NCBI GenBank assembly: GCA_005889345.1 | Contig: VBFR01000183.1 | Span: 1,315-65,314 of the forward strand | DNA from: Chloroflexota bacterium | GTDB lineage: Bacteria > Chloroflexota > Dormibacteria > CF-121 | DNA: 64,000 nt | Direction: 5' to 3' | Shown here: in pieces, positions 1 through 64,000 of the stretch | Numbering within the stretch: the first letter of the stretch is position 1 | How the letters are laid out: each line of letters begins with the position of its first letter | Position numbers and translations under genes: made by a program | The notes under the pieces: generated by a model | Seen by the model: the letters and a program-made list of their open reading frames with translations, nothing else | Database searches by the model: none | What the model was told of the DNA's origin: nothing

Positions 1-744
1 CGCAAGCCGAAGGCTCTCGTGGTGGCGACCGATGAAGACTGGCGGCCGGCCTTTCGCGTGGACGTGATCGCGAGTTACAAGACGGATCGCCTCGAGCGCG
101 GCGCCATGCCACCGGAGCTCCAGCCCCAGGAGCCGATCATCCATGCGGTCCTCCACGCGATTGGCGTCGAGGTGTTGGGAGCGGCAGGTTTCGAGGCCGA
201 AGACGTGATCGCCTCTCTGCTGCCGAAGATCAGCGGCAAGGTCGAGATCGTGACCGGCGACCGCGACCTCTTTTCGCTGGTGCGCGATCCGGATGTGACC
301 GTGCTCTACACGCAGAAGGGAATCGGCAACCTTCTAGTCGTCGATGAGGCGGAGGTCGAGCGCCGCTACGGCATCCCCGGTCGTTCGTACGGCGACTACG
401 CGGTGCTGCGCGGCGATCCGTCGGACGGGCTGCCCGGTGTGCCCGGCGTGGGGGAGAAGACGGCCGCCCAGCTGGTGCGTCGTTTCAAGGACCTCGACGG
501 GATCATCGCCAGCGGCAAGCTGGGTGATGTCGCCAACGCCTACATCCAGCGGGCACGCCGGGTCGGCGTCCCGGTCGGGATAGCCCCGGTCGCAAAACCG
601 AACGGGACGCGGCCTGCGGCACCCAAGGATCCGGTAGCGCTGGCAAAACTGACGGAAACCTATGGCATCGGCTCGTCGATCGACCGGCTGGTTCGAGCGC
701 TGGCCGGACCCCAGCCCCGAATCGTTGATACGCTTGGCGCGTGA
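1..744 (+). CDS. 5'-3' exonuclease (FEN/PolI N-terminal-like, standalone); 5' end lies outside the window
   Basis: H3TH motif GVPGVGEKTAAQLV and acidic active-site segments (VTGDRDLFSLV). The frame is open from base 1. It ends TGA 742-744, overlapping the next gene's GTG. Confidence 0.8.
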   Translation, partial: RKPKALVVATDEDWRPAFRVDVIASYKTDRLERGAMPPELQPQEPIIHAVLHAIGVEVLGAAGFEAEDVIASLLPKISGKVEIVTGDRDLFSLVRDPDVTVLYTQKGIGNLLVVDEAEVERRYGIPGRSYGDYAVLRGDPSDGLPGVPGVGEKTAAQLVRRFKDLDGIIASGKLGDVANAYIQRARRVGVPVGIAPVAKPNGTRPAAPKDPVALAKLTETYGIGSSIDRLVRALAGPQPRIVDTLGA

Positions 745-1010
745 TCGATCCCAAGCACCGCGTCACGATCGAATACTGCGTTCCCTGAAACTACCTCGAC
801 CAAGCCGTCGGTCTGGCGGCTGAGATCCTCGGGGCCTGGGCCCCGGTGATGATCGATGTGTCGCTGCGCACGGGGAGCAAGGGGCGCTTCGAGGTCACGC
901 TCGACGACCAGATGATCTTCAGCAAGGTCAAGTTGCATCGGTTTCCAAAGCGTGGTGAGATCCTCAAGCTCGCCGAGCCGGTGCTCGGACCGCCAATCGC
1001 CTGGCGCTAG
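741..1010 (+). CDS. SelW/Rdx-family selenoprotein (89 aa) with in-frame UGA (Sec) at 786-788 in a CxxU motif
   Basis: Translates as VIDPKHRVTIEYCVP-U-NYLDQAVGLAAEILGAW...GRFEVTLDDQMIFSKVKLHRFPKRGEILKL, which fits the Rdx fold signature (beta-strand, then CxxU, then a GxFEV...F.K.....P motif). GTG 741 is the first start after the in-frame stop at 726-728. It is missing from the ORF track because of the TGA. Confidence 0.65.
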
Positions 1011-1156
1011 CGCACAATTCACTCGTCCGCCGTCCACTCCCGTACCTGCTCGCGCTGCTGCTGGCGGCCGCGGCCTTCCAGTACTTCCGCCCGCTGCCGC
1101 TGACCGCGGCGACCGCGGTCGTCCCGGCAACGGAACGCCTCGGAAGCGCACCAGCA

Positions 1157-2206
1157 TTGCCCTGGCCGGCGCAGGGCGAGGCGGCCCTGTTCGTCGACGG
1201 CCTTGGCGAAATCGGGAGCTTCGGCGGACGATCCCCGGCGCCGATGGCCAGTACCGCCAAGATGATGACGGCGCTTATCCTGCTGGAAGATCATCCGCTC
1301 GGCCTCAATGAACCTGGGCCGACCATCACGGTCACGCGAGCCGACGTCAACACGTTCTACGCTCAACGAAATCAGGGGGAGTCCGTCCTGCCGGTGGTCG
1401 CCGGAGAGCAACTGAGTGAGTACCAGTTACTGCAGGGCCTGCTCCTGCCATCCGCGAGTAACTTCGCCGAGATGCTGGCAACCTGGGACCTCGGCGGCGT
1501 GCCGGCCTTCATCGCCCGCATGAACGCCCGAGCCACGGCGCTCGGCATGAGCGCCACCCATTACGCCGATGTCAGCGGCTTCTCCCCATTGAGCGTCAGC
1601 ATCCCGTCGGACCTGATCACGCTCGGCAAGACGGCGATGTTGCAACCGGTTTTCGCGCAGATCGTCGGCCTGCCGCAAGCCAGCCTGCCGGTCGCGGGCG
1701 TCGTCCACAATCTCGATACCCTCCTCGGCCAGCAGGGCGTGGTCGGGATCAAGACCGGGCACACCGACCAGGCGGGGGGATGCTTCGTCGCGGCGGCCGA
1801 CCTGACGATCGATGGCATCGCGGTGCGCGCGTATAGCGCGGTGCTGGGACAGCCCAGTGCCCTCGCGGGTGCTTTCGCGGCGACACGTACGTTGGTGCCG
1901 GCCCTGGTCTCGGCGCTCCATGCGCATACGGTGGTCCGCCACGACGACGTCATCGCCCGCTATCGCGCGCCATGGGATGAGTCGGGCAGCATCGTGGCGA
2001 GCCAGTCGGTCACGTGGCTCCTGCTCGACGGCACCGTCGTCACGCGCCAGGTGAAGCTCGACGACCTACCGGCCACGCTGCCGGCCGGAACGCGAGTTGG
2101 CACGCTGCTCCTGACGGCGGGCACGCGCCAGGCCGAGGTCCCCCTGGTAACGGCCACCGCCATCCAGGGCCCCGACGCGGGCTGGCGCCTGACGCGGGGA
2201 CTTTAG
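1157..2206 (+). CDS. D-alanyl-D-alanine carboxypeptidase (peptidase S11, PBP5/6-like)
   Basis: SxxK (ASTAKMM), SxN (PSASNF) and KTG (GIKTGHT) motifs. A hydrophobic signal-anchor (LPYLLALLLAAAAF) is encoded in-frame upstream (~1022-1156) with no canonical start codon, so the true start is probably upstream of 1157. Confidence 0.8.
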   Translation: MPWPAQGEAALFVDGLGEIGSFGGRSPAPMASTAKMMTALILLEDHPLGLNEPGPTITVTRADVNTFYAQRNQGESVLPVVAGEQLSEYQLLQGLLLPSASNFAEMLATWDLGGVPAFIARMNARATALGMSATHYADVSGFSPLSVSIPSDLITLGKTAMLQPVFAQIVGLPQASLPVAGVVHNLDTLLGQQGVVGIKTGHTDQAGGCFVAAADLTIDGIAVRAYSAVLGQPSALAGAFAATRTLVPALVSALHAHTVVRHDDVIARYRAPWDESGSIVASQSVTWLLLDGTVVTRQVKLDDLPATLPAGTRVGTLLLTAGTRQAEVPLVTATAIQGPDAGWRLTRGL

Positions 2207-2255
2207 ATCCGGCTTAAAGTTCGTAACGAGCGGGGCTGGTCAGCGTTCACGAGGC

Positions 2256-3491
2256 ATGGCGGCGTTCGCGGCGACTCGACCGGCAACTACCGGTGCGCGG
2301 GATCATCCGTTCGCCGGCGAGCGGCGCTTCAGGCTGTTTGCCGCTGCCGCGCTGGTCTCGATGCAGACCCTGGCCGCGGTCGGACTCGGATGGGATATCC
2401 AATGGCATCGGTGGCTCGGACGCGACTCGTTCCTGACGCCGCCGCACCTCATCATCTACACGGGCGTTGTTGGCGCCGGATTGATTTGCATTGCGGTCGT
2501 GCTGATCGAGACTGAGCGGTACTGGCGGCGGGTTCCCGGGGTTGACCGAACCTCGACCGTTTCCTTACTTGGCGTGTTCCACGCCCCGCTTGGATTCGTT
2601 CTCGCTGGTTTCGGTGCGCTCACCATGGCGCTGGCCGCGCCGCTGGACAATTACTGGCACCAGCTCTACGGCGTGGACGTGACCCTCTGGTCTCCCTTCC
2701 ACATGATGGGCCTGATCGGGGCCGGCATCGCGTACCTCGGCGCGGCCTACGCGCTCGCGTCAGAGCTGGTGCGTTCGCGCCGGGATGGGACCGCCGGGCG
2801 TCGCGTGATGATCTTCGGCTGGCCGGGCATCGCCCTCGGCGCGCTGTTCGCGCTGACGGCCGTGCTGCGCCTCGTTCGGGTCTTGATGGAGCCGTCGATC
2901 GAGACCTTTCCGACCTGGCAGCTTGGTCCCATCGAGGTGCTGACCAGCCCGATCGGTCTCACGCTTGCGGTGGTCCTGACTTCGATGGCCGCCGTCGTCA
3001 TGCTCCGCAAGCCGGGCGCCGCCACGCTGATGACCGTTATGGCGGCACTGTTCACCGCCACCGTGACCCTGCTGGCACCCATTGCCGTTCGTATCGTCGG
3101 TGATGCCTCCGGCTACACCTACCGCCTGCCAGGCCATCCACACATCAATTGGATCCAGGTGCTGCTGCCGTTTGCCTACGTGCTGCCGGCGATTGCGGTC
3201 GACGTCGCCTATCTGGCCCAGCTTCGGCGCTGGCATCGGATGCGAGCCAGCCTCATCGCCGGACTGGCGGGGTCGCTGCCAATGACGGCGATCGCCACCA
3301 TCCTCACCCTCGACGGCATCTCCAGCACGCAAGCGGCGCTCAGGATGCTTCCGGCCAGCTCCAACGACCTGCCGCCGCAGCCCGCCTTCCATGCGATCGC
3401 GTTGGGAGCTCTGCTCGCACTGGTCGTTGGTGGGTATGCAGGCCGGATCGGAGAGCAGCTTGGACGGATCTGGAGGCTGAACACCCGATGA
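2256..3491 (+). CDS. polytopic integral membrane protein, His-rich TM segments, function unknown
   Basis: About 10 hydrophobic helices with WHRW, NYWHQ and FHMMG motifs. Its stop overlaps the next start (ATGA). Confidence 0.6.
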   Translation: MAAFAATRPATTGARDHPFAGERRFRLFAAAALVSMQTLAAVGLGWDIQWHRWLGRDSFLTPPHLIIYTGVVGAGLICIAVVLIETERYWRRVPGVDRTSTVSLLGVFHAPLGFVLAGFGALTMALAAPLDNYWHQLYGVDVTLWSPFHMMGLIGAGIAYLGAAYALASELVRSRRDGTAGRRVMIFGWPGIALGALFALTAVLRLVRVLMEPSIETFPTWQLGPIEVLTSPIGLTLAVVLTSMAAVVMLRKPGAATLMTVMAALFTATVTLLAPIAVRIVGDASGYTYRLPGHPHINWIQVLLPFAYVLPAIAVDVAYLAQLRRWHRMRASLIAGLAGSLPMTAIATILTLDGISSTQAALRMLPASSNDLPPQPAFHAIALGALLALVVGGYAGRIGEQLGRIWRLNTR

Positions 3492-4060
3492 TGCGCCGGT
3501 GGCCGTCCGCACTGCTGGCCGTAGTGTGGCTGGGGCTGTCGGGCATCTCAGCCGCGGCGCAGGGACCGATCCGTTCGGAAACGCGCTACGCGGGCGCCTA
3601 CACGCTGCGAATCGACCTCTATAGCGACCCCGCTTTCACGGGTCGACGCCTGACCTTCGACGTGGTGGTGGCAGCAGCCGGCACCACCGATCAGCTCCGG
3701 AACCTGACGCTCGCGGCCTGGGCCATGCCCGAGGCCGGCACCAACGCGACCCCGGTCCGGGCCAGCATCAGCCAGGCCGGGCACGCCCTCGGGGGCTTCC
3801 AGGGATCCGTGACGCCGCAGGTGCGAGGAAGCTATCGTCTGCACCTGATCATCAGCGGGCCGGCCGGGACGAACGCCGTTGACCTGCCACTTCGCGTCGC
3901 GGCTCCGACCGCGATCCCGATCTGGCTCGCGTGGTCGATCGGGCTCTTACCGCTGCTCGGCCTGTTCGTGTTCGGGCTTCAGCAGCGCTCCGACCTGGCC
4001 CGCCTCCAGCTCATGGGTTCCACGGGGGAGGGCGGCGCATCAAGTCACGTCGTGACTTGA
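3488..4060 (+). CDS. secreted protein with C-terminal TM anchor, unknown function
   Basis: Signal peptide MMRRWPSALLAVVWLGLSGISAAAQG and a C-terminal helix WLAWSIGLLPLLGLFVFGL. Translationally coupled to the upstream membrane protein. Confidence 0.55.
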   Translation: MMRRWPSALLAVVWLGLSGISAAAQGPIRSETRYAGAYTLRIDLYSDPAFTGRRLTFDVVVAAAGTTDQLRNLTLAAWAMPEAGTNATPVRASISQAGHALGGFQGSVTPQVRGSYRLHLIISGPAGTNAVDLPLRVAAPTAIPIWLAWSIGLLPLLGLFVFGLQQRSDLARLQLMGSTGEGGASSHVVT

Positions 4061-6779
4061 TCCCCAGTTTTCGGTAGACATGCTGCAGGTGGGTCTCGAC
4101 CGTGTGCACGGAAACGGTGAGCCGCTGCGAGATCTCTCGATCCGACATCCCCTCGTAGGCGAGGCTGGCGACCCGAGCCTCGGCACCCGTCAGGGCATCG
4201 GGATTCTCTCGACGGCGGCGCTGGCGCCCGCCGACGGCGCCGAGCTCTTCGGCGGCACGAGTGGCGATCAGTTCGGCGCCAACCGAGTCCGCCAGCTCCA
4301 GCGCTTGGGCAAACGGTTTACGTGCCGCAACGCGCTCGCCCCGGCGTCGAAGGTAAACCCCGTAGCGTAAAAGGACGCGCGCCTGCAACGGTGGCGAGGG
4401 GACCGCGCGGCTCAACGCTCGCGCCTCTTCGTAGGCGGCCTCGACGCCTGGGCGATCACCGATCATGTCGGCTGCGGTGGCCCGCGCAAGTGCGAGCACG
4501 ACGCGCGGGCTTCGGCAGGGCAGGTGGCCAAGGCTTCCCTGCAGCCGTTCAACGATTCGCGCGGCATCCGACTCCCGATGGCTGACTGCGTAGGCGCCCA
4601 TCGCGTCGCCCATCCAGGGGACGACGCACGGCTCGAGGATCCCCGTCTGGTCCGCGAGGGCCTCGATCTTTTCGAAGAGTGCGCACGCGTCTTCCCGCCG
4701 GCGGTCCGCGAGCGCGAGCTGAGCGTCGACGTGCCAGAGCCACAATGAGCCGGGCCACCCGGCAATCGGATTTGCCAGCGAACGGGCCGTCTCGGTCCAT
4801 GATCGGGCCTCATCGAGCCGCCCCATCTCTATAAGGATGTAGCTGTGGGCGATGGCGGCCCAGAAGGCTCGCTCCGGAGCCAGATCGGCCAGGGCGCTGG
4901 CCCGGTCGAGCAGACTCAGGCCTTCCTGAAACCGCCCGGTACGGGCGCAGGTGTCGGCATGCATCACCGCCAGCGAGGCAATGGCTACGGGAAGGTTGAG
5001 TTGCTCAGCGGTCACCATGCCGGCCTTGAAGGCGCGTTCCGCCTCGTCATATCGCTCCATCCACTTGGCAACGTTGCCGTGGAGGCCGATCGCGCCCCAC
5101 GTCCAGGCGAAGTTGCCGATATCGCTGACAGGGTCCGCCTCGGCCTGCCGAGCCGCCTTCTCGATCACCTCGATTCCCTGCGGGTCACCCCCGACAAACG
5201 CCGAGAACGCCCACGCCGTTTCAGCGCGGATGCGGACGTCCTCGGACGCGTCGCGCGCCAATGCCTTCGCGCGGGCGGCAAGGGGTGTCGCACGAGCCGG
5301 CCCGACGGTGGGCCACGAAACATAGACCGCCTCCAGCAACGTGGTGACCGCCTCGCCCGGGTCAGATGGCGGCGAGGCGTTGACGGCCTGTTGGAATTCC
5401 CGCAGAGCGCCATCCGGGTCACCGCCGATGAAGCGGGCCCGTCCCAGCAACCGGCGCGCCGCCATCCGTTCGTCCTCAGCGAGCTCATCCATGGCGAGCA
5501 GCCGGCGGCAGATTGCCAGCGTTGCCTGGGCGTCGCCGCTCGCCAGCAACACGCCGGCAAGTGTCAGGAGCACGTCCACGCCGGCGCGGGAACCCGCCAG
5601 GGCCACAGCGGCCTCCAACCGCTGCCGGGCCGTGGCGAGAGCGCCCGCATCGCGCGCCTGGCGGCCGGCGCGTTCCAACACGGCGATCGCCTCAGGGTCA
5701 CCGGCGAGATCCGCGCGCATGGCATGTTCGGCGGCCTCAGCCGGATCGACGCCGCGCGCCAGCAAGGCCCGGAAGGCGATCGCGTGTTTGCCCGAGCGAA
5801 CGGGTGCCGGCACGCGCTCGTAGAGGGTCTGCCGCAGCAGCGGATGGGCAAATTCCGCCACCCCGTTTCTTGCGCGAACGACACCGCTGGCGAACAGGCT
5901 TTCCAGCGCCCCCTCCGCCTCGGGTCCTGAGAGTCCCGCCAGCTCCGCGGCCAGGGCCGGGCGGAAGGTGGTTCCAAGGATCGCGGCGGCGTCGGCGTAG
6001 CGGCGCTCGGAACCGCCACCGGCAAAGCGGCTCAGCAGCAAATCGGCCTCAGAATTCTCAACGCCCGGCGTTGATGGCGGAACATCCTTGCCACGGGCCA
6101 TCTGGATCGCCGCGTGCTCCAGGAGCAGGGGATTGCCCGAGGTCAGCGAAAACGCGCGGCTGACCTGTTCCGGTGGCAGGCTGCCGCCCACACGTTCCGC
6201 TAGGAGCGCCCCCGAGGCCTCCGCGCTGAGGAGATTGAGGCGCTCGATGCGGGCATCACCGCTCGTTGCCAGTCGTTGGGTCATGTTGAGCGCGTTCGGC
6301 GGCCCTGGTCGCAGCGTCCCGATGAGCGCGACCGGCAGCGGCCCGATTCGGCGACCGAGAAAAGACAGCAGACCGAGCGAATCGGGGTCCGCCCAATGGA
6401 GGTCGTCGAGCAGCAAGAGCACTGGCTCGACGCTCCGGCGCTGAAGAAAACGGAGCACGCCGTAGAAGCGGGCGGAGCGGGCATCGGTCCCGACAATGGT
6501 TGGCGTGCCCTCGGGCTCGATCGCGCCCTGGCTGCCCAGATCATCGAGGGCCTGGCTGAAGATCCCGAATGGGAGGGCGACCTCGGTCGCATCTCCCTGG
6601 CCGTCACCTACGACAAAAGTGGGTCCGGCCATTTGCCGGGCGCGATCGAGCATCGTGGTCTTTCCCAGCCCGGCCTCCGCGACAAGGAACAGCACACCAC
6701 CTCGCCCAGCTCGAGCCTCATCCAACGTGGCGTCGATCGCCGCGATCGCGGCTTCGCGCTCCCAAACCGGATGCCCCAA
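4011..6779 (-). CDS. LuxR-family large ATP-binding (LAL/MalT-like) transcriptional regulator
   Basis: N-terminal P-loop FLVAEAGLGKTT, a long TPR-like helical middle, and a C-terminal LuxR HTH (EARVASLAYEGMSDREISQRLTVSVHTVETHLQHVYRKLGI). Confidence 0.85.
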   Translation of the reverse strand: MGHPVWEREAAIAAIDATLDEARAGRGGVLFLVAEAGLGKTTMLDRARQMAGPTFVVGDGQGDATEVALPFGIFSQALDDLGSQGAIEPEGTPTIVGTDARSARFYGVLRFLQRRSVEPVLLLLDDLHWADPDSLGLLSFLGRRIGPLPVALIGTLRPGPPNALNMTQRLATSGDARIERLNLLSAEASGALLAERVGGSLPPEQVSRAFSLTSGNPLLLEHAAIQMARGKDVPPSTPGVENSEADLLLSRFAGGGSERRYADAAAILGTTFRPALAAELAGLSGPEAEGALESLFASGVVRARNGVAEFAHPLLRQTLYERVPAPVRSGKHAIAFRALLARGVDPAEAAEHAMRADLAGDPEAIAVLERAGRQARDAGALATARQRLEAAVALAGSRAGVDVLLTLAGVLLASGDAQATLAICRRLLAMDELAEDERMAARRLLGRARFIGGDPDGALREFQQAVNASPPSDPGEAVTTLLEAVYVSWPTVGPARATPLAARAKALARDASEDVRIRAETAWAFSAFVGGDPQGIEVIEKAARQAEADPVSDIGNFAWTWGAIGLHGNVAKWMERYDEAERAFKAGMVTAEQLNLPVAIASLAVMHADTCARTGRFQEGLSLLDRASALADLAPERAFWAAIAHSYILIEMGRLDEARSWTETARSLANPIAGWPGSLWLWHVDAQLALADRRREDACALFEKIEALADQTGILEPCVVPWMGDAMGAYAVSHRESDAARIVERLQGSLGHLPCRSPRVVLALARATAADMIGDRPGVEAAYEEARALSRAVPSPPLQARVLLRYGVYLRRRGERVAARKPFAQALELADSVGAELIATRAAEELGAVGGRQRRRRENPDALTGAEARVASLAYEGMSDREISQRLTVSVHTVETHLQHVYRKLGIKSRRDLMRRPPPWNP

Positions 6780-6828
6780 CTTCGCTCCCCGCGTAATGCT
6801 ACTCGCGGTGGCAAACGGTTACCGGATG

Positions 6829-7929
6829 CTAGTCAGGACTGCCCCAGCTCGCCGGCTTCAGGTCGATGCCATCGGGAATGAAGAGCAAACCGTCGGTGCG
6901 GCCGCGGCGATCGTCGACGCCGTATTGCCAGACGATCTTGTTCGTCTTTGGATCGATGACGATCACCCGGTTACGAAAGTCGTCGTTGAGCGCGATGTCG
7001 CCATTACCGAGGGCGATTGCGAGCGATGGGTGGTCGAGCATCCCCGGGCCGAAGCGGGGCGCATAACGCCAGACCGGCTGTCCCTTTGGGGTCATGATCA
7101 GGATCTGTCCGGGTCGGGCGTAATCGACCAGGAGGATGTTCCCGTCCGGCAGCATCTGCGCATCGGATGGATACTGAATGCCTGGTGCCCGGGTCGTCCA
7201 GTAGAGGGTGCCGTCCCAGCCGACCTCGCTAACCCAGGCGCCCAGGATCTCCGTGATCAGGACGTGGCCGTTCGCCAGCGGCGTGTCGCCGTTGGGCAGG
7301 CCGAAGGTCTTTGGCGGGTTGTGGGCGCAGTAGCCGGTCCGACCAAGTTGGGTCTTGATGGTTTTCGTGTCGTGATCGATGAGGATCACGCGGCAGTTGC
7401 GAATGTCCGCAACCCCAACGTTGCCGTCGGGCCACATGTAGGCGTCGTCCGGGCCATTGAGAAAGCCCCTGGCCGAGCCGTGGCGCTCGGACACGCCGTA
7501 TTGCCAGTCGATCCGATGGCTGGCGTAATCGACCAGCACGACCGCGTGCGACTCCTCCTCGTTGATGACGATCGATTTCCCGTCGGGGGCGTAGAAGGCG
7601 TCGTCGGGCCAGCGGAATCGCTCACCGGGCTGCAAATCGCCCGGCCGTGGGAATTCCCAGACGATCTTGCGGTCGGGCGTCACCTCGATCACGCGGTTGT
7701 TGGCGCGGTCGGCGATCAGCAGGTTGGCGGGCATCACGCCTGGGGCCGCAGTCGGCGGCGGTGCCGGCGTTGTCGCCGGGACCGGTGAGGGTGGTGGAAG
7801 CTCCTCGGCTTGCTGCGCCGCCTTCTGCGGCGCTGCTGCTGGGGATGAGCCGGAACAGCCCGCCAGGGCAAGGAAAAACGTCGCGAAGAGCGGCAGGACC
7901 GATAAGAACCTCTTAAGGAATGCCGCCAC
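6829..7929 (-). CDS. lipoprotein with beta-propeller (PQQ/ASST-like) repeats
   Basis: Lipobox LALAGCSG, a Pro-rich linker, and repeated NNRVIEV...KIVWEF / NRVIVIDPKTNKIVWQYG blades. Confidence 0.65.
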   Translation of the reverse strand: MAAFLKRFLSVLPLFATFFLALAGCSGSSPAAAPQKAAQQAEELPPPSPVPATTPAPPPTAAPGVMPANLLIADRANNRVIEVTPDRKIVWEFPRPGDLQPGERFRWPDDAFYAPDGKSIVINEEESHAVVLVDYASHRIDWQYGVSERHGSARGFLNGPDDAYMWPDGNVGVADIRNCRVILIDHDTKTIKTQLGRTGYCAHNPPKTFGLPNGDTPLANGHVLITEILGAWVSEVGWDGTLYWTTRAPGIQYPSDAQMLPDGNILLVDYARPGQILIMTPKGQPVWRYAPRFGPGMLDHPSLAIALGNGDIALNDDFRNRVIVIDPKTNKIVWQYGVDDRRGRTDGLLFIPDGIDLKPASWGSPD

Positions 7930-8041
7930 GCTACCGCGAAGTATAGGTATTCTGAAATCGGCCCAAGGCGCCGCACGTTTGGCAATAGGAAATCGCCTCG
8001 AGGTCCACGCGGTTTGCTACTGTGAAATCGAGGGCTCGATC

Positions 8042-8173
8042 ATGGGATTCACGAGCAAGCCTGTCAGGGTCATCGAAATACCGGAACCGGTGTCGGAGCC
8101 GTTGCTTGCCCCCGAGAGCGAGCCGCAGCGCACCGAGAGGGAAGAAGAGGTTCCGGTTACAACTCCGGCATGA
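8042..8173 (+). CDS. small acidic Pro/Glu-rich ORF (43 aa), overlapping the next gene by ATGA
   Basis: MGFTSKPVRVIEIPEPVSEPLLAPESEPQRTEREEEVPVTTPA; preceded by a GAGGG RBS-like stretch. The call rests on coupling only. Confidence 0.35.
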   Translation: MGFTSKPVRVIEIPEPVSEPLLAPESEPQRTEREEEVPVTTPA

Positions 8174-8766
8174 TCCCGGCGGTGGGTTACCGCTTCTGGC
8201 GGGTGGACCCTGACGATGCCTGGACGCGCGGCCGCTTGCAATCGCCCGTGGCGGAGACGCTCTGGCCGCCCCTGGACCGGCTCGACGCGGAGTGTCAAAC
8301 GCGTCCTGGTCTCCGTCTCGCCCGCGCCGGACTGCACCGCCACGACGAGGAGCGGATGTCGCCGGAGCCGGCGTGCAGCTGCGGCATCTATGCCTACCAC
8401 GACATCGCGCCCATGACTCGCGCGTTACGCGAGGAGCCCTATATGTTCGGTGGCGCCGTGCTGTGCTGGGGACGGATCGTGATCCATCCTGAGGGGCTGC
8501 GCGCCCAACACGCGCGGCCGCTGGCCCTCTGCCGGCCGGAAAGCCCGGGCGTGCAACAACGGACCGCTCTCCTTCTCCGCGAGGTCACCAGGGAGTATGC
8601 GATCCCCTTGCTCGAGCTCCGCGACCTGGTGGCGTACGCGAGCGAGTTCGGCGCCAGTTACAAGCCGGAACCGATTCCGCCGTCACGACGGGGCCTGGCG
8701 CGGGTCAGAGACGCCCTCTCCTGGCGTCAGATGCGACACCGACTGGGTAAAGCGTTCGGCGGGTAG
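8170..8766 (+). CDS. hypothetical Cys-containing protein (198 aa)
   Basis: Good codon bias, motifs ACSCGIYAYHD and VLCWGRIVIHPEG; I recognise no family. Confidence 0.5.
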   Translation: MIPAVGYRFWRVDPDDAWTRGRLQSPVAETLWPPLDRLDAECQTRPGLRLARAGLHRHDEERMSPEPACSCGIYAYHDIAPMTRALREEPYMFGGAVLCWGRIVIHPEGLRAQHARPLALCRPESPGVQQRTALLLREVTREYAIPLLELRDLVAYASEFGASYKPEPIPPSRRGLARVRDALSWRQMRHRLGKAFGG

Positions 8767-8787
8767 ACCCCGCTCGACGGTCGTCCG

Positions 8788-10695
8788 TCAGCCGGCCGAA
8801 ACCGCGATTTGGTCGAAGGCCGGGGAGTTCGCGAACTGATCGAATGAATAGCTGATCCGCGGTGGTACGACTTGAACCACGTTCTCGACAGCGTACGGTG
8901 CGATGGGCACGACGTTCTCCATGAGGTACATGTCGAGCTCGGTCCAACACTGCCTCTGTCGATCGCTACTCAGCAAACACTCGTGAATTCGGCTATCGAC
9001 GCCCGGAACGCTCGACACGCCATAGCCCCATTGGCGCAGTTGGGCGGGCGTTGCTCCGATCAGCGTATGGCGACACCAGGGGTTGCAGGCGGTGACCCGC
9101 GTTTCAGCTGTCGCTGGGGCGGTGAAAGCCGGACTCAAAACCGACGATGCGCTCAAGTAGCTCTTTCCCCCACCCATCGTGAGCACGAGAGGCACTTTGC
9201 GTGTGGGGTCGCTGGCCAAACCCTGGACGTCCTTGGGGGTCTGGACGTCAAGGACAATGCCGATTTGGTTGAGGTCGTCGGCGATGATCGATCCCATCTG
9301 AAGAAATACCGGCCCTCCCTGGGCGGCAACCGAATTGATCGCGAGTGCGAGAACGTGCTTGCATTCCGGCGCATCGCACATTCCGTTGTGGTCGCGGTCG
9401 TAGCGAGACTGTCTTATCTCCTGCATCGCCAGGTCCAGGTTGCCCCGGTAATCGGCGGTCCGGTAGGGGTCGTAGCTGGCCAGGGCGTTATTCTCCAGAC
9501 TGTCCGGGGCGATGTGCGTGGCGATCGTGGCGCCCAGGCCGCCACCGTAGCTGTCGACGAGGGCTCGCTTGTTGATGACGTAATTCACCGCCTTGCGGAC
9601 ATGGATATCGTCGAAGGGCGGAACCGCGAGGTTCATGCTGATATACCTGAAGCTGTCCCTTGAGCTCACCTTCACCTCGCCCAGCGCTCGGTTGGCGCGC
9701 ACCTTGTCGACCAGCCACGATTGCACCTGGAACGGAGGGCTTGGCAGCCAGACGAGATCGGCCTGGCGGCTTTCCCACAGGTGAGCCGCCTCATCGCGCG
9801 ACATGCCGATCGTGATCCGCATCTCATCGAGGTAGGCCGGTCGCAGCGGATCCGTTGCCGGCTTCCACGACGGATTGCGCACCAGCGTCAGGGACGAACC
9901 CGGGACAAAGCCGGAGACCGGTCTCTGCTTGTCTGGGGCGAGCTTGAAGTCGAGTTGCGGGCTGCCCTTGATCATGTAGGGCCCGGACGCGACCAGGAAG
10001 CGCCCAAAACCGCTATCGTGTCCGGTCGCCACGCCGTACGCGGCGGCTGCGTCAGGGGAAGGCGGGATGGGGGCACTGTTTGAAAGGGTAAAGCGATAGG
10101 GCAGGTCACTGGCCGGCTGATTGAGCCGAACCCTCAGGGTGTACGGGTTGGGGGTCTCGAGACCGGAGATGGTGGTCGTCTTCCCTTCACGGTACTGGTC
10201 AAACCCGTCGATGACGGAGTACACCCACGCCTGGCCGTTCGGGACGCGGGCCTCTCGCTGCATGGCCCTGACGAAGTCGGCCGCGAGGATTTCCCGATCG
10301 ATCGGCGGCGCATACTTGATTCCAGGGCGAATCCGGAATGTCCACGTCAGGGAATCCGCTGAGACGTCCGGCATGGCGAGCGCCAGGTCGGGGTGGAGTT
10401 CGGCGCCACCGTCCTGCGCCGGACGACCTGGGTAGGAAAAGAGCGTCCGTAGCAAGCAGCAGCGAAACAGTTCGGCAGAGTCGAGCCAGGTGTTGACCTG
10501 AGGGTCCAGGCCGTCCGCTTTTGGTGTGGGAAAGGTGAGCTCCGAGCCATTCCAGCTCGGCATCACCACCGTCAATACTCCGCCGCGAGCAGGGCCGGGG
10601 GTCGGCCGCGAGCCCGTTGCAGGGGCCGGATCACAGGCTGAGGCGACGACGGCCAGTACGCCGGCGAGCAGTGCCACCCTCGGGCTAGCTGCCAT
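8788..10695 (-). CDS. ABC transporter substrate-binding lipoprotein, family 5 (peptide/nickel, DppA/OppA-like)
   Basis: Lipoprotein signal MAASPRVALLAGVLAVVASAC and SBP_bac_5-like architecture. The start is set at 10695 because the upstream minus-strand gene ends at 10685. No permease or ATPase genes are nearby. Confidence 0.75.
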   Translation of the reverse strand: MAASPRVALLAGVLAVVASACDPAPATGSRPTPGPARGGVLTVVMPSWNGSELTFPTPKADGLDPQVNTWLDSAELFRCCLLRTLFSYPGRPAQDGGAELHPDLALAMPDVSADSLTWTFRIRPGIKYAPPIDREILAADFVRAMQREARVPNGQAWVYSVIDGFDQYREGKTTTISGLETPNPYTLRVRLNQPASDLPYRFTLSNSAPIPPSPDAAAAYGVATGHDSGFGRFLVASGPYMIKGSPQLDFKLAPDKQRPVSGFVPGSSLTLVRNPSWKPATDPLRPAYLDEMRITIGMSRDEAAHLWESRQADLVWLPSPPFQVQSWLVDKVRANRALGEVKVSSRDSFRYISMNLAVPPFDDIHVRKAVNYVINKRALVDSYGGGLGATIATHIAPDSLENNALASYDPYRTADYRGNLDLAMQEIRQSRYDRDHNGMCDAPECKHVLALAINSVAAQGGPVFLQMGSIIADDLNQIGIVLDVQTPKDVQGLASDPTRKVPLVLTMGGGKSYLSASSVLSPAFTAPATAETRVTACNPWCRHTLIGATPAQLRQWGYGVSSVPGVDSRIHECLLSSDRQRQCWTELDMYLMENVVPIAPYAVENVVQVVPPRISYSFDQFANSPAFDQIAVSAG

Positions 10696-11923
10696 GGACG
10701 GCAATCCATACCGACTGATCGTCGGCTGATAACGCATCGACCCTGCCTCCCACGGCGATCGACGACATGACTCGGTTGCTCCGCTGGTCGATGCGCAGGA
10801 TCCGACCGGCCGGTCCCTCCGCCACCCACACGTCATTGCGCGTCACGCTGACCTCCGTTGGATGCGCGTCGATCGGAATCTCGAGAGGCTGGTTGGTGAC
10901 CGGGTCGATGCGGACCACGAGGTCTGCCGATTCGCTCACGACCCAGACTCCACTTGGCCCGGCCGCGATGGCCGTCGGCGCTTCTCGCAGGCCGATGGTC
11001 GCGACCACGCGGGAGGACTGGGGATCGATTCGTGACACCGTGCCCTCGACCCCGTTGGCCACCCAGACTCCAGAGGCGTCCACGGCGATCGCTTCCGGCC
11101 CATCGCCCACCGCGATGCGATTCGTCACCATGCTCGTCGAGGGGTCGACTCGGTAGACGAGATCCTTGTTTTTATCGGTGACCCAGATGGAATTCCAGCC
11201 GTAGGCGATCCCCTGCGGGGCCACGCCGCTGCCCAGCGAAACGGGCTGGCCAAACTGGTTCGTCTTCGGATCAAATGGCTCGAGCGCGGTGTCGCCGAAG
11301 GCCGCGGCGATCCAGACCAGGCCACCGCCGACCGTGATGCCGACCGGTGGTGCGGGAACACCGTAGCTGCCGAGCACCGCTGCGGTCTTGGGGTCGATGC
11401 GAGTCAGGACCTTGTCTTCGTAACTCACGCTCCACATCCCGCCCATGCCGACCGCCAATGTGCTGGCTCGGGTCGACAGCGGCGACGACCAGCGGGTCGG
11501 CTGGCCACTCCCGGCGTCGACCTGGAGGACTCGACCTCGAGTTGGGGATGCCGGTACCGGTGCGTGACTGCGGAGGGAGACGGCGACGAGCCCACTCGCC
11601 GCCAGAACCGTGGCTGCGGCGAGCCCCAATACGGCCAGCCTGAGGGAGGGGCGCAATCGTTGGCGCTTGGTCGAGTCGTCCGGAAGCGCAGAGAATGGCG
11701 CAGCGTCGATTGGTCGTGGCCGGGGCTGGTCGAGTGCCATCCATGCGGCGATCTGGCTGCGCGTATGAAATCCGAGCTTGTTGCGGATCTGCTCGACATG
11801 GAACTCGGCAGTGCGCTCCGAGATAAATAGCTTGGCAGCGATTTGCCGGTTGGTCAGCCCCAGGGCGACGAGCTCCGCAACTTCACGTTCACGATGGGTG
11901 AGCGACAACGTCGCTGTGTTCAC
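10685..11923 (-). CDS. membrane-spanning one-component regulator: N-terminal LuxR-type HTH, one TM helix, extracytoplasmic YVTN/NHL-type beta-propeller
   Basis: HTH LTHREREVAELVALGLTNRQIAAKLFISERTAEFHVEQIRNKLG; TM helix LRLAVLGLAAATVLAASGLVAV; repeated blades (DASGVWVAN, GPSGVWVVSE, DQSVWIA). Confidence 0.7.
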   Translation of the reverse strand: MNTATLSLTHREREVAELVALGLTNRQIAAKLFISERTAEFHVEQIRNKLGFHTRSQIAAWMALDQPRPRPIDAAPFSALPDDSTKRQRLRPSLRLAVLGLAAATVLAASGLVAVSLRSHAPVPASPTRGRVLQVDAGSGQPTRWSSPLSTRASTLAVGMGGMWSVSYEDKVLTRIDPKTAAVLGSYGVPAPPVGITVGGGLVWIAAAFGDTALEPFDPKTNQFGQPVSLGSGVAPQGIAYGWNSIWVTDKNKDLVYRVDPSTSMVTNRIAVGDGPEAIAVDASGVWVANGVEGTVSRIDPQSSRVVATIGLREAPTAIAAGPSGVWVVSESADLVVRIDPVTNQPLEIPIDAHPTEVSVTRNDVWVAEGPAGRILRIDQRSNRVMSSIAVGGRVDALSADDQSVWIAVHGS

Positions 11924-12125
11924 AGCGGAGGCTTGGCGGTCGCGGCCTGGTCGGGCGCCCTCCTCACATAGACCAGCTGTCCGGCCATTCTCCCAGAATC
12001 ACGGGCAAGAAAGCAGGTACCAAATGCCGGTACTGGAGCCGGTACTTATCCCAGTGACGCCACCCCAACTCCGCCGTAGGCTGCGAGGCGGCATTTGCCG
12101 GATCTCTTGCGGAGAAGGAGTCGTC

Positions 12126-12992
12126 ATGCATAAGGGACTGATCGATCGTCACCCAACCGTCCGAAACCTTGGTCTTGCCTTGTTGGCGAGCCTGTTGAGC
12201 CTGGCGGCGGGTCCGAGGGCTCAGGCCCAGGATCAACAAGACCGGGGGTGTTCACAGCAAAGCCTGCACGGCGCTTACGGCTACAACTACGGGGGACCCG
12301 ACGGCCCCGCGATCCTCGTTACCACTACAACGGGCAAATTCTGGAGCGGCCCGGTAGCCTCGGCGGTGGGTTTGATGACGTTTGATGGAGTGGGCGGCCT
12401 CCGCGCGCAGGAGACGCGCACGTCCACTGGCCCGGTCATCCGCCGGTCTGGCACCGGAACGTACTCGGTGGGGGTGAGCAACTTTGCAGTACCGTCCCGG
12501 GCGGAGTGCATGGGCTCCGCCACGCTCGGCGGTGATTTCGGCGGCCTGACCTTTGATTTCATGATCGTGCCCGGTTCCAAAGGTCGCGAGTTTTCGCTGA
12601 TCATCACCAACCCGGGCAAGGTTCAAACCGGCGTCGCCCGAGAGACCGGCGACGAGCCATGTAGCGACGCCAGCCTCGAGGGGACGTATCGGGTCCAGAG
12701 TGCCGGGCTCAGCCTGATGTTTGGGCCGACCGCCGCCGTTGGCATGAGAATCCTCGATGGTGCCGGGAACCTGACGTGGGCAGAGGACACGCTCAGCCGC
12801 AATGGTCAGATCATGCACCGAGTGGGTCGGTCGGCGACCTATAGCGTGCTGGCCGACTGCACCATCAGCGAAGTGTTTGCCGACGGGCCGACGTTCGAAG
12901 GCGTTGTCGTCGCCGAAGGTCGCGAGGCCTACCTTGTGCGGACTGGGCCGGGTAACACCGGACCGATTCCCGTTTCTTACAAGCGCTGGTGA
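12126..12992 (+). CDS. secreted protein with two internal ~130-aa repeats, unknown function
   Basis: AAGGAG RBS 8 nt upstream; signal peptide LGLALLASLLSLAAGPRAQA; repeat units end GTYSV and ATYSV. Confidence 0.55.
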   Translation: MHKGLIDRHPTVRNLGLALLASLLSLAAGPRAQAQDQQDRGCSQQSLHGAYGYNYGGPDGPAILVTTTTGKFWSGPVASAVGLMTFDGVGGLRAQETRTSTGPVIRRSGTGTYSVGVSNFAVPSRAECMGSATLGGDFGGLTFDFMIVPGSKGREFSLIITNPGKVQTGVARETGDEPCSDASLEGTYRVQSAGLSLMFGPTAAVGMRILDGAGNLTWAEDTLSRNGQIMHRVGRSATYSVLADCTISEVFADGPTFEGVVVAEGREAYLVRTGPGNTGPIPVSYKRW

Positions 12993-12995
12993 GTT

Positions 12996-13796
12996 ATGGA
13001 GCTCAGGGCGTATGATCGGCCGGTGTTTCGCCGTACTTTTGCTGCCTCGGGTGCAGCGTTAGCCGCTGCCGCCGCACTGCTCATGAGTCAAGTGACGGTC
13101 TTCGCCTTTACCAGCGGCAGTATTGGCTACGACATCGGCTATCCGCAGTGCGGCGTCCCGGTATCGTCGTATCCGACGGCCAGTTTTGGGATCGTGGGCG
13201 TCAACGCTGGCTACCCCTTCACCTACTACAACCAGTGCCTGGCGTACGAGTACGCGAACACGCCCAATCCGTCCCTCTACATCAACACCGGCTACGATCC
13301 GAGCTACACCAATATCGACGCCACCCATTCAACGAGCCAGTGCGTGACGGCGTCGGCTTCGATTATTGGGAGTACGGACCAGCAGCGCGCATGGGCCGTC
13401 GGCTGTAGCGAGGCGTCACGCTCCCTGGCCTACGCCGCGTCCCAGGGAGCGTCCGCCCCGGCATCCTTATGGCTCGACGTCGAAACGGCGAACAGCTGGT
13501 GCGGGCAGTCCGGGACTGCGTGCACAGACCTCAGCCTGAATCAATACACGCTCCAGGGGCTCGTCGATACGCTTCACGCGGGCTCGTCGGCTCAGGTCGG
13601 CACCTACTCGACTGGGTATCAATGGAATGCGATCGTGGGCTCGCTCCCGGTCTCTGGCATCCAGTCGGACTGGGTGGCAACGGGCACGACGTCGGCGAAG
13701 CGCGCTCGTGCGTACTGCTCGAGAACCTTTAACGGGGCGCCGGTTCAGCTGGCGCAGTACTCGTCTCGGGGCTTCGATATGGACTACGCGTGTTGA
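12996..13796 (+). CDS. Tat-secreted DUF1906 (Rv2525c-like, glycoside-hydrolase-like) protein
   Basis: Twin-arginine-like FRRTFAASGAALAAAAALL, then GYDIGYPQCG...Cys-rich pattern recalled as DUF1906. Confidence 0.5.
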   Translation: MELRAYDRPVFRRTFAASGAALAAAAALLMSQVTVFAFTSGSIGYDIGYPQCGVPVSSYPTASFGIVGVNAGYPFTYYNQCLAYEYANTPNPSLYINTGYDPSYTNIDATHSTSQCVTASASIIGSTDQQRAWAVGCSEASRSLAYAASQGASAPASLWLDVETANSWCGQSGTACTDLSLNQYTLQGLVDTLHAGSSAQVGTYSTGYQWNAIVGSLPVSGIQSDWVATGTTSAKRARAYCSRTFNGAPVQLAQYSSRGFDMDYAC

Positions 13797-15474
13797 CGGT
13801 GGCGACCGGCCCTCGCTGACCTCCGCCGCGGATGTCATCGTCGTCGGCGCGGGACTGGCCGGGCTGGTCGCGACGGCGGAATTGGCCGACGCCGGGCAGC
13901 GGGTCATTCTGGTCGAGCAGGAACCCGAGCCCTGGCTGGGCGGGCAGGCCTTCTGGTCGTTTGGCGGCATCTTTCTCGTCAACTCGCCGGAGCAGCGGCG
14001 GCTCGGAGTTCACGATTCGCATGAGCGGGCGTTGAAGGACTGGATGGTGACGGCCGGATTCGATCGGCCGGAAGACGAGTGGCCGAGGAAGTGGGCCGAG
14101 GCGTACGTGACGTTCGCCGCCGGCGAAAAACGATCGTGGCTGCGTTCCCAGGGCGTCCGCTTCTTTCCCATCGTCGGCTGGGCCGAGCGAGGAGGCTCGC
14201 TACGTGGTGGGCCCGGGAACTCGGTGCCGCGCTTCCATGTGACGTGGGGCACGGGCCCAGGCGTCGTGGCGCCCTTCGAGCGTCGCGTTCGCGAAGCCGT
14301 GGCCCGTGGCCTCGTCACCGTCAAGTTCCGTCATCGCGTCGACGCCCTAACGGTTCGCGGCGGGTCCGTCGATGGCGTGCGTGGCGCCATCCTCGAACCG
14401 AGCGCCGTCGATCGAGGTCGACCGAGTTCGCGGGTGGAGGTCGGGGACTTTGAGCTCAATGCGTCAGCCGTGATCGTGACGTCGGGCGGGCTGGGCGGGA
14501 ACCATGAGCTGGTGCGAAAGAACTGGCCGGCCCGGCTGGGCGATCCGCCACGCGAGATGCTGAGCGGGGTGCCGGCTCATGTCGACGGCCGCATGCTCGG
14601 CATCACGGAAACTGCCGGCGGGACGGTGATCAACCGTGATCGCATGTGGCATTACGTGGAAGGGATCCAGAACTGGAAACCGATCTGGCCGAACCACGGC
14701 ATCCGGATCCTCCCGGGACCCTCGTCCATGTGGTTCGACGCAGCGGGGAATCGCCTGCCCGCGCCGCTCTTTCCCGGGTTCGACACGCTCGGCACGCTCG
14801 AGCACCTGGCGCGAACGGGCTTCGACTATTCGTGGTTTGTGCTGACGCAGCGAATCATCAAGCGCGAGTTCGCGCTTTCCGGGTCCGAGCAGAATCCCGA
14901 CCTGACGAACAAGGACCTTCGCCTGCTGCTGCAGCGGGTCATCTCGAAGTCCGGTCCGGCACCGGTTGAAGCCTTCAAGGAAAGGGGCACCGACTTCGTC
15001 GTCTCGAGCAACCTCGGCGACCTGGTTCGCGGAATGAACGCCATGACCGACGAGCCGCGCCTCGATCCCCTGAAGCTGGAGCGCGAGATCGCCGCGCGTG
15101 ATCGCGAGGTCGGCAACGGGATGACCAAGGACGCGCAGATCATCGCGATCCGTTCGGCGCGACGGTACCTCGGCGACCGGCTGATCCGGGTCGCGACGCC
15201 GCATCGCCTGCTGGATCCGGCGGCCGGCCCGCTGATCGCGGTTCGCCTGCGAATCTTGACGCGCAAGGCGCTGGGCGGCCTTGAGACCGACCTGTCCGGG
15301 CGCGTTCTGCGATCCGACGGAACGCCGCTACCCGGCCTCTATGCGGCGGGTGAGGTTGCCGGCTTCGGCGGAGGAGGGATGCACGGATACCGATCGTTGG
15401 AGGGCACCTTCCTGGGCGGCTGCCTGTTCTCCGGCCGCACCGCCGGCCGGGCCGTCGTGGCGGCTCTCGGCTGA
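13708..15474 (+). CDS. FAD-dependent oxidoreductase (FAD-binding dehydrogenase, COG3573/KsdD-like)
   Basis: Rossmann DVIVVGAGLAGLVATAELADAGQRVILVEQE. The start is uncertain: the track ORF begins at 13627, GTG 13708 is the nearest start upstream of the FAD motif, and it overlaps the upstream gene. Confidence 0.7.
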   Translation: MRTAREPLTGRRFSWRSTRLGASIWTTRVDGGDRPSLTSAADVIVVGAGLAGLVATAELADAGQRVILVEQEPEPWLGGQAFWSFGGIFLVNSPEQRRLGVHDSHERALKDWMVTAGFDRPEDEWPRKWAEAYVTFAAGEKRSWLRSQGVRFFPIVGWAERGGSLRGGPGNSVPRFHVTWGTGPGVVAPFERRVREAVARGLVTVKFRHRVDALTVRGGSVDGVRGAILEPSAVDRGRPSSRVEVGDFELNASAVIVTSGGLGGNHELVRKNWPARLGDPPREMLSGVPAHVDGRMLGITETAGGTVINRDRMWHYVEGIQNWKPIWPNHGIRILPGPSSMWFDAAGNRLPAPLFPGFDTLGTLEHLARTGFDYSWFVLTQRIIKREFALSGSEQNPDLTNKDLRLLLQRVISKSGPAPVEAFKERGTDFVVSSNLGDLVRGMNAMTDEPRLDPLKLEREIAARDREVGNGMTKDAQIIAIRSARRYLGDRLIRVATPHRLLDPAAGPLIAVRLRILTRKALGGLETDLSGRVLRSDGTPLPGLYAAGEVAGFGGGGMHGYRSLEGTFLGGCLFSGRTAGRAVVAALG

Positions 15475-15488
15475 TCCGTCGATCCGGT

Positions 15489-16241
15489 TCACGACGTCGG
15501 GGCTGGCTGCGATGCTCCCCCGATCCTCGTCAACTCCTCGTCCCGCTGAGAGAACAGGGCTGTGCGCAAGTCCCGGAGGGCCCGGACAGCGTCACCGCTG
15601 AAGGCTGGTCCGTGCATGCACGCCAGCACGCCAGGCTGCAATGCTTCCAAGCGATCAAAGACCCGTGCGGTGTGCTCGCTCACGGGGATGTACGTGGGCA
15701 ACTGTTTGTGAGAGGCCATCGTGCGTTCAACCATGTCGCCGCTGGTCATCGAGGTTTTCTCGCCGAGCTGGGTGAAAAGGTCGCTTGCCATCAGGGTGCC
15801 GGTTGTCTCCTCGAACGCCAGGATGGCATCCCAGCAGTGGGGGACCTGAGGTGTGATCAGGAATCGTAGCTTGTGCCGTCCAAGATCGAGGACCTCACCG
15901 TCGCCCATGGTCTTGGCCGGACGGATCGCAAAGTCGTTGACATTGACCGCGACACCGAGTTCGCTATGGACGGGTTCGGCATGCGGAGCTATCTGGAGAA
16001 ACTCATTGAGCGCTCCGGACTCGTCCGCTTCCAGGTGCGACCAGGAAATGTACCGCAGGCGGCTTGGGTCGATCACCTGGCGGACCGCCTCCAGGGTCAA
16101 GGGAAAGAGAAGTCGCTGCCCGGTGTGAAATAGCAGCGGTTTCTCATCCGCGATCAAGAACTGGTTGAAGGTGATGTTGGCTTCGGGGATGAAGGTTGCG
16201 ATCCGGAAGATACCGTCGGCGATTTCGTGCACATCGGCCAT
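15489..16241 (-). CDS. MBL-fold metallo-hydrolase (HxExDE variant, ODP/flavodiiron-like N-domain)
   Basis: SWSHLEADESG metal motif and beta-lactamase fold pattern. Confidence 0.6.
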   Translation of the reverse strand: MADVHEIADGIFRIATFIPEANITFNQFLIADEKPLLFHTGQRLLFPLTLEAVRQVIDPSRLRYISWSHLEADESGALNEFLQIAPHAEPVHSELGVAVNVNDFAIRPAKTMGDGEVLDLGRHKLRFLITPQVPHCWDAILAFEETTGTLMASDLFTQLGEKTSMTSGDMVERTMASHKQLPTYIPVSEHTARVFDRLEALQPGVLACMHGPAFSGDAVRALRDLRTALFSQRDEELTRIGGASQPAPTS

Positions 16242-16254
16242 TTGTTGTTCCCTC

Positions 16255-16851
16255 CTAGCGAGCTGCTGATCGTCGGTTCAACCACGTCACGATGACCTCG
16301 GTGATCAGTCGCGCGGCAGCCTCGGTCGAAAGGCCGGACCGCGTTAGCGACCGCCATACGCCGAAATCGGTCAGGGCCAGCGCTGCATCGAGAGCGTGGC
16401 GCCGCCGACGCAACGGCCCGAGCGTCTCGTCCACGAGAGCCTTCAGTCCAGCCTCGCGACGGCTGAGGATCGTATCGAGAACCGGAAGTTGGTGGCGGTC
16501 GATGGCAGCTCTAGGAGTCCACGGGGCTGTTCGTCCGTAGAAAGCGAACAGCTCCCTCACGAATTGGCCGATACGGTCCTCAGGGCGCGCCAGTCCGACG
16601 AGAATGCTGGGTCCGGGAGGCTTCGTGCGGAGCGCATTCTCGGAGGTACACGCCGGCACCAGCTGATCAAGACTGGGAAAATGCCGGTATACCGTGCCGA
16701 GCGCGACATCAGCGCGCTTCGCAATGTCGGGCCAGCTCGTGCCAAGGACGCCTTTTTCGGCATGGAGCGCGATTGCGGCGTCCACGATCCGTTTGCGCGT
16801 CTCCTCATTCGCGGCGGCCCGGCGGGTCATTCGGTAGATCCTCGGCGCCAT
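16255..16851 (-). CDS. TetR/AcrR family transcriptional regulator
   Basis: N-terminal HTH AAIALHAEKGVLGTSWPDIAKRADVALGTVYRHF. Confidence 0.8.
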   Translation of the reverse strand: MAPRIYRMTRRAAANEETRKRIVDAAIALHAEKGVLGTSWPDIAKRADVALGTVYRHFPSLDQLVPACTSENALRTKPPGPSILVGLARPEDRIGQFVRELFAFYGRTAPWTPRAAIDRHQLPVLDTILSRREAGLKALVDETLGPLRRRRHALDAALALTDFGVWRSLTRSGLSTEAAARLITEVIVTWLNRRSAAR

Positions 16852-16936
16852 GATTAATTAGATGAATGCTACATCCAATATTAAAGCCACGTCAAGCGAG
16901 GATGGTCGAGTCGAGGGGATCGAGTTCGGCCTGGGC

Positions 16937-18373
16937 CTAGAGGACGAGAGCCATTGGGCTCTGCAGGAGGCGCTTGACTTCCTGCAGGAACTGCGCGGCA
17001 GTTACGCCATAGAAGACCCGATGGTCGACGGAGAGCGTGACGCGCATCCGCTTGCCGGGGACGATCTGGCCGTCCTTCACCACCGGCTTGTCCTCGATCG
17101 CGCCGATCGCCAGGATGCCGGAATCGGGCGGGTTGATGATGGCCGTGAACTGATCGACGTCGTACATGCCCAGGTTCGAGATGCTGAACGTGTTGCCGAG
17201 GTAGTCCTGCGCTGACGCCTTGTTGCTGCGAGCGCGCTCGATCAGCTGCTTGGACTCTTTGGCGATGTCTTTGAGCGACTTCTGGTCGGCGTTGCGGAGG
17301 ACCGGCACGATCAACCGATCCGGAAGACCGACCGCGATCCCGATATTGATGTCACGCTTGCGCTCGATCCGGCCGTCGGCCCACGAGGCGTTGACTTCCG
17401 GGAACTTCGTCAGCGCCAGCGCGACCGCCTTGACGACCAGGTCGTTGAGGCTGATCGCTTCGGCCTTGTCGACCGCCTCGTTGAACATCTGCCGGAGGCG
17501 GACGGCATCGTCCATCGCGATCTCCGACGTGACGTAGAAATGCGGCGCCGAGAACGCGCTCTGGGCCAGACGCATCGCCACGGTCGTTTGCAACTTGGAG
17601 AGCTCGACGACCTCGACCTCGCCGGTGGGACGCGCGGTCGGCTGGTGCGCCTCGCGCGTGGGAGCGGCAGCGGCTTGCGGTTGGGTCTTCTGCTGGGCCG
17701 CGGCCTCAACGTCCTCTTTCGTGATCCGTCCGCCGGGGCCTGAGCCCTGCACGCGGCGCAGGTCGACGCCGTGCTCTTCGGCGAGGCGCCGGGCGACGGG
17801 GGAGACGCGCTGCCGCTCGCCATTCTCCTGCTCGGCGGGACGGCGAATCACATTGAGGGCAGCCTGCCCGGCCGCACCGACCTCGGTGCGGTCATCGGGT
17901 CCGCCGTGGGGATACTGCTCACCGCCGGCGTCAGCCGCGGCCTGGGCCGTGGCGGCGACCGCCTTGTCGGCCTGGGCAACGTGCGCCTCAGGTTTGGTCG
18001 CTTGTGGTTTCGGCGCGTCCGCAGCAGCTGGCTGCGCGCCCTGCTTCGGCTCGACGGCCGGCTGAGCAGCCTGCTTCGGCGCGGCGGCGTCTGCCTGACC
18101 TTGCCGCGCTGGCGTCTTTTCCGCTGCCGGTGCCGAGGTGCCGTCGCCGATTTCCGCAATCACGGCGCCAATCGGTGCGCTCTCGCCCTCGGGGACCACG
18201 ATCTTGCTCAGCTTGCCGCTTGCGTAGGCCTCGACCTCGATGTTGGCCTTGTCGCTCTCGATCTCGACCAGCGGCTCGCCCTTCTTGACCTCCTCGCCTT
18301 CTTTCTTCAGCCAGCGCAGGATCTTGCCGGTCTCCATTGAGTCCGACAGCCGCGGCATCTGGACGCTGGCCAT
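16937..18373 (-). CDS. 2-oxoacid (pyruvate) dehydrogenase complex E2, dihydrolipoamide acyltransferase
   Basis: Lipoyl domain (IESDKANIEVEA), E3-binding domain (VSPVARRLAEEHGVDLRRVQGSGPGGRI) and catalytic DHRVFYG. Confidence 0.9.
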   Translation of the reverse strand: MASVQMPRLSDSMETGKILRWLKKEGEEVKKGEPLVEIESDKANIEVEAYASGKLSKIVVPEGESAPIGAVIAEIGDGTSAPAAEKTPARQGQADAAAPKQAAQPAVEPKQGAQPAAADAPKPQATKPEAHVAQADKAVAATAQAAADAGGEQYPHGGPDDRTEVGAAGQAALNVIRRPAEQENGERQRVSPVARRLAEEHGVDLRRVQGSGPGGRITKEDVEAAAQQKTQPQAAAAPTREAHQPTARPTGEVEVVELSKLQTTVAMRLAQSAFSAPHFYVTSEIAMDDAVRLRQMFNEAVDKAEAISLNDLVVKAVALALTKFPEVNASWADGRIERKRDINIGIAVGLPDRLIVPVLRNADQKSLKDIAKESKQLIERARSNKASAQDYLGNTFSISNLGMYDVDQFTAIINPPDSGILAIGAIEDKPVVKDGQIVPGKRMRVTLSVDHRVFYGVTAAQFLQEVKRLLQSPMALVL

Positions 18374-19353
18374 CAGTTCTTTCCGAGCAGCGCCCTGGCC
18401 GTTACGATCACGTCCGCCTTGCCCGGGAAGGCGATCTTCTCCAGGCGCTTGTTGTAGGGCGCCGGCACCTCGGCGGCGCCGATCCGCGCGACCGGCGCGT
18501 CGAGATAGTCGAACGCTTCCTCGTAGACGCGCGAGGCAATCTCCGAGCCGACGCCGTACGAGCGCCAGCCTTCTTCGACCGTGATCAGCCGGCTCGTCTT
18601 CTTGACCGATTCAATCACGGGCGCCATGTCCAGTGGACGCAGGGCCCGCATGTCGACCACCTCGGCGCTGATGCCCTCTTTTTCGAGCTCGGTCGCGGCG
18701 TCCATGGCCACGATCAACATACGGGAATGCGCGCAGATCGTGATGTGCTCGCCCGCTCGCTTCACCTCGTTCTTGTCCAACGCCACCAGGTGGTCGCCGT
18801 CGGGGACCTCCCCCTTGACCGCGTAGGTGCCTTCGTTCTCGATGAACATCACCGGGTTGTCGTCGCGGATCGCCGACTTCAACATGCCCTTGGCATCGGC
18901 GGGAGTGCCGGGCGCGACAACCTTGAGGCCGGGGACGTGGGCGAACCAGTTCTCGTGGCTATGTGAATGCTGCGCTCCGAGCTGGTGGCCGCCGCCACCC
19001 GGGGTGCGGATGACCAGCGGAACCTTCGTCCCACCGCCGAACATGTAGCGGATGTGTGCCGCGGCGTTGACCACCTGGTCCATGGCGACCATGATGAAGT
19101 TGACGGTCATCATCTCGGCGACCGGCCGCAGCCCCGACATCGCGGCGCCAATGGCGGTGCCGATGATGATCTCCTCGGCGATGGGCGTGTCGAGCACGCG
19201 CTTCTCGCCGAACTCCTTCATCAAGCCGCGCGTCACCTTGAAGGACCCGTCGTAGAGGCCGATGTCCTCGCCCAGCAGGAACACCGACTCGTCGCGTTTC
19301 ATCTCCTCGCGGAGCGCCTGGTTGAGCGCGTCGCGCATGGCAAGAACGGCCAT
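18373..19353 (-). CDS. 2-oxoacid dehydrogenase E1 component beta subunit
   Basis: Transketolase-like pyrimidine-binding and C-terminal domains; shares single-nucleotide overlaps with its neighbours, so it sits in an operon. Confidence 0.9.
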   Translation of the reverse strand: MAVLAMRDALNQALREEMKRDESVFLLGEDIGLYDGSFKVTRGLMKEFGEKRVLDTPIAEEIIIGTAIGAAMSGLRPVAEMMTVNFIMVAMDQVVNAAAHIRYMFGGGTKVPLVIRTPGGGGHQLGAQHSHSHENWFAHVPGLKVVAPGTPADAKGMLKSAIRDDNPVMFIENEGTYAVKGEVPDGDHLVALDKNEVKRAGEHITICAHSRMLIVAMDAATELEKEGISAEVVDMRALRPLDMAPVIESVKKTSRLITVEEGWRSYGVGSEIASRVYEEAFDYLDAPVARIGAAEVPAPYNKRLEKIAFPGKADVIVTARALLGKN

Positions 19354-20369
19354 CAGCTTGCCGCCTCGCCGGCGTAGACGTCGCGATAAAGATCTTTGGG
19401 ATCCGGGTCCGGACTCTCCTCCGCGAACTTCACCGCCTCCTCGACCTGGGCGGTGACCTCCTCATCGATGCGCTGGATGTCGTCATCCGAGAGCATCTTC
19501 TGCTTCTTCATCTGTTCGCCAAGGCTGAGGATGGCGTCGCGTGTCTGCCATTCCTTGATCTCGTCCTTGCCGCGGTAGGTGTCGGGGTCCGACATCGAGT
19601 GGCCGCGGTAGCGATAGGTGACGCATTCGAGCAGGCTCGGCTCATGCTTCTCGCGGGCCTGGGCGACCAACTGGTCGGTGATGCGCCGCACGGCGAGTAC
19701 GTCCATCCCGTCGACCCGTTCGCCCGTCATGTCGTAGGCGCAGGCCTTCTTCCAGATCTCGGTGACGGCCGAGGCCCGGTTGACCGCGGTGCCCATACCG
19801 TAGAGGTTGTTGACGCAGATGAAGACGATCGGCAGGTGCCAGAGCTTGGCGACGTTCAGCGATTCGTGGAAGGCGCCGATGTTCGTCGCACCGTCGCCGA
19901 AGATGCTCATCACGACTTCGTCGGTGCCCTGGTAGTTGATGGCGTAGGCGCTGCCGCAGGCGATCGGGAGCGCTTGCCCGACGATGGCGTAGCCGCCGTA
20001 GAAGCGGTGTTCCTGGCTGAAGAGGTGCATCGAGCCACCCCGGCCATGCGAGGTGCCGGTCTCCTTGCCGAAGAGCTCGGCCATCACCGCTTTTGGCTCG
20101 ATCCCCTTGGCGATGGCGTGGCCGTGCTCGCGGTAGGTGCTGTAGACATAGTCCGCGGGCCGCAATGCCGAGATGGTGCCGACGATGGTCGCTTCCTCGC
20201 CGATGTTGAGGTGGCAGAAACCGCCGATCTTGGCGGCCTGGTACATCTCGGCGGTTTTCTCCTCGAAGCGCCGGATCAGCAGCATCTCGCGGTAGAGCTT
20301 GAGCAGGGTCTCCTTGTCGGAAAGTGCCGCCTTCGACCGGCTCTCGGCGGCTCGCTGTTCGACTTTCAT
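19353..20369 (-). CDS. 2-oxoacid dehydrogenase E1 component alpha subunit (TPP-dependent)
   Basis: TPP-binding GDGATNIG...N motif and LYREMLLIRRFEE N-terminus. Confidence 0.9.
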   Translation of the reverse strand: MKVEQRAAESRSKAALSDKETLLKLYREMLLIRRFEEKTAEMYQAAKIGGFCHLNIGEEATIVGTISALRPADYVYSTYREHGHAIAKGIEPKAVMAELFGKETGTSHGRGGSMHLFSQEHRFYGGYAIVGQALPIACGSAYAINYQGTDEVVMSIFGDGATNIGAFHESLNVAKLWHLPIVFICVNNLYGMGTAVNRASAVTEIWKKACAYDMTGERVDGMDVLAVRRITDQLVAQAREKHEPSLLECVTYRYRGHSMSDPDTYRGKDEIKEWQTRDAILSLGEQMKKQKMLSDDDIQRIDEEVTAQVEEAVKFAEESPDPDPKDLYRDVYAGEAAS

Positions 20370-20449
20370 GACGGCTCCTGGGACGCGCGCTGGAAAATGG
20401 GCTGCAAAACCCCCCTATTGTAGTGGCGAGGAGCGCAAATTCCGGGGCG

Positions 20450-21271
20450 TCAAACCGCCGTGGGCGGCTTGCTGGCTCTGAGTGAAAAGAAGAGCGGCAG
20501 CTTGCCGTCCAGCTCGGGTGGCAGGCGATAGCGGCCATCGTCGGAGGGGAGCAGGAAGGAGACCGGCCACTCGCAAAACGTGAACTCGTGGAGGAATTCC
20601 ACGAGAAGGCGCGACGTCGCGAGCCCGCTGACGATCTCGCCCAGGCTGTGGTTCCAGGCGTACTCGTGCTCGGCCTTCACGCGCGCCGTTCGGTCGGCAT
20701 AGGAGCCCTGCGGCTTGAACACGAGCGGCTCGCGCGTCGTGAAGTACGGATACCGAAGGCGGAGTTCGGTCACGCCGTCGTCGTCATCGAAGACCTGCGC
20801 GAACGGGTGAATCTCCGTGATGTAGAAGGCGCCGCCTGGCTTCAGGAAGTGCGCGACGACCTGCGCCCAGCGCTCGATGTCCGGCAGCCAGCCGAGTACC
20901 CCGCGTGAGGTGTAGACGATGTCAAAGCTTCCCGGGAGCAGCGCGGGCAGGTCGTAGAGGTCGGCGCAGACGAAGGTGGCGGGCAGCGACAGTTCGGCGG
21001 CTAGCGCGCGCGCCTGCTCGATCCCCGCCGGCGAAAAATCGGCGCCGGTCACCGTCGCGCCGAGCCTCGCCCAGGACAGGGTATCGAGGCCGAAGTGGCA
21101 CTGGAGGTGGAGCAGGGTCTTGCCCTCGACGGGACCGACCTCCTCGATCTCGTAGGCGCGGAGCCTGCTGTGACCGGCCCTGAAGGCGTCAACCTTATAG
21201 AAGTCGGACTGGTAATTGATGCGGGTCCACTCGTCCCAGAGCTCGCGGTTCGCCTGGAGGTACCTATCCAT
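20450..21271 (-). CDS. class I SAM-dependent methyltransferase
   Basis: Methyltransferase fold ([28 protein letters not shown]). The start is set at the internal Met (MDRYLQ) because queF ends at 21264. Confidence 0.6.
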
Positions 21272-21668
21272 CGCCGCGGCTGGCGCCGTTCGGCGAGTAT
21301 CCCTTCTGCGTATGACGGGCCGTGACCACCGTCTTGATGTTGCCGCGGACATTGAAGTCACCGACGACCTCCATGAATCGCGGATCGAGCAAGGTTACGA
21401 GGTCATCGAGGATTCGATTCACGGCTGCCTCGTGGAAGATCTCCCGGTCGCGAAACTTGTTGATGTAGAGCTTCAGCGACTTGAGCTCGACCAGCTTCTG
21501 GTCGGGGATGTACCGGATGTGGATCGTGGCGAAGTCGGGGAAGCCGGAATCAGGCGCCAGGCAGGTGAACTCGGGAATCGTGAAGTCGATCTCGTAGTCA
21601 CGCTCCGGCTTGTCGTTTTTGACCGCCTCGAGGGATGACTCGGCGATCATCTTGGCCCCGTATTTCAT
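21264..21668 (-). CDS. queF: NADPH-dependent 7-cyano-7-deazaguanine reductase QueF (type I)
   Basis: [41 protein letters not shown] matches the QueF signature, with the catalytic Cys in the EFTCL segment. Confidence 0.85.
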
Positions 21669-21817
21669 TGGTCAATGCTAGCCCACAAGAAAGGCCAGGA
21701 CCGGCGTTTATAGGCGGCAATGACGGAATCCCAGGGCGGGCCCCCTGATTCGTAGGCCGTCGGCGAAGACGTGGCCGCGGCCGATGCTGCCCTCGGATTA
21801 TCGGTTGGCCGCCTAAC

Positions 21818-22867
21818 TCAGGGGGTAACCGTAAAGGCCGTCCGCGAGCTCGTGACGCTGCCGTCGCCGTTGGTCAGCTGGATGACGTAATCCTGGACGA
21901 CGCTCCCGGCCGGCACTTTGACGGTGATGGTCGACGGGTTGACGAGTGTTGCGGCGAGACCATCGAACGCGCCATTGGGGCTGGCGAGCGGAACGAAATG
22001 GACCCGCAGCATAGCGCCGGCGCTAAAACCGCTGCCCTGGATCGTGATGACGGTATCTTGCGCCGACGGCGCGCGGGCCGGGCTGACCGCCTGGATCGAG
22101 AGCCCTGCGCTGGGCGAGCTGGTCGTGTCGCTTCCGCGCAACACCAAGGTCCCGGGGAGCGGCGCCAACGGCATTACAGACCCGGCTTGACCGTGCCACT
22201 TCCCGATGTCGCTCGAGGCGAGGCTGATGGGGAGCGCCTTCCCCGTGGTGGTGAGGATGCCGATCACCTTGCCGCCCGGTCCGACCAGGGGACCGCCGAG
22301 GTTTCCCGGAAGATCATCCACGCGAAGCGTCAGTTGCGAGTCGCTTCGCTCAGTCAGGACGGCCGGCGTCGAGGGCCGCAGGTTCGCCACCTTGGGACTG
22401 GCGAGCAGGACGGCCGGGTCGGCGGGCTGCAGTGCCGCCGCGTCGCCGAAGGGCAGTGGCGTCCCGTCGTTGCTGGCTCGAACCTCGGCGATCCCGAGCG
22501 ACGCATCGATCCCGATCACGCGCACGGGACGGGTGCCGCCGGTGTTGTCGATGAGCCGCAGGCTCTGGCTGCCGTCGACCAGGCTGGCCGCCGTCAGGAA
22601 GTCGCCCTGCGTGTCGATCAGGAAGGCCGTGCCGAACGAGTGCTCGTTGACGATCGTCATCACGCCGGCGAGATCCCGTTCCAGCTCGTCCGGCAGCAGG
22701 ACCGCGGACGGTGGCGCCGTGGGCGTCGGGGTCGGTGCCGGGGTCGCCGTCGGTTGGGCCAGGCGCTGGGCGGCGGTCGGGATCAGGACAGCCAGTCCCG
22801 CCACGACGAGCGCGACCACGAGTGCCGTCAGGAGCTGGTCCTTGCGGAGTCCGCGTAGAGGGCCCAC
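21818..22867 (-). CDS. membrane-anchored trypsin-like (S1C/HtrA-like) homolog with IPT/TIG-like C-terminal domain; catalytic His and Ser substituted (predicted inactive)
   Basis: TAASLV in place of TNNHVV, and GNLGGPLV in place of GNSGGPL; the Asp motif GIDASLGIAEV is retained. N-terminal TM helix and a Pro/Thr linker. Confidence 0.6.
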   Translation of the reverse strand: MGPLRGLRKDQLLTALVVALVVAGLAVLIPTAAQRLAQPTATPAPTPTPTAPPSAVLLPDELERDLAGVMTIVNEHSFGTAFLIDTQGDFLTAASLVDGSQSLRLIDNTGGTRPVRVIGIDASLGIAEVRASNDGTPLPFGDAAALQPADPAVLLASPKVANLRPSTPAVLTERSDSQLTLRVDDLPGNLGGPLVGPGGKVIGILTTTGKALPISLASSDIGKWHGQAGSVMPLAPLPGTLVLRGSDTTSSPSAGLSIQAVSPARAPSAQDTVITIQGSGFSAGAMLRVHFVPLASPNGAFDGLAATLVNPSTITVKVPAGSVVQDYVIQLTNGDGSVTSSRTAFTVTP

Positions 22868-22907
22868 AGGCCTTCAACGAAGCAGGGCATCGTATACATT
22901 CATCACG

Positions 22908-24107
22908 ATGCGGCTGCGGAATACCGAAACGAACGCGGTCCAGCCGCTCGAGCCCCATTCCGAACCGGTGCGGCTCTATGTCTGCGGCATCACGCCCTAC
23001 GACACGACCCACCTTGGCCATGCCTTCACCTATGTCGTGTTCGACGTGCTCGTGCGGGTGTTGCGCGCGGCCGGTCAACCGGTCCGCTACGTGCAAAACG
23101 TGACCGACGTCGACGATGACATCATCCGGCGGGCACGCGAGCTCGGTACCACCTGGGATCACCTCGCGGACAAAGAGACGGCACTCTATGTCGACGACAT
23201 GGCGGCGCTCAATGTGCTCGCCCCCGATGTCTTCCCCAGGGCCAGCCAGACGATCCCAAAGATCATCGCGCTGATCGTCAGGCTGGAGGCGCAGGGTCAC
23301 GCGTATCAGCGCGAGGGCAACGTCTATTTCCGCGTAGGGAGCATCGCGGATTACGGGCGCTTGAGCCGGCTGAGCCTTAAGGAGATGATCACCCTGTCCG
23401 CGCAGCGCGGCGCCGATCCGAATGACCCGCGCAAGCAGGACCCGCTCGATTTCGTCCTCTGGCAGGTAAGTGCCCTTGGCGAGCCGCGGTGGGACAGCCC
23501 CTGGGGCGTGGGCCGCCCCGGTTGGCACATCGAGTGCTCGGCGATGGTGCTGGAACACCTGGGCCCGCAACTCGATATCCATGGCGGCGGCGCCGACCTC
23601 ATCTATCCGCATCACGAGAGCGAGATTGCGCAGTCGGAATCCGCGACCGGGGTGCGGCCGTTCGCGCGTATCTGGGCGCACGTCGGCATGCTCCGTTACC
23701 AGGGCGAGAAGATGAGCAAGTCTCTGCGCAACCTGGTCCTCGTCCGCGACCTTTTGACCCGCTACGACGCCGACAGCATCCGGGTCCTGCTGCTCCGCCA
23801 TCACTATCGCGAGCCATGGGAGTACACACCCGACCAGCTCGATGAGGCGGCCGCCTGGACGGCGCGGCTGCGTGCGGCGGCTGGCGGGACACGCCAGGAC
23901 GTCGGCGACAGCGCCTTTGCGGCGCGGGCCGCGCTGGAGAATGACCTCGATACGCCCGGCGCTCTGCAAGTGTTGGAAGACGCCGTGGATGGCGGCGATG
24001 GCGGCTGGCGCGCCACCGCTGACCTTTTGGGGCTGCGGCTTGGTGCCCGTGCCGCGGAGGGGACAGAAATGAAAAAGGCGCTCGGGTGGCGAGCGCCTTT
24101 CTCGTAA
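22908..24107 (+). CDS. cysteinyl-tRNA synthetase paralog, MshC-like (Cys:GlcN-Ins ligase)
   Basis: HLGHAFTY (HIGH-like) and KMSKS motifs, about 399 aa, with no anticodon-binding extension. It resembles the recalled MshC sequence (LYVCGITPYD...HLGHA...YVQNVTDVDD). Confidence 0.6.
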   Translation: MRLRNTETNAVQPLEPHSEPVRLYVCGITPYDTTHLGHAFTYVVFDVLVRVLRAAGQPVRYVQNVTDVDDDIIRRARELGTTWDHLADKETALYVDDMAALNVLAPDVFPRASQTIPKIIALIVRLEAQGHAYQREGNVYFRVGSIADYGRLSRLSLKEMITLSAQRGADPNDPRKQDPLDFVLWQVSALGEPRWDSPWGVGRPGWHIECSAMVLEHLGPQLDIHGGGADLIYPHHESEIAQSESATGVRPFARIWAHVGMLRYQGEKMSKSLRNLVLVRDLLTRYDADSIRVLLLRHHYREPWEYTPDQLDEAAAWTARLRAAAGGTRQDVGDSAFAARAALENDLDTPGALQVLEDAVDGGDGGWRATADLLGLRLGARAAEGTEMKKALGWRAPFS

Positions 24108-24123
24108 TGGGGGAGGGAGTTAG

Positions 24124-24660
24124 TTAGTCGTTTCCCTCGCGGTCGGAGCCGGCCTTCGCCGAGTCACGCGTCTCGGTTTCCGGCTTCTCGACGTCTTGCT
24201 TCTCGACGTCCTGCTTTTCGACGTCCTGCTTCTCGACGTCGGGCTGCTTGACCTCCGCGGTCTGCGCCTTCAGTTCAGCAATCGCCGCCACGTACTCCGC
24301 CTTCAGGCTCGCGACTGCCTTGCAGGCATCAGCGACGATCTCCGTTAGCTGCGCGTTGAGAGCGGTGGCGTCCTTGGCGTCTCCTTCGTCGCTGGTTTCA
24401 GCGACAGCCTCGTCGATGCTGCTGTTCGCCTCCGCCGTAATTTCGGCGAGGGCGGCCGTGGTCTCGGCATTCAGAGCCGTCGCCTCGGTCCGCGCGTCGC
24501 CGGTCAGGGTTGCCGGGTCGGTCAGTACAACGGTTTTAGCGCAAGCGCTAACCGCGGCCTTGGCCGAATCGGCCGTAAGGTTGCCGGCAAAGCCCGCCAC
24601 ACTGGTGTAGAGGGCCAACCCACCGGCGACAATCATCGCGCCGAATACGTTTCGCTTCAT
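24124..24660 (-). CDS. secreted Ala-rich protein with C-terminal (KQDVE)x4 repeat
   Basis: Signal peptide MKRNVFGAMIVAGGLALYTSVAG and a 15-bp tandem repeat in the DNA. Confidence 0.5.
   Translation of the reverse strand: MKRNVFGAMIVAGGLALYTSVAGFAGNLTADSAKAAVSACAKTVVLTDPATLTGDARTEATALNAETTAALAEITAEANSSIDEAVAETSDEGDAKDATALNAQLTEIVADACKAVASLKAEYVAAIAELKAQTAEVKQPDVEKQDVEKQDVEKQDVEKPETETRDSAKAGSDREGND
24184..24243. repeat. 4 x 15-bp tandem repeat (cttctcgacgtcytg) encoding EKQDV units
   Basis: Direct inspection of the sequence. Confidence 0.8.
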
Positions 24661-24725
24661 GCCATCTAATACGCATTCGGATGGCCGGCTATTCGTAACG
24701 TTGTCGCGACCGGGTAACGCCGGCC

Positions 24726-25154
24726 TTACACAGGTTCGATGAGGCGATGAACCCGCGGTAAGCGCGCCGGGGGAAATGGTGGCAGGTCAGCGGGGCCGCG
24801 GGCTTCCAGTTCGATCCGGAGCACGGCCGTTTCACGCACCAGGCGCTCGACGTCGACCGTCATGCACGCCGGCCGGTACGGCTCCAACTTGGCCAGCCCG
24901 TGCCCGAGCTTCGCCACGGCACCCTTCCAATTGCCTCGCCGCCAGTGATAGAAGCCGACCCCAACCTGCAGGATGCCCTGGTAGAGATAGCGGACCTCGT
25001 CCGGCTCGCGAATCCAGATGCCCTCGAGCGTCTCGTGCTGCTCGAAGAACTCCTGGCGGTTGAATTCCTCGATGCCGTGGAGCAGCGCGTCCGGCGGGGG
25101 GTCGTCGCAGCGCGCGGTGCGGCGGGGCGAGGTCTTCTTTACGTGCGCCTTCAC
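24726..25154 (-). CDS. DUF309 family protein
   Basis: EFNRQEFFEQHETLEGIW pattern; overlaps the upstream kinase gene by 4 nt. Confidence 0.5.
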   Translation of the reverse strand: MKAHVKKTSPRRTARCDDPPPDALLHGIEEFNRQEFFEQHETLEGIWIREPDEVRYLYQGILQVGVGFYHWRRGNWKGAVAKLGHGLAKLEPYRPACMTVDVERLVRETAVLRIELEARGPADLPPFPPARLPRVHRLIEPV

Positions 25155-26374
25155 GCCGAGCTCTGGCCGGCGGCCGACGCGCGCGCGGTGTCGCCATCGG
25201 GCGACGCGGCCGGCAGCTCGAGATAGAAGGTTGTGCCTTTGCCTTCCAGGCTGTTGGCCCAGGCGCGGCCGCCATGTGCCTCGGCCACCCGACGCAGCAG
25301 GTACAACCCGAGCCCTTCGCCGCGTGCCGGCTGCTCCTCGGTCAGCGGGCTGAACAGTTCAGCCAGCCGGTCCGCGGACATTCCGGGGCCGTCGTCCTTG
25401 ACGATCAGCTGGCAACGATCGGGGGTTGACTGTCGCAGGCGAAGCTGGACCACGGTCGCGCTCCGCGCGTGCTTGAATACGTTATGGAGCATCTCGTCGA
25501 GCGCCGCCTCGAGCAGGGTCGCGTCGCCCCAGACGTCCGCGTGGGCGTCGAGCTGCAGACGCAGCTCCATGCCGGCGCCTGCCATCCGTTGCCGGATCCG
25601 CTGCGCCGCTGATTGCGCGACGGCATCCAGCGAGACCCGCACGGTGAAGGCCAGCTCCAGCGGAAGCCGTGAGAGCAGCAGGACCTGGTCGGCGATCCGC
25701 ATCAGGGTTTCTGACTGCTGGGCGAGGCGCTGCGCCACCACGGTCATCTGATCGGGGGGCACCTCGTTGTTGCTCAACATGTCGGCGTAGCCTCGCAGGA
25801 TCTCCAGCGGCTCCTTCACCTCCTCGGAGGCCAGCCGAATCGCGGATACCGGTGTGCGGGACCGGCCGTTGAGTGAGGTTGATCCGGGTCGCAGTCGCGG
25901 GGCGAGCAGTCCGGCCACCACCAGCAGTAGGTCCTGCTCCTCCGCGGTGAACACGCGGGCGCTCTTGCCCAACACCGCCAGCGTGCCGGTCACCTCTCCC
26001 TCCGCGTTGCGCAACTCGGTTCCCAGGTAGCTGCTGATGTCGAACTGCTGCCGCATGGCCAGCCGCTTGAAGGGCTGGCGTTTGGAGGCGTCGCGAACAT
26101 TGATCAGGCCCGAGTCGCTCTCCTCCTCGGCGGCGCCGAAGGTATCCTCCAGCGGTAGACGGGTACCCTGCTGGATCGCGGGTCCGCTCTCGACCTGGGC
26201 CGCGATGATCTCCAGCGTCTCGCCATCGATCTTGCCAAGGAACGCCGCCCGAGCGTCGAGCGCCTGGACCAGGCAGCCGATCGCGCTGTCGATGACATCG
26301 AGAACGGGCTTGTCGAGATTGGCAACCACCAGGCGGCGGACCAGGCTGAGGTGCGGCTGGCGGTCAGGGCTCAT
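25151..26374 (-). CDS. GAF-domain sensor histidine kinase
   Basis: HATPase_c (LHNVFKHARSATVVQLRLRQ...DDGPGM) and DHp regions. The start is set at MSPDRQ; the upstream 70 codons of the track ORF are probably not translated. Confidence 0.7.
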   Translation of the reverse strand: MSPDRQPHLSLVRRLVVANLDKPVLDVIDSAIGCLVQALDARAAFLGKIDGETLEIIAAQVESGPAIQQGTRLPLEDTFGAAEEESDSGLINVRDASKRQPFKRLAMRQQFDISSYLGTELRNAEGEVTGTLAVLGKSARVFTAEEQDLLLVVAGLLAPRLRPGSTSLNGRSRTPVSAIRLASEEVKEPLEILRGYADMLSNNEVPPDQMTVVAQRLAQQSETLMRIADQVLLLSRLPLELAFTVRVSLDAVAQSAAQRIRQRMAGAGMELRLQLDAHADVWGDATLLEAALDEMLHNVFKHARSATVVQLRLRQSTPDRCQLIVKDDGPGMSADRLAELFSPLTEEQPARGEGLGLYLLRRVAEAHGGRAWANSLEGKGTTFYLELPAASPDGDTARASAAGQSSA

Positions 26375-27286
26375 GAAGGGGTGCCCACGGTTATAACATG
26401 CCCACCATTGCCAGAGGTATCCAACGGGCGGGCGAACCTGCACCTGCACACGATCTTCAGCGACGGTGAGCTCACACCTGCAGAGGTTGTCGCGGCTCAC
26501 GCCGCCGCGGGGTTCGACGTCATCGCCCTCACCGACCACGACACGCTGGCCGGGATCGATGCCCTCGCCAGCCTGGAGGGCCACGGCCTGCGGATGATCT
26601 CAGGCGTCGAGCTGTCGATCGAAGATGAACCCGGTCGCGGCCTGGTCGACGCCCATCTACTCGGCTACGGCTTTGCCCTCAACAACCGGCGGCTACGCAA
26701 CCGCCTGCATCAAGCGAGCGAGGCGCGCGAGGCGCAGAAACGGCAAACGGTCGACCGGCTGGCGGCGGCCGGCTACCGGGTGACATGGGAGGCGGTGCGC
26801 GCCGGCGCGCGTGGCAACGTCGGCAAGCCCCATATCGTGGCGGCCATCGAGGCAATGCAGCCGGGCGTGGCGCGCGAAGAGTTGTACGCCGTGATGGGAC
26901 CAGGTGGGGCGGCACATGTTCCGCGCGCCACTGAGATGTCGTTGGATGAGGCCGTGGATATGGTGACGGCGGCGGGAGGCGTCACCGTGCTCGCGCACCC
27001 GGGAGTCTACCGTCATGTGCGCGACCTGCAGGTACTGTTTCGGGCGTGCGCTGTGGCAGGGGTGCTTGGGCTGGAGGTCACCTATCCGCAGGCACCCGAT
27101 GACCCCTATGGGCCGAAGAGTGCCGCGTTGATGGATCGTTTCCAGAAGGTCGCGGCCTCCTACGGTTGGGTGGCAACCGGCGGCGACGACTTCCATGGGC
27201 CTCGCGTCACACCGCTTATCCGATTGGCCGCCTGGACCGCCACGCCGGCGGCCGTTGCCGACCAGGTGCTCGCCCGCCGCAGCTAG
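26351..27286 (+). CDS. PHP-domain phosphoesterase (TrpH/YciV-like)
   Basis: NLHLHTIFSDGELTPAEVVAAHAAAGFDVIALTDHDT. The start may be GTG 26378 or TTG 26405 rather than 26351. Confidence 0.7.
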   Translation: MRLAVRAHEGVPTVITCPPLPEVSNGRANLHLHTIFSDGELTPAEVVAAHAAAGFDVIALTDHDTLAGIDALASLEGHGLRMISGVELSIEDEPGRGLVDAHLLGYGFALNNRRLRNRLHQASEAREAQKRQTVDRLAAAGYRVTWEAVRAGARGNVGKPHIVAAIEAMQPGVAREELYAVMGPGGAAHVPRATEMSLDEAVDMVTAAGGVTVLAHPGVYRHVRDLQVLFRACAVAGVLGLEVTYPQAPDDPYGPKSAALMDRFQKVAASYGWVATGGDDFHGPRVTPLIRLAAWTATPAAVADQVLARRS

Positions 27287-28719
27287 CGCGTCGTCAGAAA
27301 CCGCGTGATGGCCTCGGCGACGGCGTCGGGCCGATCGAGCGGTAGGAAGTGCCCACCGGGATCGATGATCTCAACCGTGCTTTCCCGAAGCTTGTGGTGG
27401 AGCGTTTCGGCCCAGCGCGGCTCGAGGAATGCATCGTTTGCTCCCCACAGGATTAACGTCGGCGTCTCGACCTCATCGATGTGCTTCGACCGGCTGGTTA
27501 GATCGCGGTTGTTGAGCGCCCGCGCCGCCCGCAGGTAGGCGCGCCGGCCGCCCAGGTCCTGGAAGGGTCGCGTCCACTCGTCAACCACCTCATCGTTGAC
27601 CCGACCGGGCGTCACCATCCCGGCCTCAAGGCCCTTGCGGAGCCCGCTGCGAAGATCGATGTTGACCATGATCTGATCCCACGCCGGCTCTTTCAGACGC
27701 GCGATGTCGGGGATTGGCCAGTTGTTGTCGACGATGCTGTCGATCAAGATGAGGCGGGCTACCCGCTGAGGTTCGTCGACGGCCATCAGTTGGGCGACAC
27801 CGCCGCCGATGTCGTGGCCCGCCACGGCCGCCTGGTGCACCCCGATCGTTTCCATGAAGGCCACCACATATCGGGCTTGTGCCGCGATTGAAAGATCGAC
27901 GTCCATGCGCTTGTCCGAGTCGCCGTAGCCGAGCAGGTCGGGCGCCAGCACCTCGAAGGTTGCGGACAGCGGCTCGATGACATCGCGCCAGAGATACGAG
28001 GAGCTCGGAATCCCGTGCAGCAAAACCAGCGGTGGACCCTGTCCCGTTCGGAGGTAGGCGATATCGCCCGCAAAGGTCCGGATCTTCCGTTTGCTGCGGG
28101 CGAGTGGCGCCATCCCGATGAGCTCGGTCGTCATTGGCGGCGATACCGTCGGCGTGGGCGCCCGCTCCAGGGCCGACGGCGGAGCGGCAAAGCGCGCGGG
28201 AGCTTGTGCAGTTGCCACGGCCGGTTCCTGCGGCGATGCCGGCAAGGCAGCATCGGTGGACGGCGCGACTCGCCGAGTGAGGATGACGTTTGTCGAGCTG
28301 GCGCGGGCGATCAGCTGGTTCTGCTGGTCGACGATCTCCGCCTCAGCCACTGCGATCTGCTGCCCGCGATGCACGACGCGGCCTATCGAGCGCAGCATGC
28401 CGGAATCGGCGGTCACGGCCTTGAGGAAATTGACGTGAAGCTCCGCGGTCGTGAAGTTCTCTCCCGGGAGAAGCGTGCTGAACACCGCGAACCCCATGGC
28501 GCTGTCGGCGAGTGACGCGAGCGCGCCCCCGTGAACGACGTTGTTCGGGTTGTACAACTCGGTGGTCGCCGGCATCTCGAAGGTCGCGCCGCCATCGGAG
28601 ACGGCGATGAAGCGCATGCGCAGGAGGCGAACGTAGGGCGGAGGGGGCGCAGCTCCACGCAGCGCGGCCTCGAGCAATTCGCGACCTGACATCTCTGCCG
28701 GGTCCGACATTGCCCGCAT
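27283..28719 (-). CDS. fusion protein: PaaI-type hotdog thioesterase (N-terminus) + alpha/beta-hydrolase fold (C-terminus)
   Basis: NVVHGGALASLADSAMGF hotdog motif, an Ala/Pro linker, then VLLHGIPSSSYLWRDV...AGHDIGGGVAQ. Confidence 0.7.
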   Translation of the reverse strand: MRAMSDPAEMSGRELLEAALRGAAPPPPYVRLLRMRFIAVSDGGATFEMPATTELYNPNNVVHGGALASLADSAMGFAVFSTLLPGENFTTAELHVNFLKAVTADSGMLRSIGRVVHRGQQIAVAEAEIVDQQNQLIARASSTNVILTRRVAPSTDAALPASPQEPAVATAQAPARFAAPPSALERAPTPTVSPPMTTELIGMAPLARSKRKIRTFAGDIAYLRTGQGPPLVLLHGIPSSSYLWRDVIEPLSATFEVLAPDLLGYGDSDKRMDVDLSIAAQARYVVAFMETIGVHQAAVAGHDIGGGVAQLMAVDEPQRVARLILIDSIVDNNWPIPDIARLKEPAWDQIMVNIDLRSGLRKGLEAGMVTPGRVNDEVVDEWTRPFQDLGGRRAYLRAARALNNRDLTSRSKHIDEVETPTLILWGANDAFLEPRWAETLHHKLRESTVEIIDPGGHFLPLDRPDAVAEAITRFLTTR

Positions 28720-28943
28720 TGTAGGCCCGACCTGGACGGAGCAACCATTTCGCTGGTTACGGTCCTTTGGTAACGGTCATGTCACGAGCGTGTGATAGCT
28801 CGTCGCCCCGCTGCAAGCCACAGCGTGCCTAAGCAGTTTGTCCTGTGTAGGCCGCAATGGAGCGGCCAGTAGGGAAGGGGTAAGGGGGACGTCCGCTGAA
28901 GTACGCTGCGCCGCGCTTTGCAACACACTCAGCCGTACTGCTC

Positions 28944-29855
28944 ATGGCAGCTGCGATGCCCTGGGTCGTGTTCCACGTCCCGGTCGGCGCCGCGCCAGCC
29001 CTCGCCGGTGGCACGGGGCCAGGTACGGCACTCGCCCAGGCGCCCTTTGGCCGCGCGGTCGATGGCATCGGGTGGTCGATAAGTGGCTCGCTGATCGTCC
29101 CCGCGCTGCCCGCGACGCCGCCGGCGGAGAAGCACCGCGAGATCATTCAGTACACCGCGGCCGACGGCGACACGCTCCGGGCGCTCGCGTCAAAGTACGG
29201 GCTATCCGTGAACACGCTGCTCTGGTCCAACCCCAAGCTGGTCGATCATCTGACCGCGGGTCAGGAGGTCGTCATTCCGCCCGTCGATGGCGTGCTCGTC
29301 AAGGTCAGCGCGAGTGACACCCTCGCCTCGCTCGCGCAGAAATACCGTGCGGAGTCGGACGCGATCATCGAGTTCAACCTGCTCCGTCATCCGGAGATGC
29401 TGCCGGTCAACGAGTACCTGATGCTGCCCTACGGCGTTGGTCCCGAGCCGGCATCGGTTCCGCAACCCAACCCGCAGACGGTGACCGCCGGCAAACGCTC
29501 CTGGTACGTCACGCCGGTGTACTCCTCAGGCGGCGCGAGCTATCCCTTCGGACAGTGCACCTGGTATGTCAACACCCGACGGCCGGCGCCCTGGGGTGGC
29601 AATGCCTGGCAGTGGTTCGGGCGGGCGCGCGCCTACGGCCGGCCCGAAGGTCCGACGCCGCGCGTGGGCGCCATCATGGTCACCTGGGAGTCACCCTACT
29701 GGGGCCACGTCGCCTACGTGGAGCAGGTCTACGCCGATGGCAGTTGGCTCGTCTCAGAGATGAACTACGCCAGCCCGACCGGCGGTGGCTGGGGCCGGGT
29801 CAGCTACCGGCACGTGATCCCAGGCACGATTCCGATCATCGGCTTCATCTACTAA
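28944..29855 (+). CDS. peptidoglycan hydrolase: 2 x LysM + CHAP domain
   Basis: LysM units (YTAADGDTLRALASKYGLSVNTLLWSN; VSASDTLASLAQKY) and CHAP Cys/His (GQCTWYV...GHVAYVEQV). The start is uncertain. Confidence 0.7.
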   Translation: MAAAMPWVVFHVPVGAAPALAGGTGPGTALAQAPFGRAVDGIGWSISGSLIVPALPATPPAEKHREIIQYTAADGDTLRALASKYGLSVNTLLWSNPKLVDHLTAGQEVVIPPVDGVLVKVSASDTLASLAQKYRAESDAIIEFNLLRHPEMLPVNEYLMLPYGVGPEPASVPQPNPQTVTAGKRSWYVTPVYSSGGASYPFGQCTWYVNTRRPAPWGGNAWQWFGRARAYGRPEGPTPRVGAIMVTWESPYWGHVAYVEQVYADGSWLVSEMNYASPTGGGWGRVSYRHVIPGTIPIIGFIY

Positions 29856-29856
29856 A

Positions 29857-29952
29857 TTCCCTCTCCCGCTTACGGGGCGGGCCGTCGGCCCACGCGAGCG
29901 GCGCTTCAGTGCCATGCGAGCGTTTGAGACGTTCGGGTCAGGGTGGGGGCTT
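29857..29952. repeat. MITE/REP-like palindromic intergenic element, copy A
   Basis: TTCCCTCTCCCGCTTACGGGG...GCGAGCGTTTGAGACGTTCGGGTCAGGGTGGGGG. Related copies at 47491-47640 and 53384-53420. Confidence 0.7.
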
Positions 29953-31288
29953 CCGCTTCGAGCAGCCGGCCGACGGCCAGCACGCGCGCCTCGTCATTCC
30001 ATTGCCCGACGACCTGCACGCCGATTGGCAGGCCGGCCGTCGCGCCAAAGGGGACCGATAGCGCCGGCAGGCCGGTCAGGTTGAAGGGCGCGGTGAGCCG
30101 CACCAGCGCGCCATCGACGGGCTCCTCCCCGGAACGCCAGTGCACCGTGCGCTCGCCGATAACGGGCGCCGCGATCGGGGTGCTGGGCAGCAGCAGGACA
30201 TCGATGTCGTGAAAAACGTCGCTCATGGCGGCCCGAATCCGGGCGCGCATGCGCTGCGCCAGCACGTAGTCGGCCCCGGCCACGAGCGAGCCCAGCTGGA
30301 GCCTGGTGCGGACGTCGACCCCGTAGGCGCGTGGTCGGGCGCGAATCCAGCGGGTATGGAGCGCGCTCGCCTCGGCGCGGAGCGTCACGAGCTGGGTCGC
30401 GACCGTCCACTGCAGGTCGGGAATCACGACCACGCGGACCCGCAACCCGCGCCGCCGCAAGGCCCGCGCCGCCGCGTCAAGCTGGCGCGAGACCGCCGGC
30501 TGAACGTTGTCGACAATCGATCCCTGCAGCATGCCAACCCGCAGTCCGCGCGTCGACGCGCGGCGGGACTTGCGCCCCGCATCCCCGCCCGAGAGGACAT
30601 CGAGCAGCACGCCGGCGTCCTCGACCGTCCGGGCCAGCGGACCCGCATGGTCGAGCGACCACCCCAGCGGGAATGTCCCATTCAGCGGGATCGCACCGAA
30701 CGTCGGCTTGAGGCCCACGCAGCCGCAGAGCGACGCGGGCACGCGAATCGATCCGCCGGTGTCAGAGCCGAGGGCGCCGGCGCACAGTCCGGCCACGACG
30801 GCGATCGCCGAGCCACCGCTGGAACCGCCTGGGCTGCGGCGGGGATCGTGGGGATTCCGAGCGATGCCCCACCACGGGTTGGCGGTGCTGACCCCGTAGG
30901 CGAATTCGTGGAGATTGGTCTTGCCGAAGACGATGGCGCCCGCCGCCCGCAACCGGGCGACGGCCGCGGCGTCGCTCCTCGGGACCCAGTCCTTGAGGAT
31001 GCGCGACCCGACGGTGGTCCGGAGCGCCCGCGTCGCGAAGAGGTCCTTTACCGCGATCGGCACGCCGAGCAAGGCGCCGCGCTCGCCCCGCGCGAGTCGC
31101 CGCTCAGCCCGCTGTGCGTCCCGCCGAGTCCGCCCGTCGGGCGGGGTGATGAAGGCGCGCAGCCCGGTGGTTGCCTCGATGCGCTGGATGTAGGCGTCCA
31201 CCAGCTCGACCGGCGACAGCCGCCGGCGGTGGAGCGCGGTTGCGATCTGGACCAGGGGTGCTGCTGCGAGCAGGTCAGGGGAGGCCAT
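29906..31288 (-). CDS. amidase (amidase-signature family, GatA/AtzE-like)
   Basis: GGSSGGSAIAV Ser-cisSer motif and the catalytic Lys in IAVKDLF. Confidence 0.85.
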   Translation of the reverse strand: MASPDLLAAAPLVQIATALHRRRLSPVELVDAYIQRIEATTGLRAFITPPDGRTRRDAQRAERRLARGERGALLGVPIAVKDLFATRALRTTVGSRILKDWVPRSDAAAVARLRAAGAIVFGKTNLHEFAYGVSTANPWWGIARNPHDPRRSPGGSSGGSAIAVVAGLCAGALGSDTGGSIRVPASLCGCVGLKPTFGAIPLNGTFPLGWSLDHAGPLARTVEDAGVLLDVLSGGDAGRKSRRASTRGLRVGMLQGSIVDNVQPAVSRQLDAAARALRRRGLRVRVVVIPDLQWTVATQLVTLRAEASALHTRWIRARPRAYGVDVRTRLQLGSLVAGADYVLAQRMRARIRAAMSDVFHDIDVLLLPSTPIAAPVIGERTVHWRSGEEPVDGALVRLTAPFNLTGLPALSVPFGATAGLPIGVQVVGQWNDEARVLAVGRLLEAEAPTLTRTSQTLAWH

Positions 31289-31442
31289 CCGTATCCTCGG
31301 GCGCTACCGCGGCCCTCAGCTGTTCGACCAGCGCCAGGTACCTCTTCCATGCGGGCAGCAGTGCCACCACGTCGGCCGCGCTCAGCCGAAGCCCGGCGGC
31401 CCGAGCGGCGGCGGTCAGTTGTTGCCTCTGCGTCACCGGCAC
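31275..31442 (-). CDS. GatC/AtzG-like small protein (about 56 aa), overlapping the amidase start
   Basis: VPVTQRQQLTAAARAAGLRLSAADVVALLPAWKRYLALVEQLRAAVAPEDTDGLP has the GatC-like pattern (V..LA.LA.L.L....V.....L..IL.YVEQL). Its TGA overlaps the amidase ATG (ATGGCCTCCCCTGA). Start codon is GTG 31442 or TTG 31451. Confidence 0.5.
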   Translation of the reverse strand: MPVTQRQQLTAAARAAGLRLSAADVVALLPAWKRYLALVEQLRAAVAPEDTDGLP

Positions 31443-31625
31443 AGTATGCAACCCGCCGCGGCGGGCCCGTGATCGGCTCCATCACCACTTGCGAGTGCGA
31501 AATGGTTTGACAAGAGCGATTCTTCCGCCCTATTCTGCGACTGCCGCCAACCGGCTCTTGGGGAGGCGTTGGATGGCGGTGGCGCTGCCGTTCATCTAAT
31601 TTTCATTGCTGAGGAGCCCCAGAAA

Positions 31626-33050
31626 ATGCTGCTTGTGGAAGTCCGCCGCCTCGATATCGCCCCCAACACCGACCAGTTCTGGACCATCGTTTCCCGCATC
31701 AACGGCCCTGAGTTCATGGGCGTTCTCTACCGGGCGCGCGAGGCGATCTTCGACAGCGCCGGGATCAGTTTCACCATCGACCTGCTGAACAAGTTCCTGC
31801 AATTCGACGTCACCAAGAGCTGGTCGTCGGCCGACGAAGGCGAGCTCTTCATGGGTCAGGCGCCGGTCGTCGGCTGGCTGCGTGTCCGTCGGCCGGGCTC
31901 GGCCACCTTGCGCGAGCTCCGCTCCGACGACGTCCACTTCATGGAGCTCGAGCACGCTTCCAAGCCAGCCTTCATCGAAGTCGGCGTCGCCTATCGCGCC
32001 GGGACCGAGAAGATCCGGACCGACTTCCTCAAGCGAGTCCGCACGGCAGCCCAGGAAGCCCTCGGCCAGGAAGTGGGCACACCCTCCTCGTGGCCCGTCC
32101 TGGCTCCGGTCGGCAGCCACAACTTCGACGCGATCCGCAAGTCCCGCCAGTCGATCAACGAGGTCAGCGCCGAAGAAAACCAGGCGATGGGCGCCTTCGC
32201 CTCGCCGGAGATTCGCGCGCTGATCCGGGATCTCGAGCGCGTCGGCTCGCTCACCGTTTCCGACCTCCCCAAGGTCCTCGGCGAAGCGCAGGGTACGGCG
32301 GTGGCCGGCCGCCTCGGGGAGCTCCGCAGTCTCGGCCTGATCCAGTCGGAGTACGTGATCGTGTGCTCCCGGACGGGCAATGCCGTGTTGCGCACCGACG
32401 ATCCCAACAAGCTGCAGAAGATGGCACCGGACTGGATGAAGTGCGCCTGCGGGCGTCCGCTGAACGAAGAGCGGGTGGACCAGGTGATCATGCCGACCGA
32501 CCGGGCCACCGCCCTCAACGACAAGGGCCGCTGGATGACGACCCTGGCGACCGCCATCCTCCCCAAGCTCGGCATCAGCCGCGAGCAGGTCATCATCGAT
32601 TCCAGCCCGGCGGGCACCGACATCGTGCTCGATTTGAGCGGTGACCTCGTCCTCGTGGTGCTCAAGGACCGTGAGTTCAACCTGGCGGATGCGTATGCCT
32701 TCAACGCGAAAGTCTCCCGCATCAAGGCCGCCGAGGGCGTGATCGTCAGCAATGAGGGTCTCTCCGGCGATGCGAAGAAGCTCGTCCAGGAAGAGCTCGG
32801 TCCGCAGCGCGCGCGGATTACGGACCCGTTCCGCATTTCGTTCGTGGAAGGCGTGCAGGGCCTGGAGCACGAGCTGGGCCGCGTCGTGGAGCGACGTCGC
32901 CGGCAATACTTCCTGCGGGCGCTCGGCGATCTGGCCACCATCCAGGGGCTGAACATCGGGCAACTGGCGCTGGCCAAGGTTGAAGCCGGCGGCCGCGCCG
33001 GCAAAGAGGGCGTGGTCGTTGCGGCCGAGGCCGTCGCCGCCGAAGCCTAG
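31626..33050 (+). CDS. hypothetical protein (475 aa): helix-turn-helix-like stretch, CxC element, C-terminal restriction-endonuclease-like (PD-(D/E)xK-type) motif
   Basis: GAGGAG RBS; a possible helix-turn-helix-like stretch LTVSDLPKVLGEAQGTAVAGRLGELRSLGLI (pattern only, no fold call possible); MKCACGRP; TDIVLDLSGDLVLVVLKDRE resembles a D...(D/E)xK nuclease core. I cannot name a family. Confidence 0.55.
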   Translation: MLLVEVRRLDIAPNTDQFWTIVSRINGPEFMGVLYRAREAIFDSAGISFTIDLLNKFLQFDVTKSWSSADEGELFMGQAPVVGWLRVRRPGSATLRELRSDDVHFMELEHASKPAFIEVGVAYRAGTEKIRTDFLKRVRTAAQEALGQEVGTPSSWPVLAPVGSHNFDAIRKSRQSINEVSAEENQAMGAFASPEIRALIRDLERVGSLTVSDLPKVLGEAQGTAVAGRLGELRSLGLIQSEYVIVCSRTGNAVLRTDDPNKLQKMAPDWMKCACGRPLNEERVDQVIMPTDRATALNDKGRWMTTLATAILPKLGISREQVIIDSSPAGTDIVLDLSGDLVLVVLKDREFNLADAYAFNAKVSRIKAAEGVIVSNEGLSGDAKKLVQEELGPQRARITDPFRISFVEGVQGLEHELGRVVERRRRQYFLRALGDLATIQGLNIGQLALAKVEAGGRAGKEGVVVAAEAVAAEA

Positions 33051-33062
33051 TTACGCAGCGTC

Positions 33063-33106
33063 AAACGCGCCGTGGCATCGTCCGGCCACGGCGCGTTTAC
33101 ATTTCT
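33063..33106 (+). terminator. Rho-independent terminator after the hypothetical gene
   Basis: aaacgcgccgtggc-atcgtccg-gccacggcgcgttt hairpin followed by a T-rich tract. Confidence 0.55.
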
Positions 33107-33167
33107 GTCCTGACTAAACTTCGCGTTCACCCGGGAATAGTGCAACGCGGTCGCGTACTGTACGTGT

Positions 33168-33359
33168 ATGCGTATCGGCAGCTTGGTTCTTGGCGTGATT
33201 GCGATCTTTGCCGGTGGCGTCTGGATCTTGCAAGGCGCGGGCGTGCTGCCGGGCAGTTTCATGACGGGCCAGCGGATGTGGCTCGTCATCGGCATCATCG
33301 TCGCGATCGTCGGAGTGGCGCTGGCCTACAACGCGATCCGCCGGCCTGCCCGGCCCTAG
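33168..33359 (+). CDS. small two-TM membrane protein (63 aa)
   Basis: MRIGSLVLGVIAIFAGGVWILQGAG...LVIGIIVAIVGVALAY; sits directly upstream of the Mo-enzyme gene. Confidence 0.45.
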   Translation: MRIGSLVLGVIAIFAGGVWILQGAGVLPGSFMTGQRMWLVIGIIVAIVGVALAYNAIRRPARP

Positions 33360-33363
33360 CCGC

Positions 33364-34791
33364 TTGGTCCGTCAGCGCCCGCTAATCGTCGGCTTGAGTG
33401 CCGGCACGCTGGCGCTCGGGGCGGACTACCTGGCGCACGCGGTGTTCGGGATCCCCCTGCTCCCGGAGCAGGCGGGCTACATCTTGCTGAAGCTGCTGCC
33501 CCTGTCGACGTTTGCGAGCTTGCTGAAGGCGCTCGGCGTTCTCGCCCGGCCGCTACTGCTCGTGGGCGCAACCGTGGTGATTATCGCGGCCTACGGTGCG
33601 GCCTCGATGCTGACGGCCCGAGTGTTCCCGCGCGGCTACGTGCTGGTCCTCACCGGGCTGGCGGCGTTGGTCAGCGCCATCGTCGCGATCGTTGCCTTCT
33701 CGCCGAGTGATTCATGGCCCGGGGCGGTGGTCGAAATCGTGTTGCTCGCCGGAATGGTTGCGTTGGTCGATCGTGCTGTCCGCGGGCTGGCCACCGCCGG
33801 TCCGGTCAACGAAGACCGCCGAATCGTGATGCGCAACATCTTTTATGGTGCGGTCGGCATCGCCCTGCTGGGCATCGGCTACGCGAACGTCCGGCGTTTC
33901 GCCACGGCGCTGGCCATGAAGGAGGGCAGCCGCACGCCGACCGAAATCACGCCGGTCAGCGATTTCTATGTCGTCTCCAAGAACATTAGCGGGGACCCGG
34001 TGGTCGATGCCTCGACCTGGCGTCTCAACCTGCCCGGCCGGTCGCTCACCTACGCGGAGTTGCTCGCCTTGCCGTCGCACCAGTTGGAGCTGACGCTGGA
34101 GTGCATTAGCAACGAGATTGGCGGGACGTTGATCAGCAATGGCAGCTGGAAGGGGCCGCGGGTGAGCGATGTGCTGGCGCTGACCTCGGTGCCGTCGAAT
34201 GCAACCTGGATGTTGATGGAAAGCGCCGACGGCTATACCGAGAGCTTTCAATTGCGCGATCTGACACCGGATCATCTGCTCGCCACCCATCTCAACGGCT
34301 CGGCCCTGTCCTCGATGCACGGCTTCCCGGCGCGCTTCATCTTTCCTGGCCGCTACGGCATGAAGCAGCCAAAGTGGGTCACGCGCGTCGGTTTTTCCGC
34401 GAGCGATAAGCCCGGCTATTGGGAAAACAACGGCTGGGATGAACGAGCGATCGTCAAGACGATGTCACGCATCGACCGGCCCACGGATGGTGCCGCTCTG
34501 GCGGCTGGAGCGATCCAGTTCGGCGGCATCGCCTTCGCCGGCTCCCGCCGGATCAGCGGCGTGGAGCTGAGTTGGGATGGTGGCCGCTCCTGGCAGCCCG
34601 CCGACCTGCAGCCTGAGTTCTCCCCGTACGCGTGGCGCTTCTGGCAGCTCAGCACCAGCATCGCCGCCGGACATTACAACGTCAAAGTGCGGGCCCGCGA
34701 CGGTGAGGGAACCTTACAGACGTCGAAGTCGGCGGCGACCCTGCCCAACGGGGCGGACGGCTACCACAGCATCACGCTCGATCTCGCGTAA
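33364..34791 (+). CDS. membrane-anchored sulfite-oxidase-family molybdopterin oxidoreductase (N-terminal polytopic TM domain + Moco domain + Ig-like dimerisation domain)
   Basis: Moco Cys motif LECISNEIGG and HGFPARFIFPGRYGMKQPKWVTRV, with 4-5 N-terminal TM helices. Confidence 0.75.
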   Translation: MVRQRPLIVGLSAGTLALGADYLAHAVFGIPLLPEQAGYILLKLLPLSTFASLLKALGVLARPLLLVGATVVIIAAYGAASMLTARVFPRGYVLVLTGLAALVSAIVAIVAFSPSDSWPGAVVEIVLLAGMVALVDRAVRGLATAGPVNEDRRIVMRNIFYGAVGIALLGIGYANVRRFATALAMKEGSRTPTEITPVSDFYVVSKNISGDPVVDASTWRLNLPGRSLTYAELLALPSHQLELTLECISNEIGGTLISNGSWKGPRVSDVLALTSVPSNATWMLMESADGYTESFQLRDLTPDHLLATHLNGSALSSMHGFPARFIFPGRYGMKQPKWVTRVGFSASDKPGYWENNGWDERAIVKTMSRIDRPTDGAALAAGAIQFGGIAFAGSRRISGVELSWDGGRSWQPADLQPEFSPYAWRFWQLSTSIAAGHYNVKVRARDGEGTLQTSKSAATLPNGADGYHSITLDLA

Positions 34792-34908
34792 CGTTCTCAG
34801 AGCCTTCTCAGGATGCCTTCAGCCACGTGGCGCGGGCGCCCGTCTACCGTAAGGTTGAGGTCGCCGGATTCCATGAGCCAACGCGTTGTAACTGGCAGGG
34901 AGAGGAAC

Positions 34909-35082
34909 ATGTCCTCGAACGCGACGCTGAGGTGGGCGTCGGTGCTGGGCACGCTGTTGCTGGCCTTGCTCTCAGGTGGTGTCGTCGCCACGTCACCCAA
35001 ACCTGCACAGGCGCCACTGCATCCGGCGGTAACCGTGCTGCCCAGTGATGCTGCGGTCCACAGTGAAAGCCATGTCTCCTGA
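34909..35082 (+). CDS. possible small secreted peptide (57 aa), speculative
   Basis: Signal peptide MSSNATLRWASVLGTLLLALLSGGVVATSPKPAQA plus a 22-aa tail; overlaps the apbE start by about 11 nt. Confidence 0.25.
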   Translation: MSSNATLRWASVLGTLLLALLSGGVVATSPKPAQAPLHPAVTVLPSDAAVHSESHVS

Positions 35083-35950
35083 ACTGACGACCCGCCACTT
35101 CGACGCGCTTGGCTCCACGTGCGAGTTGCTGAGTGTCGAGAGCGGGCCGGCCGCGCTCGAACGTTGTGAACAAAGGATTCGTGACGCGGAGGCCCGCTTC
35201 ACCCGTTTCCTTCGTGATAGCGAGCTGGCCGGACTGAATGCGAGCGACGGCCGCTACGTGCCGGTGAGCCCGGAAATGTTTGCCATGCTGGAGGCGGCGC
35301 TGTGGGCGTACGAGGAAAGCGAAGGGCTCGTCAACGCCGCGGTGCTCCCGGCGCTGCTGGCGGCCGGGTACGATCGCCCCTTCCGGCAAGGTCTGTCGGA
35401 GCCGTCCTGCCTTTACCCGACGCAATTGCCACCGCTTCCCGATGTGCTTCTTCTGGACCAGGTCACGCGCTCGGCGGCGCTCGCTCCAGGGGCTTCGCTC
35501 GACCTGGGTGGAATCGCGAAGGGCGCGCTGGCCGACCTTCTGATCGATGAGCTCGGTGAGAATGCGGTCTGCAATCTCGGCGGCGATCTCCGCCTGCGCG
35601 GCGCCGGTCCCGAAGGGGACGGCTGGCATATCGGACTCTGCGATGGCACGCTCGTCGCGCTGCGCGACGGTGCCGTCTGCACCAGCGGCATCAGCAAGCG
35701 GCGCTGGGGGCACTCGATGCATCACCTGATCGATCCGCGCACCGGGATGCCGGCGAAGACCGACCTTGCGGAAGTCTCCGTCGTCACGGACAGTGCCTTG
35801 CGGGGTGAGGTCTACGCCAAGAGTGCGATTCTCCTGGGAGCAGCGATGGGCATCGCCTTCCTCGAAGCCCGCGGCGTGCTCTACACCGTCGTGCCGGCCG
35901 AAGGGGTGGCTGCCGGCGCCGGCCCAAGTGAGCTTCCGGCGGCGGCGTGA
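35072..35950 (+). CDS. apbE: FAD:protein FMN transferase ApbE
   Basis: RHFDALGSTCELL N-terminus and the LDLGGIAKG motif. No signal peptide is visible. Confidence 0.8.
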   Translation: MSPELTTRHFDALGSTCELLSVESGPAALERCEQRIRDAEARFTRFLRDSELAGLNASDGRYVPVSPEMFAMLEAALWAYEESEGLVNAAVLPALLAAGYDRPFRQGLSEPSCLYPTQLPPLPDVLLLDQVTRSAALAPGASLDLGGIAKGALADLLIDELGENAVCNLGGDLRLRGAGPEGDGWHIGLCDGTLVALRDGAVCTSGISKRRWGHSMHHLIDPRTGMPAKTDLAEVSVVTDSALRGEVYAKSAILLGAAMGIAFLEARGVLYTVVPAEGVAAGAGPSELPAAA

Positions 35951-36492
35951 CGCTTGACCAGCTGCTCTGGCTGACCTCGCGCGCGGCGGCCCTGACCGCC
36001 TTCTTCGTTCTCGCGGCCGCCCTGGTGACCGGCCAGGCGCTGCGCAGCGCCATGTTCGAGGGAGCGATGCGCAATCGCGACCTGTCGAATCTGCACCGCT
36101 TCCTTACCGTCTGCTGGGTGCCGTTCGTCGGCCTGCACGTGCTGGCGATGACACTCGACGCCGTCGCACGGATCAGCCCGATCGACCTCGTGATCCCCTT
36201 CCATGTCTCGTATGCCTCACTGGCGATCGGCTTCGGCACCATTGGATTCGATCTCCTGCTGATCGTGACCGTCACCGGCTACTTGAGGCGGCACCTCGAC
36301 CCCCTCGCCTGGCGCTGGCTCCACCGGCTCTCCTATCCGATGTTCGGCGCGTTTGCGCTCCATGCCCTGCTGTCCGGGACCGACTTCGCGCGCCCGCTCG
36401 TGCTCGCGCCGGCCGCCGGCGTGGTCGCCTTCATCATCATCGTGAGCCTGGCGCGCCTCGCCTTCGGGCGGATGGAAACGACACAGCGCTAG
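35947..36492 (+). CDS. MsrQ/YedZ-like ferric-reductase-type transmembrane heme protein
   Basis: Six TM segments with paired His (HRFLTVCWVPFVGLHVL; WRWLHRLSYPMFGAFALHAL), the same spacing as E. coli MsrQ. Overlaps the apbE stop (ATGA). Confidence 0.6.
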   Translation: MTLDQLLWLTSRAAALTAFFVLAAALVTGQALRSAMFEGAMRNRDLSNLHRFLTVCWVPFVGLHVLAMTLDAVARISPIDLVIPFHVSYASLAIGFGTIGFDLLLIVTVTGYLRRHLDPLAWRWLHRLSYPMFGAFALHALLSGTDFARPLVLAPAAGVVAFIIIVSLARLAFGRMETTQR

Positions 36493-36505
36493 ACTCGTCG
36501 GCACC

Positions 36506-37273
36506 ATGGATGCCTGGGAGCGAGCGATCGCCTTCATGCGCACCGTCGACGAGCGCTCAGCCGAGTCCGTCGTGCCCTTTCGCTGGGGCCGCGCCCTGAT
36601 CAATCAACGGCTGAATCGGGTTCCCGATCTCAACTTCCTGATCGCAGACCGGGTGGAGGATGCGGGCGCGTCCGCCCTGAACGGAGAGGCGGAACGGATC
36701 CAGGGCGCCGTGGGCCTCCAATATCGACGCGTTAACGTTGATGACCGCGCGGCTGCGGAACGCTTCTCGGCTGGTTTCCGAACACTCGGGTACACGCCCG
36801 AGCGCTTTGTGATCATGGCGCACCGCCGGCGGCCGGACCACGAGGTCGATACGGCTACCGTGAAGGAGGTCGACTGGGAACTGATGCGCCCGGCCCGCGA
36901 GCGCGAGATCGCCAGCCAGCCCTGGGGAGCTGATCCACGCGTCGTGCAGCAGCTGCTCGCCAAGCACCAGTTGACCGCCCAGGGCACTCGTACCCGGTAC
37001 TTTGCGGCGCTGCTCGAGGGCAACGTCATCTCGTCGTGCGAGCTTCGAAGCGAGGGTGACACGGCGCAGGTCGAGACGGTGGAGACGCTGCCGGAATTCC
37101 GGCAGCGCGGCCTCTCGCGGGCGGTGGTTAGCGCCGCGCTGCATGCTGCGGCGGGATATGCCTTCGTCTTCCTGGTGACGGACGCGGAAGACTGGCCCCA
37201 GCACTACTATCGCCGGCTCGGCTTCGAACCCGTCGGCATCGAGTCGAGGTTTCTCCGAATCACCGATAGCTGA
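36506..37273 (+). CDS. GNAT family N-acetyltransferase
   Basis: ETLPEFRQRGLSRAVVSAALHAA acetyl-CoA-binding motif. Confidence 0.7.
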   Translation: MDAWERAIAFMRTVDERSAESVVPFRWGRALINQRLNRVPDLNFLIADRVEDAGASALNGEAERIQGAVGLQYRRVNVDDRAAAERFSAGFRTLGYTPERFVIMAHRRRPDHEVDTATVKEVDWELMRPAREREIASQPWGADPRVVQQLLAKHQLTAQGTRTRYFAALLEGNVISSCELRSEGDTAQVETVETLPEFRQRGLSRAVVSAALHAAAGYAFVFLVTDAEDWPQHYYRRLGFEPVGIESRFLRITDS

Positions 37274-37309
37274 CAGTGGCAAACGGTAGGCTGAACGAGA
37301 TCGCCGATC

Positions 37310-37684
37310 GTGTTCGGCATGGAAGACCAAGGCCAGGAGGGTCCTGCGATGCGTGTTATCGATGTCGTCAACGAGGCAAAGGCTGCGATGCGGGCGTCCG
37401 AAGTCTTCGGCACCCCCTACGAAAAGAATGGGATCACGATCATCCCTGCGGCGAAGATCGCCGGAGGCGCCGGTGGTGGGGGTGACCAGGCCCAGCCTCA
37501 GGCCGGCGGAGTTGGCTTCGGCGTGTCCTCGCGGCCGGTTGGCGCCTTCGTGATCAAAGGCGACGAGGTGAGCTGGCAGCCGGCCCTCGACCTGAATCGA
37601 ATCATCCTGATGGGACAGGTCGTCGCGATCGTGGCGCTGCTGACCGCGCGCGCGATCGTGAAAGTGGCCGCGAAGCGCCGTTGA
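37310..37684 (+). CDS. YtfJ/GerW family protein
   Basis: GITIIPAAKIAGGAGGGGDQ...GVGFGVSSRPVGAFVIKGDEV pattern. Confidence 0.65.
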   Translation: MFGMEDQGQEGPAMRVIDVVNEAKAAMRASEVFGTPYEKNGITIIPAAKIAGGAGGGGDQAQPQAGGVGFGVSSRPVGAFVIKGDEVSWQPALDLNRIILMGQVVAIVALLTARAIVKVAAKRR

Positions 37685-38928
37685 TGGCGACGGCGATCGA
37701 CGTCGACCTGCAGTCCGTTCGCCGTCAGTTCCCCTCACTCGCTCTCACGATCGACGGTGAGCCAGTCGTCTACCTCGACAATCCCGCCGGGACCCAGGTG
37801 CCGCAGCGCGTCATCGACCGCACCGCCGACTACTGGCGGACGATGAATGCCAACCAGGGCAGCGTCTTTCCGACCAGCCGGCGGTCGGATGCCCTGATCG
37901 CGCAAGTTCGTGAGGCGGCCGCGACCTTCCTCAACGCTGCCTCTGCGGACGAGATCGTCTTCGGACCGAACATGACGACGCTGACGTTCGCGTTCAGCCG
38001 CGCGATCGGGCGCGAGCTACGGCCGGGCGACGAGATCGTCGTCACCCGGCTCGACCACGATGGGAACGTCTCGCCCTGGCTGGCACTTCAGGAGCTCGGC
38101 GTAAGCGTGCGCTTCGTCGACATCAAGGTCCCTGAGTGCACGCTCGACATGAGCGATCTGCATCGCCAGCTGACGCCGCGCACGCGGTTGGTGGCGGTGA
38201 CGCACGCGTCGAATGTTGTGGGCAGCATCCCCGATCTTGCGGCGGTTGCGCGCGCGGCCCACGCTGCAGGCGCCTGGGTATGGGTTGATGCGGTTCACTA
38301 CGGGCCGCACGGACCGATCGATGTCCGCGCCATCGACTGCGACTTTCTTGTCTGTTCGAGCTACAAGTTCTTCGGTCCGCACCAGGGGATTCTCTACGGA
38401 CGCCGGGAGCTGCTGCAGCGCCTGCGTCCCTACAAGGTCCGGCCGGCGAGCGACGAGGTGCCGACGCGCTGGGAGACCGGAACACAAAACCACGAGTGTC
38501 TCGCCGGGCTCCTCGGCGCCTTCGAGTACCTGGCGGCGATCGGTGGCGACGACCGGGTGCGGCGGCCGGCGCTGGAAGCGGCGATGGATCGCATCCGCCG
38601 CCACGAGCGGGCCCTGGTGGCCCGCCTGATCGACGGCCTGCAGCAGATTCCTGGGATCGCGATCTACGGCATCACGGCGCCGGCGGAGCTCGATCACCGG
38701 GTGCCAACCGTGTCGCTGACCTGGCTGCCGCATCGACCCGAGGCCCTGGCGGGCTGGCTGGCCAGCCACCAGGTTTTTGCGACCCATGGCGACCACTACG
38801 CGACCGAGCTGATCACGAGACTGAAACTCGTGGACGACGGCGGCACGCTGCGCATCGGCATCGCCCACTACAACACGGCGAGCGAGATCGACCTCGTGCT
38901 GGAACTACTCGCCGGTTTCCGCGGGTAG
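37681..38928 (+). CDS. cysteine-desulfurase-like class V aminotransferase (PLP-dependent)
   Basis: Aminotransferase class V fold; the PLP Lys lies in SSYKFFGPHQGILYG. Confidence 0.8.
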   Translation: MMATAIDVDLQSVRRQFPSLALTIDGEPVVYLDNPAGTQVPQRVIDRTADYWRTMNANQGSVFPTSRRSDALIAQVREAAATFLNAASADEIVFGPNMTTLTFAFSRAIGRELRPGDEIVVTRLDHDGNVSPWLALQELGVSVRFVDIKVPECTLDMSDLHRQLTPRTRLVAVTHASNVVGSIPDLAAVARAAHAAGAWVWVDAVHYGPHGPIDVRAIDCDFLVCSSYKFFGPHQGILYGRRELLQRLRPYKVRPASDEVPTRWETGTQNHECLAGLLGAFEYLAAIGGDDRVRRPALEAAMDRIRRHERALVARLIDGLQQIPGIAIYGITAPAELDHRVPTVSLTWLPHRPEALAGWLASHQVFATHGDHYATELITRLKLVDDGGTLRIGIAHYNTASEIDLVLELLAGFRG

Positions 38929-38939
38929 GCGCAAGGCGA

Positions 38940-39914
38940 TCAGACGCTGATGAGGAGCACGCCGGCGAAGGCGAGGCCGATCCCGGCTTGCTGCACGCGA
39001 GCCATGCGTTCATTGAGCACGATGCGGGCCAGGATCACGGTCGACACCGGGTAGAGCGACGAGAGGATGGATACGACGCTCAGCAGGCCGAGCGTGGTGG
39101 CAAACGCGAAGAAGACGTCGGCGCCAACGTCGAGGACGCCAATGGCAAACAGGGCCGGCAGGTCGGGGAGCGCGACCTTGATCCGCGAGCGGAACGCCAC
39201 GGCGAGCAGCAGCAGCGCCGCCACACTTCCGGTCCGCGTCGCCAGTACGCCCCAGACGGGATCCGGCCGGCTCGCGTAGCGGATCGCGACCAGGAAGAGG
39301 CCGAAGGCGAGCGCCGCGACAAGCGCGAGAGCGACGCCAGGGAGGAGGCGCCGCCCGGACTCGGTGGGGCGGCGATCGACAGCCAGCAGCGCGATTCCGC
39401 CGAGCGCCAGGGCCATGCCGAAGACCTGCAGCGCCGTCGGTCGCTCGCCCAAGACCAGGCCAACCAGGATCGGCACCACGGGCCCCGTCGCGGCGATGGT
39501 CGAGACGACGCTGATAACCCCGATCGCCATCCCTCGATAGACCGCCGACAACCCGACCAGCCCGGCGAGTCCGGCGACGATGCCGGCGACCATCCAGAGG
39601 CCCGGTCGCGGGGCGCCGCCGCGAACGATGACGACGATGGCGATCAGCACGAGCGTCGGCGGCTGGGAGACGAACAGAACGGCGAACACGCCCAGGCGAC
39701 GGGTGTTGATGCCACCGATGAAGTCGCCGATGCCCCAGCTGACGCTGGCGGCAAGGGCGAGTAGAACGGCCGTCAGCGCGCCACCCGACGAACGGTCGTG
39801 CCCGTCAGCAGGTCGCCCAGGCGCCGGCGCTGCCGGCTGCGGAGGACCAGAACGGCGTCCACCGGCCAGAGGGGAATTAGGACCGCCAGCAGGTTGCGCA
39901 GGGTCGCGCGCCAC
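38940..39914 (-). CDS. EamA/DMT family transporter
   Basis: Ten TM helices with EamA repeats. The N-terminal about 45 codons overlap the upstream gene, so the true start is probably near 39780. Confidence 0.7.
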   Translation of the reverse strand: MARDPAQPAGGPNSPLAGGRRSGPPQPAAPAPGRPADGHDRSSGGALTAVLLALAASVSWGIGDFIGGINTRRLGVFAVLFVSQPPTLVLIAIVVIVRGGAPRPGLWMVAGIVAGLAGLVGLSAVYRGMAIGVISVVSTIAATGPVVPILVGLVLGERPTALQVFGMALALGGIALLAVDRRPTESGRRLLPGVALALVAALAFGLFLVAIRYASRPDPVWGVLATRTGSVAALLLLAVAFRSRIKVALPDLPALFAIGVLDVGADVFFAFATTLGLLSVVSILSSLYPVSTVILARIVLNERMARVQQAGIGLAFAGVLLISV

Positions 39915-40870
39915 CAGCCGGGTACGCCAGCAGGCCCGTAGACCGAGATCCCCATCAATGTTTTTCCGATCGTCTGCCCGGTGCGCGCCTCAATGGGAAC
40001 GCGATACGCCAGTGCGATAACCGCCAGCAGCAGGATGCCCTCGGGATCGAGCACGATCTCGACGGTGTCCAGCCCGGATACCGCGGTCAGAATCAGGATC
40101 GCGCCGGTGAATGCGATCGCGAGGTCGATCAGGCCGGCCCACACCCGGCGGACGAGGGGAAACTGGCGCCACCGGCCATCGTCGGGATGCCGGAAGATCG
40201 CCGCGTCGATCGTATCCGCCATCTGGCGGCGCACGCCCAGCACGATCGGGTCCAGGGCTGCAAGGGCGCCTCGGCGTGCCAGCCAGCGCACCGAGAGGAT
40301 GACCGCGAGGGCCGCCAGCACCGTCACGGCGATGACGAAGAATCGATGCTCGGCCCGGTGGAACATGCGGACCGCCGGCTGGCCCGCCAGGGCGCCGAGT
40401 CCGACAAAGATCGCGATGTACACCACGACCGACGGGGTGAGACCCGCGGCAAACGTCAGGCGCGACATCTTGCTGACGCCGGCAACCTGGGTGGTGGTGA
40501 TGCGAAGGCCCGGTATCAGCCGGCCGATGAAGACCGCCGGTGCCCCGCGGCGTCGGAGCAGGTCGGTCGTGCGGTCCAGCGCCGGCCGGAAGCCGAGCGC
40601 GTCCGCGGCCTTCAGCAGCGCGGGGCGCCCCACGGCGGCGAAGACTTCCCGGCCAACCATCGCACCGAGGATGGTGGCGAGCAGCAGCGCGCCCACCATG
40701 GGCACCGGGTCGACGGTGTCGCTGGCGATGGCGATCCCCGCGATGATCAGGAGCAGATCGCCCGGCGCAAAGGGGATGGGGATTCCGCTCTCCTCGACGA
40801 AGACGAGCCCGGCGATCACGAACATGAGCAGGTCGCCGCTCAGGCTGCCGATAGAGGTGATGGGATTCAT
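39773..40870 (-). CDS. membrane protein fusing a DedA/VTT domain (N-terminus) with an RDD domain (C-terminus)
   Basis: FVEESGIPIPFAPGDLLLIIAG VTT motif, and an RDD-like segment TGQTIGKTLMGISV. Confidence 0.6.
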   Translation of the reverse strand: MNPITSIGSLSGDLLMFVIAGLVFVEESGIPIPFAPGDLLLIIAGIAIASDTVDPVPMVGALLLATILGAMVGREVFAAVGRPALLKAADALGFRPALDRTTDLLRRRGAPAVFIGRLIPGLRITTTQVAGVSKMSRLTFAAGLTPSVVVYIAIFVGLGALAGQPAVRMFHRAEHRFFVIAVTVLAALAVILSVRWLARRGALAALDPIVLGVRRQMADTIDAAIFRHPDDGRWRQFPLVRRVWAGLIDLAIAFTGAILILTAVSGLDTVEIVLDPEGILLLAVIALAYRVPIEARTGQTIGKTLMGISVYGPAGVPGWWRATLRNLLAVLIPLWPVDAVLVLRSRQRRRLGDLLTGTTVRRVAR

Positions 40871-40906
40871 GACGCCAGTTCCTCTAACTCTGACGGAGTC
40901 AGGTGC

Positions 40907-42493
40907 CTAGCCGATCAGCTCGCGGATCAAGGGGATCGGCATGGCCCCGCAACCGAGAAAGGCATCGTGGAACGCCTTCAGCGTAAACCCGGGGCGGCGC
41001 TGCAGGTCCTTGCGCAGTTCGAGGATCAGCAGTTTGCCCAGCGTGTAGTTCAGGTACATCGGATCCCAGGCGCCGCGCGTCGCCTCGCGGGTGGCGGGCA
41101 GCTCCGTCATGTATCCGACGGACTTGAACAGGTCAATGGCGTCCGCCATCGCCATCCCCTGGCAGTGCAGGCCGAGGGCGACGAGGAATCGGCAGTCGCG
41201 CAGCAGTGCCTCGAGGCGCTGAGCCAGCAACTGCATCGGGTCGGCAGAATAGCCGATCTCCAGCATCATCTCTTCAACGTAGTGGGCAAAGCCTTCGCCT
41301 GTGCTGTACGTCCAGAACAGTTGACGCGTCGGCGATGTGGCCTGCCGCTCGAACAGACCCTGGACGTAATGGCCTGGATACGCCTCGTGGATCGAGGTGC
41401 CTTCCATCGTGGCGTAATTCATGTAGCGCAACCATTCCTCGCTTTTGGCCGCATCCCAGTCGGCGCGGGGGACCGTCACCCAGTAGTAGCTGTCGGTGGC
41501 GACGGTTTCGAGCGGTCCGGCGCTGTCCATGGCGGCGCTGATATAGGCGGCATAGGACGGCGTGGGTTGGACCAGGCAGCGGCCATCACTAGGAAGCGAC
41601 ACGACGTCGCGCTCCACGAGAAAAGCGCGAAGGCGGCCCAGCATCGCGGTCACGTCGGCGATGATCGAGGTCGCGCTCGGGTGGTGATCCTCCAGGCGCG
41701 TCACCGCGCCCTGGACGCCGGCCCCGGGTGCGATCTGCTCGGCTGCCGCTTCGGCGGCGGCACGATTGCGGTCGATGTCGGCGCGCACCATGCGTTCGAG
41801 CGCAGGGACGTCGAGCTGCACGAATTCGCGCAAGTCCAGCAGGCGGAGGAAGTGGTCCGTGCCGAGGGCATAGGCGTCGTCGGCCGTCGCGACCCTCGCC
41901 TGCAGTCCAACGCCAAAATCTCGCAGTTGGGTGCTGGCCACCTCGATGGCCTTGAGCGTTTCTGCGTGGCCGGCGGCGGCGGCACGGACTTCACCGTCGA
42001 GGTACGCGACCTGGCCGTCGACCGCCTCGATCGCGATCTCGAGGTTGGGGCGCGGCAGCACCGCCTCCAGGTTGTCGCGGGCCGCCTCGAGGAAGCCGCC
42101 GTACCCGAGCAGATGGCGGCGAAGCGCCGCGAAGCGGTCCTCCAGCGGGGCGTACGGCCGCTTCACGTAAAAGCTGACGTCCAGCTCACTGGGTCCGGCG
42201 TAGAACATCGGCTCACGAAATGGCAGCCGTAACTCCGTGAGCTCGAAACGGGCGGCCTCGAGCTGGGCGACGAGCGCGCGGCGGTCGATCGCCTGGCCAG
42301 GATCGAGTCCCATCACCGCGCCGATCGTGGAGAGGTCGCGGTCGATTTCCGCCACGCGAGCGCGTATCGCGGTCCTGGAAAGATCGCCGACCACGCCGTC
42401 GAACCGGTGATCTCCGACGTAGCGGGCGTGGGTCGGCGAAAAGCGCAAGAAGCCATCGATCACCTTCCGCTCGACGGCCGGCCATTCCCCCAC
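40907..42493 (-). CDS. DUF885-family putative metallopeptidase
   Basis: HEAYPGHYVQ (HExxPGH) motif and size about 530 aa. Confidence 0.6.
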   Translation of the reverse strand: MGEWPAVERKVIDGFLRFSPTHARYVGDHRFDGVVGDLSRTAIRARVAEIDRDLSTIGAVMGLDPGQAIDRRALVAQLEAARFELTELRLPFREPMFYAGPSELDVSFYVKRPYAPLEDRFAALRRHLLGYGGFLEAARDNLEAVLPRPNLEIAIEAVDGQVAYLDGEVRAAAAGHAETLKAIEVASTQLRDFGVGLQARVATADDAYALGTDHFLRLLDLREFVQLDVPALERMVRADIDRNRAAAEAAAEQIAPGAGVQGAVTRLEDHHPSATSIIADVTAMLGRLRAFLVERDVVSLPSDGRCLVQPTPSYAAYISAAMDSAGPLETVATDSYYWVTVPRADWDAAKSEEWLRYMNYATMEGTSIHEAYPGHYVQGLFERQATSPTRQLFWTYSTGEGFAHYVEEMMLEIGYSADPMQLLAQRLEALLRDCRFLVALGLHCQGMAMADAIDLFKSVGYMTELPATREATRGAWDPMYLNYTLGKLLILELRKDLQRRPGFTLKAFHDAFLGCGAMPIPLIRELIG

Positions 42494-42570
42494 GGCTTTG
42501 AGGCTAGCAGGAGCCCGGGAACCGTCATGGGGGCCGTAAGGGAGCGCTGTTACGTTGACGTCACCGAATC

Positions 42571-44085
42571 ATGCGCCAGCCATCATCGCCCCGTCACCTG
42601 CTGTCAAGCGTTCGCCCCGCGATGGCGGCCCTGCTAGCAGCGGGCGGCCTGGCGCTGACGATCGTGCCTGCTGTGCCCGCCTGGGCGGCCTCCAACCAGG
42701 CCCATCTCGATCGTCAGGTGCTCAAGGCGATGCAGGCGGGACGGTCCATCCGCGTCATCGTGGTTGCCCGCGGCGATCTGAACATCCTGCAGTCCGATCT
42801 GCGGCGCACCGGTCTGGAACATACCGTGCGTGTCCCGATTGCCCACGGCATCGCCGTCGAGCTGACGCCCGCGCTGATCGACCACTTCCGCGTGGACGCG
42901 AACGTCGCACGTCTGATCTATGACGCACCCGTCACGCTCAGCGATACCCCCTTCAACCCAACGGCGCTGGCGACCGCCTATCCGGCGGTTGCGGACGCGG
43001 TGACGATCTGGAGCAATCCGGTGGCGCCGCTCACCGGGCAGGGGATCGGGGTCGCTGTCATCGACAGTGGCATCGCCTCACACCCCGACCTGGGGGATCG
43101 CATCATCGCGAGCCAGGACTTCAATCCGAACGTCACCGGCACGGATGACGCGTACGGCCACGGCACCGCAGTTTCCGGGATCATCGCCGGGGATGGCACG
43201 GCGAGCCTGGGACAGTACATCGGCGTGGCACCGCAGGCGAACCTCATCAACCTCCGGGTCAACGACGGCACCGGCGGCGCGCCGACCTCCGCCATCATGA
43301 ACGCCATTCTCTGGGCGGTCGTCAACAGGAAGACCTACAACATCCGCGTGCTTAACCTCTCGCTGCAGGCGTCGGTGCAGGAGAGCTACCGCACCAGCGC
43401 GATCGATGCCGCCGTCGAATATGCGTGGCTGAAAGGCCTCGTCGTGGTCGTGGCCGCGGGTAACAGCGGGCCCGACAGCGCGCTCTATGCGCCGGCGAAT
43501 GATCCATATGTGATCACGGTTGGGGCGACCGACGACCAGGGCACCCCCTCGACGGCCGACGATGCGCTGGCGAGTTTTTCGAGCTATGGACTCACCCAGG
43601 ACGGCTTCACCAAGCCGGACGTCGTCGCGCCCGGCCGGCGGATCATCACCACGCTGGCACCGAACAGCAGTTTCGCGCTGAACTACCCGAGCTTCATGGT
43701 TGGCACGCAGTACATCCAGCTGAGCGGCACCTCGGTGGCGGCCCCGGTGGTCAGCGGAGCGGCGGCGCTCTATATCGAGAGCAATCCGACCGTGCGTCCA
43801 GGCCAGCTCAAGGGCGTGCTCCTCGCGACCAGCAACCACCTCGCGCTCACCGGTACCGGCGCGGGGTATCCGGACGTCGCGCATGCCATCGCCTATCCCG
43901 GCCTGCTCGGCAATGCCGACCACGGCCTCGACCCTAACAACTACCTCAAAGTCCTCTACATGGCGGCCAAAAACCTGACGACCATGCCGCTGGTCTCCTG
44001 GGATACCGTCTCCTGGGACACCGTTTCCTGGGACAGCGTCTCCTGGGATAGCGTCTCCTGGGACGCCGTGAGTTGGGGTAGCTAG
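42571..44085 (+). CDS. S8 family subtilisin-like serine peptidase with N-terminal propeptide and C-terminal (SWDxV)x6 repeat
   Basis: Catalytic Asp (AVIDSGI), His (HGTAVSG) and Ser (GTSVAAP) motifs, and a signal peptide. Confidence 0.85.
   Translation: MRQPSSPRHLLSSVRPAMAALLAAGGLALTIVPAVPAWAASNQAHLDRQVLKAMQAGRSIRVIVVARGDLNILQSDLRRTGLEHTVRVPIAHGIAVELTPALIDHFRVDANVARLIYDAPVTLSDTPFNPTALATAYPAVADAVTIWSNPVAPLTGQGIGVAVIDSGIASHPDLGDRIIASQDFNPNVTGTDDAYGHGTAVSGIIAGDGTASLGQYIGVAPQANLINLRVNDGTGGAPTSAIMNAILWAVVNRKTYNIRVLNLSLQASVQESYRTSAIDAAVEYAWLKGLVVVVAAGNSGPDSALYAPANDPYVITVGATDDQGTPSTADDALASFSSYGLTQDGFTKPDVVAPGRRIITTLAPNSSFALNYPSFMVGTQYIQLSGTSVAAPVVSGAAALYIESNPTVRPGQLKGVLLATSNHLALTGTGAGYPDVAHAIAYPGLLGNADHGLDPNNYLKVLYMAAKNLTTMPLVSWDTVSWDTVSWDSVSWDSVSWDAVSWGS
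43993..44082. repeat. 6 x 15-bp tandem repeat encoding VSWDT/VSWDS pentapeptides
   Basis: Direct inspection of the sequence. Confidence 0.8.
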
Positions 44086-44087
44086 CG

Positions 44088-44798
44088 ATGAAAGGGGGAC
44101 GACTCTCAGGCCCGGCGCTCGCCTACATCGCTGGAGCCAGCATCGTCGCCATCGCGGTCGCGGTGATCCGTTGGCACAGCGAAATCGACGGCAACGTCGT
44201 GCTGTTCGGCGTGATCGCCGGCCTGGGCATGCTGGCGCATGCGTATCCGGTTCAGGGGTTCCGTCACCAGGCGTACCAGGTCACGTTGCCTTTCATCGTC
44301 ATCGCGGCCGCCACCTTCAGCACCCCGGAGTTGGTGGCGTTTATCGTCTTGATCCACCTGGCCGAGCAGGTCCGGCTTCGCCGGCGGCTCTACATCCAGT
44401 GGTTCAATGTCTGCGATTATTACCTCAGCGCAGCGGCCGCGGCCGCTGTCTACCAGAGGGCAGCGCAGCTGCTCCCGGATGATGCTTTCGGTTACCTCGC
44501 CGCCGCCCTTTCGGCGGGCTGTGCCTTCGTCCTCCTCAACCGTGTGCTGTTGGCCGGCGCGCTCTGGTTCGCCCGCGGCCTTTCGCCGCGTGCCTCCGGG
44601 CTCTTCCAGTCCGAGTTGCTGGCTGCTGACCTGATCATCACGTGGATCGCGGGCCCAATGTTGCTGCTCACGCTGCAGACTGGACCCTGGACGGTGCTCG
44701 TCACTGCTGGCCCGCTATTGCTGGCACGCCCCGCGCTATCAACCCTGCTGGCACGGCGCCAGACTCCGGAGCGCCCGGAGGCGGCGCGGGCTGCTTGA
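44088..44798 (+). CDS. polytopic membrane sensor-type domain protein, paralogous to the N-terminal domain of the downstream GGDEF protein
   Basis: YQVTLPFIVIAAATFSTPELVAFIVLIHLAEQVRLRRRLYIQWFNV aligns with YYTTTIFFFAAAALLHPGYVVVIVLAAHAVEWLRVRTRWYIQAFNV in the next gene. Confidence 0.6.
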   Translation: MKGGRLSGPALAYIAGASIVAIAVAVIRWHSEIDGNVVLFGVIAGLGMLAHAYPVQGFRHQAYQVTLPFIVIAAATFSTPELVAFIVLIHLAEQVRLRRRLYIQWFNVCDYYLSAAAAAAVYQRAAQLLPDDAFGYLAAALSAGCAFVLLNRVLLAGALWFARGLSPRASGLFQSELLAADLIITWIAGPMLLLTLQTGPWTVLVTAGPLLLARPALSTLLARRQTPERPEAARAA

Positions 44799-44805
44799 GC
44801 GGTCG

Positions 44806-46023
44806 ATGAGCGATCTGCCGCGCGTAGCTCGGTTGTATGTGGTCGGCGTGCTGCTGGCTGCGCTGATCGCCGGCATGGCGGGAGTCCTGCTGGCGCCACC
44901 ACGGCTCGGGCTGGCGCCCATCGCGCTGCTGCTCCTGTTATGTGCCACGATCGCCCAGCAGTTCAAGGTCAAGAGCCCCAAGCACCAGTCGTATTACACG
45001 ACAACCATCTTTTTCTTTGCGGCGGCGGCCCTTTTGCACCCCGGCTACGTGGTCGTCATCGTCCTCGCGGCTCATGCGGTGGAGTGGCTGCGGGTCCGCA
45101 CCCGCTGGTACATCCAGGCCTTCAATGTGGCGAACTTCCTCCTCTGCTCGATGGCGGCCGGCGCCATCTTCGGCCTCGGCCAGTCGGGTCATGGCAGCGG
45201 CCGTGCTGTCTTGTTCGTCGCGCTGGCCGGCGTGGCCTTTGTCGGGCTCAACCACCTGCTTACCGCCCTTGTTATCACGTGGGCGCGCGGTGTTCCAATC
45301 TCTCGAGCGGGCACCCTGGATTGGGAGAACGTCGGCACCGACCTGGCATTGATGTCGGTTGGCGCCCTCGGTTCGCTGCTGTGGCTGACGAATCCGTGGC
45401 TGGTGCCGCTCTGCCTCGGCCCCCTCTTCTTGATCTACCGCTCGCTGCTGGTTCCCAGCCTCAGAGAAGAGGCGCGCACGGATCCGAAGACCGAGCTGGC
45501 CAACATGAAGCACTGGAACCAGCTGGCACAGGCCGAGGTCGAGCGCGCCCGCCGCTTCGGTCGACCCCTCAGCGTCGTCCTGGCCGACGTCGACCTACTC
45601 CGCGACATCAACAATCGGCATGGGCACCTGGTGGGGGACCAGATGATCCGACGAGTGGCAGACGCCATCCGGGCGGCACTACGCGAGTACGATGTGCCCG
45701 CCCGTTTCGGCGGCGACGAGTTCGCCATCCTGATGCCGGAGACCACCCTTGCTGAAGCCATGGCGGTGGCTGAGCGGATCCGGCGGGGAGTCGAGTCGAT
45801 CGCGCTCAAGATCGCGGATGGCTCGAGCCCGGCGGCCACTGTCAGCGTCGGAGTCGCGCTGTTCCCCGGCCACGGTCGAACCGCATCGGACCTGCTCGCG
45901 GCAGCCGACCGCGCCGTCTACCAAGCGAAGGCATTGGGTCGCAACCGTGTCTGCGCATTTGCCGACCCCCATGCCGAGCGCCTGGTGCGGATTCCGGTGG
46001 CAGCGCGGCGCGAAGCCAGCTAG
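44806..46023 (+). CDS. diguanylate cyclase (GGDEF) with N-terminal polytopic membrane domain
   Basis: GGDEF motif in RFGGDEFAIL, plus HGHLVGDQMIRRV. Confidence 0.85.
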   Translation: MSDLPRVARLYVVGVLLAALIAGMAGVLLAPPRLGLAPIALLLLLCATIAQQFKVKSPKHQSYYTTTIFFFAAAALLHPGYVVVIVLAAHAVEWLRVRTRWYIQAFNVANFLLCSMAAGAIFGLGQSGHGSGRAVLFVALAGVAFVGLNHLLTALVITWARGVPISRAGTLDWENVGTDLALMSVGALGSLLWLTNPWLVPLCLGPLFLIYRSLLVPSLREEARTDPKTELANMKHWNQLAQAEVERARRFGRPLSVVLADVDLLRDINNRHGHLVGDQMIRRVADAIRAALREYDVPARFGGDEFAILMPETTLAEAMAVAERIRRGVESIALKIADGSSPAATVSVGVALFPGHGRTASDLLAAADRAVYQAKALGRNRVCAFADPHAERLVRIPVAARREAS

Positions 46024-46334
46024 CTGGACTTCTTGGGCCGCCGACTGCTCCTGCGGTCCGCGTGCGCGCGCATGAAGGTATAGGTCTTCTCGGCCGCGTA
46101 ACCCTTATGGACGGCGTCCTGGATGCGCGGCCAGAATTCTTCCTTCACCCAGTTACGCGCCACCAGCACCTCGACGCCCGCGAGGCGAAGGTCGCCTTTC
46201 TCCAAATCGGACGTCGTATCGCCCCGTTGCAGGGAGCGCACAGCGTCGAGGCTCAGGTTGGGAAGGAGCCATCCGTGCGGGATGAGGACCTCGGCCTGCC
46301 CGCGCGGCTCGTCTGGCACGGTGCAACTGTACAA
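46020..46334 (-). CDS. hypothetical small protein (104 aa)
   Basis: Convergent 4-nt overlap with the GGDEF gene; coding-like composition. Confidence 0.4.
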   Translation of the reverse strand: MYSCTVPDEPRGQAEVLIPHGWLLPNLSLDAVRSLQRGDTTSDLEKGDLRLAGVEVLVARNWVKEEFWPRIQDAVHKGYAAEKTYTFMRAHADRRSSRRPKKSS

Positions 46335-46369
46335 CGGCGGCCGCCCGCCACGTAACGTATGCTGCTGAC

Positions 46370-46795
46370 GTGCCGGTGTTGAAAACGATTCACGTGCTGG
46401 GCGCGATCTTCCTGCTGGGGGGCGTCAGCACGCACGTGTTACTGCGGCCGATGGCGGCGCGCGCGGCCGATGTCGCGCAGCACGCGCTCTACCAGTTCGC
46501 CTGGCGGGTGCAGCTGGCGCTCGTCTACACCGGCTCGGCGCTGGTGCTCATCACGGGTCTGCTGATGTGGATCGGCCGTTTCAAGCTCTTCACCGGCTGG
46601 CTCCTCCTCGGTTTCCTTCTCTATGTGGCGGCCGCCGGCCTGGATGGCGCCTTTCTGGCCCCCAACCTGCGGCGCGCGCGCGGTGCGACGGGGGAGGGAT
46701 CGGCCCCGGTGGCAGCAGCGGCAGTGACGATCCAGCTGGTCGCCTGGTTGCTGCTCGTCGTCGTCGTCTTCCTCATGGTCGCGCAGCCCTTCTAG
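46370..46795 (+). CDS. small polytopic membrane protein (DUF2269-like)
   Basis: Four hydrophobic helices; HVLGAIFLLGG. Confidence 0.5.
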   Translation: MPVLKTIHVLGAIFLLGGVSTHVLLRPMAARAADVAQHALYQFAWRVQLALVYTGSALVLITGLLMWIGRFKLFTGWLLLGFLLYVAAAGLDGAFLAPNLRRARGATGEGSAPVAAAAVTIQLVAWLLLVVVVFLMVAQPF

Positions 46796-46799
46796 GCAC

Positions 46800-47387
46800 T
46801 TGGCGCCGCTCGGGCCGATCACGCTGACGGGGAGCCACATCCGATTGGAGCCGATGCGTCCTTCGCACGCGCCGGCCCTTCTCGAGGCCGGGCGCGATGA
46901 GGGCATCTGGACCTGGATGCCGGCCCGTCCGCTGACGGCGGAAACGATGGACCGTTGGCTCGAGAAGGCGATGCATGCCGAGTCCCAGGGTCGCGAGTAC
47001 CCCTTCGTTGTCGTCCGCCTCGTGGACAACCGGGTCATCGGCAGCACCCGGTACCTCGACGTCCAGGGGGACGATCGGACCGTCGAAATCGGCTGGACCT
47101 GGTATGCGCCGGATGCCTGGGGCGGCGTCGTCAATCCCGAGGCGAAGTACCTGCTCATGCGCCATGCCTTCGATGACTGGCACGCCATCCGGGTGGCGTT
47201 GAAGACCGATATCAACAACCTGCACTCCCAGGCGGCCATCAAGAAGCTTGGCGCCCGCTACGAGGGGACGCTTCGCAACCAGCGCATCCGTCCGGACGGG
47301 AGCTATCGCGATACGGTGATCTTCTCCGTGATCGAGAGTGAGTGGCCGGCGGTCAAGGCCGGGCTCGAAGAACGCTTGCGCGCCTAG
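46800..47387 (+). CDS. GNAT N-acetyltransferase (RimJ/RimL-like)
   Basis: IGWTWYAPDAWGGVVNPEAKYLLMRHAFDDWHAIRVALKTDINNLHSQAAIKKLG. Confidence 0.7.
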   Translation: MAPLGPITLTGSHIRLEPMRPSHAPALLEAGRDEGIWTWMPARPLTAETMDRWLEKAMHAESQGREYPFVVVRLVDNRVIGSTRYLDVQGDDRTVEIGWTWYAPDAWGGVVNPEAKYLLMRHAFDDWHAIRVALKTDINNLHSQAAIKKLGARYEGTLRNQRIRPDGSYRDTVIFSVIESEWPAVKAGLEERLRA

Positions 47388-47899
47388 CTCTTCCCGCCGT
47401 TAAGGACGCGAAGGCCTGCTGGATTCTCTTTAGCTGGCGAATTTTCGGCCGCCATCTCGAGTGGCAGGGTCATCGTGGACGCACTCGCTTTTTCCCTCCT
47501 CCGCTTGCCGGGCCCGTCGGCCCACGCGAGCGGCGCTCGGGGCGTCGCCCCACGCGAGTGGCGCTTGAGTGCCACACGAGCGTTTGAGACGTTAGTGCCA
47601 GGCGAGCGTTTGAGACGTTCGGGGAGGGTCAGGGAGGGGGTTGCCTCAGCGGGAAGGTTCGGGCTGGGCGCTTCCTTGCGCCGCGTCCGATAGCCGCTGG
47701 CGACCTTGGCCGTCGCCGCCTGGGCGGCTGCGATCACCTCGGAAGCAGACACGTCCGGGTTGGCGAGCGCCTCCAGATCGAATGGGACCATTTCGCTGAC
47801 GCAAATCTGGCGCTGCGGGTCGATGATCACGACCGCGACAAAGGGCTCTTGACTTGTGATGCTCGGATGGATCTGTGACCACGGAATGACATTGCCCAT
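47384..47899 (-). CDS. hypothetical ORF; only the first about 85 codons look credible, and the 3' part runs through a MITE-like repeat
   Basis: The N-terminus MGNVIPWSQIHPSITSQEPFVAVVIIDPQRQICVSEMVPFDLEAL is preceded by the conserved 23-nt palindromic motif. Residues beyond about 85 are encoded by the repeat at 47491-47640. Confidence 0.35.
   Translation of the reverse strand: MGNVIPWSQIHPSITSQEPFVAVVIIDPQRQICVSEMVPFDLEALANPDVSASEVIAAAQAATAKVASGYRTRRKEAPSPNLPAEATPSLTLPERLKRSPGTNVSNARVALKRHSRGATPRAPLAWADGPGKRRREKASASTMTLPLEMAAENSPAKENPAGLRVLNGGKS
47491..47640. repeat. MITE/REP-like palindromic element, copy B (with internal duplications)
   Basis: TTTCCCTCCTCCGCTTGCCGGGCCCGTCGGCCCACGCGAGCGGCGCT...GCGAGCGTTTGAGACGTT x2...CGGGGAGGGTCAGGGAGGGGG; homologous to 29857-29952. 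Confidence 0.7.
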
Positions 47900-47915
47900 G
47901 ACGGGAGCCTAACCC

Positions 47916-47938
47916 GCCGTTTTGACAGCTGTCTGTCG
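47916..47938 (-). promoter_or_regulatory. conserved 23-nt palindromic motif CGACAGACAGCTGTCAAAACGGC (core TGACAGCTGTCA), about 17 nt upstream of the 47899 ORF start
   Basis: Identical 23-mer, in the same orientation relative to its gene, at 55991-56013 upstream of rmuC. Confidence 0.5.
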
Positions 47939-47943
47939 CAGCG

Positions 47944-50900
47944 TCAGCCGCTCGGGACTTCCTCTTCGACCTCGTCGCGGCTGGACCCGTTGGCCTGCGC
48001 CTCCTCAGCGGAGGCAGGAACGAGCGAGGGGCCAGGCAACCGGATGATGGTCCAGTCGTCGGCCTTCTCGGCGCGGTCGGCGAGCGCCTCGTCCTTCGAG
48101 AACAAGATCACCTGGTGGTCGAGGCGGCCGAGTTCGTTCATCGCCGCGGTCAGACGGCGCCGGTCGGCGTGAACCAGCGCTTCGTCCAGCAGCAGAGGCG
48201 GTGGCTCCGCGTTTCCGCCGATAATGCGCGCCAGCGCCAGCCGCTCGAGCAGGTAGATCAGGGAGCGCGTGCCCAGGCTGAGGTTGTCGACATCCTTATA
48301 AGTCCGCTGGTCCTGCGTGCGGACCTGCAACGCGAGGTCTTCGCCGATGCGCACATCGCGATAGCGGCCGTTCGTGATGGGGGAGAGCTGACCCTGGAGT
48401 TGCGACTTCAGCCTGGGGATCACGGCCCGCCGCACCGATTTCGCCGCGGCTTCGAGCGTTTCGATGGCGAGGTCGTAGGCGTGGGCCTCGGCCTCGAGCT
48501 CCTGCAGCTGTTCGCGGGCGGTTGCGATCTCCTCCTCGAGGGTGGCCACGTCCCCGATCTGGGTCAGCCGATCGTTCAGTAACTCCTCCGCCCGCGCCCG
48601 TTCCTCCTGGGCGCGCTCCTTCGTACCGCGGTGCTGGTCGCGCTGCCGTTCGAGCTCGGCGAGTGGCAACGCCGCGAATTGCGCCACCGCGGCAGGGTCC
48701 ACGCTCCGGCTGGTCTCCTCGAGCTGGCGCGTCAGGTCGTCGACGAGCTGTCGCAGCGACGCCCCTTCGTCGTTGGCAGCGGTCCCCCGTTGCGCTTCCA
48801 GCTCGGCGAGGCGAGCGCTCGATGCGCGGTAGGCCTCGGCATGACCGACGCCGGCCTCCCAGGCCTGGGATGCGCGCTCCATGTCGGTGTCGTCGATGCC
48901 GGCCGGCGTGTAGATGGCCGCGAGCTGACGAGCGTAGTCATCGGCTTTGGTGCGCTCGGCGACCGAGCGCTGTCCCGGCGCCCGGAGTTGCTCCAATTGC
49001 GCGTCGAGCTGCTCGATCCGGGTGCGGACCTGCTGGGCGGTGCGCGCGGCCTCGCAACTCGCGATGAAGTCGCGGGCGGCACCGAGCGCCTCCCGCCGGT
49101 CGAAGCCCAGCTGGTCGAGCAGGCTGTGCAGCCGCTGCCGAAGCGACTCGCGTCGCTGGTCCAGCTCGGATTCGGCACGGGACGCATCCTGTGACCGCTC
49201 GCTGGCGGCGTTCCAGGCGAGCGTGTCCTGGGCGAGCGACTCGATCTCACGCGCCGTCTCGTCGACGGCCTCTTCGGTGGGCGCGGGCTGCGGAAGTCCC
49301 CACGACCCGACCAGCTCGCGAAGGCTGCGACCCGCAATCTGGGCCCGCTCCTCCAGCTCGGTAGCCTGGCGGTCGAGTTCGAGACGGGTGGCGTCGTAGC
49401 GCACCTTCTGCAGGTGCTCGACCAGGGCCTGCTGGAGTTCCGCTGAGCTTCGCACCCCCCACGGCTGCAGGATCTCGCGCCGTTTGATGCGAGCCTCGTC
49501 TTTCGCCCGCAAGCGGCGGTCGACCTCACGAACCGCGGCCCCACGGACCCAGATGCCGATGCCCGTCGAGAGGACCCCCATGCCGAGCAGGAAGAACGCG
49601 GCGCCGGCCAGCAGAATCGTGCCGTTGCTCTGGAGCGCGAGGAAGGCGACCAGGATCGCGAGTGCTGTCAGCAGAAGGCCGCCCAGCATCGCGCCGAGGA
49701 AGGTGCGCTGCCGGCTGCGAGCCCGCTCCGCCATCGCTTCCTCGCGTCGCATCGCCTCCTCGGCTTGCTGGCCGGTCTTGATGACGTCGGGGACTTCCTT
49801 GTAGCGGGCGATGTCGTGCTTGAGCTGCTCGAGGCGTGGTGGGAGCTCGGCGCCGGCGCGGCGGCGTGCCTCGAGGGCGACGTTGTGGCGCTCCCGCCAT
49901 TCGGAGAAGACGCGCTGGAACTCCATCTGGCGCGCGGGCCAGTCCAGGTTGTTGCCGATCAGGCCCGGGTGCCGCTCCGCGATCCGGCGAGCCTCCTCCG
50001 CCGCGGTCTGGGCGCGGAGGTGGACGTCGGGCGCCTGGGTATCGGCGACATTCAGGGTGGAGAGAAGCTCACGAACCGTGGGTTCCTGGGCGAGGGCGGC
50101 GTCGTCGATGCCACGGGCTCGCGTTTCGTGCCCCTGTGCCTCCGTTTCCAGCTTCTGGCGCTCGGCGTCCAGCTGCTGCACCTGGGCCGTGCTGTCGGTG
50201 GCGCGACGTTCGAAGTCGGCCTGGGTCTCGCGAGTAGCCCGCAGGTGGCTCCGCAGGTCCTGAACCTCTGCCTGGCGGTCGAGCGGGAACATCGCGAATC
50301 GGGTGTGCTGCTCCTGCCGGCCGCGTTCCTCCGCGATCGCCTGCTCCAATGCGTCGACCCGCTCCAGCCGGTGACGCGCATCCTGCAGCCGGGATGCCAG
50401 CAGGGCGGCCTCGAGCGTTTGGACGATGCCCAGCTCGGCTTCGGTGAGCGCCGAAACGGTCTCCCGCTTCTGGGCGAGCTCATCGACCGCGGCGCGAGCC
50501 TGCCGCGCGGCGGCGAGCTGTCGCTCCAGCTCTGTCAGGCGAGCCTCGAGATCGTGCAACGGGCCGGTCCGCCCGCGTGGTTTGCCGATTCGATGGGTCC
50601 GTTCCTGGCGCAACCGGTCGAGAACCTTCTGCGCGGTACGGTCGGGATGCGCCGAATCCGCAAGGGCGATGATCGCCTCCTTGATGGTGCCGGCGTCTTC
50701 CAGGCGCAGCACCTCGCTGCGCGAAATGCACGCGGTGTTGGTATAGATATCGCGGCTGACGCCGAGCAGCTGCCGTCCCACCTGCAATCCGCCCGACGCA
50801 TCGTGGTCGAAGCGGTCGCCGAGCTCGGCACCGGTGCTGATGTCGAAGACGCGAACCGTCTCGGCGTCCAGATCGCGCTCCACGCGGAGCTGCGTCCCGT

Positions 50901-51153
50901 CCTCGAGCACGACGTCGAGGACCAGCCCGAAGTTGCCGCCCTGCCACGGGCGCCAGCGGTCGGCGCGCTCCACCAGCGCCGAATGGGCGCGATCGGCGGA
51001 CTGCAGTCCATAGAGGCCGGTCACGATGGCCTCCTGCAGCGTCGACTTGCCGGCCTCATTGGGTCCGACGACGAGGTTCATCGTCGGCCCGAAGTGCAGC
51101 TCCATGCCGGAAAGCGTGCCGAAGCCCTCGATCTCGATCCGGGTTAAGCGCAC
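47944..51153 (-). CDS. SbcC/Rad50-like AAA ATPase with central transmembrane helices (YhaN/COG4717-like)
   Basis: N-terminal Walker A VVGPNEAGKST, long coiled coils, two or three TM helices (LLLTALAILVAFLAL; LLGMGVLSTGIGIWV), and a C-terminal signature/Walker B region (LLLDEALVHAD). Confidence 0.8.
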   Translation of the reverse strand: MRLTRIEIEGFGTLSGMELHFGPTMNLVVGPNEAGKSTLQEAIVTGLYGLQSADRAHSALVERADRWRPWQGGNFGLVLDVVLEDGTQLRVERDLDAETVRVFDISTGAELGDRFDHDASGGLQVGRQLLGVSRDIYTNTACISRSEVLRLEDAGTIKEAIIALADSAHPDRTAQKVLDRLRQERTHRIGKPRGRTGPLHDLEARLTELERQLAAARQARAAVDELAQKRETVSALTEAELGIVQTLEAALLASRLQDARHRLERVDALEQAIAEERGRQEQHTRFAMFPLDRQAEVQDLRSHLRATRETQADFERRATDSTAQVQQLDAERQKLETEAQGHETRARGIDDAALAQEPTVRELLSTLNVADTQAPDVHLRAQTAAEEARRIAERHPGLIGNNLDWPARQMEFQRVFSEWRERHNVALEARRRAGAELPPRLEQLKHDIARYKEVPDVIKTGQQAEEAMRREEAMAERARSRQRTFLGAMLGGLLLTALAILVAFLALQSNGTILLAGAAFFLLGMGVLSTGIGIWVRGAAVREVDRRLRAKDEARIKRREILQPWGVRSSAELQQALVEHLQKVRYDATRLELDRQATELEERAQIAGRSLRELVGSWGLPQPAPTEEAVDETAREIESLAQDTLAWNAASERSQDASRAESELDQRRESLRQRLHSLLDQLGFDRREALGAARDFIASCEAARTAQQVRTRIEQLDAQLEQLRAPGQRSVAERTKADDYARQLAAIYTPAGIDDTDMERASQAWEAGVGHAEAYRASSARLAELEAQRGTAANDEGASLRQLVDDLTRQLEETSRSVDPAAVAQFAALPLAELERQRDQHRGTKERAQEERARAEELLNDRLTQIGDVATLEEEIATAREQLQELEAEAHAYDLAIETLEAAAKSVRRAVIPRLKSQLQGQLSPITNGRYRDVRIGEDLALQVRTQDQRTYKDVDNLSLGTRSLIYLLERLALARIIGGNAEPPPLLLDEALVHADRRRLTAAMNELGRLDHQVILFSKDEALADRAEKADDWTIIRLPGPSLVPASAEEAQANGSSRDEVEEEVPSG

Positions 51154-51183
51154 GCTGGCCTCACCACGGCCGCCAGGCTGGCG

Positions 51184-52278
51184 TCATTCCTCGAAGGCAT
51201 CGAGGGCGAGCTGCAACGCGCGGCCGACCGCCTGCTCCTCCTGGCGCGACCCCTGCTTGTGGTCAACCAGCTTGCGCACCATTTCGCCCCGACTGGTGAA
51301 CTCCTGCGCGGCGGCCTCGAGGTCGTGCGACACGCGCGACTGGTCGCGAAACTCGAGATAGGCGAAGCCATCACTGCACTCCCGCGAGAGCACCTGCGGA
51401 TCCAGGATCAGCGAATGGGCGCGCTCGCCGGTCAGCGTGGCACGGATGACGGCGCCATCGAGGTGTTTCTCCTCGCGCATCGCTTCGACCGCGTCGCGAA
51501 CGTGATCGATGCTCGTCATGCCGCTGACGTCGATCGTTTCCTGGGCGAACTGCCGCTGGTTGATGTCTTCCAGCAACACCTGGAGGCCGCCATCGTCGCC
51601 GATCGTCAGCAGCGCCGTGCAATGACGTCCGGATTCATTCCACCCGAGCGGCTCCGGGCTGCCGGGATAGGTGATCGACTCCGACCTCCGGGCGTCGTGA
51701 TAGTGGCCGAGCAGCGCGTGACGGAAGCCGGCCTCCTGGACCTGGGCGGGCAGGATGGGCTTGTAGGGGGTCACGTCCTGCGGGACCTGGCTCATGTCCG
51801 AGGCATGGAGCAGGAGGAGGTGCGTGCCGTCCTCGCGCCGGGCGAAATCACGCAGCGGCGCCTCCGGCACGTCCGATCGCATGAAACCCGCGGTCCAGAT
51901 CTCGACGTTCGCATAGCGGTAGGGTCGCAGATCCTCGTGCGTCGCGACCGTGACATTGTCAGGCCAGCGCAGGTATCGGTATGGTGAGCTCGGCACGGCC
52001 GGATCGGCGTGGCCGGGGGCGATCAGGACCGGGAGCCCGGCGTCGCCCAGGGTCTGGACGATGAAGCTTGCAGTGTCGCGCGTGACGTGATCGTGCTCAA
52101 AGAGATCGCCACCGCAGGTGAGCACGTCGGCCTGAGCCTCCCGAGCGCGTTCGACGATCCGTTGAAGGGCCGCCCGAAGATCCTCGCGGCGTCGTTGGGC
52201 GCCGACGCCATAGAGGCGCTCACTCGCGAAGGATCGATCGAGATGCAGGTCAGCGAAATGGAGCAGGCGAAGGGCCAC
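51184..52278 (-). CDS. SbcD/Mre11-like metallophosphoesterase (YhaO-like DNA repair exonuclease)
   Basis: LHFADLHLD...GGDLFEH...calcineurin-like phosphoesterase motifs; sits immediately upstream of the ATPase gene. Confidence 0.8.
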   Translation of the reverse strand: MALRLLHFADLHLDRSFASERLYGVGAQRRREDLRAALQRIVERAREAQADVLTCGGDLFEHDHVTRDTASFIVQTLGDAGLPVLIAPGHADPAVPSSPYRYLRWPDNVTVATHEDLRPYRYANVEIWTAGFMRSDVPEAPLRDFARREDGTHLLLLHASDMSQVPQDVTPYKPILPAQVQEAGFRHALLGHYHDARRSESITYPGSPEPLGWNESGRHCTALLTIGDDGGLQVLLEDINQRQFAQETIDVSGMTSIDHVRDAVEAMREEKHLDGAVIRATLTGERAHSLILDPQVLSRECSDGFAYLEFRDQSRVSHDLEAAAQEFTSRGEMVRKLVDHKQGSRQEEQAVGRALQLALDAFEE

Positions 52279-52416
52279 AAATCCCCCGTAACCACGCGAA
52301 TTGTGCCTGGCGCGATGGCATAAGCAGCGCGAAAGCAGCGCCCATTATAAAGGTTGCGCTGAATTTGTTCCGAATCAGCCGGCGCCGCGATAACAGCATC
52401 TAGACTGAGGGACGAA

Positions 52417-53379
52417 GTGGGCTCGTTCGAGAAGGGGGATCGCGGGGCCCGGATCCTCAAGATCCAGACGCTGCTCCAGGGCAATCCCCACGGTTTGACG
52501 ACCGGCGAGATCGCGCGCCGCAGCGGCGTGAATCCGCGCACCACCTATCGCGACATTCGGGCGCTCGAAGCGATGAACGTGCCGGTCTACGAGGACAACG
52601 GCCGGATCGCGATCGACCCGAACTACTTCGTAGCGCCGGTCAAGTTCACCTTGCGCGAGGCGATGGCGCTCCTCATGGGCGTTCGCCTGATGCACCGGCA
52701 TCGCGACCAGGCGGATCCGGACGTCGCCGACGCCTTCACCAAGCTGGCGGCGGTCCTGCCCGCGCCGGTCGCGGAGTACGTGCACGCCACGGTTCGTCAG
52801 ATGGCCGATCGTCCGTCCAACCCGACGTACTCGCGCGTCCTCCAGACGGTCGCGCTCAGCTGGGCGGGGCACAGGGCGGTGCGCATCTGGTACCCGAGCG
52901 CGAACCACGAGGTGAAGCCGCGCGAGATCGAACCGTATTTTCTCGAGCCCTCGCTGATCGGGCACAGCAGCTACGTGGTGGCGCGCGATCGCGGACTGCG
53001 GGAGATGCGGACCTTCAAGCTGGAACGGATCACGCGGGCCGAGCCAATGTCCGAGACCTATCAGATCCCGCCTGAGTTCGAGGTCAACAAGTACCTGGCC
53101 GGAGCCTGGGGCATCTACCACTCCGGCGAGCCGGTAGAGGTCAGACTGCGCTTCTATCCACCGGCGGCGGCTCGCGTGAAGGAATCGATCTGGCATCCAT
53201 CGCAGAAGCTCAGCGATGGGCCGAGGGGCTCGGTCAACATGACGGTGACGGTAACCGGGACGCTCGAGATCACCCCGTGGATCCTGGGGTGGGGCGACGC
53301 CGTCGAAGTGCTGGCGCCCGCGGACCTGCGCAAGAAGATCAACGAGGTGGGCACGAAAATGGCCTCCCGCAACAAGTAA
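52417..53379 (+). CDS. HTH-WYL-domain transcriptional regulator (PafBC/YafY-like)
   Basis: N-terminal HTH ILKIQTLLQGNPHGLTTGEIARRSGVNPRTTYRDIRAL, and a WYL region AVRIWYPSANHEVKPREIEPYFL. Confidence 0.8.
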   Translation: MGSFEKGDRGARILKIQTLLQGNPHGLTTGEIARRSGVNPRTTYRDIRALEAMNVPVYEDNGRIAIDPNYFVAPVKFTLREAMALLMGVRLMHRHRDQADPDVADAFTKLAAVLPAPVAEYVHATVRQMADRPSNPTYSRVLQTVALSWAGHRAVRIWYPSANHEVKPREIEPYFLEPSLIGHSSYVVARDRGLREMRTFKLERITRAEPMSETYQIPPEFEVNKYLAGAWGIYHSGEPVEVRLRFYPPAAARVKESIWHPSQKLSDGPRGSVNMTVTVTGTLEITPWILGWGDAVEVLAPADLRKKINEVGTKMASRNK

Positions 53380-53383
53380 TTCG

Positions 53384-53420
53384 TTCCCTCCCCCGCTTGC
53401 GGGGGAGGGTAGGGTGGGGG
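53384..53420. repeat. solo palindromic element (TTCCCTCCCCCGC-TT-GCGGGGGAGGG + TAGGGTGGGGG), corresponding to the joined ends of the MITE-like repeat; possible terminator
   Basis: Perfect 11-bp inverted repeat. It matches the 5' and 3' termini of copies A and B. Confidence 0.6.
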
Positions 53421-53440
53421 CATAAAACAGGAGGGACGAA

Positions 53441-53806
53441 ATGAGCGTTTATCAGGTAGTCGCGAAATTGAAGCCCACGAAGATCTGGGAGGGGGTGCTC
53501 GGCCGCGTGGTCAACGGAGAACGGCTCACGATCGGGTTCGTCGACATCGACCCCAACGCGCAGGTTCCGGAACACCGGCACGAGAACGAGCAGGTCGGAT
53601 TCGTCCTCCGCGGTTCGGTGACCATGGTGGTCGACGGTAACGCGCGCGAGCTACGGGTGGGGGAGACCTATACGATCGCCAGCCAGCTTCCCCATTCGGC
53701 GAAGGCTGGGGGGGACGGCGTGTCAGTTGTTGACGTCTTCGCGCCGGTTCGCCAGGACTGGAAGGACAAGCCGACCGTCGAGCCGTTTCCCGGACGCTGG
53801 CCCTGA
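53441..53806 (+). CDS. cupin domain protein
   Basis: AGGAGG RBS; PEHRHENEQVGFVLRGSV...GETYTIASQLPHS cupin motifs. Confidence 0.7.
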   Translation: MSVYQVVAKLKPTKIWEGVLGRVVNGERLTIGFVDIDPNAQVPEHRHENEQVGFVLRGSVTMVVDGNARELRVGETYTIASQLPHSAKAGGDGVSVVDVFAPVRQDWKDKPTVEPFPGRWP

Positions 53807-53807
53807 G

Positions 53808-54599
53808 TTAGAACAGGCCCCGATACTCTCCGCCGTCGACCGCCAGCGTCGTTCCGGTGATGAAGCTGGCCGCGTCGCCAGCCAGGAAGACGACCGCGGC
53901 CGCCAGCTCGTCAGGCCGTCCATGGCGGCCCAGCGGGATGTTGCGGATGCTGCGCGCCGTGTACTCCCCGGGGTCGACGCCGAGCGTGATCGCCTGGTGG
54001 CGGTTCTCCTCCCGGATGCGGTCGGTCTCGAAGCGGCCGGTGAGGATGGAGTTCACCCGAACCTCGGGGGCGGCCTCCTTCGCCAGGGTCTTTCCCATGG
54101 CAACCACGGCCGGCCGCAGCGCGTTCGAGAGCACGAGGTTGTCGACCGGCTGATGCGCCGCGATCGAGGTGAGATTGACGACGGCGCCTCCATCACGCCG
54201 CAGCGCCGGCAGGGAGGCGCGCGTCAGGCGAACGGCGCTCATGAACACCAGGTTGAAGGCCTCCGCCCACGCCTGGTCGTCGAGTTCCGCCACGGTCCCG
54301 AGGATGGGCCCGCGCGTGTTGTTGACGAGCACCTCGAGGCCGCCGAGCGTTTCGACCGCCCATTCGACGAGGTCGCTGCACTGGTCGGGTTGGCGGACAT
54401 CGGCGACCCGCGCGACGACGTCATAGCCCTCGTCGCGCAGCGTCTTCGCTGCGGCTCGGATGCGCTGCTCATCGCTCGAGGAAATGGCCACGCGACAGCC
54501 CTCCGCGGCGAGCGCCCGCGCCGAAGCGAACCCGAGGCCCCGACTGGCCGCGGTCACCAGCGCGCGTCGTCCGCGAAGTCCGGTTTCCACCGGGGACAT
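53808..54599 (-). CDS. SDR family oxidoreductase
   Basis: TGxxxGxG in ALVTAASRGLGFA, and the catalytic YxxxK region. The start is set at the internal Met MSPVETG. Confidence 0.8.
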   Translation of the reverse strand: MSPVETGLRGRRALVTAASRGLGFASARALAAEGCRVAISSSDEQRIRAAAKTLRDEGYDVVARVADVRQPDQCSDLVEWAVETLGGLEVLVNNTRGPILGTVAELDDQAWAEAFNLVFMSAVRLTRASLPALRRDGGAVVNLTSIAAHQPVDNLVLSNALRPAVVAMGKTLAKEAAPEVRVNSILTGRFETDRIREENRHQAITLGVDPGEYTARSIRNIPLGRHGRPDELAAAVVFLAGDAASFITGTTLAVDGGEYRGLF

Positions 54600-54624
54600 A
54601 CTAGGAGCGGCGCGATGCCCTAGG

Positions 54625-54834
54625 CTAGGCGGCGAGACGCGGTTGCTTGCCGCAGGCGGGGCACGGCGTTCCCGCCTTGAGTTCGGCCCGCTTGAAGGCG
54701 TGTCCGCCGCAATGCGGGCAGAGCGCGCCGGGACGGAGGGGAGCGGCTTGCTCCGCCTTCTGCATGCGCTCACGGAGATGACTGTCGTCTTCTTTCTCGA
54801 TGAAGCGCGGATCGGTAGGCGTCTGGGTGCTCAT
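54625..54834 (-). CDS. small zinc-ribbon protein (69 aa)
   Basis: CPHCGG...CPACGK. Its start overlaps the upstream gene's stop by 4 nt. Confidence 0.5.
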   Translation of the reverse strand: MSTQTPTDPRFIEKEDDSHLRERMQKAEQAAPLRPGALCPHCGGHAFKRAELKAGTPCPACGKQPRLAA

Positions 54835-55679
54835 GCGGCCTTCAGCTCGTGTGGCTGGAACTGCTCCGGCCGCAGCCGGTCGCCGATGGCACGGCCGATG
54901 ACTTCCGGATGGAGCTCGACGCCGCGCTGGAAGGGGTGGACGCTCAGGATCGCGGGCACGGTTCGGTCGCCCAGCTTCACGTCGAGCACCCGGCCGTGCA
55001 AGGTGGTCATCCGACCCCAGCCATCCCAGGTTTGAATCGTCCGCCACCAGAGATGGCGGGCGACCGGACCGCCCATGGCGACGACCAGCTGCGGGTTGAT
55101 GCTCGCGAGCAGGCTCTGCAGGTGGCGGTCGACACACTGGTTGACGGCGTCATCGATAACCAGGTCCGGGTTTGCCGTGGGGCAACGGACGGCCCAGGTA
55201 TGGAAGGCGAGGTCCATGACGTCGTGCTTCTCCGGTTTCTGCCCGAGCCGGCGGCGCGCGTTGAGCAGCACCGCCCGTACGAATTGGTAGTAAGGCTGCG
55301 GCGTGTCCGATGTCATGTGGTGCTCGAGTCCGGATTCGTGATCGAGCCACTCGCTGAAGGCCTCGTTGCTGGCGCTGGCGGCATCCAATGGGCTGGGGCT
55401 GATGAACACGATGGGCGCCTGCGGGTTCCCGAACCCGATCTCCGGCCGGCGCAGCGGCTCAGCCAGTCCAGCGCAGGGGCTGTCGGCGCCCCGGTCCGCC
55501 TCGGCGATTGCGCAGCCGTGCAGCCGCTTGAGCGCGTCCGAGCCGAAGAACTGCAGGTACTGCTGGCCCTTGCTCACGCTGTGAAAACGACGCGCGGTGG
55601 CCGGTGAAGCTTGCGCCCCGGCGGCTAAGATTTCTCGGTGGCCCAGGTTCCCGGGATCGACGTCAGCCAGCTCCGGCAA
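54831..55679 (-). CDS. uracil-DNA glycosylase superfamily protein
   Basis: IGFGNPQAPIVFISPSP motif A-like and a C-terminal HPF motif (SVHPFQRG). The start is probably internal, because the ORF overlaps the rhodanese gene on the other strand. Confidence 0.55.
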   Translation of the reverse strand: MPELADVDPGNLGHREILAAGAQASPATARRFHSVSKGQQYLQFFGSDALKRLHGCAIAEADRGADSPCAGLAEPLRRPEIGFGNPQAPIVFISPSPLDAASASNEAFSEWLDHESGLEHHMTSDTPQPYYQFVRAVLLNARRRLGQKPEKHDVMDLAFHTWAVRCPTANPDLVIDDAVNQCVDRHLQSLLASINPQLVVAMGGPVARHLWWRTIQTWDGWGRMTTLHGRVLDVKLGDRTVPAILSVHPFQRGVELHPEVIGRAIGDRLRPEQFQPHELKAA

Positions 55680-55958
55680 CGACTCAAGGCCGAGCCGGCG
55701 CCCTTCTTACTGGACGTCCGCGAGCCGTGGGAATATCAGGAGGCTCACGTGCCGGGCGCGCAATTGATCCCGCTCGGGGAGCTGGAGCAACGCGTGAACG
55801 AAGTGCCACGGGATCGCCCGATCCTGGCCATTTGCCATAGCGGCCAGCGGAGCCTCGCCGCGGCCGGCTACCTCCAGCAACTCGGCTACACCTCGGTCAG
55901 CAACGTCGACGGCGGCACTGCCGCCTGGATCGAACGAGGCTTCCCCGTAGACAAATAG
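55638..55958 (+). CDS. rhodanese-domain sulfurtransferase
   Basis: Active-site Cys loop ICHSGQRS. Confidence 0.75.
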   Translation: MAQVPGIDVSQLRQRLKAEPAPFLLDVREPWEYQEAHVPGAQLIPLGELEQRVNEVPRDRPILAICHSGQRSLAAAGYLQQLGYTSVSNVDGGTAAWIERGFPVDK

Positions 55959-55990
55959 CCTTCCCAGCTTGCCGGGGAGGGCAGGGGCTC

Positions 55991-56013
55991 CGACAGACAG
56001 CTGTCAAAACGGC
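55991..56013 (+). promoter_or_regulatory. conserved 23-nt palindromic motif CGACAGACAGCTGTCAAAACGGC upstream of rmuC
   Basis: Exact copy of the motif at 47916-47938; lies 75 nt upstream of the rmuC GTG. Confidence 0.5.
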
Positions 56014-56088
56014 CTGCTTGACTTTGGGAGTGAGCCAAACCACCATTGACACGACCAACCGTCCTTTTCACGTCCTGAAGGAGTCCAA

Positions 56089-57192
56089 GTGAGCGTCCTC
56101 GAACTGGTCCTCGCGGTGCTACTGGTCGCCACCCTGATCTGCCTTGTCGGCCTGCTCCTCCGGCGGCCGGCCGCGACCGCTCCCTCTGACGCGGTGCTGG
56201 CGGCGCTCACCGATCTGGGCGCCCTCAGGTCACACGTCGAAACCGTCAGCAATCAGCAGAGTGCACTGAGTCAGTCGCTCAGCATGGTGCAGACGGCGGT
56301 TCAGGGCGTTGAGACCAAAGTGCTCGAAAGCTCGGCGGGCGTCCGCGATGCGATCGGGAAAGACCTGTCCGACGCACGCGTCGCCATGGAACGTTTGAAG
56401 GCCGACGCTGAAGAGCGCCGCCGCATGGAAGAGGACGTGCAGGCCTCAGCGCGCCGGATCGAGACCGTCCTGCTCGGCAGCCGCACACGTGGTGCGGCCG
56501 GCGAGAACATCCTTCAGGACGCGTTCCGCCAGTTTCCCGCTGAGATGATCGACATGAACTTCCGGGTCAACGGCAAGGTCGTTGAGTACGCGCTGGTCCT
56601 GGCCAACGGCAAACGGCTGCCGATCGATAGCAAGTGGCCATCCCCGGAATTGCTCGACCGGCTCAGCGACGGCTTGCAGGAGCCGGGCAAAGAGACGACG
56701 CTCGTCCAGGAGATCGAGCGAGTCCTGCGGCTGAAGGTGCGGGAGGTCAAGCAGTACATCGATCCGGCGGCGACGCTCGGCTTCGCCGTGGCCGCCGTTC
56801 CCGACCCGGTCTTCAACGCCTGCCGTCGCGCCCACCTCGAGGCCTATCGCGAAGGGGTGATCCTGATGCCCTACAGCATGACCATCCCCTACGTGCTGGC
56901 CCTCTTTCGCCTGCACCTGCAGTACGCGAAGTCCATCGACATCGAAAACCTCGAGGGCTACTTGCAGCAAATCGACGATAACGTCGCCGCGCTCGATCGC
57001 CTGCTCGAGAACAGCATTGCGCGTGGCAGCACCATGATCCAGAACGCCTTCACCGACGCTAAGCGCAACCTGGGACAGATGCGGGGTGCGCTGGCCGCCA
57101 TGCGCGCGGTGCCGCAGGCGGCCTTGGGCCAGGAGCCGGACATCGACCAGGTCGACGAGCCCGACCTCCAGTTGCTGATCTCCCGCCGCTAA
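56089..57192 (+). CDS. rmuC: DNA recombination protein RmuC
   Basis: AAGGAG RBS; N-terminal TM helix, coiled coil, and an RmuC C-terminal nuclease-like domain (LVLANGKRLPIDSKWP). Confidence 0.8.
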   Translation: MSVLELVLAVLLVATLICLVGLLLRRPAATAPSDAVLAALTDLGALRSHVETVSNQQSALSQSLSMVQTAVQGVETKVLESSAGVRDAIGKDLSDARVAMERLKADAEERRRMEEDVQASARRIETVLLGSRTRGAAGENILQDAFRQFPAEMIDMNFRVNGKVVEYALVLANGKRLPIDSKWPSPELLDRLSDGLQEPGKETTLVQEIERVLRLKVREVKQYIDPAATLGFAVAAVPDPVFNACRRAHLEAYREGVILMPYSMTIPYVLALFRLHLQYAKSIDIENLEGYLQQIDDNVAALDRLLENSIARGSTMIQNAFTDAKRNLGQMRGALAAMRAVPQAALGQEPDIDQVDEPDLQLLISRR

Positions 57193-57193
57193 T

Positions 57194-57694
57194 TTAAGTG
57201 AGGCCCGGTGTGCGCGCGAGGCGCATGACGAGCACGAGGAGGAGAAGGAAGCCGCCGCCGACGAGCATCATCAGGGTGCTCGGGTGGGTCCCCGTGTCGT
57301 CGATCACGAGCTGGTCACTCGCCGTTGCGGTACCGGCTTCGTTCGTGACGGCGACCAGGTAGGAACCCTGCGCCAGGTTCTCGGGCAGCTTCATGAGCAG
57401 GTGATTGGCATCGGGTACCTGAATGGTGGTTGCCGGACGTCCGCCGACTTGCACGGTGGTCGTTGGGGTCAGGTGCTGGCCGAGGATCATGATGTTGGGC
57501 AGTACGGTCGGGTTGACCTTGACCGGGTTCAGCTGGTAAATCTGCGGCGCAAGGCTGACCGGTGCGGGTCGGGGCGCCGCCGGTTTCGGTGTTGGAGTCG
57601 GGCGCTTGGTAGCGGCATAGGCCGGCAGACTGGTCAAGGCAAGCGCCACCAAGCTCGCCAGACCACCCGCCGCCAGGCGCCGCGCTGCTGTCAT
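57194..57694 (-). CDS. secreted IPT/TIG-like domain protein with C-terminal TM anchor
   Basis: Signal peptide, a Pro/Thr linker, a beta-rich domain, and the LMMLVGGGFLLLLVLVM anchor. Confidence 0.5.
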   Translation of the reverse strand: MTAARRLAAGGLASLVALALTSLPAYAATKRPTPTPKPAAPRPAPVSLAPQIYQLNPVKVNPTVLPNIMILGQHLTPTTTVQVGGRPATTIQVPDANHLLMKLPENLAQGSYLVAVTNEAGTATASDQLVIDDTGTHPSTLMMLVGGGFLLLLVLVMRLARTPGLT

Positions 57695-57796
57695 GAAGTT
57701 CCTCTATCAGAAGTAAACGTCCGCCACCGTCTGGACGTCTACCGAATTGGGCCATTCGCGCTACGCAGACGGACGTAGCTGTAACCCGCAGCGCAA

Positions 57797-57830
57797 CAAA
57801 AAAGCCCCTGCCCTTAAGGGGGCAGGGGCT
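57797..57830 (-). terminator. Rho-independent terminator of the histone-like gene
   Basis: GC-rich hairpin gcccctgccc-ttaa-gggggcaggggc followed on the minus strand by TTTTTT. Confidence 0.7.
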
Positions 57831-57844
57831 GGCGATCGACTCGT

Positions 57845-58327
57845 CTAGCGGTTTCCGCCTCCCGGCCAGGTCTGCTCCGGGGGACGCTCGCCGATCTTGA
57901 TGCGCTCGGCCCCGCCCGAGGAGCCGGACTCGGATTCGCTACCCATTCCGGACTCGCTGCCGAATCCACCGAACGACGGCATGCTCGGCGGCTCAGCCGG
58001 CCGTGCCACCGGACGCGTCCCGAACGTGGTGGACGGCTTGGGGGCCGCCGGAGCTGCGGGGCGGGGCGCCGGGGTCGCCGCGCGAACGGCGGGCTTGGGG
58101 GCGGCTTTCGGCGCAGCTGCCTTGGCGGGTGCGGTCTTCCGCTTGGCCGGGGCGCTTCGCTTCGCCGTCGCGCGCTTGGCGGTCGTCTTCTTGGTAGCTG
58201 ACCGCTTCGCCGTGCTCTTCTTTGCCGTGCTGCGCTTGGCCGTCGCCTTCTTGCCGCCGGCCCGCTTGGCCGTCGATCGCCTGGCGGTCGACTTCTTCTT
58301 AGTCGAGGATTTCTTCTTCGCTGGCAT
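57845..58327 (-). CDS. histone H1-like Lys/Ala-rich nucleoid-associated protein with acidic Gly/Ser/Glu tail
   Basis: MPAKKKSSTKKKSTARRSTAKRAGGKKATAKRSTAKKSTAKR... in about 8 degenerate repeats, then a PAAP-rich stretch, then GSESGMGSESESG. Confidence 0.65.
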   Translation of the reverse strand: MPAKKKSSTKKKSTARRSTAKRAGGKKATAKRSTAKKSTAKRSATKKTTAKRATAKRSAPAKRKTAPAKAAAPKAAPKPAVRAATPAPRPAAPAAPKPSTTFGTRPVARPAEPPSMPSFGGFGSESGMGSESESGSSGGAERIKIGERPPEQTWPGGGNR

Positions 58328-58703
58328 TTTTCCTCCCTCGGATGCGTGACGCAGAGTTCGCGCCTGGTTCATGCGGATGAGGACCCGCTGCTGTTACCTG
58401 CGATTTATAGCATCGGCTCTCCCCAAAGACAAGCACTTCCCCGCGTGGCACATCACTAGCCGATGACGCTCCTGGTGCCGCAGCAACCTCGCCGCCCAAT
58501 CGCCGGTCGGCTCCACGCTGCACCGCGCTCACACAGCAACCTGACGAGCGAGTCCCGAAAGGGGCCTCGAGACTGATGCGCGATTCCGACTCAACCCGCG
58601 CAGAGGTTGTGGAGCGGGAGACCACGCTGCGTGCTCGTCCACCACCCAGAGATACGTCGGTAGCCGGCGCGCAGCGCTTCCCGGGTCAGCCAGCCTCGCT
58701 CCA

Positions 58704-59489
58704 TCAGCGTGTGCTCAGCCAGTCCAACACCGTGGTGAAGAGGGCGTCATGCTCGAGATCGACGGTGATCGCATGGCCGGAGCGCTCGAACCAGACGAGC
58801 TGCTTGTCGGTCGATGCGATCGTGTCCATGATGTGGGGCGCGTTTGCGACATCGACCGTTCGGTCGCGGCGGCCGTGAGTGATGAGCGCCGGAGCCGTGA
58901 TCCGCGGCAGTTCGTGGTCGACGACTCGCAGCAGCCGCATCAGGCTTTCGATGCAGACACTCGGCCGGCGGGCGTAACTATGCAGCAGACGCACGGCGCT
59001 CGGATCGCCCAGGTCGACGTCATCGCCCGGCACATGCCAGCGCGCCACGTACTTGAGCCCGCGAATCACCCTGATGCGCCAGTCGCGGAAGTAGACCGGC
59101 GAGCTCATCGCGCCCATGGTGAAGATGCCGCGGACTTCCGGATGGGTGGCCGCCAGGTGGAGCGCCAGCGTCCCGCCCAGGGACTGGCCGCCGACGAACA
59201 CGTCGGGGCAGTCACGCGCCAGCTCCGCGAGGGCATCTTCGGCGGAGCGCACCCAGTCCGGCCAGCGGGTGGTGGCCATGGCCTCGGGCGTCAACCCGTG
59301 CCCGGCGAGTAACGGTCCCATGACGTCGTAGCCGCGGGCGGCCAGGAACTGTCCCATGCCGCGCATCTCCGGCGGAGTCCCGGCAAAGCCGTGGATCAGC
59401 AGGATGCCGCGCGTCCCGCCGCGAAACCGAAAGGGCCGGAGTTGCGCCGGCTCAGCGGGGCTGCTCCAGACGGATTTCGTGCCGACCGC
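58704..59489 (-). CDS. alpha/beta-hydrolase carboxylesterase (Est/YvaK-like)
   Basis: LLIHGFAGTP...GQSLGG nucleophile elbow, Asp in RDRTV, His in SGHAI. The start is set at MAVGTK. Confidence 0.75.
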   Translation of the reverse strand, partial: AVGTKSVWSSPAEPAQLRPFRFRGGTRGILLIHGFAGTPPEMRGMGQFLAARGYDVMGPLLAGHGLTPEAMATTRWPDWVRSAEDALAELARDCPDVFVGGQSLGGTLALHLAATHPEVRGIFTMGAMSSPVYFRDWRIRVIRGLKYVARWHVPGDDVDLGDPSAVRLLHSYARRPSVCIESLMRLLRVVDHELPRITAPALITHGRRDRTVDVANAPHIMDTIASTDKQLVWFERSGHAITVDLEHDALFTTVLDWLSTR

Positions 59490-59610
59490 CATCAAGTTCG
59501 CAGTGTATCGGCCCGCAAGTTCGCGCCGCCGCGTCCGGTTATACAGGCCGGGCGAGGACTCGTCCGTCGGTGCGAAACCACTGACCGAAGCTGGGGGTGA
59601 ACAGGGCGCA

Positions 59611-59931
59611 ATGGCGATCGTCGGGTGGCTCGTGGCGCTGGCGCTGGGTATCGTGCTTGCGCTCTTTTCCGTGGGAAACCAGCAGCCGGCCGTCATCAAT
59701 GTTCTCGGCGCCACCTACCAGGACATCCCCACCTGGGTGGTGATGCTCGCCTGCGCAGCCATCGGCGCGCTGATGGTGCTTGTCATCAGCCTGGTCGATC
59801 GGGTGCGCTGGTTCATGGCCAGCCGCTTCACCAAGAAAGTTCTGCTCGAGCACAAGAAGATGATCATCCAGCGCGACAACCGGATCAGCGAGCTCGAGCA
59901 AGAAGTGCTTCGGCTCCGCGGAGCTGCCTGA
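59611..59931 (+). CDS. LapA-domain (DUF1049) small membrane protein
   Basis: Two TM helices followed by a coiled coil; start at MAIVGW. Confidence 0.5.
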   Translation: MAIVGWLVALALGIVLALFSVGNQQPAVINVLGATYQDIPTWVVMLACAAIGALMVLVISLVDRVRWFMASRFTKKVLLEHKKMIIQRDNRISELEQEVLRLRGAA

Positions 59932-59938
59932 GGCGAGG

Positions 59939-60358
59939 ATGACCCTCAAGGCCTGCCCGCAGTGCGGGTACCGCTATAACGCGCCCGAGAACCAGACGTG
60001 CGGGAAGTGCAAGGGCTGGCTCGGCGGTCCGGTGGCGGCCACCGCCGCCGTTGCGCAGCCGCGGCGTTCTCTGATCCCGCGGACACTACCCGAGTTTGCC
60101 TGCTACCTCCCGGTACCCATCGGGGCGCTGCTGGGCTTCCCCAACCCAATCGGCGCGGTCTTCGGCTTGCTGATGTCCGCGCTGCTGATCAAGGTCGTTC
60201 GCCTCGACATGGAGCGCTTCTCTAAGGGCCTGCTCATCGGCATCGTTATCGCGGGCGTCTTCTTCGTCTACTTGATCTTTCTGCTGATCTTCAGCATCCT
60301 GTTCAATCTGCTTGAACCCGTCCTTCAGCCACTGGTAGGGCGAAGCTTCAAGCAGTAG
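59939..60358 (+). CDS. zinc-ribbon membrane protein
   Basis: CPQCGYRY...CGKCKG followed by two TM helices. Confidence 0.5.
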   Translation: MTLKACPQCGYRYNAPENQTCGKCKGWLGGPVAATAAVAQPRRSLIPRTLPEFACYLPVPIGALLGFPNPIGAVFGLLMSALLIKVVRLDMERFSKGLLIGIVIAGVFFVYLIFLLIFSILFNLLEPVLQPLVGRSFKQ

Positions 60359-60370
60359 CGGGCGGCCGCG

Positions 60371-61645
60371 GTGCGGTCCCTTCGCCGGCTGGCCCGTCCT
60401 GCGTTGCTCCTGTTGCTGGTGGTTGCCGCGCTGCCGGCGACGCTCGGCCCAGGTTCGGGGCGTCCAACGGCCCAGGTCGCCCCGCCGACGCCGTCGGCCC
60501 GGTCGTCGGCTACCCCGGCCCCCCCGCCGAGTCCTGCTGCCCTGCCGGCCCCCACACCAGATTCGCGCCCGCCGCTCTTGACCCTCGACATGGCCGTCGG
60601 CCAGATGATGGCGGCGAGCTTCGCGGGACCGAGCGTCACCGAGGGCCTGCGCCGCCTCATCATCGATCAGAAGGTCGGCACGGTGCTGATCTTCGGCGAC
60701 AACTTCACCGACGCGGCGAGCCTGCGTCGGCTGACGGCGGAATTGCAGCGACTGGGTCGGGAAGCCGGCCTGCCGGCGCCACTCCTCGTCGCCGTCGACG
60801 AAGAGGGTGGCAGGGTGATGCGGATTCATGACGGTGTAACCGCCCTGCCTTCGGAGCTTGAGCTCGGTGCCCGCGGCGCGCAAGCCGTGAGGCAGGCAGT
60901 GGCCGACAATGCGTCGGGCCTTCACGCGTTGGGCATCCAGCTCAACCTGGCGCCGGTTGCGGACCTACGCTCAAACCCCGCCGACGCCGTCATCGGCGAC
61001 CGCTCGTTTGGCGGCGATCCCGCCGCGGTCGGCCCGCTGGTGGCAGCCGCGGTCGACGGCCTCCACGATGGAGGCGTCGCGGCAACCTTGAAACACTTTC
61101 CGGGCCTGGGTGGGGCCGCCGGTGACCCGCACAGCGTGATGCCGACGGATCCCGAGAGCCTCGATCGTTGGATCGCGACCCAGGCGCGCAGTTTTCAGGC
61201 GGGCATCGATGCGGGCGCCGATGCCGTGATGACCACCGCCGTTGTCGTGCCCGGCCTCGACCCCAGCGGGACGCCGGCGCTCTTTTCCAGAGCGGTCGTC
61301 ACCGGCCTCTTGCGCGAGCGCCTGCAGTTCCAGGGCGTGATCGTGACGGACGGCCTCGGCATGGGCGGGATCACCATGCTGTACGGCCTTCCGGACGCGA
61401 CCATCGCCGCGGTGCGCGCCGGCAACGACCTCGTGCTGCTCAACAGCGCCGACGCCGGCTACCAGGCATCGGCGATCGACGCGGTCAAGCAGCAGGTGCG
61501 CGCGGGGGCAATCCCGATGGACCAGGTGCAGGCCTCAGCCGCGCGGGTGATTGCCCTGCGCGCCCGCTGGCCGGTCTGGGCGCCATCTCTGATGGATCTG
61601 GCGGCGGCGCCGCCGACCTTCGAGCTCGCCCTAAGCCGTCGCTGA
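60371..61645 (+). CDS. nagZ: beta-N-acetylhexosaminidase (GH3, NagZ-like), secreted
   Basis: KHFPGLGGAAGDPH motif, a signal peptide and a Pro-rich linker. Confidence 0.8.
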   Translation: MRSLRRLARPALLLLLVVAALPATLGPGSGRPTAQVAPPTPSARSSATPAPPPSPAALPAPTPDSRPPLLTLDMAVGQMMAASFAGPSVTEGLRRLIIDQKVGTVLIFGDNFTDAASLRRLTAELQRLGREAGLPAPLLVAVDEEGGRVMRIHDGVTALPSELELGARGAQAVRQAVADNASGLHALGIQLNLAPVADLRSNPADAVIGDRSFGGDPAAVGPLVAAAVDGLHDGGVAATLKHFPGLGGAAGDPHSVMPTDPESLDRWIATQARSFQAGIDAGADAVMTTAVVVPGLDPSGTPALFSRAVVTGLLRERLQFQGVIVTDGLGMGGITMLYGLPDATIAAVRAGNDLVLLNSADAGYQASAIDAVKQQVRAGAIPMDQVQASAARVIALRARWPVWAPSLMDLAAAPPTFELALSRR

Positions 61646-62695
61646 GCGGGCTCCCACTTCCTGCCCAGGGCGCACCAGCCAGTTGAGCGCGTTCACGTAG
61701 GCATTGGCCGCCGCCTCGATGACGTCGAGGGCCATGGCGCGCCCGATGACAACGTGCGACCCCTGGCTCAGTGTCACGACCGCCTCCCCAAGGGCGTCGC
61801 TGCCCTGGGTCGCTGCCGCCAGGCTGAAGTCTTCGAGCTCGGCCTCCACGCCGGTCACGGACTGGATGGCGCGGAAGACGGCGTCGAGCGTGCCGTTTCC
61901 GCTGGCGGTTCCGGTCGTGCTGTTTCCGTCGTCGATGATCGATACCTCGGCACTGCTCGAGAGACCGCTCTGGGAATGCACCTGCACCTCCTTGAGCGCA
62001 TACCGTCCCGGCGTGGCGCGCCCGAGGGCCTCATCGACCGCCAGCTTCAGATCCTCGGCGTACAGAACACGTTTGCGCTCGGCGAGGCTCATCACGAGCG
62101 AGTACACGGATCCGAGTTGCTGTTCCTCCAGCTGGATGCCCATCGCCCCCAACTCCTCGGCCAGCCGCCGCCGGCCCGCCGCGGTACCGACCTGCCCATG
62201 TTGCGGGGCGTAGCCAATGTCTTCGGGATCGATGAACGCGGGAACCACCGACTTCGGGCGGCGCGGAGGACTGAAGACGGACGTGGGGAAGGCCGCGCGC
62301 ACTTCTTCGATCCAGCGTTCCCACCCGGAATAATCCATGGTGGCGAGCATGGCAACATAAGCGTCGAACCGAACCAGCAGCGCTGCGGGCTGGTCGTGAT
62401 GCTTGATGATCAGCGTGGTGCCGCTTTCCTCCAGTGCCTGAAGAATGGGATCGAGGTTGCGGGCGAGTTCGGGAGCCGAAATGACTTTGAGCACGACGCC
62501 ATCGTAGACTGGCATTTCGCGCGGGTCAAACATCATCGCTGGTGGTTTCCGCTGGTCGCCCTGCTGGCGCTGGCCGCGTGCCAGCAGGTCCCCACGCGAT
62601 CTCCAACGCCGAGCGCGACCGCTCGCGTCACCCCCTCGAGCATTGCCGCCTGTCCGGCTACACCAGCAGCGCCGGGCCAGCAGGTTTTGCTTCAA
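61631..62695 (-). pseudogene. ORF combining a Phd/YefM-like N-terminal segment with the LeuA (2-isopropylmalate synthase) linker and allosteric regulatory domain; no catalytic TIM barrel. Possible gene remnant or novel fusion.
   Basis: MPVYDGVVLKVISAPELARNLDPILQALEESGTTLIIKHHDQPAALLVRFDAYVAML is Phd-like. The C-terminus SIIDDGNSTTGTASGNGTLDAVFRAIQSVTGVEAELEDFSL is a LeuA_dimer-like regulatory domain. Confidence 0.45.
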
Positions 62696-63700
62696 AGTTT
62701 GCCCGCGCCCGATGACCTCGCGTTCGACAACGCTGGCCGTCTCCTTTTCAGCGACATCAAAGCCGGAACCGTCTCGGCGCTCAAGGCCGATGGCTCCGTC
62801 GAGCGTATCGCCGGTGGGATGTCCGAACCGGAAGGAATCGTGCTACAGGACGATGGGCGCATCCTCGTCGCCGAGCAGGGCCGGAACCGGGTCATCGCCA
62901 TCGATCCCCAGACGCACGCCGTCAGCCAGTGGCACGCCTTTGCGAATCGAACCGGACGCGCCGGGATCGACGGCATTGGTCCGGTGTTGCCGAGCCTAGA
63001 TGGCTCGGGTAATTTGCTTTCGACCGGTGGCAACGTGATCGTGCCGGACAGCCCAAACGGCGTTGTGTGGCGCGTCACCGCCGACGGCAAGACCGCGACG
63101 CAGATCGCGAGCGGCATGGTGCGCCCAGTCGGGGCCGCGATTGATAAGAACGGGCGGATCTTCGTTGCCGATGAGGGCGGCGCGCTCTGGGTGCTCGATC
63201 CGGCACGGCGTCGCTTCGCGACCTTGCCAACGCCCGATGATGTCCTTGTCAGCCGGGCCGGTCATATCTTCGTCAATACGCTGGGCGACAACGCAATCCA
63301 CGAGCTCGACGCCCAGGGTCATCAAGTCAGTGTCATCACCGGAATCCAGCAGCCACAGGGCATCGCGCTCGATTACGCCGACAACCTGTACTACACCGAG
63401 TTCAACGCGGGTCGCATCGACCGCGTGGTCCGGACTTTCGTGCTCGATCCGCCGAAGGTGACGCGGACGACCCGCGGCACATTCATCATCTGTCCCGCTA
63501 TCCGTCGAGCCGCTGGATTCAATCGGCCACTCGGCCTTCTCGGCGGCTCGAGCGCAAAGACAGCGATTCTCCAGTTGCTGCAGCCGGGGACCGATTCATC
63601 AGGAGCGCTTGAAGTGCAGACGCCGGAGACCTCGATCGGCATCACGGTTAGCGATGGTGGGCTCTTGTCGCAGTCGCAGACCGTTGCACTTTCGCCCTGA
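62525..63700 (+). CDS. lipoprotein with NHL/SMP-30-like beta-propeller repeats
   Basis: Lipobox LVALLALAACQQ and repeated blades (DDGRILVAEQGRNRVIAIDP; NGRIFVADEGGALWVLDP). There is no canonical start codon in front of the signal peptide, so the start is approximate. Confidence 0.6.
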   Translation, partial: VKHHRWWFPLVALLALAACQQVPTRSPTPSATARVTPSSIAACPATPAAPGQQVLLQSLPAPDDLAFDNAGRLLFSDIKAGTVSALKADGSVERIAGGMSEPEGIVLQDDGRILVAEQGRNRVIAIDPQTHAVSQWHAFANRTGRAGIDGIGPVLPSLDGSGNLLSTGGNVIVPDSPNGVVWRVTADGKTATQIASGMVRPVGAAIDKNGRIFVADEGGALWVLDPARRRFATLPTPDDVLVSRAGHIFVNTLGDNAIHELDAQGHQVSVITGIQQPQGIALDYADNLYYTEFNAGRIDRVVRTFVLDPPKVTRTTRGTFIICPAIRRAAGFNRPLGLLGGSSAKTAILQLLQPGTDSSGALEVQTPETSIGITVSDGGLLSQSQTVALSP

Positions 63701-64000
63701 TCATTCCGTGCCCTTGATCGACGCCAGGGGCACGAGCTCGTGCTCGATCGTTGCCAGGCCCGCGCGGGTGACCGCCTCGACCACCTCGCGGGACGATTTG
63801 TAGGCGTCCTTCGATTCGTCGATGGGGACGATGCCGTCGGTGTTCACCACGATGCCCGCCTCGCGGTAGGCGGCATTCACCTCGTCCTGCTTGAGGCCCT
63901 TCCGGGCCGCATTGCGCGACATCCGGCGGCCGGATCCGTGGTTGACGCTGTAGCCGCTCAGATGCGCGTGTTCGGCCGCCCGGAGGATGAAGCTCGAGTC
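63701..64000 (-). CDS. rtcB: RNA-splicing ligase RtcB (C-terminal part; the gene continues beyond the window end)
   Basis: C-terminal MSRNAARKGL...PLASIKG matches the RtcB tail, and upstream in-frame sequence continues to the window edge. Confidence 0.7.
   Translation of the reverse strand, partial: DSSFILRAAEHAHLSGYSVNHGSGRRMSRNAARKGLKQDEVNAAYREAGIVVNTDGIVPIDESKDAYKSSREVVEAVTRAGLATIEHELVPLASIKGTE

Follow-up and report, generated by a model that had tools for sequence, protein, structure and literature searches.

The locus at positions 741–1010 of the forward strand raises the question whether a TGA codon inside a short reading frame marks a broken gene or is translated. Within the 64-kb window, by which we mean the whole stretch of 64,000 nucleotides that was analysed (GC content 67%), the frame runs from a GTG start (741–743) through a TGC codon for Cys13 (777–779) and the TGA at codon 16 (786–788) to a TAG stop (1008–1010), giving 89 sense positions. 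GTG741 is the sole start codon between an in-frame stop at 726–728 and the CxxU motif. Translating through the TGA yielded VIDPKHRVTIEYCVP*NYLDQAVGL...GRFEVTLDDQMIFSKVKLHRFPKRGEILKL..., which reproduces exactly the product quoted in the preliminary description of this DNA. Since four samples that were assembled independently all gave the window sequence at positions 701–1010, an assembly error at 741–1010 can be excluded. We consider it highly likely that the locus is a complete and functional SelW-like gene of 89 residues from a soil-dwelling member of Candidatus Dormibacterota, and that UGA codon 16 is decoded as selenocysteine (Sec). That is, we are very probably dealing with an ordinary gene for a small redox protein, in which UGA encodes selenocysteine.

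The read-through product had been proposed to belong to the Rdx/SelW family, with a Pfam profile search as the suggested check. When this search was run, the product reached 68.7 bits for Rdx (PF10262; cutoff 22.6) and aligned to profile positions 1–71 of 74, a similarity beyond chance (E = 4.9e-19). The fragment following the UGA scored 35.9 bits when searched alone, which shows that the codons upstream of the UGA are part of the Rdx domain. The product also scored 56.2 bits against NCBIfam TIGR02174 (CXXU_selWTH, cutoff 34.2), while for the narrower equivalog NF041051 (SelTWH_Campy) it remained at 79.1 bits, below the threshold of 88. Solved structures of homologues with Cys in place of Sec agree with both family profiles, and the family assignment is thus upheld. 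These structures, SAV_2001 (3DEX), Atu0228 (2FA8), 2OBK, 2OKA, 2OJL and 2P0G, share the same domain over residues 3–80 (E = 1e-9 to 8e-9), and by homology to them (E = 1e-9) we infer a thioredoxin-like fold for the product.

Within this domain, the CxxU motif C13-V-P-U16 follows RVTIEY near the N-terminus, past the predicted first beta strand. In alignments, it falls on CTQC of 3DEX and 2FA8 and on CVPC of the Cys-encoding relatives P0011 and L034; IEYCVP-U of the window is matched by IEYCtqC in the two structures. The UGA therefore occupies the second redox position, as had been claimed, facing a Cys in all four. A Cys13-x-x-Sec16 redox centre would lie at the start of the first helix, where it would be expected to cycle between the selenolate/thiol and selenenylsulfide states; we infer both Sec as the inserted residue and this redox chemistry.

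TGA was retained at this position in 41 of the 43 homologous sequences tabulated, which come from at least seven phyla, and the 41 loci share the same architecture. Hosts of the TGA form were Dormibacterota, Acidimicrobiales, Nitriliruptorales, Anaerolineales, Chloroflexia, Acidobacteriota, Gemmatimonas and Thermoanaerobaculia. Orthologues with Cys at the UGA position, named in the preliminary description as the observation that would confirm recoding, do exist: L034, L046 and P0011/L004 carry TGC or TGT instead. Cys13 itself was invariant across all loci, with synonymous variation between TGC and TGT. Among the 14 codons upstream of the TGA, the third position varied in all 14, the first in 7 and the second in 4, and codon differences comprised 1723 synonymous versus 1234 non-synonymous changes. 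Compared to the downstream part of the gene (1571 synonymous versus 2132 non-synonymous), these upstream codons are held more tightly. Thus, the 14 codons preceding the UGA are under purifying selection at the protein level, and selection is seen on both sides of the UGA.

A hairpin at 803–821 (AGCCGUC-GGUCU-GGCGGCU, with the 5′ arm at 803–809, the apical loop at 810–814 and the 3′ arm at 815–821) begins 14 nt past the UGA. It lies where a bacterial SECIS element is expected, as had been pointed out, but its loop, previously given as GGUCUGG, is better read as GGUCU. The proposed bSECISearch-type scan was run as a re-implementation of published criteria (PMC13188914), which ask for an apical loop of 3–9 nt on an upper stem of 4–16 bp, G at the first two loop positions, a UGA-to-loop distance of 16–37 nt and a minimum free energy (MFE) of −7.5 kcal/mol or lower. 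All four properties were found in the hairpin, which folds with a 5 nt loop, a 7 bp stem, a spacing of 21 nt and −10.5 kcal/mol. However, 13% of all TGA trinucleotides in this GC-rich window satisfied the identical single-sequence test, and the MFE z-score of the hairpin in its context was only −0.69. Taken alone, the hairpin thus exceeds chance weakly, and its significance comes from comparative data.

In this comparison, explicit pair counts showed the core stem to be paired in at least 95% of 38 distinct sequences, versus 15–58% in slid controls. One stem pair was never broken, occurring as UG, UA or CG, and double compensatory changes were present in L040 and L044. Covariation was modest: the majority of stem pairs do not vary at all, and in distant phyla the outer two frequently fail to pair. 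We relied on pair counts since the RNAalifold consensus contained only the innermost three of the 7 pairs. Codons within the hairpin are near-fixed at their synonymous sites (Gly, for example, is GGT in 31 of 35 cases in GC-rich genomes), whereas equally conserved residues further downstream vary freely at theirs. Cys forms are devoid of the hairpin, and the Cys-form structures have A-A-W-L-A or A-G-W-M-A where Sec forms encode A-V-G-L-A over it. Because the SECIS sits within the coding sequence, the peptide A-V-G-L-A at residues 22–26 is forced. Rfam returned no family at gathering thresholds for the whole window, nor at E ≤ 10 for positions 700–1100; its sole match, a miRNA, was dismissed as chance. 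Another hairpin at about 825–850 folds in the window but is not conserved in relatives, and we consider it outside the SECIS element. In the mechanism we propose, the GGUCU-loop hairpin would recruit SelB-GTP-Sec-tRNA(Sec) with the ribosome positioned at the UGA or close to it, and Sec would be inserted in place of termination.

Might the gene instead be decaying? A Cys codon (TGC or TGT) may have mutated to TGA, so that translation stops after 15 residues and leaves at most a 53-residue fragment starting from ATG849. A single base separates the codons, the 53-residue frame is reported by gene callers and reaches its 35.9 bits to Rdx unaided, and no Sec machinery was encountered in the window and about 660 kb of related loci. 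Against this stands the identical TGA throughout the phyla listed above, together with the in-frame purifying selection that still acts on the upstream codons of a supposedly dead reading frame. Moreover, the fragment would do without the first strand and the CxxU centre, both of which lie within the fold of the solved homologues, and ATG849 is not conserved as a start, the products called in relatives being 53, 61, 65 or 71 residues long. We regard a pseudogene as extremely improbable. The same evidence bears on the annotation, as the gene had been described as unannotated and missed by ORF callers. This does not apply to the gene as such, since the 53-residue fragment (849–1010, ATG start after the UGA) is called with a Pfam Rdx match, its exact product on 20 contigs; it does apply to the 36-residue N-terminus, which is lost from the called fragment together with the active site. 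Most database relatives are likewise truncations of 53–71 residues, and relatives have been named “selT/selW/selH-like putative selenoprotein” or “selenoprotein” (JGI, NCBI).

If the UGA is translated, it could still be read as Trp, Cys or Gly, through near-cognate or suppressor decoding or under a reassigned code, without any Sec. DNA does not reveal which residue is inserted, the Sec machinery of the host is itself presumed, and our literature search gave no paper that links Dormibacterota with selenoproteins. Yet ordinary termination in the window relies on TGA more often than on any other stop codon: it ends 9 of the 18 Pfam-supported genes, and we conclude that the standard genetic code is used here. 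The position is also the catalytic Cys/Sec site of a family with well-documented Sec forms, and generic readthrough would have no need for a conserved GGUCU-loop hairpin that is kept at the canonical SECIS distance and is gone in Cys forms. Insertion of a standard residue is therefore very unlikely in our view.

Regarding decoding as Sec, ARAGORN found no tRNA of any kind, and hence no tRNA-Sec, either in the window or in 44 related loci, and a re-run on 727 kb had the same outcome. Among the 20 largest ORFs of the window, none was identified by Pfam as selA, selB or selD. Searching the 727 kb (the window plus the related loci) by tblastn with approximate E. coli SelA, SelB and SelD queries gave one match, in L025 (7330–9183, minus strand), which we rejected as SelB since it is TypA/BipA (TIGR01394, 819 bits). 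These absences say little, because the DNA covered is a small fraction of a genome; the host genome presumably encodes the Sec machinery. A screen of the window for a second selenoprotein, defined by CxxU or UxxC with a SECIS-like hairpin and open flanking frames, yielded none that would independently corroborate Sec use; four other sites that passed the screen were rejected as Arg-rich out-of-frame translations. GC3 was of no help as a gene caller, since at 67% GC it does not tell sense from antisense frames.

How the gene is expressed is a separate question. The 3′ part of a 5′–3′ exonuclease gene occupies positions 1–744 of the plus strand (ORF 19–744), and its TGA stop (742–744) overlaps the GTG start in the tetranucleotide GTGA. 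In contigs of identical sequence the upstream ORF matches 5_3_exonuc_N and 5_3_exonuc; in L047–L050 the gene encodes 297 residues with PF02739 and PF01367. The preliminary description took the overlap as translational coupling to the exonuclease. GTGA is indeed present in this species, both in the window and in the same-species contigs L047–L050, and also in L007, but it is not a conserved arrangement, as most relatives have DUF4260 upstream and no overlap. In L001 and L002 the upstream gene is called as DUF4260, with 12 nt between its stop and the start codon, and most other relatives share this upstream DNA. In 24 of the 25 Dormibacterota-type loci, with any upstream gene, we found a TANNNT hexamer with variable NNN that ends 6–12 nt before the start, and no Shine-Dalgarno sequence; in four loci, where the gap is 11–12 nt, a short leader would remain. 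The hexamer of the window is the −10-like TACGCT (729–734), a putative leaderless promoter located within the final part of the exonuclease ORF. It is separated from GTG741 by 6 nt, neither GGAG nor GAGG occurs within 20 nt, and the gene thereby shows the configuration taken to define leaderless genes of the Actinobacteria type (TANNNT about 6–8 nt upstream, no Shine-Dalgarno sequence). Two further window genes have the TANNNT arrangement at candidate starts, versus a background rate of 0.7% for TANNNT in the window. More distant loci mostly carry a GGAGG-type Shine-Dalgarno sequence, and the Actinomycetota loci L029 and L033 display the same TANNNT-start geometry in unrelated contexts.

Since relatives keep TANNNT without a Shine-Dalgarno sequence whatever gene lies upstream, the comparison suggests that the gene may have its own promoter and a leaderless mRNA. 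Scanning positions 600–1200 for full −35/−10 sigma-70 promoters and for terminators found none, and the argument from TANNNT is thus a purely comparative one. The empty promoter scan would also suit a gene that lacks its own promoter and whose translation is coupled to the exonuclease gene through termination-reinitiation at GTGA, under which the missing Shine-Dalgarno sequence is tolerable as well; in the window, the overlap would permit such coupling. We think this unlikely in view of L001 and L002, where TANNNT is kept at the same distance in the absence of any overlap, and of the unrelated contexts in L029 and L033; the two other window genes with TANNNT point in the same direction. Transcription would probably start from the gene's own TANNNT −10 element and give a leaderless mRNA beginning at the GTG, and coupling to the exonuclease would not be needed.

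Selenoproteins of the SelW-like CxxU type form a well-established family that is abundant in bacteria (PMC1088965, PMC9312934), with bacterial members reported by Zhang and Gladyshev (PMC1088965, PMC1794560, PMC2398784) and listed in PMC9312934. The family has been known since about 2005, and descriptions of its motif and SECIS type go back some twenty years. The locus poses no new question on selenocysteine biology. Known members share with the window gene a length of about 90 residues, a single Rdx domain, an N-terminal CxxU with Sec in second place and a SECIS hairpin just downstream inside the coding sequence, and their Cys homologues are rare. There is no architectural difference between them and the window gene, whose start context is of the leaderless type. 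The Cys-form structures differ in having Cys for Sec, with CTQC versus CVPU in the window. Mammalian selenoprotein W, SelT, SelH, SelV and Rdx12 belong to the same Rdx fold family and carry the CxxU motif, but the eukaryotic proteins depend on a 3′-UTR SECIS with SBP2 and eEFSec, whereas the window gene has a bacterial-type SECIS inside its ORF. The prototype of the bacterial element is the SECIS of E. coli fdhF, in which SelB contacts the G-G-U-C of the loop. Both hairpins follow soon after the UGA within the ORF and have a small G-G-U-C loop at a spacing of 16–37 nt (model of PMC13188914). Compared to fdhF, the window hairpin has a shorter stem (7 bp, with a possible 3-bp extension) and no evident bulged U, and binding of SelB to it is putative.

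The gene is systematically mis-annotated in the clade, where dozens of database fragments of 53–71 residues lack the active site. As a consequence, the selenoprotein, together with the need for selenium that it implies, is missing from protein catalogues, from alignments of the family and from inferences about the metabolism of Dormibacterota and several further soil phyla. For teaching, the locus also illustrates cleanly how a SECIS inside a coding sequence freezes synonymous sites and dictates A-V-G-L-A. The literature searched held no papers on selenocysteine or selenoproteins in Dormibacterota, and the main text of BSepDB does not mention the phylum. We can only tentatively suggest, and with considerable reserve, that the locus is the first concrete evidence for UGA as a Sec codon in Candidatus Dormibacterota, a largely uncultured soil phylum, and this on a leaderless mRNA. 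If true, the Sec trait would reach further across the phylogeny than is known so far. The 5′ end of the mRNA would then be separated from the Sec codon by just 45 nt and from the SECIS by just 62 nt, so that a 70S ribosome initiating on the leaderless message would meet the SelB-SECIS complex almost at once, and the gene would provide a natural minimal test of how close a SECIS can be to the start of a leaderless transcript.

The SelW-like gene occupies positions 741–1010 on the forward strand of the window and reads GTG...TGC GTT CCC TGA AAC TAC...TAG, with the in-frame TGA at 786–788 (+) as codon 16. Its product is VIDPKHRVTIEYCVP up to the TGA and NYLDQAVGLAAEILGAWAPVMIDVSLRTGSKGRFEVTLDDQMIFSKVKLHRFPKRGEILKLAEPVLGPPIAWR from there to the stop codon; coordinates and read-through translation match the preliminary description exactly. 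GTG741 is the sole start codon between an in-frame stop (726–728) and the Cys codon, and relatives start with ATG or GTG. With U entered as C, the 89-residue product matched the Pfam Rdx profile (PF10262) with 68.7 bits (E = 4.9e-19, profile positions 1–71 of 74), and it passed NCBIfam TIGR02174 "CXXU_selWTH" (56.2 bits, cutoff 34.2), confirming the proposed Rdx/SelW membership. Since the fragment 3' of the TGA reached only 35.9 bits against Rdx (profile positions 32–71), the codons 5' of the TGA belong to the domain. The narrower Campylobacter-type equivalog NF041051 was not reached by the product (79.1 bits, cutoff 88). The closest solved structures are the bacterial Cys-form Rdx proteins SAV_2001 (3DEX, E = 1.1e-9) and Atu0228 (2FA8), whose IEYCtqC pairs residue for residue with IEYCVP-U of the window gene.

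TGA was found at the codon-16 position in 41 of 43 tabulated homologous sequences. MAGs with the TGA form are labelled Dormibacterota (or old-style "Chloroflexi CF_"), Acidimicrobiales, Nitriliruptorales, Anaerolineales, Chloroflexia, Acidobacteriota, Gemmatimonas and Thermoanaerobaculia. Orthologues encoding Cys at this position, proposed earlier as a check, exist in three cases: the loci L034 (CVPC) and L046, and the database protein P0011 (locus L004; full-length, 96 aa, RVTIEYCVPC). A sequencing or assembly error at the TGA is ruled out, as 701–1010 is identical in four independent assemblies from four samples. So is a reassigned genetic code, with 9 of the 18 Pfam-supported window genes ending in TGA. 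A pseudogene, finally, is ruled out by the TGA conservation, the Cys homologues and the coding signature of the 14 codons from start to TGA. Here, all 14 third positions vary, compared to seven first and four second positions, and codon differences are mostly synonymous (1,723 versus 1,234 non-synonymous; 1,571 versus 2,132 in the part 3' of the TGA). That is, these codons bear the signature of translated sequence, under tighter constraint than the undisputed downstream part. Two loci are frameshifted or interrupted 3' of the motif, L042 (10046–10262, Actinomycetota, TGA form) and L046 (10034–10236, Chloroflexia, Cys form); these are either pseudogenes or indel errors in MFD-series MAGs.

A hairpin, AGCCGUC-GGUCU-GGCGGCU, lies at 803–821 (+), and scanning the stretch 3' of the UGA placed it within all four criteria of the bacterial SECIS model (PMC13188914, Fig. 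2A). The apical loop comprises 5 nt (required 3–9 nt) and begins with GG (at least one G required in the first two positions), the upper stem 7 bp (4–16 bp) and the UGA-to-loop spacing 21 nt (16–37 nt), with a minimum free energy of -10.5 kcal/mol (at most -7.5 kcal/mol). On its own, this single-sequence evidence is weak: in our own implementation, 13% of the 1,608 TGA trinucleotides of the window also pass, and the local fold shows no stability excess over shuffles (z = -0.69). The weight of the SECIS case is carried by comparative evidence. In an ungapped alignment of the 41 TGA-bearing loci (38 distinct sequences), the five inner stem pairs form in at least 95% of distinct sequences. Pair 23–31 is unbroken throughout, as U-G (26), U-A (8) or C-G (4), and L040 and L044 carry double compensatory stem changes. 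When the 3' arm was slid by 1–3 columns as a control, pairing fell from 88% to 15–58%. Within the hairpin, synonymous sites hardly vary (GCC 36/41, GTC 35/36 Val, CTG 36/40 Leu, GCG 32/33 Ala), and its Gly codon is GGT in 31 of 35 Gly, a disfavoured codon in GC-rich genomes. Equally conserved residues beyond the hairpin vary freely at synonymous sites (Ala18 GCG/GCC/GCA, Pro19 CCC/CCG). The hairpin is absent from all three Cys forms. For the most part, stem pairs are invariant and do not covary; the two outer ones are often open in distant phyla, RNAalifold recovered just three pairs, and an Rfam search returned no matching family.

At window positions 804–818 (codons 22–26; alignment columns 19–33), Sec forms predominantly read A-V-G-L-A/T in all sampled phyla; the Cys forms P0011 and L034 and the structures 3DEX and 2FA8 have other residues there. 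The peptide across the hairpin is dictated by the RNA element: the SECIS constrains the protein sequence. Directly 3' of the SECIS, a second GC-rich hairpin (GGGGCC...GGCCCC, 825–850) folds in the window; it is probably incidental, given its lack of conservation among relatives and its overlap with the conserved LGAWAP peptide.

Bacterial selenoproteins are encoded by a conserved in-frame UGA at the Cys/Sec redox site with a hairpin of this kind behind it (PMC1088965). Given this established encoding, family membership, the conserved TGA and the SECIS evidence make it well supported and highly probable that the gene encodes a SelW-like selenoprotein by means of a recoded UGA and a SECIS, with the Sec machinery inferred. 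The gene had been thought to be missed by ORF callers, which is not so: callers truncate it. On 20 metagenome contigs the called product is exactly the 53 aa of 849–1010, with a Pfam Rdx match, and nearly all of the 120 database relatives listed are fragments of 53, 61, 65 or 71 aa starting 3' of the TGA. Many already carry the name "selT/selW/selH-like putative selenoprotein" (JGI), "SelT/SelW/SelH family protein" or "selenoprotein" (NCBI). The called fragments lack the first 36 residues and with them the CxxU centre.

The 64-kb window contains no tRNA genes, and SelA, SelB and SelD are not among its 20 largest ORFs. ARAGORN detected no tRNA or tmRNA in window 1–64000 plus the fetched loci L001–L053 (727 kb in total, a small syntenic genome fraction), where tblastn with approximate E. 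coli SelA and SelD queries gave no match either. Since this DNA represents a small, syntenic fraction of the genomes, the searches are uninformative rather than negative. Zero tRNA or tmRNA genes in 727 kb is fewer than expected for bacterial DNA; either assembly breaks at tRNA loci or the extensive synteny among the fetched regions may account for this. The single SelB-like tblastn match, in L025, a Dormibacterota MAG, at 7330–9183 (-), is the translational GTPase TypA/BipA and so not SelB; it is encoded on the strand opposite the SelW-like gene, some 700 nt upstream of it. Screening the window for a second selenoprotein gene yielded no credible candidate. The window also encodes a class-V aminotransferase at 37681–38928 (+) (Aminotran_5, 234.8 bits), from a family with cysteine desulfurases and selenocysteine lyases among its members; a tie to selenium metabolism is possible, if unsupported.

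Translational coupling to the upstream exonuclease, as previously suggested, needs correction. The GTGA overlap is real: GTG741 overlaps the stop TGA (742–744) of an ORF that in identical-sequence contigs encodes 297 aa with both 5'-3' exonuclease domains. The overlap occurs in the window, L007 and same-species contigs; there (window 700–745, L007, L047–L050) the exonuclease frame continues into it with the segment TGATACGCTT kept, and a DUF4260 gene is absent. However, L001 and L002 carry a DUF4260 gene (9536–9934 in each) between exonuclease and SelW-like gene, ending 12 nt before the SelW-like start, and most other relatives share this type of upstream DNA, with a -10-like TANNNT hexamer kept. 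TANNNT ends 6–12 nt before the start codon in 24 of 25 Dormibacterota-type loci (for example TACGCT, TAGGCT, TAAGCT, TATAGT, TATATT, TACCCT or TAGCCT), which have no Shine-Dalgarno sequence at this start. More distant loci mostly have a GGAGG-type Shine-Dalgarno at 4–9 nt without TANNNT; the TANNNT geometry recurs in two Actinomycetota loci (L029, L033) in unrelated contexts. In the window, the hexamer at 729–734 (+) is a candidate promoter element, and just 0.7% of all ATG/GTG have TANNNT 6–8 nt upstream. A sigma-70 scan of 600–1200 found no full promoter. Because TANNNT about 7 nt upstream of the start codon is a hallmark of leaderless transcripts in Actinobacteria and Deinococcus, an own -10 element (729–734) with a leaderless mRNA seems more likely than obligatory coupling. 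Two other Pfam-supported window genes have TANNNT 6–8 nt before candidate starts that lack a Shine-Dalgarno (27283–28719 (-) and 40907–42493 (-)), and others have a Shine-Dalgarno. With the hexamers ahead of the SelW-like start at 729–734 and in L001–L036, this suggests that the organism mixes leaderless and Shine-Dalgarno-led genes.

The closest loci share 80–94% amino-acid identity with the window gene and point to soil Candidatus Dormibacterota as host lineage. Two contigs labelled otherwise, L006 (DATNNA010000030.1, Candidatus Binatus sp., 94% identical protein) and L012 (DATNMH010000068.1, Candidatus Acidoferrum sp., 85%), have Dormibacterota-type upstream DNA in common, and mis-binning or a wrong label is probable. 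With 48 genes, SelW-like CxxU proteins topped the selenoprotein families of the Sargasso Sea data set in abundance (PMC1088965); they also ranked among the most abundant in GOS data and count as an established prokaryotic family (pfam10262, CxxU; PMC9312934). The window gene has every defining feature of the family testable here, and the Sec:Cys ratio of 41:3 agrees with the few Cys homologues known from Sec-using organisms (PMC1794560). Our literature search on Candidatus Dormibacterota and selenoproteins found no paper linking phylum and trait. The Dormibacterota SelW-like gene is a modest range extension of a well-known family, not a new kind of system.

Follow-up and report, generated by a model that had tools for sequence, protein, structure and literature searches.

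A membrane-anchored sulfite-oxidase-family molybdoenzyme gene followed by a clade-specific p57-apbE-p181 cassette in a Candidatus Dormibacterota genome

The window analysed here, a 64,000-nt stretch of a soil Candidatus Dormibacterota genome, contains two adjacent gene sets on the + strand: p63 with the gene for a Moco enzyme, and p57-apbE-p181 (the cassette). The 5' boundary of the unit is an intrinsic terminator (33063-33098, + strand; 14-bp stem with 10 G-C pairs, 8-nt loop, T-rich tail) that closes the upstream gene for a 473-aa protein (p473). Four of the open reading frames, those of p63, the Moco enzyme, apbE and p181, had been noted in a sequence-only reading of this DNA; their positions and common strand were confirmed, as were the component identities (SO-family Moco enzyme with a membrane domain, ApbE-family protein, ferric-reductase/MsrQ-superfamily haem protein). 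The fifth, p57, which fills the apparent gap between the Moco gene and apbE, had been overlooked. GC3 values of 0.78-0.89 and dN/dS ratios of 0.07-0.31 against five relatives, found across all locus genes, establish that these genes are real. Purifying selection acts on every one of them, most strongly on apbE and p181, and Pfam gave strong matches for the Moco enzyme and ApbE.

The first gene, p63 (33168-33359, + strand), encodes a 63-aa product with two hydrophobic, transmembrane (TM) segments, as described earlier; 4 nt separate its stop codon from the start codon of the Moco gene. Its dN/dS is 0.16-0.25; family searches gave no significant match. The gene adjoins the Moco gene in all close relatives, cassette-less ones included, and stands beside it also in the distant locus L027.

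The Moco gene (33364-34791, + strand, TTG start) encodes a 475-aa protein that matches PF00174 over residues 212-353 (1.3e-33) and PF03404 (4e-7). The motif LECISNE occupies residues 245-251; its Cys247 (34102-34104) is invariant in 33 homologues, and an HGxPxR motif is also present. Residues 1 to ~185 are helical and membrane-embedded, with five TM helices, so that both the Cys ligand and the N-terminal polytopic membrane domain proposed earlier stand. The AF2 model (pLDDT 87) likewise has five TM helices, its helices spanning residues 5-28, 33-44, 47-87, 91-112, 115-144 and 147-186. A twin-arginine pair, R152-R153 (33817-33822), lies immediately ahead of the last TM helix (R152 invariant, R153 at least 90% conserved in the 33 homologues); this helix is among the least hydrophobic (1.65 versus up to 2.75), and the translation shows the R/K-rich NVRRFATALAMKEGSR after it. 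The lone His of the membrane domain, H25, is non-conserved, and no conserved His was found in this domain across the 33 homologues. Model and sequence predict a five-TMD, twin-arginine Sec/Tat arrangement, with the Moco domain facing outward, and from the precedent of Sco3746 we infer a Tat/Sec export route. The membrane domain that had been pointed out in the Mo enzyme is thus present, and it is not new, the topology being of the Sco3746 type.

The C-terminal part of the protein is a dimerisation/Ig-like domain. PDB sequence and fold matches of the Mo domain are to SO, SorA, SorT and SoxC. An MsrP-like Mo domain was rejected, since NCBIfam (SorT/SoxC/SO 3e-26 versus MsrP 1.4e-5) and Foldseek (SO/SorA 1e-24 versus YedY 3e-9) both favour the SorT/SoxC/SO type; because of these scores the analogy with MsrP/MsrQ drawn in the sequence-only reading is weak. 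Judged from sequence and predicted structure, the Mo domain resembles those of SO, SorA and SorT and comes with a dimerisation domain.

The interval from the Moco gene to p57 yielded no terminator and holds conserved elements (34795-34856, + strand), namely direct repeats TCTCAG-N5-TCTCAG-N7-TCAG at 34795-34822 and the block CTACCGTAAGGTT at 34844-34856, upstream of p57, all kept in 15 distinct relatives. The repeat pair occurs once in the window; 0.25 matches are expected by chance, and at least one appeared in 22 of 100 shuffles. An Rfam search of these elements gave no match. The repeats and block are probably an operator/promoter for the cassette, and their conservation suggests that the cassette is regulated separately from the Moco gene.

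A Shine-Dalgarno-like GGGAGAGG (34898-34905) precedes p57 (34909-35082, + strand), which has always 57 codons and the same stop in 14 distinct relatives, with dN/dS of 0.07-0.31. The last 11 nt of p57, stop included, are also the first 11 nt of apbE in another frame, and all 70 database p57 clusters fall within 51-70 aa. Residues 9-30 are hydrophobic and signal-anchor-like, and the Ala-Pro at the sole AxA-like site argues against cleavage of p57 by signal peptidase.

The ApbE open reading frame (35045-35950) matches PF02424 at 8.8e-45 and contains LDLGGIAKG, bearing out the earlier identification. The real start is the ATG at 35072 (apbE, 35072-35950, + strand, 292 aa); upstream of it, frame 2 is closed by a TAA at 35030 and shows no coding selection. 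PDB matches with alignments to ApbE/Ftp/FmnB were found at 1e-18, and dN/dS is 0.09-0.12. In the alignment to E. coli Ftp, F46 falls at the flavin-stacking position, and the metal-site-1 ligands D/D/T are replaced by E246/A249/K250; H217/H218 belong to HHLIDP, the motif of the catalytic His, and orthologues also keep RGEVYAKSA. The flavin-transfer residues are therefore kept as regards the catalytic His and the flavin-stacking aromatic, not as regards metal site 1. As encoded, the protein is leaderless and predicted to be cytoplasmic; the earlier remark that no signal peptide is visible was correct. The motifs Dxx[ST]GA[ST] and [ST]GA[ST] are absent from all six cluster proteins, the former also from the six frames of the window and within ±6-7 kb in relatives, and no FMN-bind domain was found in the cluster. 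With no flavin-acceptor motif, a leaderless ApbE and replaced metal-site-1 ligands, the flavinylated extracytoplasmic module suggested earlier did not hold up.

The last gene, p181 (35947-36492, + strand, 181 aa), has a GTG start (35947-35949) that overlaps the apbE TGA stop (35948-35950); the coupling noted earlier as ATGA exists and reads GTGA here, the first codon being ATG in some relatives. Pfam gave no match to the window's own p181 even at E<=10, while 12 of 19 orthologues matched PF01794 (best 9.8e-8) and 12 of 19 weakly matched DUF4405. H50, H64, H126 and H139 are invariant in the 19 orthologues, with spacings of 14 and 13, as in NOX2; dN/dS is 0.08-0.19. Weak matches to the C-terminus of MamZ (0.004) and to SpNOX 8qt6 (0.059) were found. 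The alignment with E. coli MsrQ (E 0.17) is not statistically significant; in it, H64, H126 and H139 fall on the His of LHL, QLHNF and IHYLW. The model has five helices at low, unreliable confidence (pLDDT 46), and the loop charges fit an N-out/C-in five-helix topology if helices are taken from this model and the sequence. We class p181 as a predicted five-helix, four-histidine cytochrome b of the ferric-reductase-domain/MsrQ superfamily, borderline to PF01794. The MsrQ-like ferric reductase with His pairs described earlier is thus upheld by the four invariant His and the orthologues, not by a Pfam match of the window protein; among the families expected at the locus, PF00174 and PF02424 were found directly and PF01794 only through p181 orthologues.

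The cassette was found in the loci of 25 relatives, all from one Dormibacterota clade. Its three genes are present or absent together, and the 11-nt (p57/apbE) and 4-nt (apbE/p181) start/stop overlaps are conserved; it behaves as one clade-specific indel cassette. In every cassette-bearing locus (the window and the 25 relatives) it lies directly 3' of the Moco gene on the same strand; these loci hold 14 distinct p57 sequences, and the placement is the same for the most divergent p57 (65-68% identity). No instance away from the Moco gene occurred in any locus found. The cassette is missing in the syntenic relatives L021, L022 and L023 (60-71% Moco identity), which keep amidase-p473-p63-Moco and most of the downstream GNAT/YtfJ/aminotransferase/EamA/VTT genes; in an NJ tree built without bootstrapping, L022 seems to branch from within the cassette-bearing lineages. 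Because these three relatives keep the Moco gene and not the cassette, the Mo enzyme presumably works without it. Only two Moco residues (117 and 120) separate cassette-plus from cassette-minus proteins. An ApbE or p181-like gene was present in none of 67 more distant homologous Moco loci, and some Thermomicrobium loci have a CxxCH ORF in the cassette's stead. The gene order is thus conserved in one clade, and not in the three syntenic relatives or the 67 distant loci. The surrounding genes are unrelated housekeeping genes in a conserved mix, so that adjacency by itself carries little weight.

The reading that we tentatively favour, at somewhat short of an even chance, is that p181 is a wire joining the cytoplasmic/quinone side to the outward Mo centre, with ApbE supplying flavin inside. 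Sec would insert the first four helices of the Moco enzyme and Tat the fifth, so that the catalytic domain, already folded and loaded with Moco, would reach the outer face. The cassette would be a translationally coupled accessory unit, probably with its own regulated promoter, in which p57 would be a small single-pass membrane protein, ApbE a cytoplasmic FAD-binding/flavin-transfer protein with an altered metal site, and p181 a minimal di-haem b cytochrome with five helices, of the ferric-reductase/MsrQ/NOX type. In its role as an electron wire across the membrane, p181 would hold the inner haem by H50/H126 and the outer haem by H64/H139, connecting a cytoplasmic or quinone-side donor or acceptor with the outward-facing Mo centre, and ApbE may supply or attach flavin on its cytoplasmic side or act on a partner encoded elsewhere. 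The constant adjacency of Moco gene and cassette, with no terminator between, speaks for such a wire. Against it stand the cassette-less relatives and distant loci (0/67), the repeats suggesting separate regulation, the changed ApbE metal ligands, the lack of an acceptor motif, the unreliable p181 model, the non-significant similarity to MsrQ and the resemblance of the Mo domain to dehydrogenases (SorA/SorT/SO); moreover, ferric-reductase-domain proteins usually carry electrons outward.

It is a realistic possibility, if on balance a doubtful one, that the cassette is an independent 'MsrQ-like' electron-transfer/flavin system (e.g., an assimilatory metal reductase) that lies beside the Moco gene by chance and is functionally unlinked to it. 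A chance insertion fits an indel unit inside conserved synteny of unrelated genes, a Moco gene unchanged with or without it, a Moco family that at large never has it (0 of 67 distant loci), and conserved direct repeats with a promoter-like block 5' of p57. In addition, Méheust et al. (PMC8238504) connect MsrQ-like clusters with the reduction of iron or with outward electron transfer driven by NAD(P)H, and not with molybdoenzymes ('molybd' has 0 occurrences), and PF00174 was not found in three supplementary files of that study (Méheust et al., 2021). However, in the loci found the cassette is never anywhere but immediately 3' of the Moco gene, on its strand, no terminator intervenes, and the typical partners (VIT1 iron transporter, NAD-binding domain, FMN-bind gene) are lacking in the cluster.

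Two further alternatives concern ApbE. A +1 frameshift at the p57 stop (UCC/UCG UGA, as in prfB) could fuse the p57 signal-anchor to ApbE, giving a membrane-tethered extracytoplasmic flavin transferase with a canonical target elsewhere: p57 offers the N-terminal hydrophobic leader that ApbE lacks, the 11-nt overlap ATGTCTC[C/G]TGA, out of frame, keeps its position in all 14 distinct sequences, the shift would yield ...HVS-ELTTRHF..., only 7 residues ahead of 'ALGST', where the ApbE fold begins, and most bacterial ApbEs are secreted or lipid-anchored (PMC12052999). We nevertheless find this quite unlikely, as the putative slip codon varies (UCC/UCG) and re-pairs poorly in the +1 frame, no Shine-Dalgarno-like stimulator lies upstream, apbE carries a conserved ATG of its own, placed as in classic termination-reinitiation, in-frame fusion to ApbE occurs in none of the 70 p57 clusters, and cytosolic ApbEs are known, e.g., in Klebsiella pneumoniae (PMC12052999). 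It is improbable, too, that the ApbE homologue has lost flavin-transferase function and acts as a stable FAD-binding subunit docked on the cytoplasmic p181 face (NOX-like, flavin to two haems) or as an FAD pyrophosphatase supplying FMN. The ligands of metal site 1, critical for FMN-transferase activity, are indeed now E246/A249/K250, conserved under strong purifying selection, no acceptor motif is nearby, apbE is tightly coupled to p181 in translation, E. coli MsrQ, by its annotation a flavocytochrome, is fed by a cytosolic flavin reductase, and ApbE binds FAD with the isoalloxazine ring exposed (PMC12052999). However, the catalytic His is kept, as is the transferase-type aromatic (F46 versus Y60 in E. 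coli and N55 in T. pallidum), a position where an aromatic marks FAD-binding transferases, not pyrophosphatases, and there is no NAD(P)H-binding domain. Glu is still able to bind Mg2+, and no ApbE is known to be a redox subunit.

The locus is a variant of an 'MsrQ-like' flavinylation cluster beside a polytopic Moco enzyme; its components belong to known types, no flavin-acceptor protein is recognisable in the cassette, and a functional link between cassette and Moco enzyme is plausible. A PF01794 gene beside apbE is the operational definition of the 'MsrQ-like' flavinylation-associated cluster (Méheust et al., 2021, eLife, PMC8238504), so apbE with the PF01794-type p181 belongs, as the sequence-only reading had it, to an ApbE-associated kind of system. 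With these clusters and the apbE-associated DUF4405 cytochromes (mSystems 2024, PMC11334425) the locus shares an apbE adjoining a small di-haem PF01794/DUF4405-like membrane cytochrome; it differs in having no FMN-binding domain gene, flavinylation motif, NAD-binding domain or VIT1, in an ApbE with an altered metal site and no signal peptide, and in its molybdoenzyme neighbour, not described in PMC8238504. The cytosolic ApbE of K. pneumoniae (PMC12052999) likewise has no signal peptide and acts in the cytoplasm, as is predicted here, but its target is defined, being a soluble fumarate reductase that bears the canonical motif, whereas no such target lies near the window ApbE.

SorA, SorT, SoxC and the animal and plant sulfite oxidases share the two-domain fold (Moco and dimerisation), the Cys ligand and HGxPxR with the window enzyme, which is, in contrast, membrane-anchored, with no cytochrome c partner encoded at the locus. 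All NCBIfam scores are far under the equivalog cut-offs (92 versus 420-570); in the alignment with chicken SO, R138 corresponds to K206, and R190, W204 and Y322 fall in segments missing from the window protein. E. coli MsrP/MsrQ (YedY/YedZ) likewise combine an SO-family Mo enzyme outside the membrane with a same-strand ferric-reductase-domain haem b protein, three p181 His aligning with MsrQ His in the non-significant alignment. Unlike soluble MsrP, however, the window Mo enzyme is membrane-anchored and SorT/SO-like, with a dimerisation domain (MsrP 24.6 bits versus a cut-off of 207); p181, compared with MsrQ, has five helices and four His (two haems) at a similarity of E 0.17, and the Moco gene and p181 are separated by p57 and apbE.

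Polytopic Moco proteins of the Sco3746 type, reported in Chloroflexi and related phyla, depend on both Sec and Tat for their insertion (Tooke et al., 2017, eLife, PMC5449189). Sco3746 shares with the window protein five TM helices, the hallmark twin-arginine ahead of a weakly hydrophobic TMD5 followed by positive charges (PMC5449189), and a C-terminal extracytoplasmic SO-family Moco domain. It differs in its TMD2-4, whose conserved His are predicted ligands of two b haems in an MsrQ-like fusion (PMC5449189); the window protein has none of these haem histidines, only the non-conserved H25, and here, in one clade only, a separate di-haem protein, p181, is encoded nearby. If the wire reading is true, p181 and the Moco enzyme would form a 'split' counterpart of both MsrQ-MsrP and the haem-Moco fusion Sco3746.

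The locus comprises five genes on the + strand. The four open reading frames (ORFs) recognized in the sequence-only reading were recovered at the same positions: p63 (33168-33359), which encodes a 63-aa protein with two hydrophobic segments and ends 4 nt upstream of the next start; the gene for a 475-aa membrane-anchored molybdoenzyme, hereafter the Moco protein (33364-34791); an apbE homolog (35072-35950); and p181 (35947-36492), named, as are the other small genes, by the length of its product. The overlap reported between the last two exists (4 nt), but reads GTGA and not ATGA, and the 254-nt "gap" that had been left between the ORFs of the Moco protein and ApbE holds a fifth gene, p57 (34909-35082). 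Purifying selection acts on all five genes: in comparisons with five relatives, dN/dS was 0.16-0.25 for p63, 0.17-0.19 for the Moco gene, 0.07-0.31 for p57, 0.09-0.12 for apbE and 0.08-0.19 for p181. GC3 of the genes is 0.78-0.89, and the G+C content of the window is 64-70%. The nearest relatives of the window are soil MAGs labelled Candidatus Dormibacteraeota/Dormibacterota, or "Chloroflexi bacterium" in older records. Ordinary housekeeping genes surround the locus (amidase, 2-oxoacid dehydrogenase E1/E2, CysRS, histidine kinase, GNAT, YtfJ), along with genes for a class-V aminotransferase, EamA, DUF885 and a subtilase. Elsewhere in the window, the segments 47944-52344 (- strand) and 52363-53379 (+ strand) encode an SbcCD-like pair, a 1079-aa AAA/SMC-N ATPase adjoining a metallophosphoesterase, and beside it a divergently oriented HTH-WYL-WCX regulator.

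The Moco protein contains the molybdoenzyme domain PF00174 (1.3e-33, residues 212-353) and the Mo-co dimerization domain PF03404 (4e-7). The Cys ligand noticed earlier in the motif LECISNE is present, and this residue, Cys247, is invariant in 33 homologs. By sequence and predicted fold, the catalytic part groups with sulfite oxidases (SO) and sulfite dehydrogenases rather than with MsrP. NCBIfam models gave 3e-26 (92 bits) for SorT/SoxC versus 1.4e-5 (24.6 bits; cut-off 207) for MsrP, and phmmer against PDB matched chicken SO at ~6e-21. Foldseek with the AF2 model (pLDDT 87) yielded ~4e-24 for SO/SorA/SorT/SoxC over ~340 columns and 3e-9 for YedY/MsrP over 181 columns, while BLASTP aligned E. 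coli MsrP over a 133-residue segment with 24% identity. The protein shares the Moco and dimerization domains and the Cys ligand with SO, SorA, SorT and SoxC, but stays below the equivalog level, its SO-family NCBIfam scores of 80-92 bits being far under the curated cut-offs of 420-600. We refrain from naming it a sulfite oxidase, because the four sulfite-binding residues of chicken SO are replaced or missing: in the phmmer alignment R138 corresponds to K206, and the Moco protein lacks the segments that hold R190, W204 and Y322, with loop positions uncertain since this alignment is local.

The enzyme carries its own membrane domain, as had been proposed: AF2 and hydropathy place five transmembrane (TM) helices in the N-terminal ~185 residues. 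This architecture is already known from the class of Sco3746, a polytopic Moco protein in which Sec inserts TMD1-4, and Tat inserts TMD5 along with the Moco domain in its folded state (Tooke et al., eLife 2017, PMC5449189). Both proteins have five TMDs, a C-terminal Moco domain, and a conserved twin-arginine before a weakly hydrophobic TMD5 followed by positive charges. In the Moco protein the twin-arginine motif DRRIVMR (R152 invariant and R153 at least 90% conserved in the 33 homologs) lies on a positively charged loop that leads directly into the last helix. This helix is one of the least hydrophobic, and the positively charged NVRRFATALAMKEGSR comes after it. From these Sco3746-type features an outward-facing catalytic domain is predicted; by analogy, Sec/Tat insertion would place the Mo domain outside. 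The two differ in that Sco3746 has conserved His in TMD2-4, predicted ligands of two b hemes (PMC5449189), which are absent from the Moco protein and its family. Residues 1-190 contain a single, non-conserved His, H25, and no conserved His column was found in the N-terminal half of the family alignment.

The Moco protein has a very large, uncharacterized family behind it: an exhaustive search with the whole 475-aa query gave 907 clusters (50% identity) at E<1e-30, many of the listed representatives aligning at full length and others over the Moco domain only. Full-length members are polytopic, twin-arginine, non-heme SO-type molybdoenzymes, and the fetched loci span Dormibacterota, Chloroflexota, Acidobacteriota, Armatimonadota and other phyla. 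In three Thermomicrobium-type loci (L069, L071 and L080), ORFs of 129-171 aa with one CxxCH lie upstream of a polytopic Moco homolog, which hints at a SorAB-like cytochrome c partner in this lineage.

The gene p63 accompanies the Moco gene even in L027, a locus of a Chloroflexota MAG, where its homolog (L027:9220-9462) is found ~800 nt downstream of the Moco gene (38-39% identical); this family of molybdoenzymes may have the p63 protein as a small subunit. Pfam searches at E<=10 gave nothing usable for p63, for the N-terminal domain of the Moco protein, or for p181 of the window. Upstream of p63-Moco lies p473 (31569-33050, likely start ~31629), encoding a soluble protein of ~473 aa that had no match in Pfam, PDB or PADLOC, apart from a weak resemblance to an ArsR-type HTH (E 0.03). 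All close relatives have this gene directly in front of p63-Moco, even those without the p57-apbE-p181 genes. A strong terminator on the + strand (33063-33098) separates p473 from p63, and for this reason p473 was judged to be outside the unit.

Conservation of gene order, a condition set by the sequence-only reading, holds in close relatives and breaks down beyond them. The order p473-p63-Moco-p57-apbE-p181 is identical in every close relative examined (JGI, ENA and NCBI assemblies), down to the most divergent p57 homologs (65-68% identity). Loci L021, L022 and L023 (60-71% Moco identity) lack exactly p57-apbE-p181 and keep amidase-p473-p63-Moco and most of the downstream GNAT/YtfJ/aminotransferase/EamA/VTT genes; the order is likewise not conserved in 67 distant Moco loci. 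As p57, apbE and p181 are present or absent together, they form one accessory cassette, and p63-Moco is an older, self-sufficient unit. The cassette is also missing at this site from the 1.16-Mb contig CAWCIV010000001.1. L022 clusters with a cassette-bearing lineage in an unbootstrapped neighbor-joining tree of Moco and p473, which suggests at least one cassette loss. The Moco-p57-apbE-p181 genes, 88% identical to those of the window, are also present on a contig labelled "Candidatus Binatus sp." (L025, DATNNA010000019.1), which is probably a mis-binned Dormibacterota contig.

Directly after the Moco stop and before p57, within 34795-34856, there are direct repeats of the form TCTCAG-N5-TCTCAG-N7-TCAG, followed by the block CTACCGTAAGGTT; both are conserved across 15 distinct relatives. 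Nowhere else in the window does the repeat pair occur, although at least one chance match arose in 22 of 100 shuffles. Rfam detected nothing in the whole window at the gathering threshold or in 32900-36700 at E<=5; hence the conserved intergenic blocks are not a known riboswitch. No terminator was detected between the Moco stop and p57. The repeats and block probably constitute an operator/promoter of the cassette, and transcription of the Moco gene may also run on into it; they could possibly combine a regulator-binding site with a promoter for p57-apbE-p181.

The first cassette gene, p57, is preceded by GGGAGAGG and encodes a signal-anchor-like peptide (MSSNATLRWASVLGTLLLALLSGGVVATSPKP...). 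Its sequence suggests an uncleaved single-pass membrane protein, uncleaved because Ala-Pro stands at the only AxA-like site. In 14 of 14 distinct sequences p57 has 57 codons and ends at the same TGA within ATGTCTC[C/G]TGA. The apbE frame (frame 2) is closed by TAA at 35030, and substitutions at 35045-35071 are synonymous in the p57 frame; the start of apbE is therefore ATG 35072. GTG 35045 was rejected as an alternative start, since the changes ahead of ATG 35072 are non-synonymous when read in the apbE frame. The identical arrangement in JGI, ENA and NCBI assemblies, and dN/dS of ~0.1, also ruled out that apbE is a pseudogene or the product of a sequencing frameshift. In one MAG (L020:8568-9544, VBEE01000050.1), a frameshift or assembly error has split apbE into two overlapping ORFs between intact neighbors. 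The p57/apbE overlap is read most simply as termination-reinitiation coupling.

The third cassette protein, p181, had been compared to MsrQ and ferric reductases. Scanned with Pfam, 12 of 19 orthologs match PF01794 (best 9.8e-8); the window copy has no Pfam match, and the family assignment rests on the orthologs. Orthologs 81-94% identical carry precomputed PF01794 matches and JGI names such as "YedZ"; scanned singly, 12 of 19 also match DUF4405 weakly. Four histidines, H50, H64, H126 and H139, are invariant. Their spacings, 14 and 13 residues, match those of the two heme-ligand pairs of NOX2. Weak similarity was found to the ferric-reductase-like C-terminus of MamZ (0.004), and the PDB profile search returned only the TM domain of the Streptococcus NOX (SpNOX; E 0.059). 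The hhalign comparison with E. coli MsrQ was not significant (E 0.17), with H64, H126 and H139 facing the His of "LHL", "QLHNF" and "IHYLW". The AF2 model, built on a shallow alignment, is poor (pLDDT 46) and has five helices. Loop charges fit an N-out/C-in topology, which would bring H50 and H126 near the cytoplasmic face and H64 and H139 near the outer face. By these sequence features p181 is assigned to the ferric-reductase-domain superfamily as a minimal di-heme cytochrome b, which does not imply that it is orthologous to MsrQ.

The ApbE homolog matches PF02424 at 8.8e-45 and solved ApbE, Ftp and FmnB structures at ~1e-18, and was also aligned to E. coli Ftp. Its flavin-transfer residues, on which the earlier assignment depended, are partly kept. 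The histidine of HHLIDP, the general base (PMC12052999), is retained, and a flavin-stacking aromatic, Phe46, stands at the position of E. coli Y60 and T. pallidum N55, which is Tyr in FAD-binding transferases and Asn in the T. pallidum pyrophosphatase (PMC4767422). Unlike ApbE/Ftp FMN transferases, with which it shares the PF02424 fold, the His and the aromatic, the protein has E246/A249/K250 at metal site 1 in place of the E. coli ligands D280, D283 and T284 (Table 3 in PMC4767422); the T. pallidum and Listeria structures have Asp and Thr aligned there. Among Ftp residues, only metal-ligating ones were found critical for FMN transfer (PMC4767422). The segment RGEVYAKSA is conserved in 5 of 5 ApbE orthologs retrieved. 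ApbE, which begins with MSPELTTRHF, has 7 residues ahead of the first strand of its fold and no leader, in agreement with the earlier remark that a signal peptide was not visible; all 120 listed orthologs are 263-302 aa long.

The proposal of a flavinylated extracytoplasmic module did not hold: ApbE has no leader, and neither an acceptor motif nor an FMN-bind gene was found in the cluster. None of the six proteins searched contains the canonical motif Dxx[ST]GA[ST] (PMC12052999) or the looser [ST]GA[ST], and the former does not occur in any of the six reading frames of the 64-kb window. A relaxed search within ±6-7 kb of 25 related loci gave a spurious antisense ORF and no credible one, and no cluster protein has an FMN_bind Pfam domain. 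The window also encodes a 644-aa FAD_binding_2 flavoprotein of the fumarate-reductase/succinate-dehydrogenase type (13540-15474, + strand), with ~97 residues preceding the domain; as it lacks the flavinylation motif, it is not an obvious ApbE target.

We tentatively favor, with somewhat less than even confidence, a model in which p181 serves the adjacent Mo enzyme. It would act as a two-heme trans-membrane wire and form with the enzyme a split analog of MsrQ-MsrP or of the Sco3746 fusion, with ApbE acting on the cytoplasmic side. The rather doubtful, still serious competitor is a cassette that works as an independent MsrQ-like electron/flavin system and happens to lie beside the Moco gene, in which case the finding is one of two ordinary neighbors. 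The constant gene order in cassette-bearing genomes has to be set beside the following: in the 67 more distant Moco loci, which span many phyla and were collected with an alignment of 9 sequences as the query, no ApbE or p181-like gene occurs within 7 kb and the clustered neighbors include no shared or conserved redox partner; and Moco proteins with and without the cassette differ consistently at residues 117 and 120 only.

Other readings concern ApbE itself. It is improbable, though worth stating, that the leaderless ApbE, with Lys and Glu for the metal ligands Thr and Asp, works in the cytoplasm within a membrane complex with p57 and p181 and performs a non-canonical flavin attachment or serves as an FAD entry subunit. 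As an attachment enzyme it would flavinylate p181, p57, or the Tat-substrate Mo enzyme before export; as a subunit it would open a minimal three-part NOX-like chain leading from flavin through two hemes to the extracytoplasmic Mo center. Each version, if true, would give the ApbE family a new role or mode of action. That ApbE is simply a non-transferase flavin subunit, with the metal site altered and the catalytic His and the aromatic still in place, we consider decidedly unlikely. A prfB-like +1 frameshift would provide ApbE with the signal anchor of p57 and hence with export, but the slippery codon is not conserved and there is no SD-like stimulator, so that this too is given little credence; all 70 p57 database clusters are stand-alone proteins of 51-70 aa, none of them fused in frame to ApbE.

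Membrane cytochromes linked to ApbE have recently been recognized as one way in which bacteria move electrons out of the cell. Because Dormibacterota are uncultured and abundant in soil, any redox function defined for this locus would be of ecological interest. The comparison with MsrP/MsrQ is an analogy only, since the catalytic subunit is not an MsrP ortholog. In the classification of flavinylation-associated clusters, an "MsrQ-like" cluster is a PF01794 gene together with apbE or an FMN-bind gene (Méheust et al., 2021, PMC8238504). The cassette agrees with this operational definition, with apbE overlapping p181 by 4 nt and PF01794 present in the orthologs, but lacks the FMN-binding acceptor and the extracytosolic ApbE, the features that give the class its mechanism; PF00174 and Dormibacter entries are absent from three supplementary files of that study. 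The locus is unusual in the conserved overlap of p57 with apbE, in an ApbE that is leaderless and has E/A/K in place of its metal ligands, and in the missing acceptor. With its altered site and obligatory p57, the cassette does not fit the rule of an exported ApbE paired with a Dxx[ST]GA[ST] acceptor, and could thereby reveal a new substrate or role.

Follow-up and report, generated by a model that had tools for sequence, protein, structure and literature searches.

A 23-nucleotide sequence, CGACAGACAGCTGTCAAAACGGC, occurs exactly twice in the window (the entire 64-kb stretch of DNA that was analysed) and appears to hold the core of a 21-bp box that probably serves as a promoter-built WYL-activator site. 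Judging from sequence and from analogy with characterized systems, the WYL protein encoded at 52417 is the probable binder, and the response would resemble the DNA damage responses of DriD and PafBC. We place the probability of this reading at about 0.6.

The two copies of the 23-mer lie at 47916-47938 (minus strand) and 55991-56013 (plus strand), and an exact search of the window verified both the coordinates and the gene-facing orientation that had been given in an earlier note on this DNA. The copies are opposite in orientation and each points at its own downstream gene, with 16 nt separating the end of copy 1 from the ATG at 47899, and 75 nt separating the end of copy 2 from the rmuC GTG at 56089. 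The earlier note was also right that this recurrence is not due to chance: the window contains two matches at three or fewer mismatches where 0.01 are expected, two matches were obtained in none of 100 dinucleotide shuffles, and all the orthologous loci that were examined have kept the sequence. Likeness between the copies reaches 34 nt at 88%. No third copy or degenerate near-copy of the 23-mer is present across the 64-kb window; CTGTGAAAAC at 55579 was considered as a further copy and rejected, as it resides within the UDG-like gene and lacks promoter geometry. A 12-bp palindromic core had been described for the motif. This 12-bp form carries one mismatch, as was stated, and the perfect palindrome inside the 23-mer is 10 bp long (GACAGCTGTC).

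Conservation was assessed with 82 unique orthologous upstream regions of the 47899 ORF family and 34 of rmuC, drawn from soil metagenomes and MAGs. The conserved element is a nearly invariant 21-nt box, GCGACAGACAGCTGTCAAAAC, whose 5' flank is not conserved. Copy 1 of the box occupies 47919-47939 (minus strand), or about -40 to -20 relative to the ATG/TSS, with arms CGACAG at 47933-47938 and CTGTCA at 47923-47928. The box is present at four or fewer mismatches in 82/82 unique upstream regions of this family and in each of the 78 family loci whose upstream sequence was long enough; it is also found in 17 rmuC loci of the same set as these 78 and in four more divergent loci. Copy 2, CCGACAGACAGCTGTCAAAAC, occupies 55990-56010 (plus strand) and is kept in 33 of the 34 unique rmuC upstream regions. 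In protein-anchored profiles, which are unbiased with respect to the motif, box positions 2-20 are conserved at 93% or more, and the general box may be written as (G/C)CGACAGACAGCTGTCAAAAC, with a length of 21 bp.

By these comparisons, the symmetry resides in the outer pair CGACAG-N4-CTGTC(A/G) and not in the inner TGACAGCTGTCA. The arms CGACAG and CTGTC(A/G) are 4 bp apart, at about -39 to -34 and -29 to -24. Divergent genomes retain GAC...GTC and the outer arms but differ in the inner palindrome and the A-run. Because these genomes break the inner 10/12-bp palindrome (as in GACACCTGTC and GGCAGCTGTC) but keep GAC...GTC, the inner palindrome was rejected as the recognition unit in favour of the outer arms. 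Conservation is as strong in the upstream arm CGACAG as in TGTC, the right arm reads GTCA at most sites, and the box centre is strongly conserved and GC-rich.

The position of the box relative to the promoter is fixed. A hexamer stands exactly 7 nt past the box in 124 unique sites, and the start codon follows 6-9 nt beyond this hexamer, which by sequence is a leaderless geometry. At the fixed offset, the hexamer is TAnnnT in 75/75 unique family, yajQ and Zn-ribbon sites (the T and A of the -10 hexamer being 100% conserved in family-gene promoters), TTGACT in 31/31 rmuC sites, and CAnnnT before DUF222-HNH genes. No -35 element is recognisable at the box promoters, and a generic sigma-70 and terminator scan detected neither box promoter of the window, as expected for promoters that lack a -35. 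The box looks like an activator box standing in place of the -35, at an invariant distance from the -10. We favour an activator over an operator because this distance is invariant across at least seven unrelated promoters, a pattern typical of activators in contact with RNA polymerase. Thus, the shared operator proposed in the earlier note stands as a shared cis-regulatory site, but one that looks like a -35-replacing activator box rather than a repressor operator.

The first target gene in the window (47384-47899, minus strand) encodes a 171-aa protein of the MGNVIPWSQIHPS... (MGNVIPW) family. The -10 hexamer of this gene, TAGGCT (47906-47911, minus strand), follows box copy 1 at a distance of 7 nt, and another 6 nt separate it from the ATG at 47899. 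The N-terminal domain of the protein (~75 aa) is invariant and the C-terminus, GLRVLNGGK, is conserved; the stretch between them is disordered and varies. AF2 predicts a small domain with a beta-hairpin and a helix, at moderate confidence only; no match to the protein was found in Pfam, NCBIfam or PADLOC, and a Foldseek search of the domain against the PDB gave nothing with E below 0.5.

The second target gene (56089-57192, plus strand) encodes an RmuC-family protein (Pfam PF02646, E 1.5e-11). Its distance of 75 nt from the motif was correctly given before, but the gene is not simply downstream, since an apparent leaderless leader ORF intervenes. At the offset occupied by the -10 of other targets, the sequence TGcTTGACT (56015-56023, plus strand) places TTGACT after an invariant TG of the extended -10 type (T26 100% and G27 97% in the rmuC upstream profile), and this hexamer lacks the -11 A. 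The probable leaderless leader ORF of 20 codons, VSQTTIDTTNRPFHVLKESK (56030-56092, plus strand), begins 6 nt past TTGACT and ends in a TGA that overlaps with the GTG of rmuC (GTGA). Its length, frame and RTG start are the same in 33/34 unique loci, and it exhibits no third-codon-position excess, so the leader peptide sequence itself is not visibly selected. A conserved peptide was therefore rejected, and the sequence comparison supports only the start, length and frame of the ORF. An invariant CACCAT (56041-56046) is located 17-18 bp downstream of TTGACT, and these two elements could instead form an ordinary -35/-10 pair of a second promoter, in which case the box would stand upstream of a complete promoter.

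An exact 18-mer scan over 185,579 species genomes recovered 68 sites in 33 Candidatus Dormiibacterota-type MAGs, with up to five sites per genome. Outside this clade there were only eight scattered matches, compared with about 17 expected by chance. The earlier note would have taken a motif lying inside genes with no promoter bias for a repeat fragment; 65 of the 68 sites have the fixed promoter geometry before a start codon, two are intergenic and face a convergent gene, one is truncated where its contig ends, and no site was found within a gene. At least seven gene classes follow the sites, and the site-bearing genes include the MGNVIPW-family gene (the 47899 ORF), rmuC, yajQ, DUF222-HNH nucleases, and genes for a Zn-ribbon protein and a RecB-like nuclease. 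None of the 68 exact-match sites precedes recA, lexA or uvr genes, and hence a role in DNA damage rests on analogy and on a target list that is partly repair-like. One class of sites (L160) adjoins an ECF sigma operon, and a TnpB-like gene follows the box in one genome (L133). Sequences downstream of the L091 and L160 sites matched no Rfam families. In the body of literature searched, no paper connects Dormibacter* with WYL or carries the motif, except one unrelated CRISPR knock-in preprint.

Genes near the WYL gene do not share the box. An sbcD-like gene (51184-52278) and an sbcC-like gene (47944-51153) form one operon (47944-52278, minus strand) that is transcribed away from the WYL gene. 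In front of sbcD are a separate TATAAT promoter and a conserved leader, and the hexamer TAGACT belongs to the promoter of the WYL gene. No conserved box was found in 33 unique sbcD-WYL intergenic regions, so neither of these promoters has one, and none is present at sbcCD or at the UDG-like gene. Although the earlier note correctly placed sbcCD and the UDG-like gene nearby, their membership in the regulon is not supported, and without a box they are neighbours rather than established members. No CRISPR, defence or proteasome genes are located near the WYL gene.

The WYL gene (52417-53379, plus strand) encodes a protein of 320 aa with Pfam matches to HTH_11 (wHTH), WYL and WCX, all above cut-offs, and the AF2 topology agrees with this arrangement. 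Three helices (79-92, 101-111 and 116-129) are modelled between the wHTH and WYL domains with pLDDT below 50. By sequence, the best solved relative is DriD (E 7e-16), followed by PafC (2e-10), and Foldseek likewise ranks DriD (5e-16) ahead of PafBC (2e-12) and BrxR/CapW (1e-8). The recognition helix, RTTYRD, carries R41 and R45, which align with DriD R37 and R41 and are invariant in 25 homologues (68-91% identity). Among the residues of DriD that contact single-stranded DNA (ssDNA), Y168/R178/Y192/R204/Y240 correspond to Y159/R169/Y186/R198/Y, and R176/W206/R207 to K/F/K. The recognition-helix and ssDNA-contact equivalents are invariant in the homologues (including Y159, R169, Y186, R198, F200 and K201), and this conservation suggests that the WYL domain may be switched by ssDNA. 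The suggestion that the protein at 52417 reads the motif is strengthened by these comparisons, which make it the best candidate for the binder. The gene is present in every syntenic locus at 79-96% identity; within this narrow clade its linkage to targets is inseparable from general synteny, and other targets are unlinked. Neither a pafB/pafC pair nor a WYL paralogue was found in the window or across related loci totalling ~1.2 Mb. A PADLOC 'Cas3c' model match and the JGI names 'Cas3' and 'proteasome accessory factor B' were set aside, as they reflect the shared WYL module.

DriD of Caulobacter crescentus is a homodimer of the wHTH-3HB-WYL-WCX type that activates an SOS-independent response to DNA damage. 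Its site, CGACAG-N3-CTGTCG, covers the -35 region of promoters that have no -35 element and is always equally far from the -10 (PMC10853764, PMC13004042). In the half-site CGxC, R37 and R41 read two guanines, the G itself and the one opposite C (PMC10853764). The centre of the site is uncontacted, with AT-rich sequence preferred, and 68 of 69 DriD homologues have a box in their own promoter (PMC10853764, PMC13004042). The system described here has the same half-site (CGACAG/CTGTCG), a site of ~21 bp, an overlap with the -35 position of promoters lacking that element, with unvarying spacing to the -10, the base-reading arginine pair and most ssDNA-contact residues, and a small regulon that includes nucleases. 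In contrast, the arm spacer is 4 bp (11 bp from GAC to GTC) rather than 3 bp (10 bp), and the pattern CGAC-N8-GTC(A/G), with its weaker right end, departs from CGxC-N7-GxCG and from DriD spacing. The box centre is GC-rich and conserved rather than AT-rich, the promoter of the 52417 gene has no box, and transcripts are predicted to be leaderless. The targets also differ, with no didA, bapE or recA seen here, and the organisms are Dormiibacterota versus Alphaproteobacteria, with regulator identity of ~23%.

PafBC acts at the RecA-NDp promoters of Actinobacteria by sigma adaptation at a -26 element, with the motif tGTCgg(N10)tA(N3)T (PMC8635444). The arrangement TGTCAA-N10-TAGGCT places TGTC at -28 to -25, with exact PafBC spacing to TAnnnT. 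Other similarities, in part predicted here, are the lack of a -35, leaderless starts, a regulator of the WYL-WCX class, and a GTC triplet read by an arginine pair. However, PafBC consists of two paralogues, joined as a heterodimer or fused, and their adjacent or fused genes belong to the pup-proteasome locus, usually next to pafA, whereas here a single gene is located next to sbcCD. The PafBC motif is non-palindromic and is bound through PafB only, with RNA polymerase required, whereas the box is dyad-symmetric. A third relative, SiwR of Mycobacterium smegmatis, activates as a homodimer from an imperfect palindrome of 19 bp located between -35 and -10 (PMC10693628). SiwR resembles the present case as a homodimeric WYL activator whose site spans the -26 region, and its response is to genotoxic stress, but it controls only an adjacent dinB-like operon through a GGA triplet at -26, whereas several unlinked targets and another sequence are involved here. 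The Gram-positive SOS box is CGAAC-N4-GTTCG, and the box shares with LexA systems an arm-N4-arm layout resembling it and the placement of palindromic sites before repair-type genes. LexA sites, however, stand upstream of lexA and recA at positions that vary relative to the promoter, whereas the box keeps a fixed position relative to the -10, and lexA and recA are not among its exact-site targets. To our knowledge, the box sequence matches no known LexA motif, and the earlier statement that it fits no described LexA box type is upheld.

Could the box instead be a repressor operator, at which a dimer on the dyad over the -35 region blocks RNA polymerase until a signal arrives? The box overlaps the promoter, its 5-bp arms and 4-bp spacer have a layout like that of the Gram-positive SOS box, and GACA at about -34 to -31 is a partial match to a -35. 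The repressor could be a phylum-specific LexA, a CapW/BrxR-type WYL repressor, or the 52417 protein acting negatively; ssDNA-sensing WYL repressors are reported to exist (PMC11662680). We consider this unlikely because operator positions usually vary, and here at least seven unrelated promoters, which have no recognisable -35, keep one and the same spacing between box and -10. Moreover, lexA and recA promoters are absent from the 68 exact sites, and BrxR and CapW are more distant from the 52417 protein than are the activators DriD and PafBC. Even as a repressor operator, the box would still define a new regulon.

A quite improbable alternative is that an unlinked PafBC-type heterodimer reads the box by sigma adaptation, with the TGTC half (the -26 element) as sole contact and the local WYL protein unrelated. 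The TGTC-to-(-10) spacing, identical to that of tGTCgg(N10)tA(N3)T and tTGTCRgtg-8nt-TAnnnT, and leaderless promoters without a -35, like those of actinobacterial PafBC, speak for it. Yet the arm CGACAG is as conserved as TGTC, where the PafBC motif has no upstream consensus; no candidate pair or paralogue was found in the window or related loci; and the local protein has a DriD-type HTH_11 helix with an R-x-x-x-R pair. Even less probable is that an alternative sigma factor, for example of the ECF type, uses the box as its upstream promoter element. The length and conservation of the box, its constant spacing to a hexamer and the ECF sigma operon beside the L160 site class would suit this idea, but the hexamer is of the housekeeping type TAnnnT, sigma region 4 does not read DNA as a 21-bp dyad-symmetric element, and the half-sites fit those of WYL wHTH proteins. 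Finally, the 23-mer was at first known just as two identical copies, and a dispersed-repeat or mobile-element fragment, or chance recurrence, might be suspected, the more so as one site class precedes mobile-type DUF222-HNH genes and a TnpB-like gene follows the box in L133. This explanation is refuted: shuffling does not reproduce the two copies, their flanks are unrelated, and the same orthologous genes bear the box in every genome in one orientation and geometry, with matching conservation profiles.

If the box is indeed a WYL-activator site, a homodimer of the 52417-53379 protein would set one recognition helix on each GAC/GTC triplet, which the R-x-x-x-R pair would read as in DriD and PafB. 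DNA damage would yield ssDNA that is bound by the WYL domains of the homodimer, and the loaded dimer would recruit or adapt the housekeeping RNA polymerase holoenzyme. Transcription would then begin at the start codon to give leaderless mRNAs, activating in the window the MGNVIPW-family gene (47899) and the leader-ORF-rmuC transcript (56030).

We also advance a broader proposal, possible but doubtful in its entirety: an undescribed, SOS-independent DNA damage regulon of Dormiibacterota, with a promoter intermediate between those of DriD and PafBC, one ancient architecture behind both, and the MGNVIPW...GLRVLNGGK protein as a damage effector. In such an intermediate design, the two wHTH domains on a dyad over the -35 would be the DriD side, and the -26 TGTC element at PafBC spacing with leaderless starts the PafBC side. 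If true, this would suggest one ancient WYL-activator promoter architecture common to Proteobacteria and Terrabacteria, and the MGNVIPW...GLRVLNGGK protein, the most conserved target, would act as a new effector of repair or of a damage checkpoint, in the role of DidA or SulA.

WYL activators (PafBC, DriD, SiwR and an Acinetobacter regulator) are emerging as a second general switch for DNA damage genes, and those studied so far all come from cultured Actinobacteria and Proteobacteria. For a phylum without cultured members, the findings described here supply a complete box defined by its sequence, a grammar of its promoters and a list of targets, together with an apparent leaderless leader-ORF arrangement before rmuC, and they flag a very strongly conserved MGNVIPW-family protein as the top target. 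The combination of DriD-like half-sites with PafBC-like spacing may bear on the relation between these two modes of activation.

The 23-mer CGACAGACAGCTGTCAAAACGGC occurs exactly twice in the window (G+C ~66%), at 47916-47938 on the minus strand and at 55991-56013 on the plus strand, and the likeness between the copies reaches 34 nt at 88%. An earlier note on this DNA claimed that such an identical recurrence is unlikely to be due to chance. This is borne out, as only the same two matches are found when up to three mismatches are allowed (expected number 0.01), and two matches were seen in none of 100 dinucleotide-preserving shuffles. Copy 1 resides in the 44-nt gap between the stop codon of an SbcC-like gene (47944-51153, minus strand; Pfam) and the ATG of a 171-aa ORF (47384-47899, minus strand). 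Copy 2 is located 3' of a GC-rich hairpin behind a rhodanese gene and, as claimed, 75 nt upstream of the GTG start codon of an RmuC-family gene (rmuC; 56089-57192, plus strand; Pfam). That hairpin (55959-55986), just 5' of copy 2, resembles another at 53387-53414. The two, directly 3' of the rhodanese and WYL gene stop codons, respectively, are terminator-like but carry no T-run (CCTTCCCAGCTTGCCGGGGAGGG and CCTCCCCCGCTTGCGGGGGAGGG).

Homologues of the window proteins were found in soil metagenome contigs only, and the few that are named derive from MAGs of Candidatus Dormibacteraeota/Dormiibacterota or 'Chloroflexi bacterium CF_xx'. The source is thus an uncultured organism that falls within the phylum Dormiibacterota (AD3) or closely neighbours it. 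The product of the 171-aa ORF falls into a family, here called the MGNVIPW family, that counts 338 hypothetical proteins. Its members share an essentially invariant N-terminus (MGNVIPWSQIHPSITS) and a conserved C-terminus (GLRVLNGGK) on either side of a variable, disordered middle. Searches with this protein matched no known family or fold. Among the numbered relative loci, residues 1-75 are nearly invariant across L011-L090, where the SbcC proteins share just 73-85% identity, and roughly the first eight codons hardly change, synonymous sites included. The disordered middle contains, at 47568-47619, a tandem 26-nt direct repeat (92% identical), and only a subset of the family has this repeat-bearing region (LKRSPGTNVSNARVALKRHSRG).

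Scanning metagenome contigs for the MGNVIPW family yielded 80 loci with the gene. Upstream sequence is sufficient in 78 of these, and all 78 show the arrangement tGCGACAGACAGCTGTCAAAAC-N7-TAGGCT-N6/7-ATG at the gene; the DNA 5' of this 21-nt element (the box) is unrelated among loci. A search of these loci (711 kb) allowing up to four mismatches recovered 85 copies upstream of the family gene and 17 upstream of rmuC, together with a single doubtful site. Upstream profiles anchored on coding starts, and thus blind to the motif, were prepared from 82 and 34 unique upstream regions; these reveal box positions 2-20 conserved at 93% or more and, beyond a stretch of seven variable positions, a hexamer that is again conserved. 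Synteny and box are both retained in four loci that are more divergent (regulator identity 71-76%; boxes GTGACAGACACCTGTCAAAAG, GCGACAGGCAGCTGTCAATCG, CCGACAGACAGCTGTCGCAAC and GCGACAGACAGCTGTCGCGGG). These boxes keep GAC (positions 3-5), GTC (14-16) and the outer arms GACAG-N4-CTGTC, but the A-run and the inner 10-bp palindrome are lost. The symmetric unit is thus the pair of outer arms, rather than the inner palindrome described in the earlier note.

When one genome per species was scanned for the exact 18-mer GACAGACAGCTGTCAAAA (185,579 species), 76 stretches were found. A set of 33 Dormiibacterota-type MAGs accounts for 68 of them, a single genome having as many as five. The remaining eight are scattered over unrelated phyla and lack the hexamer (~17 expected by chance). 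The 68 sites precede the MGNVIPW-family gene (24 sites), rmuC (21, plus one with a TnpB-like gene in between), a YajQ/DUF520 gene (nine; Pfam E 1e-59), DUF222 plus HNH endonuclease genes (six), a gene for a 75-aa Cys-rich Zn-ribbon protein (three), and a RecB-like nuclease candidate (one; named by reading of the sequence, with no match in a Pfam search); two others point at the 3' end of a convergent anti-sigma/ECF-sigma operon, and one is truncated by a contig end. Promoters of recA, lexA and uvr genes are not among the exact matches. Copies inside genes would have been the mark of a repeat rather than a shared promoter site, and none of the 68 sites was seen within a gene. We assign a probability of about 95% to the box being a functional cis-regulatory promoter element, and consider the alternative, that the 23-mer is a repeat fragment or recurs by chance, to be refuted.

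Several of these sites have unusual surroundings. In L133 (MAG CAZRMD), a TnpB/IS605 OrfB-like ORF (1303-2592, minus strand; VAGPRIVYRAYKYRMYPTRQQ) lies between box and rmuC, taking the place of the usual hexamer and leader. In the boxes of the DUF222-HNH genes (L109, L119, L137, L149, L129 and L116), TT or TC replaces GC at positions 1-2, such that TTGACA arises there. The proteins share a family with the REP13E12 proteins of mycobacteria, a number of which are induced by DNA damage. The boxes in L091 (~950-1095, minus strand) and L160 (534-700), with a GAGAAT or CAGAAT hexamer, aim into the 3' end of the convergent gene of the anti-sigma-like/ECF-sigma operon, and are followed by a hairpin with compensatory changes (CGGCGGGCATGG...CCATGCTCGCCG versus CGGCGGTGGTGG...CCACTGCCGCCG). 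The arrangement could correspond to a small or antisense RNA; alternatively, the hairpin could terminate the convergent gene. The hairpin region yielded no Rfam match.

At 124 unique sites, the distance from the box to the first base of the hexamer is exactly 8 nt. It reads TAnnnT at all 75 family, yajQ and Zn-ribbon sites, CAnnnT at the DUF222-HNH genes, and TTGACT, with an invariant TG just 5' of it, at all 31 rmuC sites. The start codon follows 6-9 nt beyond the hexamer, a leaderless-mRNA geometry that places the box at about -40 to -20 and its TGTC at -28 to -25. The box promoters have no -35 hexamer, and a generic sigma-70 scan made no call at them. At rmuC, a 20-codon ORF (VSQTTIDTTNRPFHVLKESK; 56030-56092) starts 6 nt after TTGACT, and its TGA overlaps the rmuC GTG. 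Of 34 unique loci, 33 preserve its RTG start, its length and its frame; however, third codon positions show no excess of variation (3.23/3.23/2.92), and thus the leader peptide is not visibly selected. Within this ORF, CACCAT is invariant, synonymous positions included. An alternative reading is that TTGACT serves as a -35 element and CACCAT, 17-18 bp downstream, as the -10, and both promoters may coexist at rmuC.

The candidate regulator is the WYL protein encoded at 52417-53379 (plus strand; the 52417 protein), which carries HTH_11, WYL and WCX domains (Pfam). Its closest solved relatives are DriD of Caulobacter crescentus (E 7e-16), PafC (2e-10) and PafB (2e-5) by sequence, and DriD (5e-16), PafBC (2e-12) and BrxR/CapW (1e-8) by predicted fold. 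In the recognition helix RTTYRD, R41 and R45 align with DriD R37 and R41. DriD cannot bind without these two arginines, which in the half-site CGxC form bidentate contacts with G and with the G that pairs with C (PMC10853764). The analogous R46/R50 pair of PafB reads a GTC triplet (PMC8635444). The ssDNA contacts of DriD (Y168, R178, Y192, R204, W206, R207 and Y240-H241) correspond to Y159, R169, Y186, R198, F200, K201 and Y-H, respectively. The recognition helix and the first six of these residues are invariant in 25 homologues (68-91% identity). Every syntenic locus that extends far enough contains the WYL gene, which at 79-96% identity is better conserved than its sbcD neighbour, and no WYL paralogue was found in the window or the related loci. 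The box is absent from the regulator's own promoter and from the divergent sbcDC promoter. We consider it fairly likely that the 52417 protein binds the box.

Other features were noted around this gene. The sbcD promoter region (52279-52416, minus-strand reading) carries a perfect TATAAT, and the strongly conserved sbcD leader of ~65 nt has a possible hairpin (GCGCTGCTTTCGCGCTCGC). A TAGACT hexamer stands 10-12 nt 5' of the WYL gene start; judged by the conserved MGSFEKGD start, the annotation of many database homologues is 20-30 aa too long. A UDG-like gene (54831-55679, minus strand), with a weak UDG-superfamily match, runs into the region where the rhodanese gene starts. The latter gene has a TAAGAT hexamer of its own, 5-6 nt ahead of the GTG (leaderless type). 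Neither of these two genes has the box.

PafBC promoters of Actinobacteria carry tGTCgg(N10)tA(N3)T, with the 5' part at -23 to -28 and no -35 (PMC8635444); the older RecA-NDp consensus is tTGTCRgtg-8nt-TAnnnT. The TGTCAA-N10-TAGGCT of the window matches both spacings exactly. However, the system involves one gene and a palindromic site, with no proteasome locus nearby, and therefore is not a PafBC member. The DriD site ATACGACAGTTACTGTCGTAT is CGACAG-N3-CTGTCG (PMC10853764), compared with CGACAG-N4-CTGTCA in the window. DriD sites lie over the -35 position of promoters that have no -35 element, with a fixed separation from the -10 (PMC13004042). The N7 spacing and autoregulatory box specific to DriD are missing here. 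SiwR of Mycobacterium smegmatis, a WYL activator that acts as a homodimer, has as its site an imperfect palindrome of 19 bp located between -35 and -10 (PMC10693628). By analogy with these three systems, the element appears to work like a WYL-activator box, combining DriD-like arms and dyad symmetry with a PafBC-like register, and we file it under the broader kind of homodimeric WYL activators with a promoter-embedded box.

We hypothesize that a 52417 dimer would occupy the two GAC/GTC triplets 11 bp apart, that ssDNA on the WYL domains would license binding or activation, and that the housekeeping holoenzyme would be recruited, with the start codon serving as the transcription start. The box regulator probably activates rather than represses, and DNA damage or ssDNA is a plausible, somewhat favoured signal. 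The main rival, a repressor operator of a LexA-like or WYL repressor, is disfavoured because the box-to-hexamer spacing is invariant, a -35 is missing, and neither lexA nor recA is among the exact-match targets. Reading of the box by an unlinked PafBC is likewise disfavoured, given that the upstream arm is conserved, as is an alternative-sigma promoter element, given a -10 of housekeeping type and the dyad symmetry of the box.

Apart from one unrelated CRISPR knock-in preprint, the literature library searched holds no paper linking Dormibacter* with WYL proteins or giving the motif. Systems of this kind are already known; new here are the regulon with its flagship protein of no known family, the variant of the box, and the phylum. 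No new principle emerges, but the regulon is clean and testable, comes from a phylum without cultured members, and is useful for comparing DriD with PafBC.
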